This document shows, piece after piece, positions 1-64,000 of a DNA stretch of 64,000 bases (position 1 is its first letter; each line of letters begins with the position of its first letter). The position numbers and the translations under genes are program-made. Source of the stretch: Bacteroidia bacterium (lineage in GTDB: Bacteria; Bacteroidota; Bacteroidia; Bacteroidales; CAJPTX01); contig CAJPTC010000013.1 in the NCBI GenBank assembly GCA_905373475.1, forward strand, positions 2,060-66,059. The letters run 5' to 3'. The notes below the pieces were generated by a model. That model did not search any database, had not been told where the DNA came from, and was given only the letters and a program-made list of their open reading frames with translations.

Positions 1-541
1 CAAAATCTTTCCTGCCCGTAGCCGCTATAATTCTGCCAGTACTGGCATCTGCTTTGAGCTGAGGAAGCAGAAGCGCCAACTCTTTACAATCGCGTGCTCG
101 TTTTATTTCTTCAGTCTTAAACGTATAGCTTTTCTTATCGACATCGCTCGTTGTCTTCCCTGTTATAACAATTTCTTCTATCTCCGATTCGGTTGAGCGT
201 TTTTCCAAATTTACGTCGTAGCGTACTGGCGAGTCATTCGTTAACGTATCTGGTGATAGCTTCGCATAAAAAGGCATATAACCGACATAGTGTACTCCCA
301 GATAAAGTGTTTCAGTAGGCTTTGTCTCTAATTCTAAACGATAAAAACCTTCTTGGTCAGTGTAGGTTACCTGCAATGGGGCGCTCAATGTATCTGCATA
401 CAAAACAACAGAAGCAAACCCTGCTCTTTCATCACTGCAAGAAACTACTCCTTCAATTGCTAGTTCCTGCGCGTGTACAAAGGATGCTGTACACAATACA
501 AGCAGGAAAAGAAACCATTTGATTTGTTTAAAGTAACTCAT
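1..541 (-). CDS. Outer-membrane beta-barrel / TonB-dependent-receptor-like protein, N-terminal ~180 aa only (gene runs off the window start)
   Basis: Absent from the ORF track because there is no stop in the window. The reverse complement from ATG at 541..539 reads MSYFKQIKWFLFLLVLCTASFVHA|QELAIEGVVSCSDERAGFASVVLYADTLSAPLQVTYTDQEGFYRLEL...IVITGKTTSDVDKKSYTFK... This is a signal peptide with an A|Q cleavage site followed by a carboxypeptidase-regulatory-like N-domain pattern typical of Bacteroidota OM receptors. The frame stays open to position 1. Confidence 0.6.
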   Translation of the reverse strand, partial: MSYFKQIKWFLFLLVLCTASFVHAQELAIEGVVSCSDERAGFASVVLYADTLSAPLQVTYTDQEGFYRLELETKPTETLYLGVHYVGYMPFYAKLSPDTLTNDSPVRYDVNLEKRSTESEIEEIVITGKTTSDVDKKSYTFKTEEIKRARDCKELALLLPQLKADASTGRIIAATGRKDF

Positions 542-934
542 TTCTGTTTTCTGATTCTAACCAATAAATATTCTGAGGAGTCGGGGCTTTTTGGAATTCC
601 TTGCCTACTCTTCAAACTTTTCGGCTTCCGTTCCTTTTGTCAGTAAGGTCTGTTTCTCACTCCTAAATTAGGTAGAAATTTTTGAAAAAGACATACTGTC
701 TATAATATATATTGTTTCTGTATAGAAATTATTATGCCCCCGTGCTCCTCATTTTGTTTATACCTAAGCGAATAGATATGGCTCTGAAAAGTCTATGTTC
801 TTGTTTGGAGGTTATTTTCTTTTGTCCCATTTGGGTACAATTGAGATATACAACCTACGGCTTATCACTCCCAATTTTCGGATATTGGTAAGTGAAGTAC
901 ATGTATCCGCTCACGGTTTCTGGGGGTTAATAAT

Positions 935-1180
935 ACACACTACCGCCGTATGACTTGGTTCTATGTGCCTTGCGATTATAGATTTAATCAGTGTGGACGA
1001 GGTTTTGTCACGTCGTGCCATGGCGAGCTGCTTTATATCTTGCTTTGCGCATTATCGCCCTGTACTGCGTTACACAATTTTTGATCGTATTGCGCCCGTA
1101 GCATAGCGTCATGGCACGACGTGACCTAGACAAATATTTTTGTCTAGGTCGTAGACCGACGGGTAGAACCCCATACGATG
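935..1180. repeat. Cluster of short palindromic REP-like modules (same family as 10.6-11.3 kb, 20.5-20.7 kb, 30.2-30.5 kb)
   Basis: CGTCGTGCCATGGCGAGCTG lies at 1011-1030 and CGTCATGGCACGACG at 1107-1121. A perfect 10-bp inverted repeat GACCTAGACA-N8-TGTCTAGGTC lies at 1123-1150. Degenerate copies of the CCGCCATACGGCGGGGTTCTAT module lie at ~941-965 and, inverted, at ~1161-1180. Confidence 0.5.
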
Positions 1181-1374
1181 GAGCGAGGTGCCTTTTGCAT
1201 AATATATTCGTGGAAACGCAAACGAGAATATATAATACTCTGATTGACAATGGTATTTTCTCCGAGTATATATTTTTTTGTAAAGAAACAATACTCGTCA
1301 TAGATTTTTCTGCTTTATTTTGATAAAATGCGCTAACTTGGTTATACAGTTTATTAACCAATAATAGAGAACAA
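1181..1374 (+). promoter_or_regulatory. Conserved upstream/leader region of giant subtilase gene copy 1
   Basis: Shares ordered blocks with the regions upstream of copies 2 and 3: ATTCGTGGAAACGCAAAC, TAATACTCTGATT, TTTTGATAAAATGCGCTAACTTGGTTA and ATAGAGAACAAATGAGACGA. No perfect TAnnTTTG -7 box was found, so the exact promoter position is unknown. Confidence 0.45.
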
Positions 1375-4300
1375 ATGAGACGAGGTTTACTTTTGTTATG
1401 CTTCTTGAGCATTGGCTTGCTGCTCCATGCCCAAGAACCGATTCGTTTCGGAGATCGTGAGGTCTACCTAGAGGCGAATGTACACGCCAAGGTACGTGGA
1501 CACAAAACGTCTAGTTTGGAGTTGGGTGTTCCTACTGGCGAAAAGCTCAACGTGCTGGTTCAGTTTGGAGCTGAGGAAATCGCTTACGATGCGTTGAAGC
1601 AAAAAGGCGTAGAACTGGGCGATTACCTTGGAAGCAATGCCTACTATGCTCAAGTATCCCCAGGTAGCCGTCCGAGTGACTTTGTGGGTACAGGGCTTCG
1701 TACAGTAGTACCCATTCGTGGTGAGTGGAAGATGACTAGTAGTCTACTTCATGGAGCGCCCCCAGACTGGGCTTCGGCAGGCAATAAACTGAAAGTAACT
1801 CTTTCGTGGTTCAAAAGTGTAAGTGCTGACCGTATAAAAGCAGATCTAAGTAAGTGCGGCGTGGAGGTCGGAGCGATTTCAGAAATACTGCGCAATGTAG
1901 ATATCGTGGCAACACGCGAACAAATTCTTGCATTGGCAGAACTCGAGTATGTCTCATTGGTGCGATGGATAGAACCTCCTCTTGAGTTAGAGAATAGAGA
2001 AGGCGCGCGTTTAAGTGCAGCTGCCTCTTTGCGCATTCCGATAGCGCTTGGCGGACGCGGTCTCACGGGTAAGGACGTACGTGTTGGCATTTGGGATGCC
2101 AATGTGGGCGATCATGTAGATTATGGCGTGCGTGTACACCGCCAAGAATTTGAGATGGGAGGAAGCACGCATGGTATGCATACCACGGGTACAATTTTAG
2201 GAAGTGGACTGGTAAACGAGCGTGGACGTGGTATGGCTCCAGAGGCTGAGATCTGGACGAACAATTTCAATACGCAGTCCAATAAGAAGAAGGTGGCGCA
2301 AGAGATGTTAGAGACGTATCAGAAAGAACATATTACGCTAACCTCAAACTCTTATGGTTATCGCCTTATCGGGCTTTGTAATTTCGACGCATACCAGAAT
2401 TATACATTCCTAGGGAATACGGATATTGATAAGCTTGCCGCCCTGTACCCTGAGCTGACGCATGTCTATTCGGCAGGTAATTCTCAGGGAGAATGTGGTC
2501 GCTCTTTTTCGCATGCGACAAACTATGCTAAAAATATAATCTCGGTTGCGGCTCTCAATGCCTTGGGAGGTATGACCGAATTCTCGAGTTTCGGACCACT
2601 CTTTGACGGTCGTATGTTCCCCATAATAAGTGCGCGGGGCGAAAAAGTATTTTCTACTGTAGCAGGACAAGGGTATGCATTAAATAGTGGAACGTCTATG
2701 TCTTGCCCAACGGTGACAGGTCATTTGGCATTATTAACACAGCGCTGGATGCAGCTTCATGGCGGAGCGGCTCCCTACAATTATTTTTTGAAGGCGCTAA
2801 TAGCGAATACCGCACGCGATGCAGGAAACCCAGGCCCAGACTACAAGTTCGGCTTTGGAATTTTGGATGCAGAGGCGGCAGTAACGACCATGGAGAATGG
2901 TTGGTACAAACTTTCTGAGATGAAAATAGGAGAGACAGAGCAAGTCGCGACATTTAAGATTCCTGCGGGAGTAAAAGAGCTTCGTGTTATGCTGTGTTGG
3001 AACGACCCTGTCGCTGATAAGGACTATGCAAAAGGCGAGTGCCCACTTGTGAATGACCTAGACTTAAGTGTCAGTTTTGGTGCGCAAGCCTATTTACCGT
3101 TTACGTTGGATCCGTCTAATCCTGATGCAGATGCTGTGAATACAAAACCCAATAGGGTTGATAACATCGAACAAGTTGTGGTGAAAAATCCCGCAGCAGG
3201 CGATGTTGTTGTCAAGGTGTCGGGGGCTGTGAAGCAAGGCGAAAAACAGTCGTATGCGCTTGTATGGTACTGCGATTATAAAACGCCAGAGATATTCTCT
3301 CCGCTCCCGGGCGATACCTATTCGCCCAAAGAAGAGATTTATCTCCGTGCGGAGAACGTGTCGCCTAAAGTGCGCGTAGATCTCTCATCTGATGGCGGAA
3401 AATCATTTGTAACGTTAGGTACATTCGACAGATGCGCGGCTGTGCAACTCCCAGATAATATAGCTCCGACCGATAAAGCTGTGCTTCGTTTGACAGACGA
3501 GAATGGGGTAAGCATCTCTACTAAGGGCTATTTCACAATTCTGTCGCAAGTACACGGCGTTAAGCTGGAGGCTATGAGCTGCTCTACGTCTGGTTGGAAA
3601 CTTACTTGGCGTGAAGCTAAGGGCGCAACCCAATATGAGATCTTGCGCGCTGATATTAACAATGCCACGTACAAGAAGATCGGAGAATCTACGACTACCG
3701 AGTTCTTAATTCCAAAAGAATATGTGACCAATGAGCGCAACATCTATTCCGTGCAAGCTATTGCTGGTGAGATGCGTGCGCGCAGAAGTGTAGCAGTTGT
3801 ATCGGACAAAGTAATGCCAACACTTCTCACAGAAGCCGACTTGCCTTTTGTTGAGACTTTTATAGGTTTTCCTTTAACGCATACGGAGGTCGAGACAGGT
3901 GAGAATTTGGCACTTACTATGCAAGATGCTATTGTCGAGTTGCAACTTCCTTTTATGTCGCACCATGTTGTATGGCAAGCAAAAAATGAGGCGACTGACT
4001 GGCAGCACCCCTTCCAACAAAGAGACAATGTTGGTACACTCAAAGTATGTTCGCTCGATCTCTCAAAAGTGGCTAAAGGGACTCCCTTGCAGTTTTCTAC
4101 TTTTATGCTCATGCAGAAAACAAAGGATAACCCTAAAAATGGTTCTTTACTCCGATTGTTGGTAAACGGTGAGGAAGTGGAAGATGTCCTCGGACGTAAA
4201 CAAATCGTGGGCGATGGGAGTGAACATAATCTTGCTTGGGATTTAACAAGGTTTGCAGGACAAAAAATCTCTTTAACCCTTGAAACGGCATTGCAAAAGG

Positions 4301-7300
4301 ATGGGAATAATGCCATAATTGTTTATTACCAAATTTTTAAAAAAACGACTCAACCCGATGTGCAGATTGCGTGGGTAAATAATCCTGAAGTTGAGGCGAA
4401 GGCACAGATGCAGGAAGAAATCATCAATTTCAAGATTGTAAATAGTTCTTCGCTTGAGCTAAACGATGTACCTGTTTCGATTCAGGTAGATGGTAAGGTC
4501 GTTTATGCGAAGAATATAAAGCAGTTAAAACCATTTGAGGATCAGATTATTGAGTATTTGTACAATTTCGCGAGCGATATACCCCATAAATTTCGAGTTG
4601 ATGTACGTGCCGATCTACAAGATGACATAACACCTGAAGATAACACAGCACATTTTGAAGTCTATAACTTGGGGAATGTTATTGCAATGCCCGAGGTCTC
4701 TTACATAGACTTCTTGGGTGTACCGCTCCCTATAGTACCTCGCATAACCAAGACGCTAACAGGGGCAATTCCATTCACCGATGGTCGTGGTACACTTGCG
4801 CCTTACAATACTAATGAGAAGGCAATTCTAAAGGTTTTGCCTAGCGATCCGTCGCATGCTGTGCAAGTAACCTTTAGCGATATTAAGCTTGCGGCAAATG
4901 ATACTTTGTACGTCATAGCGGGCGATGTAGATAAGGAGTTGCGAGTGAATAGGAAGATGGCTACGAGTTTCCTCACTGGACAGATGGCGGCTCGCTCGTT
5001 CGTCTCCGAAGCGCGCGATGGTGGTATTACGTTTATGATGTTTGGGCATGACGATAATCCTGGCGAGGGGTGGATTGGCGAATTTAGTGAACTCTCAATG
5101 CCCGATTTATGGAAAATGAACTCTTTGCGCGAAGTTGCGGGCGCTGATCCTAATCATGTTAAATTAGAAGCGAAAGTCGAGAATTTGACGACTGTCTCGC
5201 TTCCTCACGTGGGTCTCTGGATAACAGCAAACGCTAAAACACGTCGAATAGAAATTCCTGAACTAAAGGCAAAGACGGAAACAACGTTTGTTATTCCTGA
5301 AGAGATAGATAAAACTGCTCCCGTGTACATAGAAATTGCAGCTGAATTGGCAAAAGATGGAGATCCGTCGAACAATAGGCGCAACCTTGTAATTGCCAAT
5401 GACCCGATTTGGAATGGAGGAGGTACGATTACGAATCCGAAGGCACTCTATCTCTCCGAGGTGCGTCTGGCAGGTGAAGGCGATACGATACAATTCCCCG
5501 CGAATACTCGCATCACCTATATGCCTCAAAAGAAGCTTAAGCTCTATAAGAGTAAAAATGCCCTACAACTAGTACTTTCTAAAGCTCCGACTGCTGCCCA
5601 AGCAGGGGCAAAACTCCGTGTGTGGGTAGATCTGGACGCTAACAATGACTTGGGTACAACTGTGCCTGAATTAGTTACAGCTGCGTTGGAAGAAGGTACA
5701 AAAGAATATTGGGTAGAACTTGATTATACAACTCTTGCCTCACTTACTGCAGGCGAACGTAGATTCCGTTTCATGCTTGCGGATGACGAAAACTACAATA
5801 AGTTCATTAGTGGTAAAGCTATGGCATGGGGAAGTGTAGCAGACGTTACCGCAGACATTAAGGGAGAGCCCAGCCCGAACGATTACGAAGTTGCCTTACT
5901 CTCGGTCGAAGGGGTGAAGAGTGGACGTGCTCTCTCCCATGCGACCGAACTAAAGGTAAAGTTGAAAAATAATGGTCTTGCACAGCTGTCGCAAGTAAAA
6001 TTGTCTTACCAAATAAATAAAAATACACCTGTGACAGAGACGCTTACTACATCTATCGCACCTCGTACCGAGGGGATTGTAACATTCAATACAAAGGCAG
6101 ACTTGAGTGCGATTGGTAAGCACAAGATTACGGTGAAGCTCGAGGAAAAAGATCTTAATGAGAAGGACAACGAGGTTGCGAAAATTGTTTATAAGATAGC
6201 ACCCAAGAATACCGACAAACTTTTCGCATTGAACTTTGAAGGATCTTCCGAAGAGGGCATGCTCTTCCCAAAAGTTGACAAACAAATTGTAAACACTGCT
6301 ACGATCGAGGGGTGGTGGAAACTCGACGGAACACAGTTTGCGCAATATATTAGCGGCGAAGGAATCTTTTTAGTGGCAGTTGCGGGGTATGCACAAATCC
6401 CTGACAATACATTAGCACTCGTGGCAGGGCGATATTCTCAATTCACAAGTACAAAGCCAGTTGTGAAACCTGGACAGTGGCAACACATTGCCGTTACACT
6501 CAATCAAAAGAAGGCTTCACCAAACGACTGGAGTTTTACGACTACCATAGAGGTTTACGTGGACGGCGAAAAGATCGAAATGAAGCGCGAGGGACGTGAC
6601 GGTTTCTTCTTCAAGAATTTTGCACTGAATCATCCGATAAAAGGACAAAATGCGATGTTCCGAATTTGGAACGTAATCCGCACAGAGGATGAAATTAAGG
6701 CAAACATGAGTAAGACTGTACGTACGGGGGCAGATTTGGTTCTACCCTCGGGATGTGTAGGCGAGTATATCTATACGGAGGGACAAGGGAAAGCATCTGA
6801 ATACGGTGATGATGGTGTGTTTACAGCAATAGTGTCTGAGCGCGAAAACGTATGGCAGCCTATTAAAAATACAATTGCGAATATCGAAGTTGAGGGACAA
6901 CTAATCCCCGTTGCCTACAGCTCGGCAGAAGCACAGGTTACTATGCCACAAGACTTTGCCGATTTTGCAAATGTGAAAGTGAAGTTTACGCCAGATTGGC
7001 CAGGTACGAAGATCCAATTCAATGGTTCGGATATTACAGAGGGACAGGTCTTTGATTTCAGTAATGCTGATCACAAACTCACATTCAAGGCAACAAAGTC
7101 AGATCTTTTTGGCTTAACGCTGCAACAGGAGGTTACGGTGAAGCTCGTAAATGACCTATCCAATGCTTGCGATATAGTAAAGCTCTCTGTGCTAAAAAAC
7201 CAAAATAGTGGATTGAAAAAGGATCTTGTCATTCCAAAACCAGAGGAAACGGTTAATCTGGAAGCACAAGATGAATCGGCTACAAGTAAGCTCGATATAA

Positions 7301-10300
7301 CAAATGTGACATTAGTAGTGAACGAGATCTCGCCCAATGCAAAACTTTACAAGGACGATAAGGAGATTGCAGTGGGTAGCGATATAAAGCTCGATCTGAG
7401 TACGTCACAGACGTTGCGAGTAGAAGCACAGAACAAGCGTGATGTGAAGTATTACACCATACGTATGTCAATGTTGCAAGAGCTCACTTGGAGCAGTGAG
7501 AAGATTACGCGACCATTTACTTCTGAGGTATTGCCACTGGATGCCACGGCCTCTTCGGGGTTGAAAGTAAAGTATGTGAGCGAAAACCCATCAGTGGCTA
7601 CTATAGATGCTCATGGTAATTTGTACACCACAGCTGTTGGTACTACCAAGATATTTGCTGTACAGGAAGGCAATATGCAGTATAAAGCAGCAGACAAGCG
7701 TGAGCGTGAAGTAGAAGTGACGCGTGTGCCTCTAACAGTAAAGATGTTACCTACCACGATGGCGGAAGGCGACACATTACCCAATTTCAAGTTTGAGTAT
7801 GACGGTTTGCAGTTTGCAGGTACAGAATACCAGTTTGATACCGAGTATGTGGTGAAAATGGCAGATGGCAATGTTTGGAATCCGACAATGCCGCCGCTAG
7901 CTATAGGCGAGTATACAGTGGTCGCTAAAGGTTATACTGAGCCGTATGAGTTCAACAATTATACAGTAACACGTACAGAGGGGAAACTAACGGTTACAAA
8001 TGCTGAAAAGGCGCGTCGTGTAACACTTACAGTGAAAGATGAACAAGGAGCTGCGCTTAAGGACGTAACGGTGCAGTGTGGGCAGATTACGCAGACAACA
8101 CAAGACGACGGACGCGTTCAGTTCCTCCTATTACCAGGCAAGTATACTGTTATGGCACAGCACGAAGGTTATACAACGGGACAAGAGACCTTTATAGTGA
8201 AAGGACGCTCATTGCAGTTCGATTTACAGCTCCGCAAACTAGTGTATACATTATCTTACAAGGCGGATGCTAACGGTATGATTCAAGGCGCTAAAACACA
8301 AAAGGTGGTTGCTGGAGGCGAAGGCAAACAAGTGGTTGCTGTTCCGCAGAATCTTAAGTATAAGTTCAAACAATGGTCGGATGGAAGCACGCTTGCAGCA
8401 CGCACTGATAAAGATGTAACTAATAATGTAGATGTTACGGCTACCTTTGAACCAGTGCTTTACAAGCTGACTTACGTCATTGGAAAAGGCGGGATAAAGG
8501 TTTCGGGCGACCTTGAGCAGGTTATACAACCTGGTGAAAATGGAACTCCTGTCGAAGTAAAGGCTGCAGAAGGGTACATATTTATGGGTTGGTCGGATGG
8601 GCTGATGTCGGCTACACGAACAGACATGAATATTACCCAAGATATAAAGCTAGAAGCACGCTTCTTCAAAGCGTACCTGATTACGTGGGGCGAAGACTTC
8701 GAGAGTGGCGAAGAGTGTCTCAGCGCTTGGAGCTTTCCCACGCCTAATGAAGGTTTTGGTTGGACATACTCTGAACGTCTTGACATTAGAGAAAATACGG
8801 GAGCGGAAACGGGGCATGCGCTTTTAATCGACTCGGATCGCGATTGGGCGTGGAATGAAGAAACTTCGGCAATTTCGCCGTGGATGACTCTTGCAGGACG
8901 TGTGGCAGGCTCAAAGGTTGTGGTCTCTTTTGCTCGGAATTACATACAGGCTGAAACTACAGATGAGGCTAAAGCGCAGTACTGTTTTGAAGATGGAGAA
9001 TGGCATGATGGCATCGAATTAACACCAGCAGATGACGGCTCATTGATGTCGTTTGAGATAGACGATGCGACACTTGCAACTCATAAGTTCTTACGTCTGA
9101 GATGGTATCTCACGAACCCCGAATCGATGGATGCGCTTGTAGCCATAGATGATATCAAGGTGAAATACTCGCCAGATCCTACTGATGTCGTATTACGATA
9201 CATTGCAGGCGAACACGGTAAACTCCAAAAAGAGGGGAGTGCTGAGCCAGAAAAGGTGCTAGAGTTCACGACAACGGCAGGCACTTTAGGTACAAAAGTG
9301 ACAGCTATGCCTGATGCGGGTTACGTCTTTGACAAATGGTCCGATGATAAAACGACAGAGAATAATCGTCAAGATGATGCTGAGGTTTTGGTATATGCTT
9401 CCTTTAAGCCAGCTCCCAAGACGCTGTATACTGTTTCCTACAGTGCAAGAGCCAATGGTGAGCTACGTGGGTTGTTATATCAACGTGTAGCTGTAGGCGA
9501 GAAGAGCACACCTGTTGTGGCAGTTGCCAATGAAGGTTATCAGTTTGCACAATGGTCTGATGGTTCAAAACAAAATCCGAGAACTGATATAGTAAATGAG
9601 GATGGCAAACTCTATGAGGCGGAATTTTCGGTGAAGCCACCTGTTTATACGCTAACCTACGTGGCAGGCGAACATGGCGAAGTTACGGGCAATCTGTTAC
9701 AAACTGTAGAGGCTGGTAACAATGGTACTGAGGTAATCGCTATTGCCGACGACGGTTACCACTTTGTGAAGTGGGACGATGGTATTACAACTGCCAGACG
9801 TACTGAAACCAATGTACAAGCCAGCAAGGTGTATGCTGCACAGTTTGAAGCCGATGTGAAGACATTCGCCGTAACACTTAAGCATGACGGTGAAGGAGAG
9901 CTGAAGATAACAGGCATAGAAGAAAGTAAACTGAATGCCGTTCCTGAAGGCACTGAACTCACGGCAGTGGCAACGCCTGCAAAGGGTTGGAAGTTGAAGA
10001 GTCTTACGGCGGGTACACAGGACATCTCGGCAGACGGTAAGTTCACGGTAACTGCCAATGTTGAGGTGAAGGCAGTATTTGAAAAAGAAGGTGCTCCGCA
10101 GCCCACAACATTCGCCGTAACACTTAAGCATGACGGTGAAGGAGAGCTGAAGATAACAGGTATTGAAGAAAGTAAACTGAATGCCGTTCCCGAAGGCACC
10201 GAGCTCACAGCAGTAGCAACGCCTGCAAAGGGTTGGAAGTTGAAGAGCCTTACGGCGGGTACACAGGACATCTTGTCAGACGGTAAGTTTACCGTAAACG

Positions 10301-10593
10301 CGGATGTTGAGGTAAAGGCAGTGTTTGAAAAGACTACTTCTGTGGAGGATGCAATGCTTGCTAACGTGTTAGTAGCGCCCAATCCGTTTACAACGCAGCT
10401 CTGTCTGGTATGCAACGGTGCAACAGGTCGTTATGTCTTACTCAATGCACATGGCATAGTAGTACGCAGTGGTAATGTGGATGGTAACGAGGCACTGATT
10501 GAAACAACCGATCTTACTTTTGGTCTTTACCTTTTGCGTCTTACTGCCGAAAATGGTACAACGAAGACAATAACAGTCGTAAAAGAGCGATAA
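1375..10593 (+). CDS. Giant (3,072 aa) multidomain subtilase-family (peptidase S8) surface protein with T9SS C-terminal sorting domain, paralog 1
   Basis: Single uninterrupted 9.2-kb ORF with signal peptide MRRGLLLLCFLSIGLLLHA|QEP. The S8 motifs appear in order: GIWDANVGDHVDYG (Asp241, nt 2095-2097), STHGMHTTGTILGSG (His266, nt 2170-2172), LTSNSYG (oxyanion Asn) and GTSMSCPTVTGHLALL (Ser441, nt 2695-2697). By-eye domain map, approximate nt: P-domain-like ~2940-3290 (LCWNDP..VNDLDL..NRVDNIEQV); FN3-like ~3550-3800; CARDB-like ~4380-4680 and ~5860-6190; LamG/ConA-like ~6235-6700 (WQHIAVT..VYVDGE..FRIWN); Big_2-like ~7480-7740; MBG-like ~7740-8000; CarboxypepD_reg-like ~8020-8240; Listeria-Bacteroides (InlB B-type) repeats ~8245-8680 and ~9185-9850 (WSDG..RTD..A.F); MAM/choice-of-anchor-J-like ~8680-9170; 2 x 82-aa module 9865-10330; T9SS CTD ~10340-10590 (VAPNPF..GLYLLRL..KTITVVKER). 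Confidence 0.9.
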   Translation: MRRGLLLLCFLSIGLLLHAQEPIRFGDREVYLEANVHAKVRGHKTSSLELGVPTGEKLNVLVQFGAEEIAYDALKQKGVELGDYLGSNAYYAQVSPGSRPSDFVGTGLRTVVPIRGEWKMTSSLLHGAPPDWASAGNKLKVTLSWFKSVSADRIKADLSKCGVEVGAISEILRNVDIVATREQILALAELEYVSLVRWIEPPLELENREGARLSAAASLRIPIALGGRGLTGKDVRVGIWDANVGDHVDYGVRVHRQEFEMGGSTHGMHTTGTILGSGLVNERGRGMAPEAEIWTNNFNTQSNKKKVAQEMLETYQKEHITLTSNSYGYRLIGLCNFDAYQNYTFLGNTDIDKLAALYPELTHVYSAGNSQGECGRSFSHATNYAKNIISVAALNALGGMTEFSSFGPLFDGRMFPIISARGEKVFSTVAGQGYALNSGTSMSCPTVTGHLALLTQRWMQLHGGAAPYNYFLKALIANTARDAGNPGPDYKFGFGILDAEAAVTTMENGWYKLSEMKIGETEQVATFKIPAGVKELRVMLCWNDPVADKDYAKGECPLVNDLDLSVSFGAQAYLPFTLDPSNPDADAVNTKPNRVDNIEQVVVKNPAAGDVVVKVSGAVKQGEKQSYALVWYCDYKTPEIFSPLPGDTYSPKEEIYLRAENVSPKVRVDLSSDGGKSFVTLGTFDRCAAVQLPDNIAPTDKAVLRLTDENGVSISTKGYFTILSQVHGVKLEAMSCSTSGWKLTWREAKGATQYEILRADINNATYKKIGESTTTEFLIPKEYVTNERNIYSVQAIAGEMRARRSVAVVSDKVMPTLLTEADLPFVETFIGFPLTHTEVETGENLALTMQDAIVELQLPFMSHHVVWQAKNEATDWQHPFQQRDNVGTLKVCSLDLSKVAKGTPLQFSTFMLMQKTKDNPKNGSLLRLLVNGEEVEDVLGRKQIVGDGSEHNLAWDLTRFAGQKISLTLETALQKDGNNAIIVYYQIFKKTTQPDVQIAWVNNPEVEAKAQMQEEIINFKIVNSSSLELNDVPVSIQVDGKVVYAKNIKQLKPFEDQIIEYLYNFASDIPHKFRVDVRADLQDDITPEDNTAHFEVYNLGNVIAMPEVSYIDFLGVPLPIVPRITKTLTGAIPFTDGRGTLAPYNTNEKAILKVLPSDPSHAVQVTFSDIKLAANDTLYVIAGDVDKELRVNRKMATSFLTGQMAARSFVSEARDGGITFMMFGHDDNPGEGWIGEFSELSMPDLWKMNSLREVAGADPNHVKLEAKVENLTTVSLPHVGLWITANAKTRRIEIPELKAKTETTFVIPEEIDKTAPVYIEIAAELAKDGDPSNNRRNLVIANDPIWNGGGTITNPKALYLSEVRLAGEGDTIQFPANTRITYMPQKKLKLYKSKNALQLVLSKAPTAAQAGAKLRVWVDLDANNDLGTTVPELVTAALEEGTKEYWVELDYTTLASLTAGERRFRFMLADDENYNKFISGKAMAWGSVADVTADIKGEPSPNDYEVALLSVEGVKSGRALSHATELKVKLKNNGLAQLSQVKLSYQINKNTPVTETLTTSIAPRTEGIVTFNTKADLSAIGKHKITVKLEEKDLNEKDNEVAKIVYKIAPKNTDKLFALNFEGSSEEGMLFPKVDKQIVNTATIEGWWKLDGTQFAQYISGEGIFLVAVAGYAQIPDNTLALVAGRYSQFTSTKPVVKPGQWQHIAVTLNQKKASPNDWSFTTTIEVYVDGEKIEMKREGRDGFFFKNFALNHPIKGQNAMFRIWNVIRTEDEIKANMSKTVRTGADLVLPSGCVGEYIYTEGQGKASEYGDDGVFTAIVSERENVWQPIKNTIANIEVEGQLIPVAYSSAEAQVTMPQDFADFANVKVKFTPDWPGTKIQFNGSDITEGQVFDFSNADHKLTFKATKSDLFGLTLQQEVTVKLVNDLSNACDIVKLSVLKNQNSGLKKDLVIPKPEETVNLEAQDESATSKLDITNVTLVVNEISPNAKLYKDDKEIAVGSDIKLDLSTSQTLRVEAQNKRDVKYYTIRMSMLQELTWSSEKITRPFTSEVLPLDATASSGLKVKYVSENPSVATIDAHGNLYTTAVGTTKIFAVQEGNMQYKAADKREREVEVTRVPLTVKMLPTTMAEGDTLPNFKFEYDGLQFAGTEYQFDTEYVVKMADGNVWNPTMPPLAIGEYTVVAKGYTEPYEFNNYTVTRTEGKLTVTNAEKARRVTLTVKDEQGAALKDVTVQCGQITQTTQDDGRVQFLLLPGKYTVMAQHEGYTTGQETFIVKGRSLQFDLQLRKLVYTLSYKADANGMIQGAKTQKVVAGGEGKQVVAVPQNLKYKFKQWSDGSTLAARTDKDVTNNVDVTATFEPVLYKLTYVIGKGGIKVSGDLEQVIQPGENGTPVEVKAAEGYIFMGWSDGLMSATRTDMNITQDIKLEARFFKAYLITWGEDFESGEECLSAWSFPTPNEGFGWTYSERLDIRENTGAETGHALLIDSDRDWAWNEETSAISPWMTLAGRVAGSKVVVSFARNYIQAETTDEAKAQYCFEDGEWHDGIELTPADDGSLMSFEIDDATLATHKFLRLRWYLTNPESMDALVAIDDIKVKYSPDPTDVVLRYIAGEHGKLQKEGSAEPEKVLEFTTTAGTLGTKVTAMPDAGYVFDKWSDDKTTENNRQDDAEVLVYASFKPAPKTLYTVSYSARANGELRGLLYQRVAVGEKSTPVVAVANEGYQFAQWSDGSKQNPRTDIVNEDGKLYEAEFSVKPPVYTLTYVAGEHGEVTGNLLQTVEAGNNGTEVIAIADDGYHFVKWDDGITTARRTETNVQASKVYAAQFEADVKTFAVTLKHDGEGELKITGIEESKLNAVPEGTELTAVATPAKGWKLKSLTAGTQDISADGKFTVTANVEVKAVFEKEGAPQPTTFAVTLKHDGEGELKITGIEESKLNAVPEGTELTAVATPAKGWKLKSLTAGTQDILSDGKFTVNADVEVKAVFEKTTSVEDAMLANVLVAPNPFTTQLCLVCNGATGRYVLLNAHGIVVRSGNVDGNEALIETTDLTFGLYLLRLTAENGTTKTITVVKER
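9865..10330 (+). repeat. In-frame tandem duplication (2 x 246 bp = 82 aa) inside giant gene 1
   Basis: FAVTLKHDGEGELKITGIEESKLNAVPEGTELTAVATPAKGWKLKSLTAGTQDI(S/L)(A/S)DGKFTV(T/N)A(N/D)VEVKAVFEK occurs twice, with copy starts at 9865 and 10111. The copies differ mostly at synonymous third positions. The same module is nearly identical at nucleotide level in genes 2 and 3. Confidence 0.9.
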
Positions 10594-10596
10594 TGA

Positions 10597-11308
10597 GGTT
10601 CGTAGGGGCGAGGTGCGCCTCGCCCGAATAGAAAACATTGATTTCGTCCAACGTTTTACATTGGGCTAAAAATACCCACCACCGCCATACGGCGGGGTTC
10701 AGTTTGAGCCCCTTAATGGGGCGAGTCTTTTTAGCACGGTGGTAAGACCCCGTGCGTATCTCGATACGCCAAGCGCTCATATTCGCCCAACGTCTCACAT
10801 TGGGCTAAAAATACTCACCGCTGCCATTCGGCGGGGTTCTACGCGCATAGCGATTATTTCACGGTGTGACGTGGCGGGCGAGGCATGCTTTGCCCCTACA
10901 GTCGCGCTGCTGGCGCGAATCCGCAATGCGACTTTGTTTTTCGCACTGAAAGTGCAATACAATCTAGCCCAAGGCAGCGCCTTGGGTTACGATACCACAA
11001 GACCGATGCGCCCTGTAGGGGTAGCACATTGAAGCCTAATGTTTTGCATGATGCCGCCCAACGTTTTACATTGGGCTAATGATACCCACCGCCGCCTTTG
11101 GCGGGGTTCTATGACGGCGTGCCAAGGCGCGCCGCTACACGTACCTTGCTTTGCGCATTATTGCCTGTACTTTTCGTCTTGAAAGGGTAACACATTGCAG
11201 CCTAATTTTCACATTGGGTAATAGTCCTCATCTCTGCCGTTTAATGGGGTTTCTATCACGCCGTGTCATGATACGACGTGAAATAGACCAACAGACTTAA
11301 AATTAGTG
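10597..11308. repeat. Patchwork of REP-like palindromic modules filling the gene1-gene2 spacer
   Basis: - GCCCAACGTTTYACATTGGGC hairpins at 10646-10666, 10785-10805, 11056-11076 and (degenerate) 11201-11219.
- CCGCC-loop-GGCGGGGTTCTA modules at 10682-10700, 10818-10840 and 11089-11110.
- ACGGCGTGCCAAGGCGCGCCGCTACACGTA at 11111-11140.
- Post-stop hairpin GGGCGAGG-TGCG-CCTCGCCC at 10606-10625, with an inverted copy at 10876-10900.
- Module TGAAAGTGCAATACAATCTAGCCCAAGGCAGCGCCTTGGG at 10947-10986, whose reverse complement recurs at 30396-30435. Confidence 0.75.
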
Positions 11309-11529
11309 TGTAGAGACGAGGCATGCTTTGTGCAGTTTCCTCGTGCAATTTATTCGTAGAAATGCAAACATCAAAAGATATTAATACTCTGATTTACAAC
11401 TACATTTTAAACCTCGAATACATAAATTTTTGCAGAAAAGCAATACGAATACCGAAAGATTTTACTTTTCTTTTGATAAAAGGCGCTAACTTAGTTAGCA
11501 TAGATATTAACTAATTGTATAGAGAACAG
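11309..11529 (+). promoter_or_regulatory. Conserved upstream/leader region of giant subtilase gene copy 2
   Basis: Near-identical to 20727-20932. It reads TGTAGAGACGAGGCATGCTTTGTGCAGTTTCCTCGTGCAATTTATTCGTAGAAA.GCAAAC ... TAATACTCTGATT ... AATACGAATACCGAAAGATTTTACT.TTCTTTTGA.AAAAGGCGCTAACTTAGTTAGCA ... TAACTAATTGTATAGAGAACAG-ATG. It contains an ACGAGG..CCTCGT inverted repeat. Confidence 0.5.
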
Positions 11530-14500
11530 ATGAGACGATCTTTACTTTTGTTACTCTTTTTGAGCATTGGTTTATTGCTTTATGCACAAGAGCCAGTTCG
11601 TTTTGGAGACCATGAGGTTTACCTAGAGGCGAATGTTCACCCACCACGGCGTAACTATAAGACATCTAGCTTGGAATTAGGCACGCCGGCGGGTGAGAAA
11701 CTCAATGTCTTGGTGCAGTTCAACACCGCTCCGATCTCCCAAGAGGCGCTTGCGAAAAAAGGTGTTGTGTTAGGCGATTATCTGGGAGGTAATGCTTACT
11801 ATGCTCAAGTAACCCCAGGTAGCCGTCCTAGCGATTTTGTGGGTACTGGGCTTCGTACGGTAGTGCCGATACGTTCAGAGTGGAAGGTGGTAACAGCGCT
11901 CTTACAACATAAGATACCAACTTGGGCACGTCAGAATGACAATATTCGTATGCGCCTCTCATGGTTCAATTCGGTTTCGTGGGAACAAGTAAAAATAGAA
12001 CTAGACCGTATTGGTGTTTCTTATCGTGCTAATTCGCTTTTTTTCAAAAATGTAGAAATAGAGGGTTCGTACGAACAGATATTAGCACTTGCCGAGTACG
12101 AGGGCATCGCTTTTATTCAATATTGTAAACCTCCTGAGGTGCTTTCCAACTATCATGGAGCTCGTTTGAGTGGTGGTTCTCTACTTAGTCGCCCTACGTC
12201 GTTATACGGTCGTGGTCTTACGGGTAAAAATGTTCGTATCGGGATTTGGGATGCTAACATAGGCGACCACGTGGATTATGGTACACGTGTACACAATATG
12301 GAGTTCGAAGATCCTATCATAGAAGCAGGCTCGCATGGGATGCATACGTCTGGTACTATTGTAGGAAGTGGTTTGTGCGATGAACGCGGACGCGGTCTTG
12401 CGCCTGCAGCACAACTTTGGGCATATAACTTTGGAAACGGTCTCAATGGTAAATCCTCGGCACTAGAGATGTATGAGACTTATATAAAAGAACACATCTC
12501 GCTTACTTCCAATTCGTATGGTTACGCACTTGCAGCCTTTTGCGAATACGAGTCTTTTTTTACCTACACAGAGCTTGCCAATATAGATGTTGACTACCTC
12601 GCTTATTATATACCAGACCTTACACATGTCTTTGCGGCAGGAAATGATCAAGACGAAACCAGATGTGCACTAGAATGGAGTCATGCTACTAACTATTCCA
12701 AAAATATAATCTCAGTTGGGGCGGTAAATACGGAAGGACGCATAACGAGTTTCTCTAGTTTTGGTCCACTCCGCGATGGACGTTTGTTTCCTATTATAAG
12801 TGCACGCGGCGAAGAGGTATATTCTACCATATATGGGCAGGCATATAAAGCAGAAGATGGAACTTCGATGGCTTGCCCGACTGTTACAGGACACCTAGCA
12901 TTGCTCTCCGAGCGCTGGATGCAGTTACACGGAGGTGCTGCACCTTATAATTATTACCTAAAAGCCTTGGTAGCTAACACGGCACAAGATGTTGGCAATC
13001 CTGGTCCCGACTACAAATACGGTTTTGGGATCTTGGATGCGGAAGCAGCAGTCGTTGCTTTGGAGAATAATTGGCATGCACTTAAAGCGTTAGAGCAGGG
13101 CGGAGCAGAACAAGAAATAAAAATAACAGTTCCTGATGGAGTAAAGGAGTTGCGTGTGGCTTTGTGCTGGAGCGATCCTGTAGTAAACAAGGAATACGCG
13201 TACGGTGAGTGTCCCATAGTCAACGACTTGGATTTAACACTCCATGCGCAAGGGAAAATGTACTATCCGTACACTCTAAACCCAGCAGAACCACATCTTC
13301 CTGCTGTTGCTACGCAACGAAACAAAGTGGACAACATCGAGCAAGTCCGCATACTTGCCCCCACCGCAGGAGAGTGCACAATTAAGGTGGGAGGAACAGT
13401 GCGACAAGGTGCAAAACAACCCTACGCCGTAGTTTGGTACTTTGACTACCAAAAGCCAGAAATTGTCTCTCCACAAATAGCCGATATCAATTCACCAGAT
13501 GAGGAGTTGTATCTCCATACGAAGAATATGATTGCTCCTCTTCGTGTCGAATTGTCTACGGATGGCGGCAAGAGCTACGAAGTTCTTGGTCAGTTTGCGA
13601 ATAATTCGGTGTTTACTCTTCCTAGTCCTATTGTAGCTACCAACAAGGCAAGTTTGCGTGTAATAGATGCGCAGGGGCTGATTGCAACTACAGCAGGCTA
13701 TTTTACCATAATGCCTCGGGTACAAGACTTGCAACTTACTAGTGCACCTTGTTCCACTTTGGGCTGGCAGTTAGCTTGGAATGCTGTCGACGAAGCTGCG
13801 AAATATAAAATACTCCGTGCTGACCTAGAGAAAGAAACCTACAACGAAATTGCAGAGGTGGAGGGTACGACTACTACTTACGCTTTACAGGACAATCAAG
13901 TGAGTGCAGCGCGCAATATGTATGCAGTGCAAGCTATAAGTGCAAGTGGGCTATGTGGTGCACGCAGTCGAGGGGTAATTACGAACCAACCGCAACCAAA
14001 GGTGCTTACCTTAACTGATTTGCCTTATACTGAAACGTTTGTCGGGTGGCCTATGCAGCACGTAGCTGTTATAACAGGGTCTAAACTAGAGTTCAGTGTA
14101 CAAGAACCACATCCGCGTTGGGGCTTCCCACTTAAGTCACAAATGATCGCTTGGGAAGGAAAGAGCGATGCGCCTGATTGGGATAAGCCTTTCGAGCAGC
14201 GCGACCATGTAGGCTCAATTTCTGCCTGTGGAATAGATTTGACAAACATTCCTCTTGGTACGCAGCTACAACTTGTCTCCTACTGTTTGCTAAAGAAACC
14301 TAAAGAGGACGGACAAGTAGGATCATTGCTTCGCGTTCTGGTGGACGGAAAAGAACTAGCAGATGAGCTTGGACGCGAAGTTATCGAGGGGGATGGCGAT
14401 GAGCATCGTATTGCATGGGATATAAGTAAATATGCGGGTGAGAAAATTGCACTGAACTTCGAAGCTGCCTTAGCGAGCGATGAGGACGGAGCAATTATAG

Positions 14501-17500
14501 CTTACTACCAAATTCTACAAAAGACCGACCGCCCCGATGTAGGTATCGCATGGGTAAATGACCCAAAGATTGATGACATGGCAGACATGCATGAGGAGAC
14601 TATTCGGTTCTCTGTGCAGAATTATTCAACGTGTGAGGTAAAAAATGTGCCTGTCTCGGTGCTTGTCGATGATAAGTTGGTTTATACCAATGTTTTTCAA
14701 ACATTAAAGCCCTTTGAAGGGCGGACTGTTTCGTATAAGCACGACTTTACGAGTCAAGAACCTCACAAGTTTAATGTGCGCGTCCGTGCTGAGATAAGTG
14801 GCGACATTGACCCAACGAACAACGAGAAAGAGTTTGAAGTTTACAATATTGGCAATGTCATCGCAATGCCCGAGGTGGTCTATTTTGAATTCTTCGGTCA
14901 GAGCATACGAAAAGTGCCTTATATCTCCCGAAAAATAAATGGTAAACAGCTTTTTGTAGACGGGCGAGGTGCACTCGAACCCTACAAAACCGATCAGGAA
15001 GGTGTATTGCAGATAGTGCCTACGGCATCGAACAGAATAGTGCAGGCTACCTTCCGAGAGTACGATTTGGCAGAAGGAGATACCTTGGCTATTTTCACGG
15101 GGAATGTGCCAACGAACTTAAAAGTAGCACCGCGTAACGCACGAATCAAGCTTACGGGGAAAAGTACAACTCCGCAAGTGTTTGTTTCTGAAGCCGACAA
15201 TGGTGGGCTTACATTCTGTTTTGTGGGTTACAATGAAAGAACTACAGCTGGTGGCTGGATTGCTGAAGTCCAAGAGTTTGAAGCCGAGAATCAGTGGAAA
15301 CTAGAGAGTCTCATAACAGTAGATGGCGAGGAGGTGAACTCCAAAAAGGTGCAAGCAACAATAGAAAATCTATTACCTGTAGATTTGTACAATGTGGGCT
15401 TATATGTTACTGTAAATGGCATGTTTGAGCGTTATACCATCCCAGTTCTGAAGGCTAGTAATCAAACTATTTATACGTTACCGCAACAGTTTAATACAAC
15501 GCCACCTGCACGATACGAAATTGTTGCACAATTGGTAAAAGATGGAGACGTGAGTGATAATGAGAAAAAACTCACTCTCGAATATGATCCGTTGTGGCAC
15601 AACGGAACGATAGCAGCTCCTGAAAAACTGTACATTGCTAGCCTCCGAACCGTAGATAGCAGTACAGTACAAATACAGTCGCAGGCGAAAGTAAATTATA
15701 TGCCTCAACATATTGTACCTCTCTATATGCAGAGCAATAATGTGGTGTGGCTTACGCTCTCGGGCAAACCAACAACGAACGAGCTACCATCGCAGCTCAG
15801 AGTTTGGATAGATGCCAACGACAACAATACTCTCGAAGATGCCGAACTTACAATGGTCGAAGTTGTTGCCAATAAATTGGAGTATCAGATTGCATTTAAC
15901 CTTTCAAATTTCCCAGAAATCAAGGTAGGGAAACATCGGATGCGTCTAATGCTTTCTACCGAAAGCGACTACCAGAAATTTGTAATAGGCGAAACAATTG
16001 TATGGGGGCATGTGGTAGATCTTACGGCAGACGTAAAAGATGGAAACAATCTATATGATTATGAGCTCTCGCTCGTCTCTCTCGTTGCTCCTGTGACAGG
16101 ACACTCTCTAACGGGGGCTGAAAAGGTAACAGTGCGTGTACGCAACAACGGTGTTGCCCCACAAAAGAATGTAGAGCTGGTGCTTACGGTTGATGAACAG
16201 GAAGTGGCTACTGAGAGCATCCCATGTGCACTTGCGGCTGTAGGTGGAGAGGCGGAGTTGTCTTTTTCCAAGCCAATAGATCTGAGTGCGCAGGGCAAAC
16301 ATCTGATAAGTGTAGCACTGAAAAACGCTGATAACAATACTAAGGACAACGAAATAAAAGAGCGCGTCTTTAATATTGCTCCGCAGACAAATACTATTTA
16401 TGGTCTCTCGTTTGTTGGCAATGAGCGCGAGGCAATAGAATTGCCACTGCAGGGGCACAATGTAGATAAGGAATGCACCATTGAGGGGTGGTGGTTGCTT
16501 AATAAACCACAGCGTTGCGAACTCGTAAATGAGGAGGGTATTTGGTTAGCATCGCTTGCTGGCAGTGACCAGTTCCCTGACAATACATTAGTCTTTATGG
16601 CGGGTAACAGCGGGCTACTGCTTAGCAAAACACCTGTACTCAAACCTGGGAAGTGGCAGCATATTGCTGTCTCCATGAAAGTTGCATACGGCTGGAGCGG
16701 CGAAATGACCACTCATCCTACAGTCTATATCGATGGCGAGCTTGTAGAAATGGAACGGTATGGCAATGGTATACTCTCTTTCAAAAACTTATTGCTAAAC
16801 GTCAAGTTTGATGGGCAACTTGCCATGTTCCGACTCTGGAACAAGGAACGTGGTTCAGCTGACCTCCTACAAAATATGACAAAAAGTGTACGTACCGCCG
16901 ATAACAAGTTACCGTCCGACTGTGTAGGTGAATATATTTTTACCGAAGGACAAGGTATAGCATCGGCTTATGGGCAAGGGCGTTATGCTGTAATTCATAG
17001 CCAACGTCCTGATGTTTGGAACCCCATTCAGCGTATTGTAGCAAGTGCACATATGGAAGGCGAGAAAGTGCCTCCGCAATATGTGGAGACCAACAAAATA
17101 AAGATTATAGTTCCCACCGATTTCACAGAGTTCGATAAGGTAAAAGTAACGTTCGATTTGGACTGGCTCGGTGCTACCGTCTCGCATAATGGAACAGTAG
17201 TACTTCCAGAAACGGAGTTAAATTTTGAAACGAGCTCCGATCATACATTACAATTCAAGGCGGAAAAGAAAGATTTCTTCGGTGCCACTCTGGTTCAAGA
17301 GTTCTCTATAAAATTGGAGAATGATGCATCTGGAGCTTGCGACTTGGTAGAACTCGCTATGCAAAAAGCGGACAATCCTGGACTGAAAGATGAAATACTT
17401 TTGACAAACTGCGATCAAACGCTTAAGCTGAATGTAAAACAGGAGGGTGTTACCCCAATAGATGTGCGTAACCTCAAATTGGTAGCTAAACAGCTATCGC

Positions 17501-20500
17501 CTGGTGCAAAGCTCTATTATGAAGGACGCGCTATAGAACCCAATACTCCGTTTGTTGTAGATTTTAGTGTGCCAGTCTACTTACGCGTTGTTGCACAGAA
17601 TGGACGCGACATTAAGTATTATACACTGACCCTCGCAATGGAACAAAACATACAGTGGGGGACGGAAAAAATTACACATGTATTTACTAAAGAGCCCCTT
17701 CTGTTGGATGCTAAAACTACGTCGGGGCTTCCTGTGCAGTACATTTCAGCCAATCCGTCGGTGGTAAGTTTTGATCCCGACGGAAAGTGTATTGTTGCAG
17801 GAGTGGGGACTACTACAATTCGGGCAACGCAAACAGGCAATGCACAGTATCTCGCAGCATCTTCAGTGGAACGCGCAGTAGAGATTACACCAGCTCCGCT
17901 TACAATTAAAATGAAAGATGCGCGTATGGCACAAGGCGACCCGATGCCCGAATTTGAATTCGAGTACGAGGGTTTACAGTTTGAGAATACGCAGTATAAG
18001 TTTGATATCCCTTACGAAATACTGGATGCTAAAGGGCTACCTTGGGAAGGAACAGAGCAGCTTGCGCAAGGTGAATATGTGGTCAGACCGAAGGGTTACA
18101 CCGTACCAGTTCGTCGCGATAACTATCAGGTAACCTACAATAATGGTAAGCTAATAGTAGCGCCCGCAAGCGCTGCACAGAAGGTCACTTTTAAGGTGAT
18201 CGATGAGACAGGGAATGTATTACCCAACATTGCATTGAAATGTGCTCAATATCGTCTACAAACGAATGAAAATGGGATAGCCGAGCTGTATCTAACGCCT
18301 GCTACTTACCAAGTATATGCTCGCAAAACAGATTATGCGACTGCGAAGGTGGAATTTGTTGTGACGAATCAAGTGCAAACGGTACATGTGCAGCTTCGCA
18401 GGCTTGTACATGAACTATCGTACACAGCCGATGCATTTGGCGTAATACAAGGTAAAGCGACACAGCGGGTTGCAAATGGAGGAAATGGTGAGCGAGTAAT
18501 TGCAGTGCCCATTACTCCATCTTATCGCTTCAAGCGGTGGTCGGATGGTTCTACAGAGGCATCTCGTGTCGATATGAACGTTACGAAGGGTATAGCGGTC
18601 AGGGCAGAATTTGAAGAAGCCTCCTACACCCTATCTTACAAGCTTGGAAAAGGGGGAAAATGGGTCGCTGGACAACAAACGCAAACGGTACAACACGGGA
18701 AAAATGGTACATCTGTCGAGGTTGAACCGTTAGATGGTTGGGTTTTCATTGGTTGGTCGGATGGTAATGAAGATGCTATGCGCACGGATACGGATGTTGT
18801 AAAAGACATTGACGTAGAAGCTCAATTCTTCAAACCACATCTGCTTACATGGACTGAGAATTTTGACCTTGGGGATGACGTATTACGATACTGGTTCTTT
18901 GATGTACAAAGCGAAGGCGAAGGTTGGAAACTAGTACCCAGCAAAACTGTGCTAGGGGCTGCAGCTGAAGGTGAAATATTGAAAATTGAACCAGTAGGAC
19001 AAAATCCGTTCTATCACGAATGCTTTGTAGAAACCCCTTGGCTTTCGTTGGCGGGAAGATCTGCTGCGGGCGGTGTAAAGATAAGTTATGACCTCTATTA
19101 TAAGAAGGCGCGTAACACAAGTGCTGTGCTTGAGTATAGTTTTGATGAAGAAGATTGGACTTCGATCGAAGAGCTAGAGGAAGGTTCTGGAACGAGGAAG
19201 ACATCTGTAATTCCTGATGGCAATCTTGCAGGCAATGATTTTATCCGTTTCCGTTGGGTGTTTACAAGCGAGAATTTCAATACCTACCTTGCTATAGACA
19301 ACATTTCGGTATCGCTCGATCCGCAACCTGAGGAGCAAACCATGTTAAGATATTTTGCAGGTGAGCATGGTAAGTTGATGGTAGAAGGCGAAACAGAAAA
19401 GGTAAAGACTGTTGAAGTGCAAACTAAGAAGGGCGTAGACGGAGCAAAGGTTACAGCAGTGCCAGATGCTGGTTACCTCTTCGATAAGTGGAGCGATGGG
19501 AAAATGGAAGCAACACGTCAGGATCAGCAGTTACCTGTTACTGTGGGGGCATTTTTCAGACGTCAACTCAAAATACAGTATACGCTAAGCTACAAAGTGA
19601 AAGGAAATGGAATTCTGGAAGGAGTCTTATACCAGCGCCTTGAAGAAGGTGAGATGGGGACACCAGTGTATGCACGTCCTAGCGAAGGAAACAAATTTGT
19701 CCGTTGGTCGGATGGCGTAACAGACAATCCGCGTTCCGATGTAGCTACTGCTACTACTACGTACGAAGCAGAGTTTGAAGTAGATGCTCCTAAAAGATTC
19801 GTCGTAACGCTTGCGAAAAAAGGAGAGGGCGAGCTGAAGATAACGGGCATAGAAGAAAGTAAACTGAATGCCGTTCCCGAAGGCACCGAGCTCACGGCAG
19901 TGGCAACGCCTGCAAAGGGTTGGAAGTTGAAGAGCCTGATGGCAGGCACGCAGGACATCTCGTCAGACGGCAAGTTCACGGTAACAGCCAATGTTGAGGT
20001 GAAGGCAGTGTTTGAAAAAGAAGGTACTATTCCGCAACCCACAACTTTCGCTGTAACGCTTAAGAAAGACGGTGAAGGAGAGCTGAAGGTAACAGGCATT
20101 GAAGAAAGTAAATTGAATGTCGTCCCTGAAGGCACTGAACTCACGGCAGTGGCAACGCCTGCAAAGGGTTGGAAGTTGAAGAGCCTTACGGCGGGTACGC
20201 AGGACATCTTGTCGGACGGTAAGTTCACGGTAACAGCCAATGTTGAGGTAAAGGCAGTATTTGAAAAGAGCACTTTTGTGGAGGATGCAATGCTTGCTAA
20301 CGTGCTTGTAGCGCCCAATCCGTTCGATAATCAATTACGAATTGTAAACGGTGATTTACGAGGGGAATACGCGCTATTGAATGCACAAGGTGCTGTAGTA
20401 CGTAGTGGCAATATGGCTGGTAACGAGGTACTGATTGAAACAAGCGATCTTACTTCGGGGCTCTACCTCTTGCGTCTTACTGCCGAAAATGGTGCAACGA

Positions 20501-20529
20501 AGACAATAACAGTTGTAAAAGACAGATGA
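11530..20529 (+). CDS. Giant (~2,999 aa) multidomain subtilase-family (S8) surface protein with T9SS C-terminal sorting domain, paralog 2
   Basis: The ORF track starts at TTG 11515. The in-frame ATG at 11530 gives MRRSLLLLLFLSIGLLLYA|QEP, colinear with copy 1, so 11530 is used. The S8 motifs are intact: GIWDANIGDHVDYG, SHGMHTSGTIVGSG, LTSNSYG and GTSMACPTVTGHLALL. Domain order matches copy 1 (LamG-like WQHIAVS..VYIDGE..FRLWN, Big_2/MBG, InlB-type repeats, MAM-like, 2 x 83-aa module, CTD VAPNPF..GLYLLRL..KTITVVKDR). The central region carries many substitutions and indels relative to copies 1 and 3; identity was not computed. Confidence 0.9.
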   Translation: MRRSLLLLLFLSIGLLLYAQEPVRFGDHEVYLEANVHPPRRNYKTSSLELGTPAGEKLNVLVQFNTAPISQEALAKKGVVLGDYLGGNAYYAQVTPGSRPSDFVGTGLRTVVPIRSEWKVVTALLQHKIPTWARQNDNIRMRLSWFNSVSWEQVKIELDRIGVSYRANSLFFKNVEIEGSYEQILALAEYEGIAFIQYCKPPEVLSNYHGARLSGGSLLSRPTSLYGRGLTGKNVRIGIWDANIGDHVDYGTRVHNMEFEDPIIEAGSHGMHTSGTIVGSGLCDERGRGLAPAAQLWAYNFGNGLNGKSSALEMYETYIKEHISLTSNSYGYALAAFCEYESFFTYTELANIDVDYLAYYIPDLTHVFAAGNDQDETRCALEWSHATNYSKNIISVGAVNTEGRITSFSSFGPLRDGRLFPIISARGEEVYSTIYGQAYKAEDGTSMACPTVTGHLALLSERWMQLHGGAAPYNYYLKALVANTAQDVGNPGPDYKYGFGILDAEAAVVALENNWHALKALEQGGAEQEIKITVPDGVKELRVALCWSDPVVNKEYAYGECPIVNDLDLTLHAQGKMYYPYTLNPAEPHLPAVATQRNKVDNIEQVRILAPTAGECTIKVGGTVRQGAKQPYAVVWYFDYQKPEIVSPQIADINSPDEELYLHTKNMIAPLRVELSTDGGKSYEVLGQFANNSVFTLPSPIVATNKASLRVIDAQGLIATTAGYFTIMPRVQDLQLTSAPCSTLGWQLAWNAVDEAAKYKILRADLEKETYNEIAEVEGTTTTYALQDNQVSAARNMYAVQAISASGLCGARSRGVITNQPQPKVLTLTDLPYTETFVGWPMQHVAVITGSKLEFSVQEPHPRWGFPLKSQMIAWEGKSDAPDWDKPFEQRDHVGSISACGIDLTNIPLGTQLQLVSYCLLKKPKEDGQVGSLLRVLVDGKELADELGREVIEGDGDEHRIAWDISKYAGEKIALNFEAALASDEDGAIIAYYQILQKTDRPDVGIAWVNDPKIDDMADMHEETIRFSVQNYSTCEVKNVPVSVLVDDKLVYTNVFQTLKPFEGRTVSYKHDFTSQEPHKFNVRVRAEISGDIDPTNNEKEFEVYNIGNVIAMPEVVYFEFFGQSIRKVPYISRKINGKQLFVDGRGALEPYKTDQEGVLQIVPTASNRIVQATFREYDLAEGDTLAIFTGNVPTNLKVAPRNARIKLTGKSTTPQVFVSEADNGGLTFCFVGYNERTTAGGWIAEVQEFEAENQWKLESLITVDGEEVNSKKVQATIENLLPVDLYNVGLYVTVNGMFERYTIPVLKASNQTIYTLPQQFNTTPPARYEIVAQLVKDGDVSDNEKKLTLEYDPLWHNGTIAAPEKLYIASLRTVDSSTVQIQSQAKVNYMPQHIVPLYMQSNNVVWLTLSGKPTTNELPSQLRVWIDANDNNTLEDAELTMVEVVANKLEYQIAFNLSNFPEIKVGKHRMRLMLSTESDYQKFVIGETIVWGHVVDLTADVKDGNNLYDYELSLVSLVAPVTGHSLTGAEKVTVRVRNNGVAPQKNVELVLTVDEQEVATESIPCALAAVGGEAELSFSKPIDLSAQGKHLISVALKNADNNTKDNEIKERVFNIAPQTNTIYGLSFVGNEREAIELPLQGHNVDKECTIEGWWLLNKPQRCELVNEEGIWLASLAGSDQFPDNTLVFMAGNSGLLLSKTPVLKPGKWQHIAVSMKVAYGWSGEMTTHPTVYIDGELVEMERYGNGILSFKNLLLNVKFDGQLAMFRLWNKERGSADLLQNMTKSVRTADNKLPSDCVGEYIFTEGQGIASAYGQGRYAVIHSQRPDVWNPIQRIVASAHMEGEKVPPQYVETNKIKIIVPTDFTEFDKVKVTFDLDWLGATVSHNGTVVLPETELNFETSSDHTLQFKAEKKDFFGATLVQEFSIKLENDASGACDLVELAMQKADNPGLKDEILLTNCDQTLKLNVKQEGVTPIDVRNLKLVAKQLSPGAKLYYEGRAIEPNTPFVVDFSVPVYLRVVAQNGRDIKYYTLTLAMEQNIQWGTEKITHVFTKEPLLLDAKTTSGLPVQYISANPSVVSFDPDGKCIVAGVGTTTIRATQTGNAQYLAASSVERAVEITPAPLTIKMKDARMAQGDPMPEFEFEYEGLQFENTQYKFDIPYEILDAKGLPWEGTEQLAQGEYVVRPKGYTVPVRRDNYQVTYNNGKLIVAPASAAQKVTFKVIDETGNVLPNIALKCAQYRLQTNENGIAELYLTPATYQVYARKTDYATAKVEFVVTNQVQTVHVQLRRLVHELSYTADAFGVIQGKATQRVANGGNGERVIAVPITPSYRFKRWSDGSTEASRVDMNVTKGIAVRAEFEEASYTLSYKLGKGGKWVAGQQTQTVQHGKNGTSVEVEPLDGWVFIGWSDGNEDAMRTDTDVVKDIDVEAQFFKPHLLTWTENFDLGDDVLRYWFFDVQSEGEGWKLVPSKTVLGAAAEGEILKIEPVGQNPFYHECFVETPWLSLAGRSAAGGVKISYDLYYKKARNTSAVLEYSFDEEDWTSIEELEEGSGTRKTSVIPDGNLAGNDFIRFRWVFTSENFNTYLAIDNISVSLDPQPEEQTMLRYFAGEHGKLMVEGETEKVKTVEVQTKKGVDGAKVTAVPDAGYLFDKWSDGKMEATRQDQQLPVTVGAFFRRQLKIQYTLSYKVKGNGILEGVLYQRLEEGEMGTPVYARPSEGNKFVRWSDGVTDNPRSDVATATTTYEAEFEVDAPKRFVVTLAKKGEGELKITGIEESKLNAVPEGTELTAVATPAKGWKLKSLMAGTQDISSDGKFTVTANVEVKAVFEKEGTIPQPTTFAVTLKKDGEGELKVTGIEESKLNVVPEGTELTAVATPAKGWKLKSLTAGTQDILSDGKFTVTANVEVKAVFEKSTFVEDAMLANVLVAPNPFDNQLRIVNGDLRGEYALLNAQGAVVRSGNMAGNEVLIETSDLTSGLYLLRLTAENGATKTITVVKDR
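19798..20268 (+). repeat. In-frame tandem duplication (2 x ~249 bp = 83 aa) inside giant gene 2
   Basis: Copy starts lie at 19798 and 20047: FVVTLAKKGEGELKITGIEESKLNAVPEGTELTAVATPAKGWKLKSL.. and FAVTLKKDGEGELKVTGIEESKLNVVPEGTELTAVATPAKGWKLKSL... Long stretches are identical to 9865-10330 and 29441-29911. Confidence 0.9.
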
Positions 20530-20532
20530 TTT

Positions 20533-20726
20533 GTAGGGGCAAGGCGTGCCTCGCCCGAATGAACGCATTGATAATCAATGATAACGGGCATGACTTTCGG
20601 GTTGTGCCCGTTTTTGATAGGTTTTCGCCCAACGTTTCACATTGGGCTAAAAACACCCACCACCGCCATACGGCGGGGTTCTATTACGGCGTGCCATGGC
20701 GCGCTGCTACACGTATTAATGTGTTT
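20533..20726. repeat. REP-like palindromic modules in the gene2-gene3 spacer
   Basis: TGTAGGGGCAAGGCGTGCCTCGCCC hairpin at 20533-20556; GCCCAACGTTTCACATTGGGC at 20627-20647; CCGCCATACGGCGGGGTTCTAT at 20663-20684; ACGGCGTGCCATGGCGCGCTGCTACACGTA at 20686-20715. The module order matches 11056-11140. Confidence 0.75.
20585..20615 (+). terminator. Putative intrinsic terminator downstream of giant gene 2
   Basis: CGGGCATGAC-TTTCGG-GTTGTGCCCG stem (with G-U pairs) followed by TTTTT. A homologous hairpin plus T-run lies at 30286-30317 after gene 3. Confidence 0.55.
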
Positions 20727-20932
20727 TGTAGAGACGAGGCATGCTTTGTGCAGTTTCCTCGTGCAATTTATTCGTAGAAACGCAAACGAAAATATATAAT
20801 ACTCTGATTGATAATAATATTTTTCGTTTCATATACATGTTTTCTTAGAAATACGAATACCGAAAGATTTTACTCTTCTTTTGACAAAAGGCGCTAACTT
20901 AGTTAGCAATTAACTAATTGTATAGAGAACAG
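20727..20932 (+). promoter_or_regulatory. Conserved upstream/leader region of giant subtilase gene copy 3
   Basis: Near-identical to 11309-11529 (see that feature) and shares its blocks with 1181-1374. Confidence 0.5.
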
Positions 20933-23900
20933 ATGAGACGATCTTTACTTTTGTTACTCTTTTTGAGCATTGGTTTATTGCTTTATGCACAAGAGCCAGT
21001 TCGTTTTGGAGACCATGAGGTTTACCTAGAGGCGAATGTACACGCCAAGGTACGTGGACACAAAACGTCTAGTTTGGAGTTGGGTATTCCTACTGGCGAA
21101 AAACTCAACGTGCTAGTTCAGTTTGGAACTGAGAAAATCTCTTACGAGGCGTTGAAGCAAAAAGGTGTAAAATTGGGCGATTACCTTGGAAGCAATGCCT
21201 ACTATGCTCAAGTAGATCCAGGTAGCCGTCCGAGCGATTTTGTGGGTACTGGGCTTCGTACAGTAGTACCCATTCGTGGTGAGTGGAAAGTGGTGAACAG
21301 CTTACTCCAGAATACTGCTCCAGATTGGGCAGTAGACGGTGCCCGATTAAAGATGACGCTTTCATGGTTCTCTGGTGTATCGTGGGTAAAGGTAAAGTCG
21401 TTGTTGGAGAAAAAGCAGATTGCCTATCATGCAGCATCTGAGCCTCTACAAACCGTGGAGATTGAGGGGACACGCGATGCCATTCTGGCTCTTGCCAGTG
21501 AGGAGTGCGTATCGTTTATTACTTGGACTGCCCCTCCACAAGAAATAACGAATTATCATGGAGCACGCCTAAGTGGTGCGTCTGTATTAAGTCTTCCTCC
21601 TTTGCAAAATGGGCGCGGACTCACAGGGAAAGGGATTCGGATAGGTATTTGGGATGGTAACGTTGGCGATCACGTCGATTATGGTTCTAGGGTACATCGT
21701 TGTGAATTTGAACAATCGATAACTGGAACAGGTGCTCATGGTATGCATACGACGGGGACAATTGTTGGGAGTGGTCTTCTCGACCCACGGACACAAGGCA
21801 TGGCTCCTGAGGCGCAGATTTGGACCTATAATTTCACGGTAGTGTCTAATGGGAAGCCTATACCTCAAAAAATGTATGAGGCATATATGGCAGAGGATAT
21901 TTCGCTTACTTCCAATTCTTATGGTTTGAAGATCAAGAACATTTGTGGGCGCGACGAGCTTTTCAATTATACCTTGATGGGGAATTCGAATGTTGATTAC
22001 CTCTCGTGTAACATTCCTACTTTAACACATGTCTATGCCGCTGGGAATGATCAATACGCCTGCCAACGTCCATTCTCTCATTCGGGGAATTATTCCAAAA
22101 ACATAATTTCAGTTGGAGCACTTGATGCATTCGGTACGATAACAGATTTCTCTAGTTTTGGTCCGCTACTCGATGGTCGTATTTACCCTATCGTAAGCGC
22201 GTACGGTTATGCCGTTCTTTCCACAGTAGATGGGCAGCGATATGAACGGATGAATGGTACCTCTATGGCTTGTCCTACTGTAACGGGTCATCTGGCGTTA
22301 CTCACGCAACGTTGGAAACAATTGCATGGTGGGGCATTGCCCACGAACTATTTTTTGAAGGCGCTGATAGCTAATACGGCGGACGATGCAGGCAACTTAG
22401 GACCAGACTATAAGTATGGCTTTGGTATTCTGAATGCAGAGGCTGCTGTTACCGTAATAGAAGGCAGAACGTACGAATTAGCACAACTAACAACCGATAC
22501 GCAAAAACGAGACTTGACACTTCAAGTGCCGAATGGGGTACAGGAATTGCGCGTGATGCTGTGTTGGAACGACCCCGTTGCGCGAAAAGAATATCTCACA
22601 GGCGAGAGTCCATTAGTAAATGATCTCAACCTTTCTGTAACTTCTGGTGGTACAACACATCTACCTCTAACTTTAGATTTTAAGCACCCCAGTGCATTAG
22701 CGCAAGAAGCGGTGAATAAGGTAGATAATATTGAGCAGGTAGTAATAAAAAATCCAGCGCAGGGAGAATATATTCTTACAGTGAACGGTGTGTTGAAACA
22801 GGGTGACAAACAACCCTACGCACTCGTTTGGTATTTTGACTATCAGCAGCCGACTATTGTTTCTCCTGCTATGGGTGATATTTTTGCAGCGGGCGATACT
22901 GTTTATCTCCGTACGAGGAATATGCAGTCACCTCTTAGCGTCTCTTTTTCTACTGATGATGGAACAACATTTACAGCACTTGGTAGCTACGATGCAAACG
23001 CTGCTGTAGTACTTCCTAAGTCACTTGCTCCGACCAATAGTGCAATTCTCCGTGCAACAGATGCAAACAACCAAACGCTGGAGGTGGCACAATTGACTAT
23101 TATGGGGCAAGTTAAAGGCGTGAAGTTGACAACGTCGCCTTGTAGTAGTGATGGGTGGAAGTTAGCGTGGGAAGAGGTCGCCGATGCGGCGCATTATGAA
23201 ATCCTAAAGGGAGATATCGAGAAAGGAAGTTACGAGAAAGTTGCCGAAGTAGCTGCCCCAGCATTGGAGTATGTAATATCCAGTAGCGATGTAGTTCTCG
23301 GGCGCAATGTTTATGCCGTTCGCGCCGTAAGTAGTACGGGGATTAAAGGACAGCGGAGCGTAGGCGTATTATCGCAGGCAGCAATGCCTCTAATGTTGAG
23401 TGAACAGCAACTCCCATTTTTCGATTCGTTTGTGGGTACACCTTTCCGTTATGTGACAACTGAGGCTGGTAAAAAAATAAAATTTAGGAAAGAGGAAGCC
23501 TTAGAAAATTATGCACTTCCGTTTGATTCTCATATGCTGGTGTGGCAACCTTCACGCCCAGCAAGCGCTTGGGAGAATCCGTTTGTAACGCAACGCGACA
23601 ATGTCGGTGCTGTAAGCATGTGTGAAATAGATCTTTCGGCAATTTCCGCAGGAACAGCGTTGAAGTTTGTAGCCAACTACTATATGGCTAAGAGTGCAAA
23701 GCCAAAAGGGTCGTTGTTACGCTTATTAGTTGATAATGAGGAGGTCGCCGATGAATTAGGACGCACACAAATCGCAGGCGATTCTGATGAGCATTTTGCC
23801 GCTTGGGACTTCTCAGAGTATGCTGGGAAAAAGATAAGGGTTAAGCTAGAATTTGCACTTGCGACTCCGCAAGATGGTATAGTCCTAATTTCTTATCAGC

Positions 23901-26900
23901 TCATGACTAAAACCCAACAGTCTGATGTCGGAATTGTTTGGGCAAATGTGCCAGAGATTAGCGCGAAAGCCTACATGGAGAACGAAGATATTCGTTTCAA
24001 GGTGCAGAATTTCTCTTCCGTGGAAGCCCAAAATATCCCTGTCTCTGTGCAGGTAGACGGTGAAGTGGTATACTCCTACCTAATTGAGACGCTGAAGCCT
24101 TTTGAGGATAGGATCTTCTCCTATAAGCACAATTTTGCGAGTAGGGAGGCGCGTAAGTATGTTGTAGATATACGTACATCTGTAAAAGATGACGCTAAAC
24201 CTCAGAATAACGAGGCGACTTTTGGTGTCTATAATATGGGAGAGGTGCTTACGATGCCAGAAGTAACCTATGTGGAATTTATGGGGTCGTTATTTCCCCA
24301 GATCCCCTATGAGACGCACCGTTTTTCTGGTCATCGGAAATTTGTGGATGGAAGAGGAGAATTAGGCTCGTATAATCCCGGTGAGTTTGCGGTGCTTAAG
24401 CTCCTACCTACTGCTCCCAATAGTGTGTTGCAAGCTACATTCTTGAAGCAAGAGCTTGCAGTAAGTGATACGTTGTTTGTCTTTACAGGCAATGTTCCAA
24501 GCAATTTGCAAGACATCAGTACGAAGGATGCATCTTACATTCTTACGGGGAGATCCTCTGACCCCAGCACCTTTATCTCGGAGGCAACTGACGGAGCGCT
24601 TACATTTATTCTGATCGGCTATAACAAGATTCCTGGGGAAGGGTGGATTGCTAATCTGAGCGAACTACCAATGCCTAATCAGTGGCAATTACTCAAGATA
24701 AAAGAGGTAGCAGGTTCAGATGCTGTGCATAGTAAGCTAGAACTTACGGTAAATAATTTGCTTCCCGTTCCTTTCTATAATGTAGGCGTTTATCTTTCAG
24801 TAGATGGTGTAACAAAACGTTTGACGATCCCTCAATTGCCTGCTGGCGAATCAGTAGTAGTTCTCGACGAAGAGTTGAGTATTGCACCTCCGATGCGCTC
24901 GGAAGTGCTAGTAACACTTGCTAGCGATGGTGATGTAAGCGACAATAGTCAAAAATGCCTCATACAACATGACCCTATTGGGAAACTGGGGGGGAAGATT
25001 ACCTCGCCGAATGCACTTTATATAGCCGAGGTTGCAGTAGTAGGAGAGAAGGATACTATTCGTCTTTTGCCGTCGGAGTATATTACCTATAAGCCCGAAT
25101 GCAAAATTCCTCTTTATACGAAGAGTGAGAATGCTCTAAGAGTTCGTTTATCGGGTAAACCAACGCAAGAGCAGAGTGTTGCTAAGCTTCGGATCTGGAC
25201 AAATCTTGACGGTAACAACGAACTGAAGGATGAAGCCCCTGAACTTATCGTAGTCCCCTTGCAAAAGGACAAGAGCGGCTATGAGGCTGTGATAAATTTG
25301 TCTGCTGTTACCTCAATAGCCTTGGGAGAACAACGAATGCGTGTAATGCTGGCAACAGATGAAGGATATGCCCTGTTCAAAGAAGGGAAGGAAATGGAAT
25401 GGGGAAGTGTTGTCGATTTTACTGCTTTAATCCGCGAAGGTGTCAGTCCGAATGATTATGAACTTGCCCTATTGCGCTTTCAATCACCCAAAACCGCTCA
25501 TACATTAGGGGTTGCCGAGCCAATATCGCTAAAGGTGCGCAACAATGGTTTGGCAAAACTCACTAGCATAGCGCTCTCATGTATGGTCGATAATTTGACG
25601 TTTGACGAGACGGTGAATTGTGATATTGCTCCGCGCGGTGGTGTGGGGACTGTTACGTTGTCGCATGGGGCAGATTTGAGTCTTGAAGGGAAACACACCA
25701 TCCAGATTGCTCTGAAAAATAAGGATGTTAACCAGGCTGATAACAGCTTAAAGCTTACTGTATTTAATATTCCCGCACGGACTGAAGATTTGTATTCGCT
25801 CTCTTTTGTAGGCGATAAGGAGGAATATGTGAGTTTCCCACGTGTTGCACAGAATATAGAGAATGAGGCAACGGTAGAAGGTTGGTGGTATCTTAATAAG
25901 CCACAGATGAGTGGTCTCGTTTATGGCGGAGAAAACGGAATACAAGTGCTTTCTTTGGCGGGGCATAAAGATTATCCCGACAATTCGTTGGTTGTTTTGA
26001 TCGGTCCCAATGGCGGTTATGTGAGTAAACAACCTGTAATAAAGCCCGAACAGTGGCAGCATATCGCAGTGACGCTAGTTCAAGACGAAGATATGTTTAC
26101 AGGCAATATGCTGACTACTGCGGAAGTATTTATTGATGGGCAAAAAATACAATTAAAACGCTTACGTTATGATGGCTTTAAGCTAGAACACCTCTGGGCA
26201 AATGTGCGTCTTCAAGGGCAAAATGCAATGTTCCGTTTATGGAATACAGTGCGTACGCCTGCCGAGATAAAAGACAATATGTGCAAGAGCGTTCGTATTG
26301 CTGATGGTACATTGCCTACAGGTTGTGAGGCAGAGTTCCTTTATACAGAGGGACGTAGTCAAGCATCGGCATCGGGAGATGAACACTTTGCAATGATTCG
26401 TAGTGAACGCACCGATGTTTGGAAAAAGCTAGAGCGGGTAGTTAGAAGCGTGGAGGTTGCTCAACAAGTGCGTCCGACGGAGCATGAGGGCAGCGCTATG
26501 ACCATAACTTTACCGCAAGACTTTGTTGGCTTTGACAAAGTAAAGTTGCAATTCTTGTCAGATTGGGCAGACGCTGAAATAACCTATAGCAGTGCTGTTA
26601 TAACTTCGGATACGGAGATAGATTTCTCGCAAAATTCCGAGCACAAGTTAGCCTTTAAGGCTGTTAAGAGTGATTTATTTGGCAAGACTCTGACGCAAGA
26701 TTTCACGGTTCAATTAAAGAATGATCTGTCCAACGCTTGTGATATAGAAGAGCTGGCGCTTCTAAAACTTAAAAATAGCGGCTTGAAGGAAGATCTTACC
26801 GTAAATAATCCGAGTACTCTAATTGTTTTGGATACTGGTGATGAAGTACTCTCAGATGAATTTGACGCAAGTCATGTGTGTTTAACGATAAAACGGCTCT

Positions 26901-29900
26901 CGGCAGGGGCGAGGCTGTATTACGGAGCAGATGAAATTGTAATGAGTGCTAGCGGTGCAGAAGTATCGCTTGATCTGACTTCGCCACGTAAATTGCGAGT
27001 TGTGGCACAAAATGGTTACGATGCCAAAACCTATACCGTACGTCTTGCTATGGCGCAGACAATAACTTGGTCGGAAGAAAAAATCGTGCATCCATTCGCT
27101 AGTGTTTCACTTGCTCTTGATGCGACAACTTCGTCGGCATTAGTGGTAAGATACAATAGCCTAGACCCGTCTGTTGCTACCGTGGACGCTGCAGGGAATT
27201 TGATAGCGGCGGGTGTCGGAAAAACGAAACTTTTGGCCTACCAAGAAGGAAACGGACAATACAAACCTGCGCCTATAAAAGAGCGAGAGGTAGAAATAAC
27301 ACGTGCTGATCTCACCATTAAGGTGAAAGATGTTACGATGGCGCAAGGTGATATGTTGCCTCCACTCGAATTTGAATATGAGGGGCTACAGTTTGAAGGA
27401 ACAGAACGCGAGTTTACATGGCCGTATGAAATACAAACCTCTGACGGGCAAGTCTGCAGTACAGACCAACAGTTAGTGCCAGGAGTATACCGCATAGTTC
27501 CGAAGGAATATTCGGGGGCATACGAATCGGGGAATTATAGGGTGACACGTGAGAATGGTAAACTAACAGTTCTTGAGGCTCAGCGTGCTAAGGCTATCAC
27601 TTTCGTAGCGAAAGATCAGAACGATGCACCTTTGGCGGGGGTTGTTGTACAGTGTGATGTATACACATATATAACACAAGCAGATGGGAGAGTTACGCTC
27701 TATTTATTACCCAAACAAAAGAGCTATCGTGTATTGGCAAGTAAACTTGGGTATGTATCTGCCGAGCAATCGTTTGTCGTTTCGGAGGCTGCAGAAGTGA
27801 CTTTGAAATTGTTACAACGCGTTTATAAGCTTACCTATCAGACCGATGTCTTTGGTATAATCTCGGGTAGTTCTGAACAAATGATTGCAGCACAGCACGA
27901 TGGCGAGCAAGTAGTGGCAGTACCGCGAGATAGACAACATCGTTTCAAACAATGGTCGGATGGGGTGACAACTGCCGCACGTACCGATAAGAACGTTACA
28001 GCCGATATAAGTGCAACTGCGGAGTTTGAACCATATTTTTATACGCTTACTTATTCTGTTTCGGAAGGTGGCGAGTTTGTGTCGGCGGAGGATACCCAAG
28101 TGCAAAAGATAGTACCTGGTGCGGACGGACAGGTAGTGACCGTTAAGGCTAAGGCGGGCTATGTCTTCCTCGGCTGGGAGGATGGAGAACGAAATCTGTC
28201 GCGTACAGATCGAGCTGTTTGGGAAGACAAATCGGTAAAAGCTATATTTTTCAAGCCCTATCGTTTATCGTGGACGGAGAATTTTGATAACGATGCGTTT
28301 ACACTACAAGGCTGGGAATATGGTTCGTCTAAATACGGTCGTGGATGGCAAATCTTCCCTGAAAAGACAATCACCAATAAACCTGATGCTGCGGGTAAAG
28401 TTCTTGCCATTGCTCCACGGTTTGAGCCAGCACCTAAACCTATATATGCCGATTGTTGGGTTGCATCGCCGTGGTTAGCACTGGAAGGGGGAAGTGCGGC
28501 TTCCAAAATTCAGTTGACATATACACATCGGATGCTCGTGATTGGACTCACTACGGCGCATGTAGAGTATTGCTTCGAAGATGGTACATGGGTAAAGGCT
28601 CACGATATTCCCGCAGGTGTAGAGGCGCAGGTAGCTACTCTCGAATTGGAGGCTTCGACTTTAGCCACGCATAAATATGTACGTATACGTTGGGTGTTTA
28701 CTACTCCGAGTTCGTTTACCTACCTTGCTATAGATAATATAAAAGTGACTTTTATTCCCGAAGTAGTGCAGCAGACTTTGCGTTATTTTGCTGAGGAGAA
28801 TGGTTTGTTGCAAAAACAAGGCGAGAATGAGAAGGTGGCGTATCTCGAGCTTCAGACCCCTAAAGATATTCCTGCCACAAAGGTGGTAGCAGTACCTAAT
28901 GAGGGCTTTAGCTTCGATCGGTGGTCAGATGGTCTTGAAAGTGCGGAACGCCAGGATGCGCGGGATGTAACGGTGGTTGCCATGTTCCGTGTTAAGCCCA
29001 AGCCGACGTATACAATTACGTATCTGTTAGGCGAGCATGGGGCAGCATTGCTAGGAAGTCCGTATCAGTCGCGTACGGAGGGAGACTATACAGCGCCTGT
29101 TACAGCAGTTGCTCAAACGGGTTTCAGGTTCTTACAGTGGAATGACGGTGTAAAAGTCAATCCGAGAACTGATAAAGTGACTGCTGAGAATAAGACCTAT
29201 ACAGCACAGTTTATGCAAGTCTTTACATTAACCTACGTTGCAGGCGATGGTGGTACAATTGTAGGTACTACTCCGCAAACGGTCGATGCTGGTGGTAGCG
29301 GTACAGAGGTAGAAGCGAAAGCCAATGCAGGTTACCACTTCGTTAAGTGGAACGATGGTATTACAACCGCCAAACGTACCGAAACCAATGTACAAGCCAG
29401 CAAGACGTATACGGCGCAGTTTGAAGCCGATGTGAAGACATTCGCCGTAAAACTCGCTCATGAGGGTGAAGGTACATTAGTTATAACAGGCTATGATGCC
29501 GAGAAGCTTAAGACCGTTCCCGAAGGCACCGAACTCACAGCAGTGGCAACGCCTGCAAAGGGTTGGAAGTTGAAGAGCCTTACGGCGGGTACACAGGACA
29601 TCTCGTCAGACGGCAAGTTCACGGTAACCGCCAATGTTGAGGTGAAGGCAGTATTTGAAGAAGAAGGTAGTGGTCCGCAACCTAAGACGTTCGCTGTAAC
29701 GCTTGCGAAAGAAGGCGAAGGCAAGCTGAAGATAACGGGCATAGAAGAAAGTAAACTGAATGCCGTTCCCGAAGGCACCGAGCTCACGGCAGTGGCAACG
29801 CCTGCAAAGGGTTGGAAGTTGAAGCGCCTTACAGCAGGTACACAGGACATCTCGTCAGACGGTAAGTTCACGGTAACCGCGGATGTTGAGGTAAAGGCAG

Positions 29901-30172
29901 TGTTTGTGAAGAGTACTTCTGTTGACGATGCTGTATTGGCCAATGTGCTTGTAGCGCCTAATCCGTTCGATAATCAATTACGAATTGTAAACGGCGATTT
30001 ACGAGGGGAATATGCGTTATTGAATGCACAAGGTGTTGTAGTACGTAGTGGCAGTATGGCTGGTAACGAGGTACTGATTGAAACTAGCGATCTTATTTCA
30101 GGTCTCTACCTCTTGCGTCTCACTTCCGAAAATGGTGCAACGAGGACAATAACAGTCGTAAAAGAAAGATAA
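20933..30172 (+). CDS. Giant (~3,079 aa) multidomain subtilase-family (S8) surface protein with T9SS C-terminal sorting domain, paralog 3
   Basis: The track starts at TTG 20918; the ATG at 20933 gives MRRSLLLLLFLSIGLLLYA|QEP. The S8 motifs are intact: GIWDGNVGDHVDYG, AHGMHTTGTIVGSG, LTSNSYG and GTSMACPTVTGHLALL. Domain order matches copies 1 and 2 (LamG-like WQHIAVT..VFIDGQ..FRLWN, Big_2/MBG, InlB-type repeats, MAM-like, 2 x 83-aa module, CTD VAPNPF..GLYLLRL..RTITVVKER). Confidence 0.9.
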   Translation: MRRSLLLLLFLSIGLLLYAQEPVRFGDHEVYLEANVHAKVRGHKTSSLELGIPTGEKLNVLVQFGTEKISYEALKQKGVKLGDYLGSNAYYAQVDPGSRPSDFVGTGLRTVVPIRGEWKVVNSLLQNTAPDWAVDGARLKMTLSWFSGVSWVKVKSLLEKKQIAYHAASEPLQTVEIEGTRDAILALASEECVSFITWTAPPQEITNYHGARLSGASVLSLPPLQNGRGLTGKGIRIGIWDGNVGDHVDYGSRVHRCEFEQSITGTGAHGMHTTGTIVGSGLLDPRTQGMAPEAQIWTYNFTVVSNGKPIPQKMYEAYMAEDISLTSNSYGLKIKNICGRDELFNYTLMGNSNVDYLSCNIPTLTHVYAAGNDQYACQRPFSHSGNYSKNIISVGALDAFGTITDFSSFGPLLDGRIYPIVSAYGYAVLSTVDGQRYERMNGTSMACPTVTGHLALLTQRWKQLHGGALPTNYFLKALIANTADDAGNLGPDYKYGFGILNAEAAVTVIEGRTYELAQLTTDTQKRDLTLQVPNGVQELRVMLCWNDPVARKEYLTGESPLVNDLNLSVTSGGTTHLPLTLDFKHPSALAQEAVNKVDNIEQVVIKNPAQGEYILTVNGVLKQGDKQPYALVWYFDYQQPTIVSPAMGDIFAAGDTVYLRTRNMQSPLSVSFSTDDGTTFTALGSYDANAAVVLPKSLAPTNSAILRATDANNQTLEVAQLTIMGQVKGVKLTTSPCSSDGWKLAWEEVADAAHYEILKGDIEKGSYEKVAEVAAPALEYVISSSDVVLGRNVYAVRAVSSTGIKGQRSVGVLSQAAMPLMLSEQQLPFFDSFVGTPFRYVTTEAGKKIKFRKEEALENYALPFDSHMLVWQPSRPASAWENPFVTQRDNVGAVSMCEIDLSAISAGTALKFVANYYMAKSAKPKGSLLRLLVDNEEVADELGRTQIAGDSDEHFAAWDFSEYAGKKIRVKLEFALATPQDGIVLISYQLMTKTQQSDVGIVWANVPEISAKAYMENEDIRFKVQNFSSVEAQNIPVSVQVDGEVVYSYLIETLKPFEDRIFSYKHNFASREARKYVVDIRTSVKDDAKPQNNEATFGVYNMGEVLTMPEVTYVEFMGSLFPQIPYETHRFSGHRKFVDGRGELGSYNPGEFAVLKLLPTAPNSVLQATFLKQELAVSDTLFVFTGNVPSNLQDISTKDASYILTGRSSDPSTFISEATDGALTFILIGYNKIPGEGWIANLSELPMPNQWQLLKIKEVAGSDAVHSKLELTVNNLLPVPFYNVGVYLSVDGVTKRLTIPQLPAGESVVVLDEELSIAPPMRSEVLVTLASDGDVSDNSQKCLIQHDPIGKLGGKITSPNALYIAEVAVVGEKDTIRLLPSEYITYKPECKIPLYTKSENALRVRLSGKPTQEQSVAKLRIWTNLDGNNELKDEAPELIVVPLQKDKSGYEAVINLSAVTSIALGEQRMRVMLATDEGYALFKEGKEMEWGSVVDFTALIREGVSPNDYELALLRFQSPKTAHTLGVAEPISLKVRNNGLAKLTSIALSCMVDNLTFDETVNCDIAPRGGVGTVTLSHGADLSLEGKHTIQIALKNKDVNQADNSLKLTVFNIPARTEDLYSLSFVGDKEEYVSFPRVAQNIENEATVEGWWYLNKPQMSGLVYGGENGIQVLSLAGHKDYPDNSLVVLIGPNGGYVSKQPVIKPEQWQHIAVTLVQDEDMFTGNMLTTAEVFIDGQKIQLKRLRYDGFKLEHLWANVRLQGQNAMFRLWNTVRTPAEIKDNMCKSVRIADGTLPTGCEAEFLYTEGRSQASASGDEHFAMIRSERTDVWKKLERVVRSVEVAQQVRPTEHEGSAMTITLPQDFVGFDKVKLQFLSDWADAEITYSSAVITSDTEIDFSQNSEHKLAFKAVKSDLFGKTLTQDFTVQLKNDLSNACDIEELALLKLKNSGLKEDLTVNNPSTLIVLDTGDEVLSDEFDASHVCLTIKRLSAGARLYYGADEIVMSASGAEVSLDLTSPRKLRVVAQNGYDAKTYTVRLAMAQTITWSEEKIVHPFASVSLALDATTSSALVVRYNSLDPSVATVDAAGNLIAAGVGKTKLLAYQEGNGQYKPAPIKEREVEITRADLTIKVKDVTMAQGDMLPPLEFEYEGLQFEGTEREFTWPYEIQTSDGQVCSTDQQLVPGVYRIVPKEYSGAYESGNYRVTRENGKLTVLEAQRAKAITFVAKDQNDAPLAGVVVQCDVYTYITQADGRVTLYLLPKQKSYRVLASKLGYVSAEQSFVVSEAAEVTLKLLQRVYKLTYQTDVFGIISGSSEQMIAAQHDGEQVVAVPRDRQHRFKQWSDGVTTAARTDKNVTADISATAEFEPYFYTLTYSVSEGGEFVSAEDTQVQKIVPGADGQVVTVKAKAGYVFLGWEDGERNLSRTDRAVWEDKSVKAIFFKPYRLSWTENFDNDAFTLQGWEYGSSKYGRGWQIFPEKTITNKPDAAGKVLAIAPRFEPAPKPIYADCWVASPWLALEGGSAASKIQLTYTHRMLVIGLTTAHVEYCFEDGTWVKAHDIPAGVEAQVATLELEASTLATHKYVRIRWVFTTPSSFTYLAIDNIKVTFIPEVVQQTLRYFAEENGLLQKQGENEKVAYLELQTPKDIPATKVVAVPNEGFSFDRWSDGLESAERQDARDVTVVAMFRVKPKPTYTITYLLGEHGAALLGSPYQSRTEGDYTAPVTAVAQTGFRFLQWNDGVKVNPRTDKVTAENKTYTAQFMQVFTLTYVAGDGGTIVGTTPQTVDAGGSGTEVEAKANAGYHFVKWNDGITTAKRTETNVQASKTYTAQFEADVKTFAVKLAHEGEGTLVITGYDAEKLKTVPEGTELTAVATPAKGWKLKSLTAGTQDISSDGKFTVTANVEVKAVFEEEGSGPQPKTFAVTLAKEGEGKLKITGIEESKLNAVPEGTELTAVATPAKGWKLKRLTAGTQDISSDGKFTVTADVEVKAVFVKSTSVDDAVLANVLVAPNPFDNQLRIVNGDLRGEYALLNAQGVVVRSGSMAGNEVLIETSDLISGLYLLRLTSENGATRTITVVKER
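29441..29911 (+). repeat. In-frame tandem duplication (2 x 249 bp) inside giant gene 3
   Basis: Copy starts lie at 29441 and 29690: FAVKLAHEGEGTLVITGYDAEKLKTVPEGTELTAVATPAKGWKLKSL.. and FAVTLAKEGEGKLKITGIEESKLNAVPEGTELTAVATPAKGWKLKRL... Confidence 0.9.
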
Positions 30173-30184
30173 TGAGATTTGTAG

Positions 30185-30227
30185 GGGGGAGGCGCGCCTC
30201 CCCCGTAAAATGCGCACCGCGCATTTT
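30185..30227 (+). terminator. Double GC-rich hairpin immediately after the giant gene 3 stop (possible terminator)
   Basis: A perfect 10-bp-arm palindrome at 30185-30204 is followed by a 9-bp stem AAAATGCGC/GCGCATTTT at 30207-30227. The U-tract is part of the second stem, so terminator function is uncertain. Confidence 0.4.
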
Positions 30228-30285
30228 CAGACAGCATTGCGATTGTAGCGTCGTGTTATGACGCGACGCCAGTAATTTAGTACAA

Positions 30286-30317
30286 CGGGTATTGCCTTTG
30301 GGCGATGCCCGTTTTTT
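30286..30317 (+). terminator. Putative intrinsic terminator
   Basis: CGGGTATTGCC-TTTG-GGCGATGCCCG stem (with G-U pairs) followed by TTTTTT. Confidence 0.55.
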
Positions 30318-30648
30318 GATAGGTTTTCGCCCAACGTTTTACATTGGGCTGCTGTGTGCTACCTTTACAGGGCACAGATGGCTGGGACATGATCACCCAA
30401 GGCGTTGCCTTGGGCTAGATTGTGCTGCACTTTCAAAACATGGTTTCATATCTAAATGGAAGTAATATACGAAACGGGGTATGTAGCGTCGTGCCATGGC
30501 ACGACGCCAATAAAGATCAATTAGGCGTGCGGGCATTGCCTACGAACTGTTTTTTTACAGCCCCTTATAATGGGTTACCCGTGGTGCTCCGTAGGACACA
30601 TCTAACCTTACAAAAACAAACAGGGGAATTGACCCAAACAAAAAACAG

Positions 30649-30656
30649 TACTTTTG
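30649..30656 (+). promoter_or_regulatory. Candidate Bacteroidota -7 promoter box (TAnnTTTG) for the SusC-like gene
   Basis: TACTTTTG ends 37 nt upstream of ATG 30693. It overlaps the TTG at 30654 that the ORF track used as the start. Confidence 0.45.
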
Positions 30657-30692
30657 TCATACTATTTTACTAATCTTATTAAGGTAGGTTGC

Positions 30693-33600
30693 ATGAAAAA
30701 ATGTTTAATGCTCCTAGCGTTTTTAGCGCTAGGTCTCTCGTTGTTTGCGCAACCGCGCACAGTGACGGGAGTGGTCACTTCTGCCGAAGACAATGAACCT
30801 CTCCTTCAGGTAGTGGTACAGGTCAAAGGCACGCAAACTGCGGTGGTTACCGATGCTGATGGACGTTACTCTATCCGTGTTGCAGATCCGACCGCTGTGC
30901 TCGTTTTCTCTTACACGGGATACGCTACACAAGAAATTACAGTAGCAGAACAAGAAACGATCAATGTCGTAATGGCGGCATCCGTTGAAGAGATAGACGA
31001 AGTTATGGTCGTAGCTTTCGGGAAAGCTAAGAAGAGTGCCTTTACAGGATCGGCTGTCTCAGTAGGCGAAAAGGAGTTGGAACGCAAGCAAGTTTCCAAC
31101 GTGATGAATGCTCTCTCAGGGAAGGTGCCAGGTGTGACAGTTTACTCTTCAAATAACCAGCCTGGTACAGGATCTTCTGTCCGCATTCGTGGTACAGGTT
31201 CTTTTTCGGCGGGTAGCGATCCACTCTACGTAGTAGACGGAGTGCCATACGATGGCGACATCTCCGCTATAAACCCTGCCGATGTAGAGAGTACTGTGTT
31301 GCTGAAAGATGCTGCTTCAGCGGCGTTGTACGGTGCGCGTGCTGCCAACGGCGTAGTAATGATTACGACGAAGAACGGCGCAAATGCTAAACAGACTGGG
31401 GTTGCTAATATCAACCTCGCTGCGAAGGTCGGCTATAACTTCAAGGGAATACCTTCGTATGACCGCATTACAGACCCTAAGAAGTATGTGGAGAAGTATT
31501 ACGAAGCGCTTTACTACTACTATCGCTATTCTTCCGCACGCCATATTGGTTCTACTGAAGAGCAACAGATGTCGGCTGCACAGGATGCTATTCTTAATCG
31601 TGAGTCTGGGCTAGTTTACTTCCCTTTCACTCTTAATGATCCGTCAGCTGATTGGTTTACAAAGAATCCCGACGGGACGTTCTCTATGAATAAGAATGCT
31701 ACGCTCGGCAGATGGCATGTAGACCCGAGTACAGGCAAGAAGTATTGGATGCAGCCAGACGATTGGGACAAGCAAGCATACTTGCCCAACATGCGTCAGG
31801 AGTACAACCTCTCTGTTTCGGGACGTTCTGACAAAGTGAACTATTTCTTCTCGGCAGGCTATCTCAACGACAAAGGTTACTTGCGTGGGTCTAGCTACGA
31901 ACGCTATTCTTCGCGTTTGCGTGTGGACTTTACACCCAAGTCTTGGCTCAAGATGGGTGGTAACGTAGCGTTCTCGGGGAGTTCGATAGATGCGTACTCG
32001 GGAACCAATTCGGGTTCTAGTAGTGACAACATTTTTGCATTGATAAACTACGCGGGGCCTCACTACCCGATTTGGGTACGTGACGAAAATAAGCGCGTTG
32101 CTACGAACAGTCTAGGACTTCCGATTTACGACTTTGGTTCGGGACAGTTCCCAGGTCTATCTAACCGTCCGCTGTTACACTGGTCGAACCCGCTGGCTAC
32201 AAAGATCTACGACCTAAATATAGATGAAGCTTATACGGGAGCGCTACGTGATTATATCGACTTTATTCTCCCCTACGGATTTAAGGTTACGCTCAACATG
32301 GGCTTTGACATCAACCAGAACGGAGCTACTGAAACCTCTAACCCGCTTTATGGACAGAATGCTTCTACGGGCGGCTCTATCGTAAGAAGTGAGTCGCGTT
32401 CTACTTCCTTGAACGTACAGCAGTTGTTGAATTGGTCACATTCGTTTGACGAACACCACATCGATGTTGTGCTCGGACACGAATACTATGCGAGCGAAAA
32501 CAAACTTTTACAAGGGAGTAGGAAGCAACTTTTCCGACTCAAGACGCGCGAGCTTTCAGGTGCAATATCCGATCAGCAGGCAACGTCTTCTAGCCGTCGT
32601 TACCGCGTAGAAGGATACCTTGCACGCGCCTCATACGATTGGAAGGAACGTTACTTCCTTAGTCTCTCTTTCCGTCGCGATGGTTCTTCGCGTTTTGCTA
32701 AGAATGCTCGTTGGGGGAATTTCGGTAGCGTGGGCGCTTCTTGGTTAATACATCAGGAGGCATTCATGGAATCTTTCCGTACTTGGCTTGATATGTTAAA
32801 ATTCAAAGCGAGTTACGGTATTCAGGGGAATGACCAAATCGGGCTACAGTTTGGTTACAAGGATCTTTACTCACTCCGTAACCTGAACAATGAGTTTGGG
32901 GTGGCTTTCTCGGCAAAGGGGAGTGAGAACCTGACATGGGAAACGAGTCACAACCTTAATATAGGTATAGAATATGGTGTACTAGGTAATCGACTCACTG
33001 GGAGTATCGACTTCTTCCGTCGTGCCGTCTCTGACATGTTGTTCGAGGTAACCGTACCTCCGAGTTCGGGGTATTCGTCTTTCTGGTCTAATGTAGGGCA
33101 GATGAACAATACGGGGGTTGACTTTGAGATTCGTGGTGTGCCATATCGTACCCACAAGGTAGAGTGGACGGCTTACATCAATGGTAGCCATGTTACGAAC
33201 CGTATTGTAAAACTCCCAGAAGAGTGGAATAAGAGTTCTAAATGGGGCTATGTAAGTGGCAACTATGTTTACCGTGAGGGCGGTTCGTTGGCAGATTTGT
33301 TTATTCCTAAATATCTCGGATTGAACGATAAGGGGGAAAGCAGATGGCAGACGGCAGATGGTGAGACGACCGACTACTCAGTTGCTTCAAAAAATGAAAA
33401 CCGCGTCATATTCCCAGCTAAGCAAGATATCTTGCGTGGAGGCTTTGGTTCGAATGTAGATTTTTATAACTTCGACTTCGGAGTATCATTTACTTATGCA
33501 TTTGGCGGTCGCGGTATCGACCAGACTTACATGGACTTGATGCACGGTGGTGCACAGAATGGTACAGCAATGCACAAAGACCTCCTGAAGGCTTGGACTC

Positions 33601-33899
33601 CCGAACGTCCCAATACGAATGTACCACGTCTAACTACTTCGGAAGGGGCGCGTCAGAATGGTATCTCCGATCGTTTCTTTATTAGTCGCAGTTATTTGGC
33701 GATTGACAACATAACATTTGGGTATACGCTTCCCCAAAACTGGGCAGACAGACTCTACCTCTCTTCATTGCGCGTATATGCCGTAGCAGACAATGTTTGG
33801 CTCTTCTCGGCACGTAAGGGCTATGACCCGCGTTTTGGAGGCGGAATTGGTTACAAGGCAATGCGTACCATTTCCTTGGGAGTTACTGCCAATTTCTAA
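30693..33899 (+). CDS. SusC/RagA-family TonB-dependent outer-membrane transporter
   Basis: ATG 30693 gives MKKCLMLLAFLALGLSLFA|QPRTVTGVV... The protein has a CarboxypepD_reg-like N-domain (TVTGVVTSAEDNEPLL..DADGRYSI) and plug motifs (DEVMVVAFG, LSGKVPGVTV, PLYVVDGVPY..LKDAASAALYGARAANGVVMITTK). A long barrel ends in ..ISLGVTANF with a C-terminal Phe. Confidence 0.9.
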   Translation: MKKCLMLLAFLALGLSLFAQPRTVTGVVTSAEDNEPLLQVVVQVKGTQTAVVTDADGRYSIRVADPTAVLVFSYTGYATQEITVAEQETINVVMAASVEEIDEVMVVAFGKAKKSAFTGSAVSVGEKELERKQVSNVMNALSGKVPGVTVYSSNNQPGTGSSVRIRGTGSFSAGSDPLYVVDGVPYDGDISAINPADVESTVLLKDAASAALYGARAANGVVMITTKNGANAKQTGVANINLAAKVGYNFKGIPSYDRITDPKKYVEKYYEALYYYYRYSSARHIGSTEEQQMSAAQDAILNRESGLVYFPFTLNDPSADWFTKNPDGTFSMNKNATLGRWHVDPSTGKKYWMQPDDWDKQAYLPNMRQEYNLSVSGRSDKVNYFFSAGYLNDKGYLRGSSYERYSSRLRVDFTPKSWLKMGGNVAFSGSSIDAYSGTNSGSSSDNIFALINYAGPHYPIWVRDENKRVATNSLGLPIYDFGSGQFPGLSNRPLLHWSNPLATKIYDLNIDEAYTGALRDYIDFILPYGFKVTLNMGFDINQNGATETSNPLYGQNASTGGSIVRSESRSTSLNVQQLLNWSHSFDEHHIDVVLGHEYYASENKLLQGSRKQLFRLKTRELSGAISDQQATSSSRRYRVEGYLARASYDWKERYFLSLSFRRDGSSRFAKNARWGNFGSVGASWLIHQEAFMESFRTWLDMLKFKASYGIQGNDQIGLQFGYKDLYSLRNLNNEFGVAFSAKGSENLTWETSHNLNIGIEYGVLGNRLTGSIDFFRRAVSDMLFEVTVPPSSGYSSFWSNVGQMNNTGVDFEIRGVPYRTHKVEWTAYINGSHVTNRIVKLPEEWNKSSKWGYVSGNYVYREGGSLADLFIPKYLGLNDKGESRWQTADGETTDYSVASKNENRVIFPAKQDILRGGFGSNVDFYNFDFGVSFTYAFGGRGIDQTYMDLMHGGAQNGTAMHKDLLKAWTPERPNTNVPRLTTSEGARQNGISDRFFISRSYLAIDNITFGYTLPQNWADRLYLSSLRVYAVADNVWLFSARKGYDPRFGGGIGYKAMRTISLGVTANF

Positions 33900-33926
33900 T
33901 ATCCCATCCTATAATACATTACAGAC

Positions 33927-35606
33927 ATGAAATACAGAATTCTGTTTTTTACAATAGTCCTGTTGCCCGTGCTACTTTTCTTTGCGAGTTGTGCAAAGGA
34001 GTTGGAGTTTGAACCCACGGGGAGTGTGCTTACTCCCGATCAGCTCAAAGAAGCAGGGAAACTTTCGCAGGATCGGGCGAATGTGATCTTCAAAGGGATG
34101 TATGGAGAGTTGAAGCGCTTCAATCGCCTAGGCAATTCACCAGCGTATGCATACGATTTTGGGTATTCATCTTTTGCTTTGATGTTGGATCACCTCTCCG
34201 ATAAAATGTGGTCGGTAGACCATCGTTACAATTGGTATCGCAGTGTATTCAAGTATGTTGCACTCGGCGAGACTTCAGCAATTACGTATCTACTCTACTC
34301 CAGTTATTATGCCTACATCGCAGAGGCAAATAAGGTGCTCAATACCGTTAGTGATGAAACGGATGAGGGGAAGAGCTTCCGTGCACAGGCACGTGCGTTT
34401 CGTGCTTTCGCATACCTGAATCTGATCCAGTCCTACCAGTTCACCTATAAAGGGAATGAGCAGGCATCGGGTGTACCGATCGTGCGTGAAAATATGACAC
34501 GTGCACAGCAGATCGATAATAAGCGTGCCTCCGTTGAAGAAGTTTACAACTATATTCTTGAAGACCTGAACTATGCAAAGGATATCTTACAAGATTCTAT
34601 CCCTAAGCAGAAGTCTACTATAGGGGGCTGCGCGGTGTATGGTCTTTTGGCGCGTACCTATTTACTGATGCAAAACTGGCAAGAGGCTTATACTGCAGCA
34701 CAGAAGGCATTGGAAATTGCGGGGCGTGCAAACATTACTCCGTTGCGTACAGCTGAGGCGAATAGACCAGGTTTCAACGATATCCGAATCCACAATGTGA
34801 TCTGGGGGATTGACTATACTCCTGACGACCTTGTTACCAAGAGCGATATGATGACTTGGGAGTCTATGATGTGCTCTTTGAAGTATGGGCAGAATGCGCC
34901 GCTAACGTACACCGTACGTGGTTTCATTTTGCGTAAGGTAAATCCCGATTTCTATGAGACAATAGATCCCACTGACGTGCGTAAGGCATGGTTCTATACA
35001 CCTGAGTACGACGCAGGATTGCGCCGCTTCTTGAGTGATGCAGGTGCAACCGCAGCAGAATTAGATGATCAGATCAAACTAATTGTCGAGAAGCAGTGGA
35101 AGGGGCAACTCTATGCGAACATTAAGTTTGCACCGTATCAGGGCAATCCAGGCGCTCGTATCAATGCAACCGATTTCCCTCTAATGCGTGTGGAAGAGTT
35201 GTATTACATCCAAGCAGAAGCGATTGCAAGGGACAACGAGGCTAAAGGTATTGAGTATCTAGAGAAATTTATAACGAACTACCGTCAGCCTACCTATAAT
35301 TATGCAAAGAACCAAGCTCGTTTAGGACAAACTTCGTTCACACAAGAAATTTATCGTCAGCGTGCACTTGAGTTCTGGGGTGAGGGAATTACCTTCTATG
35401 ATATGATGCGTCTAGGGCTTCCACTGATGCGCGAGGGTACGCTTGCTAAGCGTGATCCTAGTGCAGGTGGTTATCCGCTCGAGTCTCGTTTCAATATCCC
35501 TGCGGGCGATAACAAGTTCCTATTCCAGTTCCCCCGCGAAGAGATTCTTAACAACCGTGCGGTACAGCAGAATCCTATTGGCGAACAGATTAAGGATACC
35601 TTCTAG
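33927..35606 (+). CDS. SusD/RagB-family outer-membrane lipoprotein
   Basis: Lipoprotein signal LLFFASC|AKE. It starts 27 nt after the SusC stop. The protein is ~540 aa and helical, with the family-typical C-terminal region ..YYIQAEAIA..YRQRALEFWGEGITFYDMMRLGLP. Confidence 0.85.
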   Translation: MKYRILFFTIVLLPVLLFFASCAKELEFEPTGSVLTPDQLKEAGKLSQDRANVIFKGMYGELKRFNRLGNSPAYAYDFGYSSFALMLDHLSDKMWSVDHRYNWYRSVFKYVALGETSAITYLLYSSYYAYIAEANKVLNTVSDETDEGKSFRAQARAFRAFAYLNLIQSYQFTYKGNEQASGVPIVRENMTRAQQIDNKRASVEEVYNYILEDLNYAKDILQDSIPKQKSTIGGCAVYGLLARTYLLMQNWQEAYTAAQKALEIAGRANITPLRTAEANRPGFNDIRIHNVIWGIDYTPDDLVTKSDMMTWESMMCSLKYGQNAPLTYTVRGFILRKVNPDFYETIDPTDVRKAWFYTPEYDAGLRRFLSDAGATAAELDDQIKLIVEKQWKGQLYANIKFAPYQGNPGARINATDFPLMRVEELYYIQAEAIARDNEAKGIEYLEKFITNYRQPTYNYAKNQARLGQTSFTQEIYRQRALEFWGEGITFYDMMRLGLPLMREGTLAKRDPSAGGYPLESRFNIPAGDNKFLFQFPREEILNNRAVQQNPIGEQIKDTF

Positions 35607-35637
35607 AGGATTCGCTTAGGAACAGTTACAACAAAAA

Positions 35638-38292
35638 ATGATTCTGGCGATGAGACGATTATTGTTTTTCGGTTACTTGTTCTTGTCCTTGCTACTCGCC
35701 AAGTCGCTCTGTGGTGCGCCCATTGACTTGCAGCGGGCACAAGAATTAGCACAGCAGCAGTTGCAAAGCGTACAACCGCTTCGTGGGAAAGGGTACACAC
35801 TTGCGCTCTCCTATACAAGTTCGGGTGTGCCTGTACGTGGCGACGTATCTGTTAAGGACTACTACATCTTTGATGTGAAAGGGCGCGATGGCTTTGTCAT
35901 TGTCGCGGGTGATGATAATTTAGGTCAATCCATTATTGGCTATTCTCTCGAGAATAAGTTTCAGGTTGAGGGGATGCCAGCACACATTAAGAACTGGCTT
36001 GACATTAAGGCGGCATGGGTGCAAAAAGCACGTCTTCGTGGTACTGAAAAACCTGGAGAACTCCTAGATGTATACAAAAATAAGACGACGCCCATTGCGC
36101 CGATTATAAATGACATCAAGTGGGATCAGGAAGACCCATACAACATGCTAACCCCGCAGAATGCGCCTACAGGCTGTTTGGCTACTGCTATGGCACAAGT
36201 GATGCGTTATCATTGTTGGCCGATTGAGTCGCGTGGTAAGATTCGCTATACTGATGCTAGTGGTAGATCTCGTAAATACGATTTCGGTCACAGGTTTGAT
36301 TGGGCGAATATGACCAACCTCTACAATGCGCGTTCGACCGACGAAGAACGTGCTGCGGTTGCTTTGCTTATGGTAGAGTGTGGTTATGCTGCACAGATGC
36401 GTTGGACTAAGTATGGTAGCGGCGCTTATCTGTCCAATGCATTCCTAGGGTTACGTAAGTATTTCGACTACGGTCCGCGCCTCAAATATGTGCAGCAAAT
36501 TCACTATACGATAGAGGAGTGGGTAGATATTATTATGAAAGAACTCTCCGAGGGACGTCCTGTTCTTTACGGTGGTGCGGCTTTTGGTGTAGGGCATGCT
36601 TTTGTTTGCGATGGTTACGATGGTAAAGGGCTTTTCCATTTCAATTGGGGGTGGAGCGGTTTGAGTAATGGCTGGTATTCGCTCTCCGATATGTTGCCAC
36701 GAAGTCAGAGTACGGGTGGTGGAGGAGAAGGCGGATACAATATGACCGCGGATATAATAATTGGTTGGGAGCCCATGCCGAAGTCTACTGTTGTAAAGGA
36801 AGACCCGAATATTAGCGTCTATGAGCTTATGACGAACACGTCGGCTACATATTCGAAGAATACAGTTTTGGAAGGCGAAAGTGCTCTGAAACTACGCGGT
36901 CTAGCGAACTATGGCTATGATGTCGTAGAATTCCGTCCAGGCTTGCGTCTTGTGGATAATAAGGGCAAAGAGGTTAAGATCTTTTGGGCTACTGATGAGG
37001 AAATTCAGAATATGGAAGGGGGAACATTCTCGTCACGGCGAGTACCTATTCCGACAATATATTCTGACATTCCTAATGGCACCTATCAGATCGAGGTGGT
37101 ATACAAAGTCGCTGGCGAGGAGACGTTCCGCAAAATGCCAATCATGCCGCGTTATGGCAAGAATATGGTGACTATAAGCGATGATAAGGTAAACTTCTCT
37201 ACTACTGAAAATACACCTCGTTTAGAGCTTACTTGGAAGACACCAGTATTGCGCAAAGACAGTTACAATTACGTGGATTTTGAAATAAAGAACGTCGGAA
37301 ACACTGCTTATACCAGTGTTTTTGGAGCAGGCTGGTCAGACAAGAAAACAACAACGGAGCGCCCATCAAGTACGCAATTCTTCGTCTTTGTTCAATCTTT
37401 GCGACTAGAAGTTGGCGAGACGCAGGTCTTCCACGAGCTGCTCCCGACATTCCCAGAAGAGATAGATGCTAACTACCTCCACTTCTATTGGGATTCGTCG
37501 AATGGAACAAGCCAAGATCTCATGCTAGAGGTCGGCGGGCGCTACTATCCTGTTGAACCTTTTGCGGTTGCAGAGTTTGAGAAGAAGCCTGCTTATAATT
37601 ACAGCGAAGAGTATAAAGCCGAACTAGAGAATGTGCCTAGTGAGGTTGTACAAGGCAACTTCCTTGAGTTCGATATCAAAATAGGGAATGAGGAGAAGAA
37701 TATGGGTGTCGATACAGGGCTTAAGGTCTTGTTCTTTAATGACAACACGATAGACACTATTGCGTCGCACCGTATTGGGACATGTTATTTACCCCCGAAC
37801 CATACTGAAACCTTCCATGTCCGTTATCCTGTCACTTGGGCACCGCGTGACGGCTATTCGTTCCACGTTGTCTATCAGGTCGTGGAACTAGAGGCAGATC
37901 TTGAGAACCCAGGGAAGACGAAGAAGGTGTATCAGTATATCGATTTCGAGCCCGAATTGGTAGGACGTTTCAAGGTAACGAAACCCGAGTCATCTGCTAT
38001 GCCAGTGCCTAACTATGGTACGACGGGTATTGAGGAGGCGAAAGCGTTAGAGGCTTTTGTCGCATCGCCGAACCCTTTCCGCGATGTGCTGCGCATTCTT
38101 GCGCCTGATTCTTACAACGTACAGGGTACTTGCTACGAGTTGGTGAGCGCACAAGGCATTGTTGTGCGAAAAGGGCTATTACAGGATAGAGAAACTCTCC
38201 TTAATACAAAGGGGTTGCCTGCTGGTCTTTATATGTTGCGTTTGGCAACAAAGACGGGCGAGCAACGAACACATAGAGTAGTGAAACACTAA
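35638..38292 (+). CDS. Peptidase C10 (streptopain/PrtT-like cysteine protease) with T9SS C-terminal sorting domain
   Basis: Starts 31 nt after the SusD stop. It has a signal peptide and a Spi/I69-like pro-region (YYIFDVKGRDGFVIVAGDDNLGQSIIGYS). The catalytic Cys motif is QNAPTGCLATAMAQVMRYHCWP, the His motif is FGVGHAFVCDGYD, and FHFNWGWSG follows. The CTD reads VASPNPF..GLYMLRL..RTHRVVKH. Confidence 0.85.
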   Translation: MILAMRRLLFFGYLFLSLLLAKSLCGAPIDLQRAQELAQQQLQSVQPLRGKGYTLALSYTSSGVPVRGDVSVKDYYIFDVKGRDGFVIVAGDDNLGQSIIGYSLENKFQVEGMPAHIKNWLDIKAAWVQKARLRGTEKPGELLDVYKNKTTPIAPIINDIKWDQEDPYNMLTPQNAPTGCLATAMAQVMRYHCWPIESRGKIRYTDASGRSRKYDFGHRFDWANMTNLYNARSTDEERAAVALLMVECGYAAQMRWTKYGSGAYLSNAFLGLRKYFDYGPRLKYVQQIHYTIEEWVDIIMKELSEGRPVLYGGAAFGVGHAFVCDGYDGKGLFHFNWGWSGLSNGWYSLSDMLPRSQSTGGGGEGGYNMTADIIIGWEPMPKSTVVKEDPNISVYELMTNTSATYSKNTVLEGESALKLRGLANYGYDVVEFRPGLRLVDNKGKEVKIFWATDEEIQNMEGGTFSSRRVPIPTIYSDIPNGTYQIEVVYKVAGEETFRKMPIMPRYGKNMVTISDDKVNFSTTENTPRLELTWKTPVLRKDSYNYVDFEIKNVGNTAYTSVFGAGWSDKKTTTERPSSTQFFVFVQSLRLEVGETQVFHELLPTFPEEIDANYLHFYWDSSNGTSQDLMLEVGGRYYPVEPFAVAEFEKKPAYNYSEEYKAELENVPSEVVQGNFLEFDIKIGNEEKNMGVDTGLKVLFFNDNTIDTIASHRIGTCYLPPNHTETFHVRYPVTWAPRDGYSFHVVYQVVELEADLENPGKTKKVYQYIDFEPELVGRFKVTKPESSAMPVPNYGTTGIEEAKALEAFVASPNPFRDVLRILAPDSYNVQGTCYELVSAQGIVVRKGLLQDRETLLNTKGLPAGLYMLRLATKTGEQRTHRVVKH

Positions 38293-38308
38293 ATACTATT
38301 CCATGACA

Positions 38309-38343
38309 GACCTCGACACGTCCTATGGCGTGCCGAGGTCTTT
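38309..38343 (+). terminator. Putative intrinsic terminator after the C10 protease gene
   Basis: GACCTCGACACG-TCCTATGG-CGTGCCGAGGTC (12-bp stem, one mismatch) followed by TTT. Confidence 0.55.
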
Positions 38344-38390
38344 GAATAGTTCATTGAATTGATTGATTTTAATCCTTTGTAGATTTCAAT

Positions 38391-41300
38391 ATGAAAAGGA
38401 TACTAACCTATTTTGTGTCAGCGCTCTTCCTGCTGACTCTCTTCGTATCGGCTACTGTCCGAGCAGAAGATAAACCGTTCATTACGGTGTGGAAGGTGGA
38501 TGATGCTAACAAGAGTATTACCTTCCCTGGCTTAGGGAAGTTTACTCTCAAATACAAGCTCGTTGGCTCTGCAGGTACTCCTACCGATCTCGGAGAAGTA
38601 AATGTAACCGATGAAAGCAAAAGAAAGGTTATTGAATTCCCCGCAGCGGGAGAATATGAGGTGGAGGCATCGCATCAAATTACAGGGCTTTATGCTCGTG
38701 GAGCTACGAACCGCGATGCGCTAATACTTGTTAAGCAGTGGGGGACAGCGAAATGGGAAAAACTAGCGAACGCATTTGAAGGCTGTGGGAATGTAGATAT
38801 CGCCGCTACCGCTGGAATACCGACGCTGACAACAGTGAAATCGCTGTCGCGTACATTTGGGCAGTGTAAAAAGTTGACTGCCGACCTGAAGGATTGGGAT
38901 GTGAGCAACGTAGAAGACTTCACGGCGATGTTCGTGTCGTGTACCCTCTTTAATAGCGATTTGTCGGCTTGGAATGTTGCCAAAGCGAAAAGTATGACCA
39001 ATATGTTCTCGGGGGCTGCGAAGTTTAACCAAGACTTGAGTGCATGGAAGGACAAACTCACGGCTTGTACTAAGATGAGCCGCATGTTCTATGGGTGCAC
39101 AGACTTTGAAGGTACGTCGCTGAAAGACTGGGATGTAAGTCATGTAACCGACATGTCGCATATGTTTGAGGGCTGTACTGTATTCAACGGAGATCTCGCG
39201 ACTTGGAATGTGTCAGCAGTAACTGATATGAATGCGATGTTTGCAGGTTGTAGCGTTTTTGCGGCGAACCTTGCAACGTGGAATGTGGCGAAGGTGACCG
39301 ACATGAGTGCGATGTTCAAAGGTTGCCGTCTCTTTAATAGCGATCTGAAAACGTGGGATGTCTCCAAGGTCAAGAACATGGAGAATATCTTTTCCAATTG
39401 TTACAGTTTTAGTTTTTCGATAAAAGATTGGCAACTGACGGCGCTTTTGACGGGCGATAAGAAAATTAGCATTGAGAATGTCGCTTATAACGAAGCTGTG
39501 GTAGACGAACTCCTTACGACGTGGAAAGCAAGGAACTACAAGCGACTAGAAATAGTTGCCAATGGTTTGTACTATTCCAGTAGTATGGGAGCAACGGTGG
39601 CAGAGTTGAGAGACAATGCAGGGCAGTATAAGTGGCGTCTGACGGGCTTTAATGAAGCAAAAGCTGGTCAGTTTAAGTTTGCAGAACGTATTGTCACCAT
39701 GAAGCGCGGAGAGCGTAAGGAAATGCCCGCATTTGAGGGGAAATTCCTTTCACACCGAGTTCTGGTCATAGAGCGCGATCCAGAGGTAGTAGCGCAGACG
39801 TGGAAGACAACGGACGTAACAGATAAAGCAAAATCAGGTGAGTATGTTGAACTAAAAGAGAATCGTGACATTGAACTCGTCGCTATTTTCCAAAAAGAAG
39901 GGCGTACTGCTGGTGCGGGCAAGCACTTTGTTCAGCTCAACGTGTATGGTAGTGGACAAGGGACTGTTACGGGTAATCTAGGTGCTACGGCGATACAACA
40001 GGGCGATAACCTAGTTGATAATACTACGAACGAAAGTGAATTGACGTTAGCGCCTGCGGCGGGGTGCAAGTTTACCAGCGTTATGGTACGTAGCGAAGGC
40101 GAAGATGCCAATGATAATCCAACGGGCTACTATCGTTTTGGAGGCGATAATCTTACTGTGAAAGTGCCAAAGAGTGACCGAAATTTGGTAATTGACGTAG
40201 TTTTTGATAAAACAGATGTAACCGAATTCAGTGCGCCAGATTATAAACTTTATGTAAGTACTGTTGGTTCTGGGAAGGGCAAGATTCAGGGTAAGATTGC
40301 AGAAACAGCGTTTACGGCGGGTGAAAATACTGTGCGCAAAACAGATGAAGTAAGCTATACCATCGTACCTGAGGCGGGCTCTAAGTTGGAAAAACTGTTT
40401 ATTGTAGAGAAAGACACCCGAATTTTTGCCACTTCGGTCGGCGAGACAAATTGGTCGTTGAAATACGAAGACCGCAAGATAGAGCAGGGGGGAAGGATGA
40501 TCTCTGACCCTGTAAAAGCTCCAGAATCGCGTAAACTCCTCGTAACGGTACAGCCTTCGCTTTTGAAGAATATGGAGTTGCAAGGGCTTGCGCCAGGTGA
40601 TACGTATGAATGGTATGTGGGCAAGACGCTTACTGCCGATTTCGGAAAGCCTGGGCATCCCAAAATTGTTTACACGCCTGAGAATGCGACCAACAAGAGC
40701 ATTTCATGGTCATTCGAGCCGAACAACAATGAAGAATATGTAGATGTTGCTTCGCAACGTGCAAAGAAGGGCACGCCTGCAGGGGTAAAGATTCATTGCG
40801 TGGGTACATCTAATGCTGACCCTTCCTTGAAAATTGAGTTTGACGCTGTGATTAAGGAGAAGTTGGTAACAAAGGTTCTTGTAGGCTCGAACCCTGGAAA
40901 AATTTGGACTGCAAAGCCAGGTACTCCAGATGAGGTGAAGGGCGAAGGGATTGAACTAGGGGCAGAATTTTTACTTCTTGTTCAGATTGAACCAGAGGAT
41001 GCCTCTAATCAAGAGTACGACGTAGTTTTTGCTCCAGATGGTATCATCAAGCCGCTTGGTAAGAACATGTTCCGAGCTATGAAAGTCGCTGATGAGGTGA
41101 CGATGACCGTTACAAGCAAGTCTAGTTCGCATGTGGCGAATACCAAGAAGTTTAAGGTATGGAAGGAAGCGGTAACGGGAATTGAGATCCGTAAAGCGCC
41201 TGAAAAGATTGAGCTTAAGAAGAATACACTGCGCTTAAAGTGGCGTGTACTGCCCGTGGCGGATGAAGAGAAGGGTATAAGGGGTGCAACGGTAAAAACA

Positions 41301-41714
41301 GTTCGTTTTGAAGTAAGCGATACATCTGTTATGAAGCCGAAAGTACATCCTGGGAACTTTAAGCTCCTGAAGGCTGGCAAGAGCGATATTACAGTGATTA
41401 GCGTTGACGACGAGACGAAGCGTGCGACAGTCACGATTGAAGTTGTTGCGCCCACTACGGGAATTGAAGAAGAGGCATTGGCAAAAGCCGCCGTAATGCC
41501 TAACCCTTTTGCGGAGAAGTTCTATGTCTCAGGCTATGAGCTCTGGGCGGGTCGCTATGAACTAATCAATGCACAAGGTGTGGTGGTACTAGGTGGGCAA
41601 CTAATGCCTAGCACAACCGAGATTGCCACTACGGGCATCCCGTCTGGCGTTTATGTGCTACGTCTTACTGCGCCAGAAGGCACAACGCGAACAATAAAAG
41701 TTGTGAAGCATTAA
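38391..41714 (+). CDS. BspA-family leucine-rich-repeat (DUF285) surface protein with Big_2-like domains and T9SS C-terminal sorting domain
   Basis: Signal peptide ..VSATVRA|EDK. It carries about 8 DUF285-type repeats (WDVSNVEDFTAMF..FNSDLSAWNVAKAKSMTNMF..FNQDLSAWK..WDVSHVTDMSHMFEGCTVFNGDLATWNVSAVTDMNAMF..). InlB-B-like and Big_2-like modules follow. The CTD reads VMPNPF..GVYVLRL..RTIKVVKH. Confidence 0.85.
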   Translation: MKRILTYFVSALFLLTLFVSATVRAEDKPFITVWKVDDANKSITFPGLGKFTLKYKLVGSAGTPTDLGEVNVTDESKRKVIEFPAAGEYEVEASHQITGLYARGATNRDALILVKQWGTAKWEKLANAFEGCGNVDIAATAGIPTLTTVKSLSRTFGQCKKLTADLKDWDVSNVEDFTAMFVSCTLFNSDLSAWNVAKAKSMTNMFSGAAKFNQDLSAWKDKLTACTKMSRMFYGCTDFEGTSLKDWDVSHVTDMSHMFEGCTVFNGDLATWNVSAVTDMNAMFAGCSVFAANLATWNVAKVTDMSAMFKGCRLFNSDLKTWDVSKVKNMENIFSNCYSFSFSIKDWQLTALLTGDKKISIENVAYNEAVVDELLTTWKARNYKRLEIVANGLYYSSSMGATVAELRDNAGQYKWRLTGFNEAKAGQFKFAERIVTMKRGERKEMPAFEGKFLSHRVLVIERDPEVVAQTWKTTDVTDKAKSGEYVELKENRDIELVAIFQKEGRTAGAGKHFVQLNVYGSGQGTVTGNLGATAIQQGDNLVDNTTNESELTLAPAAGCKFTSVMVRSEGEDANDNPTGYYRFGGDNLTVKVPKSDRNLVIDVVFDKTDVTEFSAPDYKLYVSTVGSGKGKIQGKIAETAFTAGENTVRKTDEVSYTIVPEAGSKLEKLFIVEKDTRIFATSVGETNWSLKYEDRKIEQGGRMISDPVKAPESRKLLVTVQPSLLKNMELQGLAPGDTYEWYVGKTLTADFGKPGHPKIVYTPENATNKSISWSFEPNNNEEYVDVASQRAKKGTPAGVKIHCVGTSNADPSLKIEFDAVIKEKLVTKVLVGSNPGKIWTAKPGTPDEVKGEGIELGAEFLLLVQIEPEDASNQEYDVVFAPDGIIKPLGKNMFRAMKVADEVTMTVTSKSSSHVANTKKFKVWKEAVTGIEIRKAPEKIELKKNTLRLKWRVLPVADEEKGIRGATVKTVRFEVSDTSVMKPKVHPGNFKLLKAGKSDITVISVDDETKRATVTIEVVAPTTGIEEEALAKAAVMPNPFAEKFYVSGYELWAGRYELINAQGVVVLGGQLMPSTTEIATTGIPSGVYVLRLTAPEGTTRTIKVVKH

Positions 41715-41740
41715 GTGTCGAACACGTTTTACGTATACAA

Positions 41741-41771
41741 GGGGAGTCTCTCGTCGAGGCTTCCCTTTTTT
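41741..41771 (+). terminator. Putative intrinsic terminator
   Basis: Imperfect hairpin GGGGAGTCTC-TCGTC-GAGGCTTCCC followed by TTTTTT. Confidence 0.5.
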
Positions 41772-41997
41772 CATGATAATTGATGTGAAGATAATTATTG
41801 TTGGAGTCTCTGCTTTTGTGATGTCACAAGTCAACTCGCTTTTATTTGCTACTGTTCTAAATTACGAAAGATGAAATGTTTCTTTTATTTGACTAATTGT
41901 AACGAAAGAGCACTGTAATACGTGAGTGACGTGGCGAACTCTAAATACAAGACTTCGATTAGTACATTAGTCAGGTAGTTAAGAGCTTGCGAGGCGC

Positions 41998-42005
41998 TAT
42001 ATTTG
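41998..42005 (+). promoter_or_regulatory. Candidate -7 promoter box (TAnnTTTG)
   Basis: TATATTTG lies 42 nt upstream of ATG 42047 and downstream of the track's alternative start at 41987. Confidence 0.4.
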
Positions 42006-42046
42006 TGGTGAGAACTATTTGTATAACCAATAAAGGAGACAGAATA

Positions 42047-44308
42047 ATGATGAGTATACGGAATATTTCGAGGGTAGCCCTCGTGTTGCTCTTACCCCTA
42101 CTGCTGGGCTGGAGTACAGATGCTAGCGCAGCTATGCGTACGATATTAAAGTTCGAGAAAGCACCCACTGGAGGAACTGTAAAGGTTGAGTGGCGAGGCT
42201 CTGAAAAAGACTCTTGGAAAGAGAAGCAACCAGGTGAAGATGTCCTGACAGCTGTTGAACTTAAAATTACGGCAACGGCTACTTCGGGTAAAGAATTTGA
42301 GAGCTTATTGGTGAACGGAAAGGATGTGACGAACAAAGTTACAACAACAGGAGCTGAAACTGTTTATGAATGCAAAGCTACGGGCGAAAAAGGTAAAGAC
42401 GAAGGAGGTAAAGGCGTTATGACCATCGTCGTCGCATTCAAGACGCCGGGGCAGGTAAATAAGCATAAGCTCACTTTTACAAACCCAGAGGGGGCAACGG
42501 TTAAGGTAACAGTGGATGGACAAGACAAACCGTCTGACTCTGAGATTGAGGCTGGTAAAGACCTCGTGATCTCCGTTGAGGTAACGGATAATACGCAACA
42601 AGTAAAATCCGTAAAACTGAATACGACAGAAGTTGCGAAAGATGGTGACAACTGGAAAGCTAAGATGCCTAATGAGGCGGCTACGCTTGTTGTAACATTA
42701 GAAGAAAAGCCAGCTGCTCAAAGCATGATTATGCTGGATGTACCCGAAGGTGTTGAACTGAAAATTGAAGATGTCTCTGAGGCTACGCCTAAGCCAGTTA
42801 TCCCAAATCAAACGAAGGTAATGGAAGGCACTGCACTCGAAATTACTGTAACGAAAAAACCTGAAGGCAAGCTCATCGATAAAGTTTTATTTGATAACGA
42901 GGAACTTGAGGAAGAAGGCGGTAAATATAAAGCCGACATGGAGGATCACGATGTAACGATAAAGGTTACATTGAAGCAGGATCCCGCAGCTCCAAAATAT
43001 GCCTTTACTTTTGCAGGTACAGCAGATTTCGATGTTACCGCTAAGAAAGGGACTGAGACTTTGACTTCGCCCGCTCAAGTTGCTGTAGGTGAAGATGTAA
43101 CTTTAACGATTACGCTCAAGGCAGGAGTTACGAAGAGCATTAAGAGTGTAAAGGTTGGCGATGTTGTTGCTAAGAAGGGTACAGCTGCTAACGAGTGGAT
43201 GTTTACAATGCCAGGTAAGGCTGCTGAGCTTGCTGTAGAACTTGTTGAGGCTGAGAAAACGCACAAAGTAACTTTCGCTGACGGAGAAGGATATACAATT
43301 GGTGTTACTAATATAAGTGGCGGTGCTCAATCTATTAACACTGGCGACAAGGTTGCAGAAGGAACTGAACTTTTGGCAGAGATCACAGTAACCAATCCCA
43401 AGAAAGAAGTTAAGGTAGTAAAGGCGAACACAACTGATGCTACTAAGGGGGCAGATGCCAACCACTGGACATTCACAATGGGCACGGAAGATATCACGCT
43501 AACGGTAGAGTTGCAAGATAAAACAACGCCTCAGCCAAGCGAAGGTAATGTGCTGACGATTGTTGCTAACGGCACGACCGTAAAAGTAATGAATGGTGCA
43601 ACCGAAATAAAGAGTGGCGACAAGGTGGCTAAGGATGTGAAGTTGACAGTTGAGGTGAGCAATATCCCTGCCGACAAAGAGATCGAAAAGGTTACGCTTA
43701 ACGAAGTCGAAATGACGTTGGTAGAGGGTAAGTATGAAGGTAATATGCCCGATGCAGCTGCTACATTGAAGGTTGTTTTGAAGGAAAAAGGAGCTCCTCA
43801 GCCAGGTGAAGGTAACCTGATTAAGGTAACAGCCAATGGTGCTACGGTTAAGATTATGGCAGGTACAACCGAAGTAAAGGCAGATACGAAAGTAAAAGCA
43901 GGTACAGATCTCGTGATTACGGTAACTGCTCCTGCAGGTAAGGTGATAGACAACGTTTCGTTCAATAATACGGTGGTCAAGCCCGAAGCCGACAAGAGCT
44001 ATAAGGTAAAAATGTCGGCTACTGAGGCTACGCTTGTTGTGAACCTGAAGAAAGCTGCTGCAGTAGAAGATGCTGTATTGGCAGGGGTAGTTGCTTACCC
44101 GAACCCAATGGTTCGCGAGTTGGTAGTAAGCAATCTCGCTGAAGTAGAAAACGTGGCATTGGTGGATGCACAGGGTGTTGTTGTACGCACTGTAAAACCC
44201 AATGGTGCAAGTGAGTTGCGTCTTGCAGTAGAAGACCTCTCTGCAGGTGTCTATATGCTCGTGGTAGAGCGTAATGGTGTTCGCAAAGCGATTCGTATCG
44301 TGAAGTAA
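42047..44308 (+). CDS. Repetitive surface protein (7 x ~85-90-aa divergent InlB-B-like modules) with T9SS C-terminal sorting domain
   Basis: ATG 42047 gives MMSIRNISRVALVLLLPLLLGWSTDASA. Seven modules share the pattern (K/N)hTF/V..G..V.V......I..G.KV..G..L.I.V......I..V.hN...h......Y...M....ATL.V.L. Some modules are joined by PQP(S/G)EGN linkers. The CTD reads VAYPNPM..GVYMLVV..KAIRIVK. Confidence 0.8.
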   Translation: MMSIRNISRVALVLLLPLLLGWSTDASAAMRTILKFEKAPTGGTVKVEWRGSEKDSWKEKQPGEDVLTAVELKITATATSGKEFESLLVNGKDVTNKVTTTGAETVYECKATGEKGKDEGGKGVMTIVVAFKTPGQVNKHKLTFTNPEGATVKVTVDGQDKPSDSEIEAGKDLVISVEVTDNTQQVKSVKLNTTEVAKDGDNWKAKMPNEAATLVVTLEEKPAAQSMIMLDVPEGVELKIEDVSEATPKPVIPNQTKVMEGTALEITVTKKPEGKLIDKVLFDNEELEEEGGKYKADMEDHDVTIKVTLKQDPAAPKYAFTFAGTADFDVTAKKGTETLTSPAQVAVGEDVTLTITLKAGVTKSIKSVKVGDVVAKKGTAANEWMFTMPGKAAELAVELVEAEKTHKVTFADGEGYTIGVTNISGGAQSINTGDKVAEGTELLAEITVTNPKKEVKVVKANTTDATKGADANHWTFTMGTEDITLTVELQDKTTPQPSEGNVLTIVANGTTVKVMNGATEIKSGDKVAKDVKLTVEVSNIPADKEIEKVTLNEVEMTLVEGKYEGNMPDAAATLKVVLKEKGAPQPGEGNLIKVTANGATVKIMAGTTEVKADTKVKAGTDLVITVTAPAGKVIDNVSFNNTVVKPEADKSYKVKMSATEATLVVNLKKAAAVEDAVLAGVVAYPNPMVRELVVSNLAEVENVALVDAQGVVVRTVKPNGASELRLAVEDLSAGVYMLVVERNGVRKAIRIVK

Positions 44309-44334
44309 GGTTGTAGTTCTCTGATCGAATTGAT

Positions 44335-44365
44335 AGGAGCGTCCTAAATAGGGCGCTCCTTTTTT
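44335..44365 (+). terminator. Putative intrinsic terminator
   Basis: AGGAGCG-TCCTAAATAGGG-CGCTCCT hairpin followed by TTTTT. Confidence 0.6.
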
Positions 44366-44408
44366 GTACAGACTCATTTCTTCAATTCGGCTAGGGCTTT
44401 TTTATTCC

Positions 44409-44416
44409 TACTTTTG
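44409..44416 (+). promoter_or_regulatory. Candidate -7 promoter box (TAnnTTTG) for glyQS
   Basis: TACTTTTG lies 22 nt upstream of ATG 44438 and overlaps the TTG at 44414 used by the ORF track. Confidence 0.45.
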
Positions 44417-44437
44417 CAACGTAAAAACACGAAGAAT

Positions 44438-45988
44438 ATGGCACAAGAGGAGCTGTTCAAGAGCCTAGTGGCTCATTGCAAAGAATATGGTTTTATCTTC
44501 CAGAGTAGCGAAATATACGACGGTCTGGGTGCTGTTTATGACTATGGGCAGTATGGCACTGAGCTGAAACTGAACGTGCGTCGTTACTGGTGGGAGGCTA
44601 TGACCCGACTGCACGAGAATATAGTGGGTCTTGATTCTGCAATTTTTATGCATCCAAAGGTATGGGAGGCATCTGGTCACCTCAGTGCTTTCAATGACCC
44701 GTTGATTGATAATCGCGATAGCAAGAAACGCTACCGTGCCGATGTCTTGGTGGAAGACTGGATGGCGAAGCAGGAAGAAAAGATTGAGAAAGAGGTGGCT
44801 AAAGCTGCAAAACGTTTTGGCGAAGCCTTTGACCGTAAGCAGTTTGTAACTACCAATGCTCGTGTCGTAGAATGGCAAAAAGCTATCGACACGGCTCGTG
44901 CTCGCATGATAGATGCTATGGAGCGTAACGATCTGGCAGCGTTTGGAAAACTGATAGAAGACCTCGAGATTGCATGCCCCATCTCTGGTACTCGCAATTG
45001 GACCGAGGTGCGTCAGTTCAATCTTATGTTTGCAACAAAACTGGGTTCAGTGAGCGACGATACAAGTGAACTCTACTTACGCCCTGAGACGGCACAGGGG
45101 ATATTTGTGAACTTCTTAAATGTGCAGAAGACGGGACGCATGCGTATACCGTTTGGGATTGCACAGGTGGGAAAAGCTTTTCGCAATGAGATTGTTGCGC
45201 GCCAGTTTACTTTCCGTATGCGTGAGTTTGAGCAAATGGAAATGCAGTATTTCGTAGCGCCTGGTACGGAAATGGAGTGGTTCGAGTATTGGAAACAGCA
45301 CAGATTGCGTTGGCATTTGGCGCTTGGACTGGGGCAGGACAATTATCGTTATCATCCGCACGACAAACTAGCTCATTACGCGAATGCAGCTTGCGATATA
45401 GAATACAAATTCCCGTTTGGTTTTAAGGAGGTTGAAGGTATTCATTCGCGCACAGACTTCGATCTGTCGAACCACCAACGAGTATCAGGTAAAAAGATCC
45501 AGTACTTTGACCCTGAAAAGAACGAGAGTTATGTCCCCTACGTGGTAGAGACTTCCATAGGTCTCGATCGTGCCGTTCTAACGCTTCTATCGGGCTCGTA
45601 CGAAGAGGAAAGAATTGCGGGCGAAGGTGGGAAAGAAGATCTCCGAAAAGTATTGCACCTTCCTGCGACCATGGCACCCATAAAAGTGGCAGTCCTACCG
45701 CTTGTCCGTAAAGATGGAATGCCTGAGTACGCTCAAAAGATTGTAGAAGACCTGAAGTGGCGTATGGCGTGCTACTACGAGGAAAAGGATACGGTCGGTA
45801 AGCGCTATCGTCGTCAAGATGCCATTGGTACGCCTTTCTGCGTAACAGTAGACAACCAAACGCTGACAGATGGTACTGTAACAGTACGCGAACGTGATAC
45901 TATGCGGCAAGAAAGGGTAGACGCGTCGCGGCTAGGAGAACTATTAGAACCCAAGGTGGCACTGGAACCTCTTCTTCGTTCGTTGTAG
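44438..45988 (+). CDS. glyQS: Glycine--tRNA ligase (class II, alpha2 type)
   Basis: MAQEELFKSLVAHCKEYGFIFQSSEIYDGLGAVYDYG.., RPETAQGIFVNF and GKAFRNEIVARQFTFRMREFEQMEMQYF. The anticodon-binding domain reads KVAVLPL..RRQDAIGTPFCVTVD. Confidence 0.9.
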   Translation: MAQEELFKSLVAHCKEYGFIFQSSEIYDGLGAVYDYGQYGTELKLNVRRYWWEAMTRLHENIVGLDSAIFMHPKVWEASGHLSAFNDPLIDNRDSKKRYRADVLVEDWMAKQEEKIEKEVAKAAKRFGEAFDRKQFVTTNARVVEWQKAIDTARARMIDAMERNDLAAFGKLIEDLEIACPISGTRNWTEVRQFNLMFATKLGSVSDDTSELYLRPETAQGIFVNFLNVQKTGRMRIPFGIAQVGKAFRNEIVARQFTFRMREFEQMEMQYFVAPGTEMEWFEYWKQHRLRWHLALGLGQDNYRYHPHDKLAHYANAACDIEYKFPFGFKEVEGIHSRTDFDLSNHQRVSGKKIQYFDPEKNESYVPYVVETSIGLDRAVLTLLSGSYEEERIAGEGGKEDLRKVLHLPATMAPIKVAVLPLVRKDGMPEYAQKIVEDLKWRMACYYEEKDTVGKRYRRQDAIGTPFCVTVDNQTLTDGTVTVRERDTMRQERVDASRLGELLEPKVALEPLLRSL

Positions 45989-46009
45989 ATTGTAGAGCAT
46001 TTCAAAAGT

Positions 46010-46042
46010 CGTATTCGTTGGTAAGACGGATGCGGCTTTTTT
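46010..46042. terminator. Putative terminator between convergent genes
   Basis: CGTATTCGT-TGGTAAG-ACGGATGCG (9 bp including 2 G-U pairs) followed by GCTTTTTT. It sits between the glyQS stop and the stop of the minus-strand gene at 46045. Confidence 0.5.
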
Positions 46043-46044
46043 GT

Positions 46045-46986
46045 TTATAGTCCAAACAGTTTGTTACCCCAATCTACCCACCGAAAGGGACGATAAAAAC
46101 GGAATATCCGATACGTATATGCAATTTCGGCGGTTGTAGTACTTACAAAATAGCGCTGCGTTTCGTTCTGTCCGAACCCTAAGGCGTGATAGTAGAGTAC
46201 AAAAGCCAAGCTCCACTCTCGCCGTGTATACCCTATTGCGGTACGTACCTCGAGCGAATAGCTGGGCTTGAAGAGAGATTCGCGATTAAGTGCTTGCGTA
46301 AGCCCGAATATCCCTTCGCCTGCTGCGAAATAGTATTTTGCCCAAGGTACTATAAAAGCTACGCCTCCGTAGATTTCGCACAGATAACTATTCTTTTGCT
46401 GTATCTCGATACGAGGTTGGGTAGACAGTACATTCTGGTAGTAAAAACCTAGCCCTACGGGGAAACAAAAGGCTGTTTGCGCTTGTTGTTCGCTCTGTTC
46501 AAAAGCGGCAGCATAAGATAAATTCTCGCCCATTGCAGGGTAGGAGGCGCGTACACCTACGCGAGTAATATGAGAATTGGAGTGAAAAACGACAGTCCCC
46601 TCCTCATTACGACTATAGAGCCCTTTGTAGGTAAAGGCATAGAGGTCGCCTACCAGATATTGACCATAGTAGTGATACTGGAAATCTAGAAACTGACTCG
46701 GAGCCGCCTCCTTCAATTCTGTATGTGGAATTCCGATCGAGAACCCAAGTCCAAATTTTCGCCACCATATACCTAACCCTACAGAGAGTGGCGTATTAGA
46801 GCGGTAGGAGTTGCTCGAAAGATCATTCTTGTTTTGTACCTCCAACGCTGTAAAATTGCTACGAAGGTAAGGGTGAATAGTAAGGCGTTCGCCGTAGTTG
46901 TATACGAACGAAGAATCGCGTTCTATTGCATACGAGAGCAAGTTCGCTCCGCCCAACAGCAGTATGCAAAGAATAACTAAACGCAT
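46045..46986 (-). CDS. Hypothetical exported protein, beta-strand-rich (possible small outer-membrane barrel)
   Basis: 313-aa ORF with signal-like N-terminus MRLVILCILLLGGANLLSYA. It shows alternating aromatic/Gly-rich segments (GLGIWWRKFGLGFSIG, FLDFQYHYYGQYLVGDLYAFTYKGLY, VGLGFYYQN). It lies 5 nt downstream of the symporter gene, so the two are probably an operon. No family was confidently recognised. Confidence 0.6.
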   Translation of the reverse strand: MRLVILCILLLGGANLLSYAIERDSSFVYNYGERLTIHPYLRSNFTALEVQNKNDLSSNSYRSNTPLSVGLGIWWRKFGLGFSIGIPHTELKEAAPSQFLDFQYHYYGQYLVGDLYAFTYKGLYSRNEEGTVVFHSNSHITRVGVRASYPAMGENLSYAAAFEQSEQQAQTAFCFPVGLGFYYQNVLSTQPRIEIQQKNSYLCEIYGGVAFIVPWAKYYFAAGEGIFGLTQALNRESLFKPSYSLEVRTAIGYTRREWSLAFVLYYHALGFGQNETQRYFVSTTTAEIAYTYRIFRFYRPFRWVDWGNKLFGL

Positions 46987-46991
46987 CTGTT

Positions 46992-48440
46992 TTACGCTAT
47001 GTGAACCGGCTTACGCAGCAGAAGCAGTACTGCAAAAGTGAGTACTGCATTCGCGATGAGCAATTCGTAGCCCATGGTATATCCCCATTGCATTAACATA
47101 AACCGACTGAGGGCATAGCTGAGCAATGGACCGCAGATGGCTGCTAGAGGGGCAAGCTGATCGCGGATTCGCCAGCGTGTGAAAAGTCCGAAGACAAAGA
47201 AGCCTAAAAGTGGTCCATAGAGATAGCCTACGGCGGTAAACAGTGCACCAATGATACTCCCTTCGTTCAACCAGCGGAAGCCAAGAATAAGAAGCAGGAT
47301 CAGGAAAGAAAGACTCAGATGTACAATGTGCCGTATGCGTACAGCGTGCTTTGCATTGCTTGGAATGTTCAGTATATCGATGGTAAACGAAGTGGTGAGC
47401 GCAGTGAGCGCCGAATCGGCAGAAGAAAAGGTGGCGGCAATAATTCCTAAGGTGAAAAGTACGCCGACAATAGGGGGCAGCATGCCGCCTGTTGCTAGGT
47501 TCGGATATAGCTCATCGCCTTTTGTAGGGAGTGGCAAACCTTGTTTTTGGAGAAAAAGCGCTAGGAGTACTCCTAAAGCTAAAAGAATAAGATTAATAGG
47601 GATAAACCCATAGCCATAGACAATCATGTTCTTTTGGGCATCTCTAAGCGTTTTACAGCCTAAATTCTTTTGCATCATATCTTGGTCAAGTCCTGTCATT
47701 ACAATTGGGATAAATGCCCCCGCAACGAACATCTTCAAAAAATGAGAAGGACTTTTCCAGTCGCTCCACTCAAAGATTTCGGAAAAGGGACTCGCTGTAA
47801 TTTGTGTAACCATATCGCTAAAACTAAAATCAAGCGCCTGTGCTACATAAAAGACGGTGAGAATGAGGACTAGAATCATTACGCTCGTTTGAAAAATATC
47901 TGTCCATATAATAGTTTGTATTCCCGCACGATAAGTGTAGAGCCATATTAAGAAAAGAGTAATAACGATGGTAAGAGTGAAGGGAATACCCCACTGCTCG
48001 AAAATAAGCGCATGAAGCACTGAGGCTACTACGTAAAGACGTAGAGAAGCAATAACGGTACGGTTTATGAGAAAGAGTGCAGCACTCGTTTTATAGCTCA
48101 CCCGCCCCAAACGTTCCTGAAGATAGCTATAGATGCTTGGGCGTTTAAGACGATAGTATACGGGTAGGAGGATATAAGCAATGGCATAGTACCCCAAAAC
48201 ATAGCCCAGTACCATCTGCATGTAGTGAAATTGCGTAGTAAGTACCCAACCTGGAACCGAAATAACCGAGATACCAGAAAGCGATACCCCTAGCATGCCA
48301 AAAGCGATCATTGGCCACGAGGCTGTACGTTTGCCGAGAAAGAAGGCGTCTGGGGTGGTTCGCCTACTGGTTATGTAGGCAATGAGTAGGAGAATTGCGA
48401 AATAAATGAATAGTAGAATTGCTGTGACCGTAGGGCTCAT
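46992..48440 (-). CDS. Sodium:solute symporter (SSS) family transporter
   Basis: 482 aa and highly hydrophobic, with ~12-13 TM segments. The N-terminal SSS pattern reads DAFFLGKRTASWPMIAFGMLGVSLSGISVISVPG. Confidence 0.8.
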   Translation of the reverse strand: MSPTVTAILLFIYFAILLLIAYITSRRTTPDAFFLGKRTASWPMIAFGMLGVSLSGISVISVPGWVLTTQFHYMQMVLGYVLGYYAIAYILLPVYYRLKRPSIYSYLQERLGRVSYKTSAALFLINRTVIASLRLYVVASVLHALIFEQWGIPFTLTIVITLFLIWLYTYRAGIQTIIWTDIFQTSVMILVLILTVFYVAQALDFSFSDMVTQITASPFSEIFEWSDWKSPSHFLKMFVAGAFIPIVMTGLDQDMMQKNLGCKTLRDAQKNMIVYGYGFIPINLILLALGVLLALFLQKQGLPLPTKGDELYPNLATGGMLPPIVGVLFTLGIIAATFSSADSALTALTTSFTIDILNIPSNAKHAVRIRHIVHLSLSFLILLLILGFRWLNEGSIIGALFTAVGYLYGPLLGFFVFGLFTRWRIRDQLAPLAAICGPLLSYALSRFMLMQWGYTMGYELLIANAVLTFAVLLLLRKPVHIA

Positions 48441-48459
48441 GAGCTTCGTTTTTGCTTGG

Positions 48460-48467
48460 CAAAATTA
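48460..48467 (-). promoter_or_regulatory. Candidate -7 promoter box (TAnnTTTG) for the symporter operon
   Basis: The minus strand reads TAATTTTG, ~20 nt upstream of ATG 48440. Confidence 0.4.
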
Positions 48468-48744
48468 GAAATTCGATGTGGGCGGTGTGAGCTGCAGAAG
48501 CAGAAAATGCTTAAATCGAATGCCGAACGGGAATGAAGTCTAGCTTCTTGTGTCAAGCGTTAGGATATGAATGCTGTATTGTTCTTATGTATAACAACCT
48601 CGCATAAAGCTTTAAGTGGAAGCTAGGAATCATTTTTTTAGGGCTGAACCCTTAACATTCGTTGATGAGAATACGTATACACACACAGCAGCATAAGAAG
48701 AGAATATAGATGCCCGATGGCTCGTTTTAATAGTCATATACAGA

Positions 48745-50859
48745 ATGAAACAAAAAATCTTTCTTGCAATGCTCTCGGCAACCGCCTTGCTTGGTAGTGC
48801 CTGTAGTAGCGGTTTGCAGTATCCTGAGACTGTACGCGAGGACGTAAAGGACTCGTATTTTGGGGTTGAAGTTGCAGACCCTTATCGTTGGCTCGAGAAT
48901 GATACTACAAAGCGTGTTGCACAGTGGGTAGAGGCAGAGAACGCCTTAACGAACGCTTATTTGGCAAAAATCCCGTTTCGTGGACAGTTGCAGCAGCGCA
49001 TCAGCGAATTGTTCAACTTCGATGTAGAGTCAGTGCCCTCCTATTCGGGGCGCTATTATACCTACTTCCGCAAAGAGGGACTGAGCAACCAAAGTGTGCT
49101 CTATGTTAAGGATTCGCTCAACGGAGAAGAACGCGTTTTGCTAGACCCCAATAAGTTATCTACGGATGGGACAGTGGCGCTTTCCTCAACATCGATATCT
49201 AACGATTCGAAGTATCTGGCGTATGCCATCGCCGATGCTGGTTCTGATTGGAATACAATTTATGTGCTAGATATAGCAACGGGAGAAAAACTGGCAGACG
49301 AGCTGCGTTGGGTAAAATTCTCATCCATTGCATGGCGCGGCGACGGCTTCTACTATAGCCGATACAATGCGCCCGAAGCAGGTAAAGAGTTGAGTAATAT
49401 CAATGAGTTTCATAGGCTTTACTTCCATAAGCTCGGCGACACGCAGGACAAGGATGTGCTCGTCTATGAAAATAAGCAAGCACCCTTACGCAACGTATTT
49501 GGCGTTACTACAGACGATGAGAATTACCTCTTCATCGGTGAAACCGAATCTACCGAAGGGAATACGCTCTATGTGAAAGATTTGCGTTCTAATGATGCGC
49601 TGACCCAGTTGGTAGATGGATTTGAATATTCCTATTCGCTTGTAGGCAATGTGGGGGCAGATGCATACTTCATTACCAACGACCAAGCGCCCCGTTACCG
49701 CCTTATCAAGATTAACCTGAAGAATCCGAGCAGGGAGAATTGGGTGGATGTAATTCCAGAGCAAGAGTCTGTGCTGACGTCTGTGACTATGGCAGGTGGC
49801 AAACTTGCCGCCACATTTATGGTAGATGCTGCTTCGCGCCTAGCTATATACTCCCTTGAAGGGACAAAAGTTCGCGATATTGATTTGGGAGTATTCGGTA
49901 CTGTAGGCGGTGTTTCTGGGCGTATGCAAGACTCGGTTATGTTCTACAACTTCTCTTCTTTTACCGTCCCTTCAGTTGTTTATTCCTGCAATGTAAATAC
50001 TGGGGCTACCGAAGAATTTTTCCGCCCGAAGTTCGATTTCGATTTTTCAAAGTATACAGTAGAGCAACAGTTCTATGCAAGCAAGGATGGCACGAAGATC
50101 CCCATCTTTATAGTACATAGAGCAGATTTGCAAAAGGATGGTAAGAATCCGACGCTCTTGTACGGATATGGAGGATTTAATATTAGTCTTACCCCTTGGT
50201 TTAGTACTTCGCGTCTTGCATGGCTAGAGCAGGGCGGGGTTTATGCCATAGCTAATTTGCGAGGTGGTGGCGAATACGGCGAGAGCTGGCATCAGGCGGG
50301 TACGAAGTTGAATAAACAGAACGTGTTTGATGACTTTATTGCGGCAGCAGAATACTTGATTGCCGAAAAGTATACTTCCTCCAAAATGCTCGCAATTCAA
50401 GGTGGGTCTAATGGAGGCTTGCTAATAGGCGCAGTAACCAACCAGCGCCCAGACCTCTTTCGTGTAGCAGTTCCGCAAGTTGGTGTAATGGATATGCTTC
50501 GTTATCAAAAGTTCACGATCGGTTGGGCTTGGGCTGGCGACTATGGGACTAGCGAAGACTCCGAGGAGAGCTTCAAGTATCTGTATGCCTATTCGCCACT
50601 CCACAATATCCGCACAGACGTTCAGTATCCTGCCGTCTTGGTAATGACTGGCGACCACGATGATCGTGTAGTGCCTGCCCACTCGTTCAAGTATATAGCC
50701 GAGTTGCAGTACAAGCAACCGAAAGGTGCTCCTAAGTTGGTGCGTATTGAAACGCGTGCTGGGCATGGCGCAGGTAAGCCTACGTCATTAGCAATCGCCG
50801 AGTTGGCAGACATGTACGCCTTCATGTTCTACAACATGGATTTTACTCCTAAATTTTAG
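48745..50859 (+). CDS. Prolyl oligopeptidase (peptidase S9A)
   Basis: Lipoprotein-type signal (LLGSAC). The N-terminal region has DPYRWLEND and a propeller segment. The catalytic motifs are GGSNGGLLIGAV (Ser), TGDHDDRVVPAHS (Asp) and RAGHGAGKP (His). Confidence 0.9.
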   Translation: MKQKIFLAMLSATALLGSACSSGLQYPETVREDVKDSYFGVEVADPYRWLENDTTKRVAQWVEAENALTNAYLAKIPFRGQLQQRISELFNFDVESVPSYSGRYYTYFRKEGLSNQSVLYVKDSLNGEERVLLDPNKLSTDGTVALSSTSISNDSKYLAYAIADAGSDWNTIYVLDIATGEKLADELRWVKFSSIAWRGDGFYYSRYNAPEAGKELSNINEFHRLYFHKLGDTQDKDVLVYENKQAPLRNVFGVTTDDENYLFIGETESTEGNTLYVKDLRSNDALTQLVDGFEYSYSLVGNVGADAYFITNDQAPRYRLIKINLKNPSRENWVDVIPEQESVLTSVTMAGGKLAATFMVDAASRLAIYSLEGTKVRDIDLGVFGTVGGVSGRMQDSVMFYNFSSFTVPSVVYSCNVNTGATEEFFRPKFDFDFSKYTVEQQFYASKDGTKIPIFIVHRADLQKDGKNPTLLYGYGGFNISLTPWFSTSRLAWLEQGGVYAIANLRGGGEYGESWHQAGTKLNKQNVFDDFIAAAEYLIAEKYTSSKMLAIQGGSNGGLLIGAVTNQRPDLFRVAVPQVGVMDMLRYQKFTIGWAWAGDYGTSEDSEESFKYLYAYSPLHNIRTDVQYPAVLVMTGDHDDRVVPAHSFKYIAELQYKQPKGAPKLVRIETRAGHGAGKPTSLAIAELADMYAFMFYNMDFTPKF

Positions 50860-50933
50860 ATAGAAAGGCGTAGAGATTATATCTCTTAACGACCTGAAAA
50901 ATAAGACCAAAGGCATAGGATTGTACGGAAACT

Positions 50934-50952
50934 TAAATTTGTATTAGATTTG
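50934..50952 (+). promoter_or_regulatory. Two adjacent candidate -7 boxes (TAAATTTG, TAGATTTG)
   Basis: TAAATTTG lies at 50934-50941 and TAGATTTG at 50945-50952, 40-52 nt upstream of ATG 50993. Confidence 0.4.
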
Positions 50953-50992
50953 CAATTGTTTACGATTGTTGGTTGAATGCATAAACCCAAAG

Positions 50993-52708
50993 ATGATGAG
51001 TAGATTTGGTTTGGTTGCGGCAGCATTGGCGTTGAGCATGTCTGTAGTGCTCGTAGGGTGCGACAACCCAGAAAAGATGAAGAATGTGCCTCAAGAGGCA
51101 CTACCCAAGATGGATCCGAACCCGCTCGTGCTGAAAGGCAAGACGGTAGAAGGTAAAATCAAGGGGACATTCCCTCCCAAGTACTTCAATAAGAAGGCTA
51201 AACTTGAACTTACCCCCGTTTTGAAATACGATGGTGGCGAGTTGGTACTCCCTTCAAAGATGTATCAAGGGGAGGATGTAACTGAGAACAACACGGTGAT
51301 AAATTCAGACCTCGGTGGTGTTTACTCGCACGATTTCAAGTTCGAGTATAAGCCAGAGATGATGAAGTCCGAGATGGAACTCCGTCTTACCCTTTACTAC
51401 AAGGATAAGAAAATTCCCTTTGACGCAGCATTGAAATTGGGTGTTGGAGTAAATGAAACGCAGCAGTTGGTTGACCTTCTCTCGTCGCCCACTTGGATGC
51501 CGAGTAACTACGTGCGCACGCACGACGTACAGAAGGCTGCGCAACTTATGTATGATATCCAGAAAGCAGATGTTCGCCCAGGGGCTTTAACGACCGACGA
51601 TATCAAGGCTTTGCAACAAGCTATTCAAGACATGAATGCTGACGAACGCGCTGAATTGCAAGGCTTCTCTATCAAGGCGTATGCTTCGCCAGATGGTCCT
51701 GTTGCTTTGAACAACGATCTTTCTAAGGGTCGTGGTAAGAGCGCACAGAACTGGTTGCAAGGACAGATGAAGAAGAACAAGATCGCCAAGAAAGATGCTA
51801 TCTCGATTGACGAAATGGCAACTGACTGGGATGGCTTCAAGAGTATGATGGAAAATTCCGACATAGAAGACAAGGATTTGATCTTGCGTGTGCTTTCAAT
51901 GTACTCTGACCCTGACGTACGTAATCGCGAAATGCATAACTTAGGCAAGGTCTTCCAAGTTGTGGCTGAAAAGATTCTACCTAAGCTTCGTCGTTCACAA
52001 ATGGTGGCAAACTACAAAGTTGTAGGACGCACGGATGAAGAAATTTTGAATATGGTTGCTGATGGCAAGTTGCTCGAGCTTCAAGAAAATGAGGCTTTCT
52101 ATGCTTGCGAAGTAGAGAAAGATATGGCAAAGCGCGAGAGTATGTACAAGCAGATGGCTGAGAAGTATCAGAGCATACGTGCTTACAACAATCTTGCTTG
52201 CATCTACCTCATGGAAGGTAAGTTCAACGATGCTCGCGAACAGCTCAACAAGGCGCAAGCTATCAATGACAAGGATCCACACGTATTGAACAACCTTGGA
52301 GTATTGGCGATGGTCGAGGGCAATGCTGAAGAAGCTGAAAAGTACTTTGTACGCGCTACCGAGGCAGGTCCTGCAGTACGTGCTAACCTCGGTGCATGCG
52401 CAATCCTTCGTGGCGAATATCAGGCTGCTGTAGATTATCTCACAGGCACGAACGTATTTAACCAAGGTTTGGCTCTCTTGTTGACCGACCGCAACGAGGC
52501 TGCTAAGAATGTATTCTCAGACCTCAAGACGGCGAAGTCCTACTACGGTTTGGCTATCATTGGTGCGCGTACGCAGGATGAAAAGATGCTGCTTGACAAC
52601 TTGCGCACCGCTATCCAAATGGATGCAACTTACAAAACTCGCGCAGCTAAGGATGTTGAGTTCATTAAGTTTGCGCAGAATGATGTCTTCAAAGGTCTTT
52701 TGAAGTAA
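50993..52708 (+). CDS. Lipoprotein with OmpA-like segment and C-terminal TPR repeats
   Basis: The track starts at TTG 50966; ATG 50993 gives MMSRFGLVAAALALSMSVVLVGC|DN (lipobox). The OmpA-C-like motif is IKAYASPDGPVALNNDLSKGRGKSAQNWL. The TPR-like repeats read YNNLACIYLMEGKFNDAREQLNKAQ..LNNLGVLAMVEGNAEEAEKYFVRA.. Confidence 0.6.
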   Translation: MMSRFGLVAAALALSMSVVLVGCDNPEKMKNVPQEALPKMDPNPLVLKGKTVEGKIKGTFPPKYFNKKAKLELTPVLKYDGGELVLPSKMYQGEDVTENNTVINSDLGGVYSHDFKFEYKPEMMKSEMELRLTLYYKDKKIPFDAALKLGVGVNETQQLVDLLSSPTWMPSNYVRTHDVQKAAQLMYDIQKADVRPGALTTDDIKALQQAIQDMNADERAELQGFSIKAYASPDGPVALNNDLSKGRGKSAQNWLQGQMKKNKIAKKDAISIDEMATDWDGFKSMMENSDIEDKDLILRVLSMYSDPDVRNREMHNLGKVFQVVAEKILPKLRRSQMVANYKVVGRTDEEILNMVADGKLLELQENEAFYACEVEKDMAKRESMYKQMAEKYQSIRAYNNLACIYLMEGKFNDAREQLNKAQAINDKDPHVLNNLGVLAMVEGNAEEAEKYFVRATEAGPAVRANLGACAILRGEYQAAVDYLTGTNVFNQGLALLLTDRNEAAKNVFSDLKTAKSYYGLAIIGARTQDEKMLLDNLRTAIQMDATYKTRAAKDVEFIKFAQNDVFKGLLK

Positions 52709-52736
52709 CATAGCTGCCAGATAATTGATTTTGAAA

Positions 52737-52769
52737 GGGGCAGACCTTTTGGTCTTGCCTCTTTTTTTT
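52737..52769 (+). terminator. Putative intrinsic terminator
   Basis: Imperfect hairpin AGGGGCAGACC-TTTT-GGTCTTGCCTC followed by TTTTTTTT. Confidence 0.55.
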
Positions 52770-52809
52770 ACACTTACAATGAAATGACGAACCTAAATAG
52801 TAGTTTGAA

Positions 52810-53685
52810 ATGAGACAACAAGTGGCATGGGTCGTAGCTGTTATGCTTGCTTTGTTTTTCGTAGAGGGTTGTACAAGCACTACTAATCCTGAGCTAGAAA
52901 AACGGGAAGCACAGGTCGAGAAATTTATGACGTTTTACGAAACGGGCGACGAGTCGGCGAAAGACGCTATAATGGAGCAGCAGTCGTTTTATGAGGATTA
53001 TCCTTCATGTGAGGTAGCAGGCTTTTGTTCAGAATTGGTAGGACAGTGCAAGGTGGAAGTGCTGCGTATTATTGGAGATGATAAGGCGGTCTTTGCGCAA
53101 ACGCTTCTTAGAGGAAGAGAGGCGAACTATGTATCGTACGATCTTTTTGTCTTTGCAGAGGGAGGTGTTTTGCAGCACTGGTACTGTATGGAACGCCTTA
53201 CTCCCACAGATCCTGAAGGCAAATTCGCTCTGGGTGGAGATACTCAGGTAAAAGACCTTGATAAAACTGAGGCAAATAAGGCGCTCGTCAGCGAGTTTGC
53301 ACAATTGCTGTACGAAGATTTCAAACATAGCACTCTCGGACGTTTTTTCGATAATGGGAAACTAATACGCCATCAATACCCGCCTGAAAATAATTTTGAG
53401 GCTTATATGGCAGAGCAGCTTATTCCCTACAATCCGACAGACTCGCCAGAGGAAGTCCCTGCGGGACTCAAAGTAAAAGTTTTACAAGTCATAGGCGAGG
53501 GAAATTTTGTAATGGTAGCGCATACGATATCGTATCTATTCTCCAATCCGTATGAGACACTCGGGCTCGAACTGTTTCGAGTAGAAAATGGGAAAATTGT
53601 TGAGGTTTGGAGTACGCAGCAAGAATTAGCTTCTGAAGAAGGGGATTATGAAGAAGACTATGAGGAAGAGATGGAGGAATATTAG
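52810..53685 (+). CDS. Lipoprotein with two tandem NTF2/SnoaL-like halves and a poly-acidic tail
   Basis: Lipobox LFFVEGC|TS. There is an internal duplication: KVEVLRIIGDDKAVFAQ..DLFVFAEGGVLQHW versus KVKVLQVIGEGNFVMVA..ELFRVENGKIVEVW. The C-terminus is EEGDYEEDYEEEMEEY. Confidence 0.6.
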   Translation: MRQQVAWVVAVMLALFFVEGCTSTTNPELEKREAQVEKFMTFYETGDESAKDAIMEQQSFYEDYPSCEVAGFCSELVGQCKVEVLRIIGDDKAVFAQTLLRGREANYVSYDLFVFAEGGVLQHWYCMERLTPTDPEGKFALGGDTQVKDLDKTEANKALVSEFAQLLYEDFKHSTLGRFFDNGKLIRHQYPPENNFEAYMAEQLIPYNPTDSPEEVPAGLKVKVLQVIGEGNFVMVAHTISYLFSNPYETLGLELFRVENGKIVEVWSTQQELASEEGDYEEDYEEEMEEY

Positions 53686-53714
53686 GCATTTGTGCTTCTC
53701 TTCTTAACGCTATT

Positions 53715-53746
53715 CTAGCCGTTGCAGCAATGTGGCGGCTAGTTTT
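53715..53746 (+). terminator. Putative intrinsic terminator
   Basis: CTAGCCG-loop-CGGCTAG hairpin followed by TTTT. Confidence 0.45.
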
Positions 53747-53876
53747 GTTCCCTGCTATGTGTGCTAGCGTTTTTAAGTCTTATTCCTGTGGGGAAACGTG
53801 GGCATATTGATTACTCCTACAAAATAATACCCTAGCTTTGTATAAAGAATAATTATCGAACGTACTACGGTTAATC

Positions 53877-55931
53877 ATGGTAACAAAAGAACTTATTGCA
53901 CCGCAGAGTATCGTGGTTGTAGGTGCCTCAGATGACGTTTACAAGCCAGGGGGACGTGTGCTAGAGAACCTAATTCAGTACAAATATGCGGGGAAACTTT
54001 ACGCGGTTAATCCAAAAGCGGAGACAGTGCAGGGAATTAAGGCGCATAAAGCCGTGGAAGACCTACCACAGGTAGATTTAGCTATCATTGCGGTGGCTGC
54101 AAAATTCTGTCCTCATATAGTAGAAGTACTTGCTAAGCAGAAGGGTACAAAGGCTTTTATCATACTCTCAGCGGGATTCCACGAAGAGAATGAAGAGGGG
54201 GCAAAACTAGAGCGACAGGTGGTTGATATCATCAACAGTGTCAATGGGTCGTTGATTGGTCCGAATTGCATCGGGATGATGAACTCGAACTATACGGGAG
54301 TATTTAGTCGTCCTATCCCCAAATTTGACCCTAAGGGAGTTGATTTTATCACAGGATCGGGAGCAACGGCAGTATTTATTCTCGAACTCGGGATGCAGCA
54401 AGGACTACAGTTTTCGTCGGTCTTCTCGGTAGGGAATAGTGCACAGCTCGGAGTAGAAGAAATACTCGAATATCTCGACGAATCATTTGATCCTAAGAGT
54501 AGTTCGCGCGTAAAGCTTCTTTACGTGGAAAGCATTAGCAAGCCTGAAAAGTTGCTGAAACACGCTCGTTCGCTCATAAGCAAAGGGTGCAAAATAGCTG
54601 CTATTAAAGCAGGCTCGTCTGAAGCAGGTAGTCGTGCTGCGAGTTCGCATACAGGCGCAATGGCAAGTAGCGACGTGGCAGTAGACGCGCTTTTCCGTAA
54701 AGCGGGGATTGTACGTTGCCGCGGTCGCCAAGAGCTACTAACGTGCGCAAGTATCTTTACGCTGCCCGAACTTACTGGTAAACGTATCGCAATTATTACA
54801 CACGCGGGTGGACCAGCAGTGATGCTTACCGATTCGCTCTCCAATGGTAAAATGGAAGTGCCACATATTAGTGGTCCTAAGGCTGAGGAACTGCTTACCA
54901 AGCTCTTCCCAGGTTCGTCTGTGGCAAACCCGATAGACTTCCTTGCTACGGGTACTGCCGAGCAACTCGGTTACATCATAGATGCATGCGAAAAGGATTT
55001 TGATGTGGATGGCATGGCGGTAATTTTCGGAAGCCCAGGTTTGTTCCCTGTTTATGATGTCTATGACCTCCTCTCTGAGCGCATGCGCAGTTGCAAGAAG
55101 CCTATTTACCCGATTCTGCCTTCTGTGGTCAACGTAGCTGACGAGATCTCTAAGTTTGTTGCAAAGGGGAATGTATACTTCCCCGAGGAAGTGGTATTTG
55201 GCGACGCTCTCTGTCGCATCATGCAAACGCCCGCTCCGCAACCAGAAGACGCCAAATTCCCCTCAATAGACACAAAGAAGATACGTGAGATAGTGGATAG
55301 TGCAAAAGAGGGTTATTTGACCCCTGAAAACGTACAAGCGCTTTTAGATGCGGCAGGCATAGTTCGTGCAGGCGAAGCTGTTGTGTCTGACGAGGCTGAG
55401 GCTGTTAAGGCAGCAGAGAAGTTAGGCTATCCTGTAGTAATGAAGGTGGTAGGACCTGTACACAAGTCGGATGTAGGTGGTGTGAAACTCAATGTGCGAG
55501 ATGCCGAGACGGTGCGAGCAGAGTTTGAGCGCATGATGAAGATAAAGGACACTACGGCAATACTCTTACAACCCATGTTGAGCGGTTCAGAACTCTTTGT
55601 GGGTGGTAAGCGCGACGAGCGTTTCGGAGCAATGGTGTTGTGTGGTATGGGGGGCATCTTCATTGAGGTGTTGAAGGACGTTCAGGCAGGATTAGCGCCT
55701 ATTGCAGTGCCCGAGGCGATGGATATGATAGCGCGCCTACGAAGTGTGAAGATTTTGGACGGTGTGCGCGGACAAGCGCCAATTCCTCGTGAGAAGTTCG
55801 CAGAAGTCGTTACACGTGTCTCGCTGTTAATGGATGCGGCGCCTGAGATCTTTGAAATGGATTTAAATCCGTTGCTCGGCACAGAAAAAGGGGTTGTTGC
55901 GGTAGATGCTCGTATACGCATTGTCCGTTAG
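53877..55931 (+). CDS. ADP-forming acetyl/acyl-CoA synthetase (fused alpha/beta, NDP-forming family)
   Basis: N-terminal CoA-binding domain (PQSIVVVGASDDVYKPGGRVLENL). The ligase-CoA domain carries the phospho-His region ASSHTGAMASS. The C-terminal ATP-grasp region reads GYPVVMKVVGPVHKSDVGGVKLNV.. Confidence 0.85.
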   Translation: MVTKELIAPQSIVVVGASDDVYKPGGRVLENLIQYKYAGKLYAVNPKAETVQGIKAHKAVEDLPQVDLAIIAVAAKFCPHIVEVLAKQKGTKAFIILSAGFHEENEEGAKLERQVVDIINSVNGSLIGPNCIGMMNSNYTGVFSRPIPKFDPKGVDFITGSGATAVFILELGMQQGLQFSSVFSVGNSAQLGVEEILEYLDESFDPKSSSRVKLLYVESISKPEKLLKHARSLISKGCKIAAIKAGSSEAGSRAASSHTGAMASSDVAVDALFRKAGIVRCRGRQELLTCASIFTLPELTGKRIAIITHAGGPAVMLTDSLSNGKMEVPHISGPKAEELLTKLFPGSSVANPIDFLATGTAEQLGYIIDACEKDFDVDGMAVIFGSPGLFPVYDVYDLLSERMRSCKKPIYPILPSVVNVADEISKFVAKGNVYFPEEVVFGDALCRIMQTPAPQPEDAKFPSIDTKKIREIVDSAKEGYLTPENVQALLDAAGIVRAGEAVVSDEAEAVKAAEKLGYPVVMKVVGPVHKSDVGGVKLNVRDAETVRAEFERMMKIKDTTAILLQPMLSGSELFVGGKRDERFGAMVLCGMGGIFIEVLKDVQAGLAPIAVPEAMDMIARLRSVKILDGVRGQAPIPREKFAEVVTRVSLLMDAAPEIFEMDLNPLLGTEKGVVAVDARIRIVR

Positions 55932-55934
55932 CCG

Positions 55935-56078
55935 ATGGAAGGAAAGACCAAACGCAAAATTACGCGTCATGAGTGGCTACTTATCGCTATGGTTTTGGTA
56001 GGAGTACTTTTGGTGTTGATGCGATGGGAGGCTATAAGTAAGGCGGTAGTGGCAGCTTTCAGCGCCTATTTTGAGTAG
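55935..56078 (+). CDS. Candidate small membrane protein (47 aa), below the ORF-track size cutoff
   Basis: The ATG lies 3 nt after the acyl-CoA synthetase stop. The product is MEGKTKRKITRHEWLLIAMVLVGVLLVLMRWEAISKAVVAAFSAYFE: a basic N-terminus, one clear TM helix and a short tail. It is followed by the terminator hairpin at 56105-56138. Confidence 0.45.
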   Translation: MEGKTKRKITRHEWLLIAMVLVGVLLVLMRWEAISKAVVAAFSAYFE

Positions 56079-56104
56079 GGCGTAATCTTTAAGAACGATC
56101 GTAA

Positions 56105-56138
56105 GCGGGTGTTGTCGTAAATAGGCAATGCCCGTTTT
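56105..56138 (+). terminator. Putative intrinsic terminator
   Basis: CGGGTGTTG-loop-CAATGCCCG (9 bp including 2 G-U pairs) followed by TTTTT. Confidence 0.55.
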
Positions 56139-56388
56139 TCTTTGCTCAAGGTTACACTAGTAGAATCGTATATCGCCTTTGCCTGTTTGTCGCAACTTTT
56201 CAAATCTCCAAGCGTTGTTATTTAGTTAGTGTGTCATTATGCAAACGGTTGTATTGCCTGAAAGCCTCGCGCGGACGGCGTTTTACAGCGCAATGCGCGT
56301 ATGAAAAAGCATTTACGGATTCTGAATACGCCCGAAAGGGGGCAAATTTCTATCTTGGCACATTGCCATAACAAGCACGGATGTTTTC

Positions 56389-57486
56389 ATGCACTTACAG
56401 GGGTTGCAAGCATTTAATTTCAAGAGCTACGAGTTCCTTTCGGCTGAGTTTCATCCCCGTATCAACATCCTAGTTGGCGATAACGGTCAGGGCAAGACGA
56501 ATGTCTTGGATATGATTTACTACCTCAGCCTCTGTAAATCACCGCAACGTTTTCCTGACTCGGCAGCCATACGTCATGAGGCAACCAATGCCACGCTTCG
56601 CGCCTCTTATGCCGATGCTTCACAGCTGTTTACGGTGGCTCTGTCGCTTAGGCGGAATGCACCCAAAGAGGTGCTGCTTAACGATACTGCCTACTCGCGT
56701 ATTGCCGATCACATAGGGCGTGTGCCCATAGTTGCCATTTACCCACAAGATGTGGATCTGACTGCCGACGGAGGTGATCTCAAGCGTCGCTTCATGAATG
56801 CCACCATTTCGCAGTACGAGAAGGAATATCTGACCTCTTTGCAGCTATACGATTTGGCGCTGTCGCAACGAAATGCCTTATTGAAAACACAAGGATACCT
56901 AGACCCCGTATTTCTCGAAACACTTGAGAACCAGTTAGTGGAGACGGCGACACCTATCTATCGTGAACGCAAGTTGCTTTGCGAAAGGCTACTACCCTTA
57001 TTCCAACAATACTACGCCCTAATTGCGCAGAACGAAGAGAAGCCCGATTTGCAATATCGCTCCCAACTCAGTTCAGGCGATTACCATGAACTACTCCTAG
57101 CAGCACGTGCTACCGACAGGAGCTTAGGACATACAAGCATCGGGGTGCATCGCGACGGAATAGAGTTCTTTTTAGATGGTTACCCCCTCAGGCGAGAAGG
57201 GTCGCAAGGGCAGCAGAAAACATTTGTGGTAGCGCTACGTCTCGCACAGTATAGTTATATCGCAGAGATCTTGCGCGAGAAACCCATTTTGTTGCTAGAC
57301 GACATCTTCGACCGATTCGACAATCGACGTATCCAACAAATGCTTAAACTGTTTGCAACGTCCGAGTTTGGGCAGGTCTTCATAACAGATACTTCCACAG
57401 CTCATATCGCATCTGAGGATCTAGCGCCCGATTTGGCGCTTTTCTCAGTAGCGAACAATACTCTTACCCCCATTGAGCATGTTTGA
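56389..57486 (+). CDS. recF: DNA replication and repair protein RecF
   Basis: N-terminal Walker A motif LVGDNGQGKTNVLD, SMC-like signature region GSQGQQKTFVVALRLAQ and Walker B motif ILLLDDIFDRFD. Confidence 0.9.
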   Translation: MHLQGLQAFNFKSYEFLSAEFHPRINILVGDNGQGKTNVLDMIYYLSLCKSPQRFPDSAAIRHEATNATLRASYADASQLFTVALSLRRNAPKEVLLNDTAYSRIADHIGRVPIVAIYPQDVDLTADGGDLKRRFMNATISQYEKEYLTSLQLYDLALSQRNALLKTQGYLDPVFLETLENQLVETATPIYRERKLLCERLLPLFQQYYALIAQNEEKPDLQYRSQLSSGDYHELLLAARATDRSLGHTSIGVHRDGIEFFLDGYPLRREGSQGQQKTFVVALRLAQYSYIAEILREKPILLLDDIFDRFDNRRIQQMLKLFATSEFGQVFITDTSTAHIASEDLAPDLALFSVANNTLTPIEHV

Positions 57487-57799
57487 CGAAGACCAAGAGC
57501 TTTACCTCTCCTACAATGCGCCCAAATCGTTGGGAGATGCCATAGCATCTATGTTGCGTTCTAATCCCGAATTTGCCGAAGCTTTTACTTTGGCAGTTGC
57601 TAAGGATTTGTGGCTAAAATCTAACACAGCGCCCATTGTAAACGCTACGGGGGAGGTCTCATTCCGCAGTGGAGTTCTTTTCATACAAATTTTTAACCCC
57701 TCGTTGCGCGCCAATCTGAATGCTATGCGCCAGAAGATTTGCAACCAACTTAATGAGCGAATGGAGCTGGTAAAACTACGAGAAGTGAAATTTGTCTGA
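57479..57799 (+). CDS. DUF721-family protein (RecF-associated)
   Basis: The track starts at TTG 57473. The ATG at 57479 overlaps the recF stop within ATGTTTGA. A ~106-aa protein in the conserved position directly after recF is typical of DUF721. Confidence 0.7.
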   Translation: MFDEDQELYLSYNAPKSLGDAIASMLRSNPEFAEAFTLAVAKDLWLKSNTAPIVNATGEVSFRSGVLFIQIFNPSLRANLNAMRQKICNQLNERMELVKLREVKFV

Positions 57800-57801
57800 C
57801 C

Positions 57802-58884
57802 ATGTCTATGCAGAACCGTGTCTCCGAGGTGGTAAATCCTTTTTCTTTAGCGCGTCTCAACCAGCTGCTTCAGGGCATAAAGCGTATCGCAATCTGTTGT
57901 CATGCTCGCCCCGACGGCGACGCAATAGGTTCGTCGTTAGGTTTAGGCAACTTGCTCACTACCTTGGGGTATGAGGTGCTATGTGTTGCTCCGAACCGAG
58001 CGCCTGCCCATATTGCTTGGCCAGAGGGGGCTAAAGATTTGTTGTATAATTTTGAAGAGGAAGGTGTCGATGTGAAGCCTTTTCTCGCCTCTTGCGACCT
58101 CCTCTTCTGTTTGGATTTCAATGCCCTTTCTCGTCTAGATGAACCGATGATGCTCTTTGTGGAGTCACTCGCTGTGCCACGAGTTATGATAGACCATCAC
58201 CCGCATCCCGCTTCGCAATTTGACCTCTATTTCTCCATGCCCGAATCGAGCTCTACGTGCGAACTGCTAACCGAGCTCCTTTTAGCCAACTGGGGGCAAG
58301 TTGCCATCTCGCAGAAGGTTGCAATCCCCCTTTACATGGGGCTGATGACCGATACGGGGTCGTTTAGCTATTCGTGCTCTCGCAAACGGACGTTTGAGAT
58401 TGCAGGGATTCTTGTGGAGCAGGGCGTAGATGTCCCCGAAGTGCAAGCTAAGGTGTACAACAGTCGTACGTTGGATAGCCTCATGCTTCAGTCGGCGCTG
58501 ATTTTACAATATACCACGTTTTTTGCAGGGAAGGCGGGTAAGGAGAAGGCGGCGATAGTGCAACTCTCGCAACCCGTACAAGAGCAATATCAATACCAGC
58601 CAGGTGATGCAGAGGGATTGGCAAATCTGCCACTATGTGTTGGCTCGGTGCAGGTGTCGGTACTACTTACCGAGCGTTCCAACGGAACTGTAAGAGTGTC
58701 TGCGCGCAGTACAAAGCGTTATACGATCAATAAACTTCTTGCGCAGTTCTTCAATGGTGGAGGACATCCGCAAGCTTCGGGTGGAACGCTCCGTATGCCA
58801 CTTCACGAGGCGTATGAATACACGCGTAGAGTTCTTTCGCAATTTTTAGAGAAAGCAACGCAACGGGAAGAAGAGGTGTTATAG
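57802..58884 (+). CDS. nrnA: DHH/DHHA1 phosphoesterase (NrnA-like oligoribonuclease/pAp phosphatase)
   Basis: Motifs HARPDGDAIGS, MIDHHPH and the DHHA1 motif GGGHPQASGG. It starts 2 nt after the DUF721 stop. Confidence 0.8.
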   Translation: MSMQNRVSEVVNPFSLARLNQLLQGIKRIAICCHARPDGDAIGSSLGLGNLLTTLGYEVLCVAPNRAPAHIAWPEGAKDLLYNFEEEGVDVKPFLASCDLLFCLDFNALSRLDEPMMLFVESLAVPRVMIDHHPHPASQFDLYFSMPESSSTCELLTELLLANWGQVAISQKVAIPLYMGLMTDTGSFSYSCSRKRTFEIAGILVEQGVDVPEVQAKVYNSRTLDSLMLQSALILQYTTFFAGKAGKEKAAIVQLSQPVQEQYQYQPGDAEGLANLPLCVGSVQVSVLLTERSNGTVRVSARSTKRYTINKLLAQFFNGGGHPQASGGTLRMPLHEAYEYTRRVLSQFLEKATQREEEVL

Positions 58885-60033
58885 GTTCAGCGTTTTCCAC
58901 GCGTGCACGTGCCCTTCGGTCGTTGTAAGATCCATTTCTCCGTCGTAGATAACATGGCACTGTTCTGGGGTAGCCCCAGAGAGTTTTGCCCATTTCGATA
59001 GGTTTCTGAAAAAATCGGAAGAATAGGTTGCGCTCGACTTGATCTCATAAACCTCGGTCTCCTCTCCGCAATAGCGCATAAGGTCTATTTCTAACCCCGT
59101 TTTATCGCGCCAGAAGCTTAGTATGGGCTCTTGTCCACGGTGTAACGACGTCTTTACAAATTCATTGATTACCAGATTTTCAAATAGCGCACCCCTTAGA
59201 TAGTGTGTATTTACCTGCATAGCAGAGCGGATACCGAGGAGGGCGCATGCGAGCCCCGTATCGTAAAAATAGAGTTTTGGTGTTTTGATGAGGCGTTTTG
59301 TATAATTTCTATGATCGGGGCGCAGGGTGTAGCAGATATAGCTTGTTTCAAGAATGCTGAGCCATGCAGAGGCGGTCGAGACCGAGATACTACAATCATT
59401 CGCAAGAGACGAGAGGTTGAGAAGTTGTCCTATACGCCCAGCGCAGAGTTGCGTAAAACGGAGAAAATCGGTCATATTTCCGATGTTCTTGAGTGTACGG
59501 ACATCTCTTTCCAAGTAAGTCTGTATGTAGGGCGGATAATAGTCAGTAGGTGCGATTGATTTGTCGAAAATGCGCGGATAACCTCCATAGAAGATCTCTT
59601 CATCGGTAGTTTTAGGGAGGATAGATGCTCTTCGCATCTCACTATGAGAAAAAGGGAGAAGCTTCAGAATAGCAGTTCTACCTGCCAAAGACTGCGAGAT
59701 ATTTTCCATTAAAAGAAAGTTATGCGAACCTGCCAGACAGTACATCCCCTTGCCCCCCGCAAGATCCGTGTGTGTCTGCAAGTAGGAAAAGAGAGCGGGT
59801 ACGCGTTGTGCCTCGTCAATGATGGTTTTGTCGGCGTAGGTTCGAATAAACGAACGGGGATCGTCGCGAGCAAAAGCCATTAGGTCTGGATCTTCTAGCG
59901 ACACGTAGTGGTAGTCTGTTAAAATATTCTTCAACAGGGTAGATTTACCCGATTGTCGCGGTCCTGTAAGGGTTACTATGGGGAATTTCTCAATGAGGAA
60001 TAGCAATCGCCCCGCAATGTCTCGTTCTATCAT
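58879..60033 (-). CDS. AAA-family ATPase with DUF4143 C-terminal domain
   Basis: Walker A motif LTGPRQSGKSTLLKN, Walker B-like motif TIIDEAQ, and a C-terminal region typical of AAA_14/DUF4143 proteins. Its stop codon abuts the nrnA stop (TTATAG). Confidence 0.8.
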   Translation of the reverse strand: MIERDIAGRLLFLIEKFPIVTLTGPRQSGKSTLLKNILTDYHYVSLEDPDLMAFARDDPRSFIRTYADKTIIDEAQRVPALFSYLQTHTDLAGGKGMYCLAGSHNFLLMENISQSLAGRTAILKLLPFSHSEMRRASILPKTTDEEIFYGGYPRIFDKSIAPTDYYPPYIQTYLERDVRTLKNIGNMTDFLRFTQLCAGRIGQLLNLSSLANDCSISVSTASAWLSILETSYICYTLRPDHRNYTKRLIKTPKLYFYDTGLACALLGIRSAMQVNTHYLRGALFENLVINEFVKTSLHRGQEPILSFWRDKTGLEIDLMRYCGEETEVYEIKSSATYSSDFFRNLSKWAKLSGATPEQCHVIYDGEMDLTTTEGHVHAWKTLNL

Positions 60034-60050
60034 TCTGCTTGGAATTCAGT

Positions 60051-60058
60051 CAAATATA
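60051..60058 (-). promoter_or_regulatory. Candidate -7 promoter box (TAnnTTTG) for the ATPase gene
   Basis: The minus strand reads TATATTTG, 18 nt upstream of ATG 60033. Confidence 0.45.
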
Positions 60059-60074
60059 CACAAAATAGAAAATC

Positions 60075-60091
60075 TGTCCATTCTATGGACA
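60075..60091. promoter_or_regulatory. Perfect palindrome TGTCCAT-TCT-ATGGACA over the expected -33 region (candidate operator)
   Basis: 7-bp arms and a 3-nt spacer, lying 17-33 nt upstream of the -7 box. A related TGTCCA half-site lies at 60115-60120. Confidence 0.35.
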
Positions 60092-60232
60092 AATTTCCAA
60101 TCAGAAAGTAAAATTGTCCAGTTTGACAGTTTGCCGAGTCTACGCTTGTTCTCGAGGCAAGCAGAATGGTATGCGCTAATTAGCTCGCCTTTTTATCTAT
60201 TTTGCGGGTAGCTCGCACTTCAGAATTCTCCT

Positions 60233-60269
60233 CAAAAAAAATACCGCCGTGGAATTCCCGCGGCGGTAT
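60233..60269 (-). terminator. Intrinsic terminator after the DUF4374-like gene
   Basis: The minus strand reads ATACCGCCGCGGGAATTCCACGGCGGTAT followed by TTTTTTTT. The stem is 9-11 bp with an 8-U tract, starting 18 nt after the stop. Confidence 0.75.
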
Positions 60270-60286
60270 CTGTTAAACTCTGATTA

Positions 60287-61504
60287 CTAGTTGAATGCGT
60301 GTATTTTACCAATGTCTGCGGTTGTGTTCAATACCTGCTTTACTTCTTCTGTTGTTGGGTCATATTGCCAGATGCCCGCAGCGTGCTCGCCGCCTGCAGT
60401 GAAAAACATTTTGTTCTTCCAGCGTAAGAGAGCACCACTGTGTCCGTTCGACATCGGTATATCGCTAAGCCGCTTTATCGTTTTATTGTTGAGGTCTATG
60501 ACGCAAGCTGCCGAGTTCCGTGCGGTAAGCGGATCGCCGCTCAATTCCGCAATTCCTACCAATGCAGCCACTTTGCCGTTACCAATGTATTCTACGTTGT
60601 AAAGTGCCGCCGCTTTGTAGGGCGTCCCTTCTATTGTGGTCGTGCTGATATCCCACGATTTCGCCTCATCAAAATCCTGAGAACCATTCGGTATGCACAA
60701 GAAGCCGTTTTTGAGATAGTCGGGGTTGTAAGCAAAGTAACCCGCGCATGCAATCCAAATATCCTTAGCTTCGTTCATGAACATTAAGCCGTTAAACAAC
60801 GGACGTGTGGGGAAGCATAACCCCGTCTTCTTTTCCGAGATCATCTTCAGCACCTTGTCGGTTGCCACATCAATAACGAGTACGTCGCTCTGACGGTAGT
60901 CATCGTAGGGCATATAGTTAGCACCGCCTTGGTTGAGTGGTAAGTAGTAAATGCCGTCGCGTACCATACCCATTGAAGGTTCTGGATTCGTATCGCCATG
61001 TGCATATTCTGCTAAACTCATCTCGCCTGTTTTGCTCATCATTTTCAAATCGATAATCCAGATGATCCCGATTTGATAGAATGTGATGTATGCTTTATCT
61101 GTACTCACAGGAACGAGAAGTCCCGTGCTGTTAGCTACGAGCGGCAATTCGCCCACCTTGTTTAGTTGCTGTCCGTCGCGGTGGTACTTCGTCATGTTAT
61201 GTGTCGTCGCATAAAAACCTGGCATTGTGTACACATCGTCGCCAATTACCGTAACAGGAGCAGCCATATCCAATTGTATAGAGGTACTCAGGTCTAGTTC
61301 TCCACTGATGTTGGGTACCATCTGGATGTACGACGACCCAGATTTCCCGTCAGGGTTCTTTACCGTTGTTTCGAGAAGGTAATTGCCCGCCAACTCATCG
61401 AGCACGGGGAATTTGCTCTCCTCCTTTTTCTCCTTCTCGCACGATGCTCCAAGGAGCATTAGTGCGCTCATGGCTATAAGTAACCAACTTTTCGTTCTGA
61501 TCAT
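60287..61504 (-). CDS. Surface lipoprotein, DUF4374-like (partner of the upstream TonB-dependent receptor)
   Basis: Lipobox LLGASC|EKE, 405 aa, beta-propeller-like composition. It starts 31 nt after the TBDR stop. Size and synteny match the TBDR+DUF4374 pairs of Bacteroidales. The family call comes from context and memory, not a search. Confidence 0.55.
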   Translation of the reverse strand: MIRTKSWLLIAMSALMLLGASCEKEKKEESKFPVLDELAGNYLLETTVKNPDGKSGSSYIQMVPNISGELDLSTSIQLDMAAPVTVIGDDVYTMPGFYATTHNMTKYHRDGQQLNKVGELPLVANSTGLLVPVSTDKAYITFYQIGIIWIIDLKMMSKTGEMSLAEYAHGDTNPEPSMGMVRDGIYYLPLNQGGANYMPYDDYRQSDVLVIDVATDKVLKMISEKKTGLCFPTRPLFNGLMFMNEAKDIWIACAGYFAYNPDYLKNGFLCIPNGSQDFDEAKSWDISTTTIEGTPYKAAALYNVEYIGNGKVAALVGIAELSGDPLTARNSAACVIDLNNKTIKRLSDIPMSNGHSGALLRWKNKMFFTAGGEHAAGIWQYDPTTEEVKQVLNTTADIGKIHAFN

Positions 61505-61535
61505 CTAATATTTTGGTTTTACAGATTGATTCTCT

Positions 61536-63881
61536 TTACTTGAGGATGTAGCGTACTTTGACGCCAAAACTACGACCTGGTAGCGGGCGGTTGAATTCCG
61601 ATAGGAGCTCGGCATTGGCAATGTTCTTTATGCTCCCCGAGATGAAAAGCCTTTGATTGAAAAAACTATGTTCAAGTCCCAGATCGAAGGTCAAACTGCG
61701 AGGAATACGCCGCTGTTGTAATTTCGTAATCTCAAAGTCGTAGAGATACTCTTCGGTGAACGCTATATCGGTATAAAGACGGGTATTTTGCCCTTGTCCG
61801 CCAAAAAGATTTTCGCGGTGGAACTCCAGTCCCGCATTCCCCATAAGCCAAGGTATGTTGGGCATTCGCTTCCCCTTTGTTGGGTTTGGAAGAGTACTTG
61901 CTTCCATGTGTTCTCGTACGTCGCGCAAATCCTGATAAGTGGCATTGACGTAGGCGTAAAGGAAGGAGAACACATCCGCCTTTATTTCAACCTCCGCACC
62001 GATAGAGCGCATCTCGCCGAAATTGACGTATTGCGCGCCAAGGTATCCCTTTTCGTAGCGGATCATGTCTTGTAGGTACATGTAAAAACCGCTGACTTCG
62101 ATCTGAAGGTTGGAATTGTGTAGCCCCGTTAGATCGTAGAGTAGCCCTGCGTTTAGACTTGCATTGCGTTCTGGAAGCAGGCTTTGTGCTGGGGTAATGT
62201 TTATGCCGTCTCCCAATAGTTCCGATTCTGCGGGGATGCGTACATCATAGCCTGCCGAGAGTTTGGCGAGCAACGATGGCGTGATGCGGAAACGTATGGC
62301 ATTGCTTAGCCCCCAGCTCTTGCGCTCCTGTGCAATCTCTTTACGCTCTGTGGTATAGATGTCGCGCAATTGGGTGTTCATAGAGTACAGATAGAATTTG
62401 GCAGTAAGGGAATTAAGGAAACGGTCGGAAGGCGAATGCAAGTCGTAGGTTAGTCCCGATACAATACTATGCATGCGCGAGTTGAAATCCATCTGCATCT
62501 TGAAGGTTTCCTCCTTGAGCGGATCGCGAGGGTAGCCATTGGCAAGAGTATATACCGTATTCCAGTTGAAAACATGCTGTGCGGTAAGGAGGTATTCCAG
62601 ATTGAGCTTACTAAGCAGCGTAAACTTTCTGTTGTCCGATTTTGAAGGCCAACGATTCTCAGTCAATTCGCCGCCTTTTGCTGCATTGGAGGGGTAATGC
62701 CGCCCGTGCCAGTCGTACCACCCTTGTGCGGTATCTATAAGGCTAAATTGTGTGTAACCCGCAACGACGGAAGCTTCGAAGTCCAGACCAGGTGCAAAGA
62801 AATCGGTTTTCTCAAGTTTGCTGGCCAGAACCGCTAAACGGGACACAGTTTCCGCTTTTCGGATGTCGTATTCAATGCCTTGGAGTTCGCGCCGTGTCTC
62901 CGAAAAGGCAGGTTCTATCTCAATTTCATCGAACCACCATTTGTGTGCCTTTATCGAACCACCAAACAAGAGCTTTTGAAAAGCATCATGGTTGCGTCGT
63001 ACCTTCAGGGTTCTTTCTGTGGGGATGCGCATTTCGTAATTATTGGATGCGTAGGTATAGCCACCACCAAGTCCCCAAACAAGACCGAGGTCGCGAACAT
63101 TTCGTTTGAATACCGTTTGCGCCCTGTTCGTATTGAACGATTCGTGCGAATAGCTAAAATCGGCATAGTGGTCGGGGTACTCTTTCAGAACCAAGTTCAC
63201 TGCTCCGCCCATAGACGATCCGCCAAGCTTGGCAGGTACAACACCTTTGTAAACCTCAATGCGGTCTATCATGTCTACAGGGATGTCGTTGAGAGTTAAG
63301 AAGTCGCTCTGGTCGCTCAACGAAGTACCATCGATGAAATAACCGATACGTTTTCCTTCTAGCCCGCGTAACGAGATGCGCGAAGCACTCCCTACGCCGC
63401 CCGATTGACGAATTGCGATACCTACGGTTTTAGAGAGTATGCCTTCCATATCGCTCACTTGCCCCTGAAGCTGTTTCATGCTGATGACCGATATAGGCAT
63501 TGCCTGTTCGCGTATCTTTCGAGCTTCACTCTTTGCCACAATCATTACTTGTTCCAGAGTCTGACTCTCCTCGTGCAGTGCTATCTCTAGCCGTTTGCTT
63601 TCGCCAGCTGCTAGTACTACGTTTTCTGTATGTTGCTCATAACCAATATAGGAGAACTGCACCGTATAGGCTCCCGACGCTAATCCGTCAATGTGAAAAT
63701 CCCCTTTCCTGTCGGTTACCACACCGCGTTTCACTTGTTCTACGTATATGCTTGCGCCAACGAGCGCTTCGCCATTGCGAGCATCTATAATCCGCCCTCT
63801 GATTTGCGTTGTGGGGGCTGCCATTGCACTTGTTACAATCGCTACGATAGAAATGAAGAGTATGAGTACGTTCTGCTTCAT
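61536..63881 (-). CDS. TonB-dependent receptor with CarboxypepD_reg-like N-domain
   Basis: Signal peptide ..TSAMA|APT. The N-domain reads IRGRIIDARNGEALVGASIYVEQ..DRKGDFHIDGLASGAYTVQFSYIGY. The plug reads LEQVMIVAK..VGIAIRQSGGVGSASRISLRGLEGKRIGYFIDG..IDRIEVYKGVVPAKLGGSSMGGAVNL. A ~550-aa barrel follows. Confidence 0.85.
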   Translation of the reverse strand: MKQNVLILFISIVAIVTSAMAAPTTQIRGRIIDARNGEALVGASIYVEQVKRGVVTDRKGDFHIDGLASGAYTVQFSYIGYEQHTENVVLAAGESKRLEIALHEESQTLEQVMIVAKSEARKIREQAMPISVISMKQLQGQVSDMEGILSKTVGIAIRQSGGVGSASRISLRGLEGKRIGYFIDGTSLSDQSDFLTLNDIPVDMIDRIEVYKGVVPAKLGGSSMGGAVNLVLKEYPDHYADFSYSHESFNTNRAQTVFKRNVRDLGLVWGLGGGYTYASNNYEMRIPTERTLKVRRNHDAFQKLLFGGSIKAHKWWFDEIEIEPAFSETRRELQGIEYDIRKAETVSRLAVLASKLEKTDFFAPGLDFEASVVAGYTQFSLIDTAQGWYDWHGRHYPSNAAKGGELTENRWPSKSDNRKFTLLSKLNLEYLLTAQHVFNWNTVYTLANGYPRDPLKEETFKMQMDFNSRMHSIVSGLTYDLHSPSDRFLNSLTAKFYLYSMNTQLRDIYTTERKEIAQERKSWGLSNAIRFRITPSLLAKLSAGYDVRIPAESELLGDGINITPAQSLLPERNASLNAGLLYDLTGLHNSNLQIEVSGFYMYLQDMIRYEKGYLGAQYVNFGEMRSIGAEVEIKADVFSFLYAYVNATYQDLRDVREHMEASTLPNPTKGKRMPNIPWLMGNAGLEFHRENLFGGQGQNTRLYTDIAFTEEYLYDFEITKLQQRRIPRSLTFDLGLEHSFFNQRLFISGSIKNIANAELLSEFNRPLPGRSFGVKVRYILK

Positions 63882-64000
63882 CGAAGTACGTCGTCAGAAT
63901 TCAGCGTTTAGTCAATAAATATTTTTGGAAAACAGCGCAAAGATTGCATTTTTGTTATTAAAAACCAATACATATAAGTGAGAATTCGGCTATTTAGAAA

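Follow-up and report, generated by a model that had tools for sequence, protein, structure and literature searches.

The SusC/SusD pair, the secreted C10 cysteine protease and the DUF285/PARCEL-repeat protein encoded at this locus of an uncultured Bacteroidia bacterium probably (in our estimate with a chance of about 60%) form a self-contained operon for the acquisition of proteins or peptides, in which a surface protease would supply a TonB-dependent SusCD importer. Since a protease takes the place of sugar-cutting enzymes, proteins rather than polysaccharides appear to be the most likely food. We infer that the genes are co-transcribed, that their products are located together at the cell surface and that peptides, as opposed to glycopeptides or other compounds, are the imported cargo. 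A previous reading of the same DNA without database searches (the sequence-only reading) had proposed a PUL-like module, in which surface proteases feed a dedicated RagAB-like importer. The link between SusCD and the C10 protease is borne out by our analysis, whereas a close kinship with RagAB and the participation of the neighboring S8 proteases are not. The window, i.e. the whole stretch of DNA analyzed, comprises 64 kb (64,000 nucleotides).

Organization of the locus

The four genes are arranged head to tail on the forward strand in the order susC, susD, C10 protease gene and DUF285/T9SS gene (Table 1). The gaps between susC and susD and between susD and the C10 gene measure 27 nt and 31 nt, respectively, and the terminator scan found no terminator-like site in either of them. 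Comparable short gaps of 27-51 nt are present across all tiers of relatives described below. The original description of a SusC/SusD pair (30693-35606), followed 31 nt later by a T9SS-sorted C10 protease with no terminator in between, agrees with the open reading frames, the domain assignments and the blank scan. It had also been stated that no glycoside hydrolase (GH), lyase, HTCS or ECF/anti-sigma gene is adjacent, and this even holds for the full window: its large ORFs gave no match to a GH, PL, CE, sulfatase or carbohydrate-binding module, and none of them encodes an HTCS, an ECF sigma/anti-sigma factor or SusR. Likewise, no GH, PL, CE, sulfatase or carbohydrate-binding module was found within the orthologous blocks at any identity tier. 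Canonical PULs are recognized by co-localized CAZymes and by an adjacent regulator or an STN domain on SusC, and the locus has neither. On the 5' side of susC, three S8/T9SS proteins of 3004-3084 aa each are encoded.

Table 1. Features of the SusCD-C10 locus and its flanks (positions refer to the window)
Feature	Position	Strand	Basis or remark
Terminator-containing module after third S8 gene	30244..30322	+	Palindromic hairpin, then GC hairpin 30284-30313 with T run
Candidate Bacteroidetes -7 promoter box TAcTTTTG	30650..30657	+	About 35 nt 5' of susC start codon
susC-like TonB-dependent transporter, 1068 aa	30693..33899	+	Pfam, TIGR04056/TIGR04057, N-terminus
susD-like surface lipoprotein (transporter lid), 559 aa	33927..35606	+	PF14322 and PF07980
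C10 (streptopain/interpain-type) cysteine protease zymogen, 884 aa	35638..38292	+	Pfam, TIGR04183, interpain A alignment
Hairpin 3' of C10 gene	38309..38343	+	dG -28.8 kcal/mol, poor U tract
DUF285/PARCEL-repeat surface protein with T9SS sorting domain, 1107 aa	38391..41714	+	DUF285 2.4e-62; NCBIfam PARCEL, TIGR04183
First canonical intrinsic terminator 3' of block	41739..41767	+	12-bp stem plus T run; terminator scan
T9SS cargo without assigned function, 773 aa	41987..44308	+	Sorting domain

Properties of the encoded proteins

The susC ORF begins at a TTG codon (30654); the ATG at 30693 yields a product that matches the orthologues in length. This protein consists of a signal peptide, a CarbopepD_reg_2 domain (PF13715), a TonB box, a Plug domain (PF07715) and a TonB barrel (PF00593), with the TonB-box-like stretch IDEVMVVAFG located between the N-terminal domain and the plug, and Pfam detected no STN signalling domain. 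With 754.4 bits against TIGR04056 (cutoff 368.25) and 52.3 bits against TIGR04057 (cutoff 46.2), it is assigned to the SusC/RagA family of TonB-linked outer membrane proteins. Its best match in the PDB is RagA (2.8e-93), ahead of 8aa4 (1.8e-89) and BT1763 (7.7e-85), the lead of RagA over these glycan SusCs being marginal.

The SusD-like protein contains the domains SusD-like_3 (PF14322, 1.2e-16) and SusD_RagB (PF07980, 1.2e-12) and carries a lipobox with Cys22, which is followed by KELE and is invariant across 17 homologues. An AF2 model (pTM 0.84) adopts the SusD fold and matched more than 40 SusD structures in a Foldseek search. The protein is accordingly classified as a SusD/RagB family lipoprotein with a predicted TPR-based SusD fold. 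In a profile search against the PDB, BT_1439 was found at 4.5e-62 and RagB in 13th place at 7.9e-14; BT_1439 and the other closest PDB relatives are carbohydrate-binding by annotation alone. When the model was used as the query for Foldseek, RagB ranked 15-16 with a TM-score of 0.62, level with the starch SusD (0.60-0.62). The structural comparison with RagB that had been suggested earlier is therefore uninformative on whether the protein is RagB-like or a glycan SusD, since the two cannot be separated by TM-score. As RagB is distant (13th to 16th by sequence and fold) and the lead of RagA is marginal, the pair is not a RagAB orthologue, and the label RagAB-like cannot be based on relatedness.

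The C10 gene product comprises a signal peptide, an I69-like propeptide, the catalytic domain, an extension of about 420 aa and a T9SS type A sorting domain. Pfam matches are Peptidase_C10 (PF01640, E = 1.4e-61), Inhibitor_I69 (PF13734, 5.6e-14, residues 27-122) and Por_Secre_tail; in the C-terminal half, even at E ≤ 1, only the sorting domain was found, so that the extension has no family match. The catalytic domain matches interpain A (6.7e-46), and Cys180 and His320 (in TGC180LATA and GH320AF) align with the catalytic residues of the latter and are invariant in an alignment of 16 SusCD-linked C10 proteases. The protein is classified as a family C10 peptidase, with a predicted N-terminal inhibitory propeptide that makes it a zymogen.

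The conserved unit holds a fourth gene, which was outside the scope of the sequence-only reading and encodes the DUF285/PARCEL protein, a candidate substrate- or host-binding partner. Together with the C10 protease and the 773-aa protein encoded further downstream, it has a hydrophobic N-terminus and the features of a T9SS type A cargo: the scores against TIGR04183 (PF18962, cutoff 23 bits) are 30.6 bits for the C10 protease, 31.1 bits for the DUF285 protein and 33.2 bits for the 773-aa protein, in which Pfam at E ≤ 1 found nothing beyond the sorting domain.

Transcription signals

In the terminator-containing module behind the third S8 gene, the terminator scan identified 13 pairs plus TTTTTGAT; a degenerate second copy of the module is located at 30482-30560, with a duplication spacing of 238 nt. 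This predicted terminator module insulates susC from transcription coming from upstream. The Bacteroides promoter consensus is TAnnTTTG, and the box in front of susC, for which locus L014 has an equivalent (TAtTTTTG) at the matching position, is a candidate promoter element. A scan for sigma-70 promoters gave 20 matches where 23 would be expected by chance, and it was left unused. A search of positions 29000-46500 against Rfam (E ≤ 0.1) returned nothing, i.e. no riboswitch or known sRNA in the susC leader.

The hairpin behind the C10 gene had been regarded as the first convincing terminator. It is indeed strong, but given its poor T tract and the fact that the terminator scan did not call it, its status as a terminator is doubtful. 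Hairpins of -26 to -32 kcal/mol with unrelated sequences occur at the equivalent position in L014, L001 and L004, and the structure may act as a partial terminator or as a stabilizer of the 3' end. Without a U tract, the transcript may continue past it; the first canonical terminator is found only behind the DUF285 gene, and the next scan-qualified one at 44335-44360. The conserved hairpin could also bring about differential expression of the fourth gene, which counts against a single operon.

Conservation of the block in close relatives

The complete SusC-SusD-C10-DUF285(T9SS) block, with the DUF285 gene behind the C10 gene, was found in relatives whose SusD proteins share 97% (L093), 96/92% (L013, L014), 75% (L001-L003) and 57% (L004-L007) identity with that of the window. 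At 89% identity (L094, L095), the order SusC-SusD-C10 is kept and the contig stops within the gene after C10. All four proteins co-diverge: at the 92/75/57% SusD tiers, the identities are 93/81/75% for SusC, 92/75/57% for SusD, 90/74/70% for the catalytic domain of C10 and 85/60/35% for the DUF285 protein. The 5' neighbors of the block are of at least five kinds (S8, minus-strand genes, ABC transporter, BcrAD_BadFG and AAA-ATPase). Because the block persists to 57% SusD identity in such differing contexts, the adjacency of SusCD and C10 is judged not to be due to chance, and the proposed check for synteny in related genomes thus had a positive outcome.

The situation is different for the giant S8 genes. 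In the earlier interpretation, the pair was embedded among four protease genes, three S8 and one C10, but only the window and the 97% relative have these S8 genes next to the block. Their membership in the module is therefore ruled out by synteny, and they are better regarded as lineage-specific neighbors. The gene for the 773-aa T9SS protein adjoins the block in closer relatives only (71, 54 and 44% identity) and is missing from the 57% tier.

The wider SusD clade and alternative functions

SusC/D clades follow substrate (PMC6298971). The distant clade of the SusD protein (30-40% identity) comprises 77 loci from many Bacteroidales in a species-dereplicated genome collection. A same-strand C10 gene follows at no more than 6 kb in 14 of the 59 distant loci with at least 3 kb of downstream sequence, and about three quarters of the loci have no protease within the available sequence. 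Where the second gene downstream could be assessed (n = 32), it encodes a C10 protease with I69 in 11 cases, an M6 peptidase in three, an S8 peptidase in one and a pectate lyase in one, i.e. 15/32 peptidases versus 1/32 CAZyme. Thus, C10, M6 or S8 genes recur downstream in this clade and CAZyme genes almost never do, and such a clade-wide linkage to proteases is what a protein- or peptide-directed SusCD locus predicts. As further support for this reading, a paralogous SusCD pair in the same MAG is located after a C25 gingipain-family gene.

These counts, together with the lack of any glycoside hydrolase, lyase, sulfatase or carbohydrate-binding module in the block at any tier and in the window, make it unlikely that the locus serves the foraging of glycoproteins, where the C10 protease would open glycosylated host proteins (mucins, immunoglobulins) and SusCD would import glycopeptides or glycans, to be trimmed by glycosidases encoded elsewhere. 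Still, glycans are the cargo of most characterized SusCD pairs, the annotation of the nearest PDB relatives of SusD points in this direction, and the DUF285/PARCEL repeat protein is a possible lectin-like binder. Protease-plus-SusCD loci of B. thetaiotaomicron are reported to serve the processing of mucin O-glycoproteins (PMC11992087).

Several loci of gut and rumen Bacteroidales (L027, L038, L058, L060, L072, L076, L078 and others) show the arrangement SusC-SusD-LpX-(C10/M6). They share with the window the SusD protein (30-40% identical), the same-strand protease downstream and the lack of CAZymes, but differ from it in that a further lipoprotein without a Pfam match, LpX, is encoded between susD and the protease gene; many of them are also paired divergently around a tyrosine recombinase, and their C10 proteases are not the nearest kin of the C10 protease in the window. 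An LpX hidden in the C10 extension or in the DUF285 protein was sought by unfiltered hmmsearch and rejected (best E = 0.12).

Phase-variable clusters of SusC/SusD genes in Bacteroides show this recombinase layout as well (PMC4747536, PMC8375218), and it might be taken to indicate a cassette for surface variation or host interaction, with co-expressed antigens or virulence factors (for immune evasion, adhesion or phage-receptor variation) and a protease directed at host defence proteins instead of food. The C10 homologues SpeB and interpain A, which are reported to break down immune proteins (PMC4936053; PMC4582931), would fit such a role, as would the NCBIfam naming of PARCEL/DUF285 proteins as surface proteins of host-associated bacteria. 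However, no recombinase or inverted-repeat switch is present near the block of the window or its orthologues, the intact TonB box, plug and barrel of SusC argue for a working importer, and immune evasion leaves unexplained why transporter and protease are retained together over such divergence. We regard this explanation as somewhat less probable still than glycoprotein foraging, but feeding and host interaction are compatible and do not exclude each other.

C10 genes are not generally associated with SusCD. On the protease side, only about one of the 44 sampled C10 genes with enough upstream sequence is located after SusD, and among 80 metagenome loci just L131 and L134 are SusCD-linked, so that a C10 protease as the partner of SusCD must be rejected as a general rule. 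The nearest relative of the C10 clade of the window (L096) is not linked to SusCD either. C10 genes have come to be located downstream of related SusCD pairs independently in Prevotella, Bacteroides, Muribaculaceae and others, and on this comparison they are taken to have joined SusCD loci more than once, which favors functional synergy over mere inheritance. That SusCD and C10 are neighbors without a common function, the C10 gene being driven by a promoter of its own and serving an unrelated purpose, is very improbable and already disfavored, given these independent cases and the order, orientation and short gaps, which are retained to 57% SusD identity although the sequences on either side differ. 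This holds even though SusCD is absent beside most C10 genes and promoter-like matches turn up throughout at the rate expected by chance.

Proposed mechanism and relation to known systems

According to the preferred reading as a protein/peptide-acquisition operon, both the DUF285/PARCEL protein and the zymogen of the C10 protease would leave the cell by type IX secretion and be anchored at its surface, where the protease would lose its I69-like propeptide and cleave extracellular proteins, probably of host or dietary origin. The resulting oligopeptides would be trapped beneath the SusD lid and drawn through SusC by TonB energy ("pedal-bin" mechanism), and their degradation might be completed by periplasmic peptidases, for instance an S9 prolyl-oligopeptidase lipoprotein. 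A lipoprotein of this type is encoded near the block.

SusCD systems have been studied almost wholly as glycan importers. To our knowledge, RagAB is the sole characterized SusCD importer of peptides, and its operon contains no protease. This precedent from Porphyromonas gingivalis (PDB 6SLI; 10.1101/755678) shares with the locus a SusC/RagA-family TonB-dependent barrel with a SusD/RagB lipoprotein cap, the lack of CAZymes and of an adjacent HTCS/ECF gene, and an organism rich in T9SS-secreted proteases; the block of the window differs in that it includes a protease and a surface repeat protein. With canonical PULs or "utilisomes", like the levan system BT1760-63 of B. thetaiotaomicron (PDB 8AA0), it has in common that genes for a polymer-cutting surface enzyme and a surface binding protein come after the SusCD core, and its SusC and SusD resemble theirs in domain layout and fold, respectively. 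In contrast to these, its enzyme is a cysteine protease and not a glycoside hydrolase, its accessory proteins are T9SS cargos and not lipoproteins, and there is neither a sensor/regulator nor a CAZyme.

As far as can be judged from a citing paper, susCD genes next to peptidase genes have been noted in Prevotella and Proteiniphilum and proposed to serve protein degradation and peptide import (Accetto & Avgustin 2015, cited in PMC5993710). In this partial account, such peptidase PULs appear as genome inventories, and we found there no defined conserved architecture, C10 link or clade-level analysis. Our literature search for an explicit description of SusCD-C10 returned nothing specific, and the phrase "protein/peptide utilisation locus" nothing relevant. 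We consider the idea plausible but new only in part: since peptidase-linked PULs and RagAB anticipate the concept, the gain lies in definition and generality and not in a new principle.

C10 proteases are classically viewed as virulence or immune-evasion factors (PMC4936053). Interpain A of Prevotella intermedia and SpeB share with the C10 protease described here the Cys/His dyad and the N-terminal inhibitory propeptide, and interpain A, a ~90-kDa protein (PMC4582931), is in a similar size class as the 884-aa protein. The C-terminal extension of about 420 aa in the latter has no family match. Interpain A and SpeB have been described in connection with virulence or haem acquisition, and we found no SusCD partnership reported for them.

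A conserved operon in which SusCD is tied to a secreted endopeptidase and to a repeat protein at the surface would correspond to a PUL for proteins. Should this be confirmed, it would provide a genomic marker of a proteolytic lifestyle in uncultured Bacteroidia, recast some C10 "virulence" proteases as nutritional enzymes and, as relatives occur in Bacteroides, Prevotella and Muribaculaceae that are in culture, give experimental access to peptide recognition by SusCD lids. A broader and much more tentative idea is that the block represents a widespread and so far unrecognized class of loci for "protein utilisation" among host-associated Bacteroidales, where a SusD/SusC clade has repeatedly recruited surface endopeptidases (C10, M6, S8, C25) and a dedicated accessory protein (LpX or DUF285) to a peptide "utilisome" that is often phase-variable through recombinases in gut species. 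In that case, a sizeable share of the C10 "virulence" proteases of Bacteroidales would be feeding enzymes.

The susC-susD-C10 protease-DUF285 gene block is a well-supported and testable candidate for a 'protein utilisation locus', in which a surface C10 protease would supply peptides to a SusCD importer. We give this reading a probability of roughly 0.6.

Organization of the locus

The window SusC is a textbook SusC/RagA transporter (754 bits with TIGR04056) with an N-terminal carboxypeptidase-regulatory-like domain, TonB box, plug and barrel; a domain search found no STN domain in it. SusD possesses both SusD Pfam domains, and its lipobox Cys22 is followed by KELE. The C10 protease has an I69-type propeptide and, in its C10 catalytic domain, a Cys180 and a His320 that can be aligned with interpain A. 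It also bears a T9SS sorting domain of type A, and its extension of about 420 aa matched no family. The gaps between susC and susD (27 nt) and between susD and the C10 gene (31 nt) contain no terminator-like site, and no CAZyme, HTCS or ECF/anti-sigma factor was found among the large ORFs of the 64 kb. Domain and site searches thus confirm what the sequence-only reading had described, a SusC/SusD pair and a C10 gene with short, terminator-free gaps and no adjacent CAZyme or regulator. Foraging on glycopeptides or glycoproteins would be another use of such a locus, but with CAZymes completely lacking we consider it unlikely.

Features of the window locus
Feature	Position	Strand	Remark
Three tandem S8 subtilases with T9SS sorting domains, 3004-3084 aa	1375-30172	+	1375-10593 (3072 aa), 11515-20529 (3004 aa), 20918-30172 (3084 aa)
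Spacer module, first copy	30244-30322		about 80 nt
Strong terminator	30284-30313	+	terminator scan
Spacer module, second copy	30482-30560		about 80 nt
susC	30693-33899	+	
susD	33927-35606	+	
C10 protease	35638-38292	+	
Hairpin	38309-38343		-28.8 kcal/mol
DUF285/PARCEL-repeat T9SS protein	38391-41714	+	
First canonical terminator 3' of susC	41739-41767		
T9SS protein without assigned function	41987-44308	+	
Class II aminoacyl-tRNA synthetase	44414-45988	+	
S9 prolyl oligopeptidase	48745-50859	+	lipoprotein signal LLGSAC
ADP-forming acyl-CoA synthetase	53877-55931	+	CoA_binding/Succ_CoA_lig/ATP-grasp_5
405-aa ORF	60287-61504	-	
781-aa non-SusC outer-membrane receptor	61536-63881	-	CarbopepD_reg_2 + Plug + OMP_b-brl_3

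The hairpin 3' of the C10 gene had been taken for the first terminator of the locus. It is indeed strong, but its T tract is poor and it failed the terminator scan, and the first canonical terminator lies beyond the DUF285 gene. A box with the Bacteroides promoter consensus TAnnTTTG precedes susC by about 35 nt, both in the window and in the related locus L014.

The spacer between the S8 genes and susC contains a module of about 80 nt twice, 238 nt apart. Each copy opens with the palindrome GTAGCGTCGTG..CGACGCCA (0 chance matches expected), followed by a GC-rich hairpin or a T run. No further copies were found elsewhere in the window; a terminator duplication, a REP-like element and a protein-binding site are candidates for its nature.

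Comparison with RagAB

Among solved structures, the SusD profile matched best to SusD-like proteins that are themselves uncharacterised (BT_1439, 3snx, 4.5e-62, then 3lew, 3kez and 3mcx). ButD of the ubiquitin-homologue importer (8ypt) follows with 1.7e-25, and RagB is only found at rank 13 (7.9e-14). Foldseek with the AlphaFold model of SusD (pLDDT 78, pTM 0.84) returned the same order, and because the TM-score of RagB (0.62) is about that of starch-binding SusD (0.60-0.62), a comparison of folds does not separate the two. For SusC, RagA is the best match (2.8e-93), with glycan SusCs close behind (1.8e-89 and 7.7e-85). The proposal of a RagAB-like pair therefore does not hold phylogenetically, and the suggested structural comparison of SusD with RagB and glycan SusDs gives no separation. 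The pair is perhaps RagAB-like in function; in contrast to RagAB, the window has a protease gene within the block.

Conservation of the block in relatives

The closest genomes are uncultured Bacteroidia MAGs with the homologous loci L013 and L014. The identities of SusD homologues form tiers at 97, 89, 75 and about 57%; below these lies a large clade at 30-40%.

The block in orthologous loci (identities to the window proteins)
SusD identity	Loci	Block	Upstream	SusC / C10 catalytic / DUF285 identity
97%	L093	SusC-SusD-C10-DUF285 present	S8 giant	
96%	L013	present	contig begins within susC	
92%	L014	present	minus-strand genes	93 / 90 / 85%
89%	L094, L095	present through C10; contig stops in following gene	ABC transporter	
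75%	L001-3	present	BcrAD_BadFG protein	81 / 74 / 60%
57%	L004-7	present	AAA-ATPase/PDDEXK protein	75 / 70 / 35%

The SusCD-C10 synteny, for which a check in relatives had been suggested, is conserved in all these tiers with intergenic gaps of 27-51 nt, and all four block proteins co-diverge. With DUF285, the conserved unit has four genes, one more than the susC-susD-C10 span of the sequence-only reading. Every tier has a hairpin (-26 to -32 kcal/mol) 3' of the C10 gene, with unrelated sequences. Conservation of the structure but not of the sequence suggests that it functions as an RNA 3' end or as an attenuator between C10 and DUF285.

The S8 giants were rejected as members of the module, because only the window and L093, the 97% relative, have them beside the block; they are a species-level neighbour. 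In each of these paralogues, the S8 subtilase is followed by CARDB, Laminin_G_3, Big_2, MBG_2, InlB-B-repeat (Flg_new_2) and a T9SS tail.

Protease linkage in the wider SusD clade

In a species-dereplicated genome collection, a SusD-family profile matched 80 loci; with two orthologues and one duplicate set aside, a distant set of 77 loci (30-40% identity) remained. Their hosts are Prevotella, Bacteroides, Phocaeicola, Alistipes, Muribaculaceae, Parabacteroides, Proteiniphilum and others. Downstream sequence extends for 3 kb or more in 59 of the distant loci, and 14 of these have a same-strand C10 gene within 6 kb. In a Bacteroidales genome, susCD pairs number in the tens and C10 genes only a few; as a rough estimate, a C10 gene would be expected after less than 1% of random susD genes, compared with about 24% in the window SusD clade.

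The first gene 3' of susD encodes, in 45 of 55 distant cases, a member of a single homologous lipoprotein family that we call LpX. Pfam and NCBIfam gave no match for it, and it was not found in the window. LpX takes the SusE/F position in distant loci L027-L092 (e.g. L072:11692-12669, L037:11605-12465) and comprises 250-330 aa, or 520-750 aa with an internally repeated C-terminal half. The second downstream gene (n=32) is C10+I69 in 11 cases, M6 in three, and S8 and pectate lyase in one each; the others look like unrelated housekeeping genes.

The MAG of L014 also possesses a paralogous SusCD (L021; 55% SusC and 35% SusD identity). It is located (L011/L012/L021:2749-11671) directly 3' of a gene for a 1257-aa Peptidase_C25 of the gingipain family, with a gene for a 459-aa C10 lipoprotein 8 kb beyond; it adds another pairing of SusCD with a protease to this lineage. 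Across the order, the SusCD lineage of the window pair is protease-associated and CAZyme-poor. Since SusC/D clades generally follow substrate (PMC6298971), this is the strongest indirect indication of a proteinaceous substrate.

Some loci (L008-L010, L023, L072, L078) carry a tyrosine recombinase of about 320 aa between the divergent susC genes of two SusCD units, and some of these units are C10-linked. This is the layout of phase-variable SusC/SusD clusters in Bacteroides fragilis and B. intestinalis (PMC4747536, PMC8375218), which points to phase variation of the protease-linked loci in gut species. Such recombinases in distant relatives also speak for a surface-variation or host-interaction cassette, but there is no switch at the window block and we regard this explanation as quite improbable.

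In the converse search, which started from the protease, a profile built on SusCD-linked C10 domains matched 80 loci in metagenomes (31-45% identity). SusD lies directly upstream of C10 only in L131 and L134 (Bacteroides intestinalis-type SusC-SusD-C10-C10), which amounts to one of the 44 loci whose upstream sequence reaches 3 kb or more; in one further locus (L162), C10 is oriented divergently from a SusCD-LpX unit. The majority of C10 genes thus do not partner a SusCD, and many stand in tandem C10 arrays, with three or four full-length genes and no nearby SusCD in L116, L128 and L174. The closest non-orthologue of the window C10 clade (L096, 46%) is not SusCD-linked, and this clade stands apart from other SusCD-linked C10s. 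C10 genes have thus entered related SusCD loci on at least two occasions, and this speaks for functional synergy rather than for an accident inherited once. Mere chance adjacency is contradicted by the synteny and has very little probability.

Proposed mechanism

SusCD-type peptide import is already known from RagAB, and PMC5993710, citing Accetto & Avgustin 2015, remarks on susCD beside peptidase genes in genome surveys of Prevotella and Proteiniphilum. In the literature outside subscription journals, we came across no account of a conserved SusCD-C10 operon, the LpX family or the clade-level association with proteases. A specialist would not be surprised by the locus.

According to the preferred reading, a protein utilisation locus, the T9SS would export the C10 zymogen and the DUF285 protein; T9SS cargo is anchored at the surface after removal of the sorting domain. 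Having lost its propeptide, the C10 protease would cut extracellular proteins, and oligopeptides would be caught between SusD and SusC and taken up, powered by TonB, by a pedal-bin mechanism, as 10.1101/755678 and PMC7782687 report for RagAB and other SusCDs. Export and import are predicted from family membership, and we infer the extracellular proteolysis, the later cleavage, the amino-acid fermentation and the identity of the cargo. The S9 prolyl-oligopeptidase lipoprotein is a candidate for later peptide cleavage. The acyl-CoA synthetase would fit an amino-acid-fermenting metabolism, and both enzymes fit a peptide-fermenting lifestyle.

Near the end of the window, the 405-aa ORF, which has no Pfam match, adjoins the 781-aa receptor, and the two may form a further, uncharacterised uptake pair.
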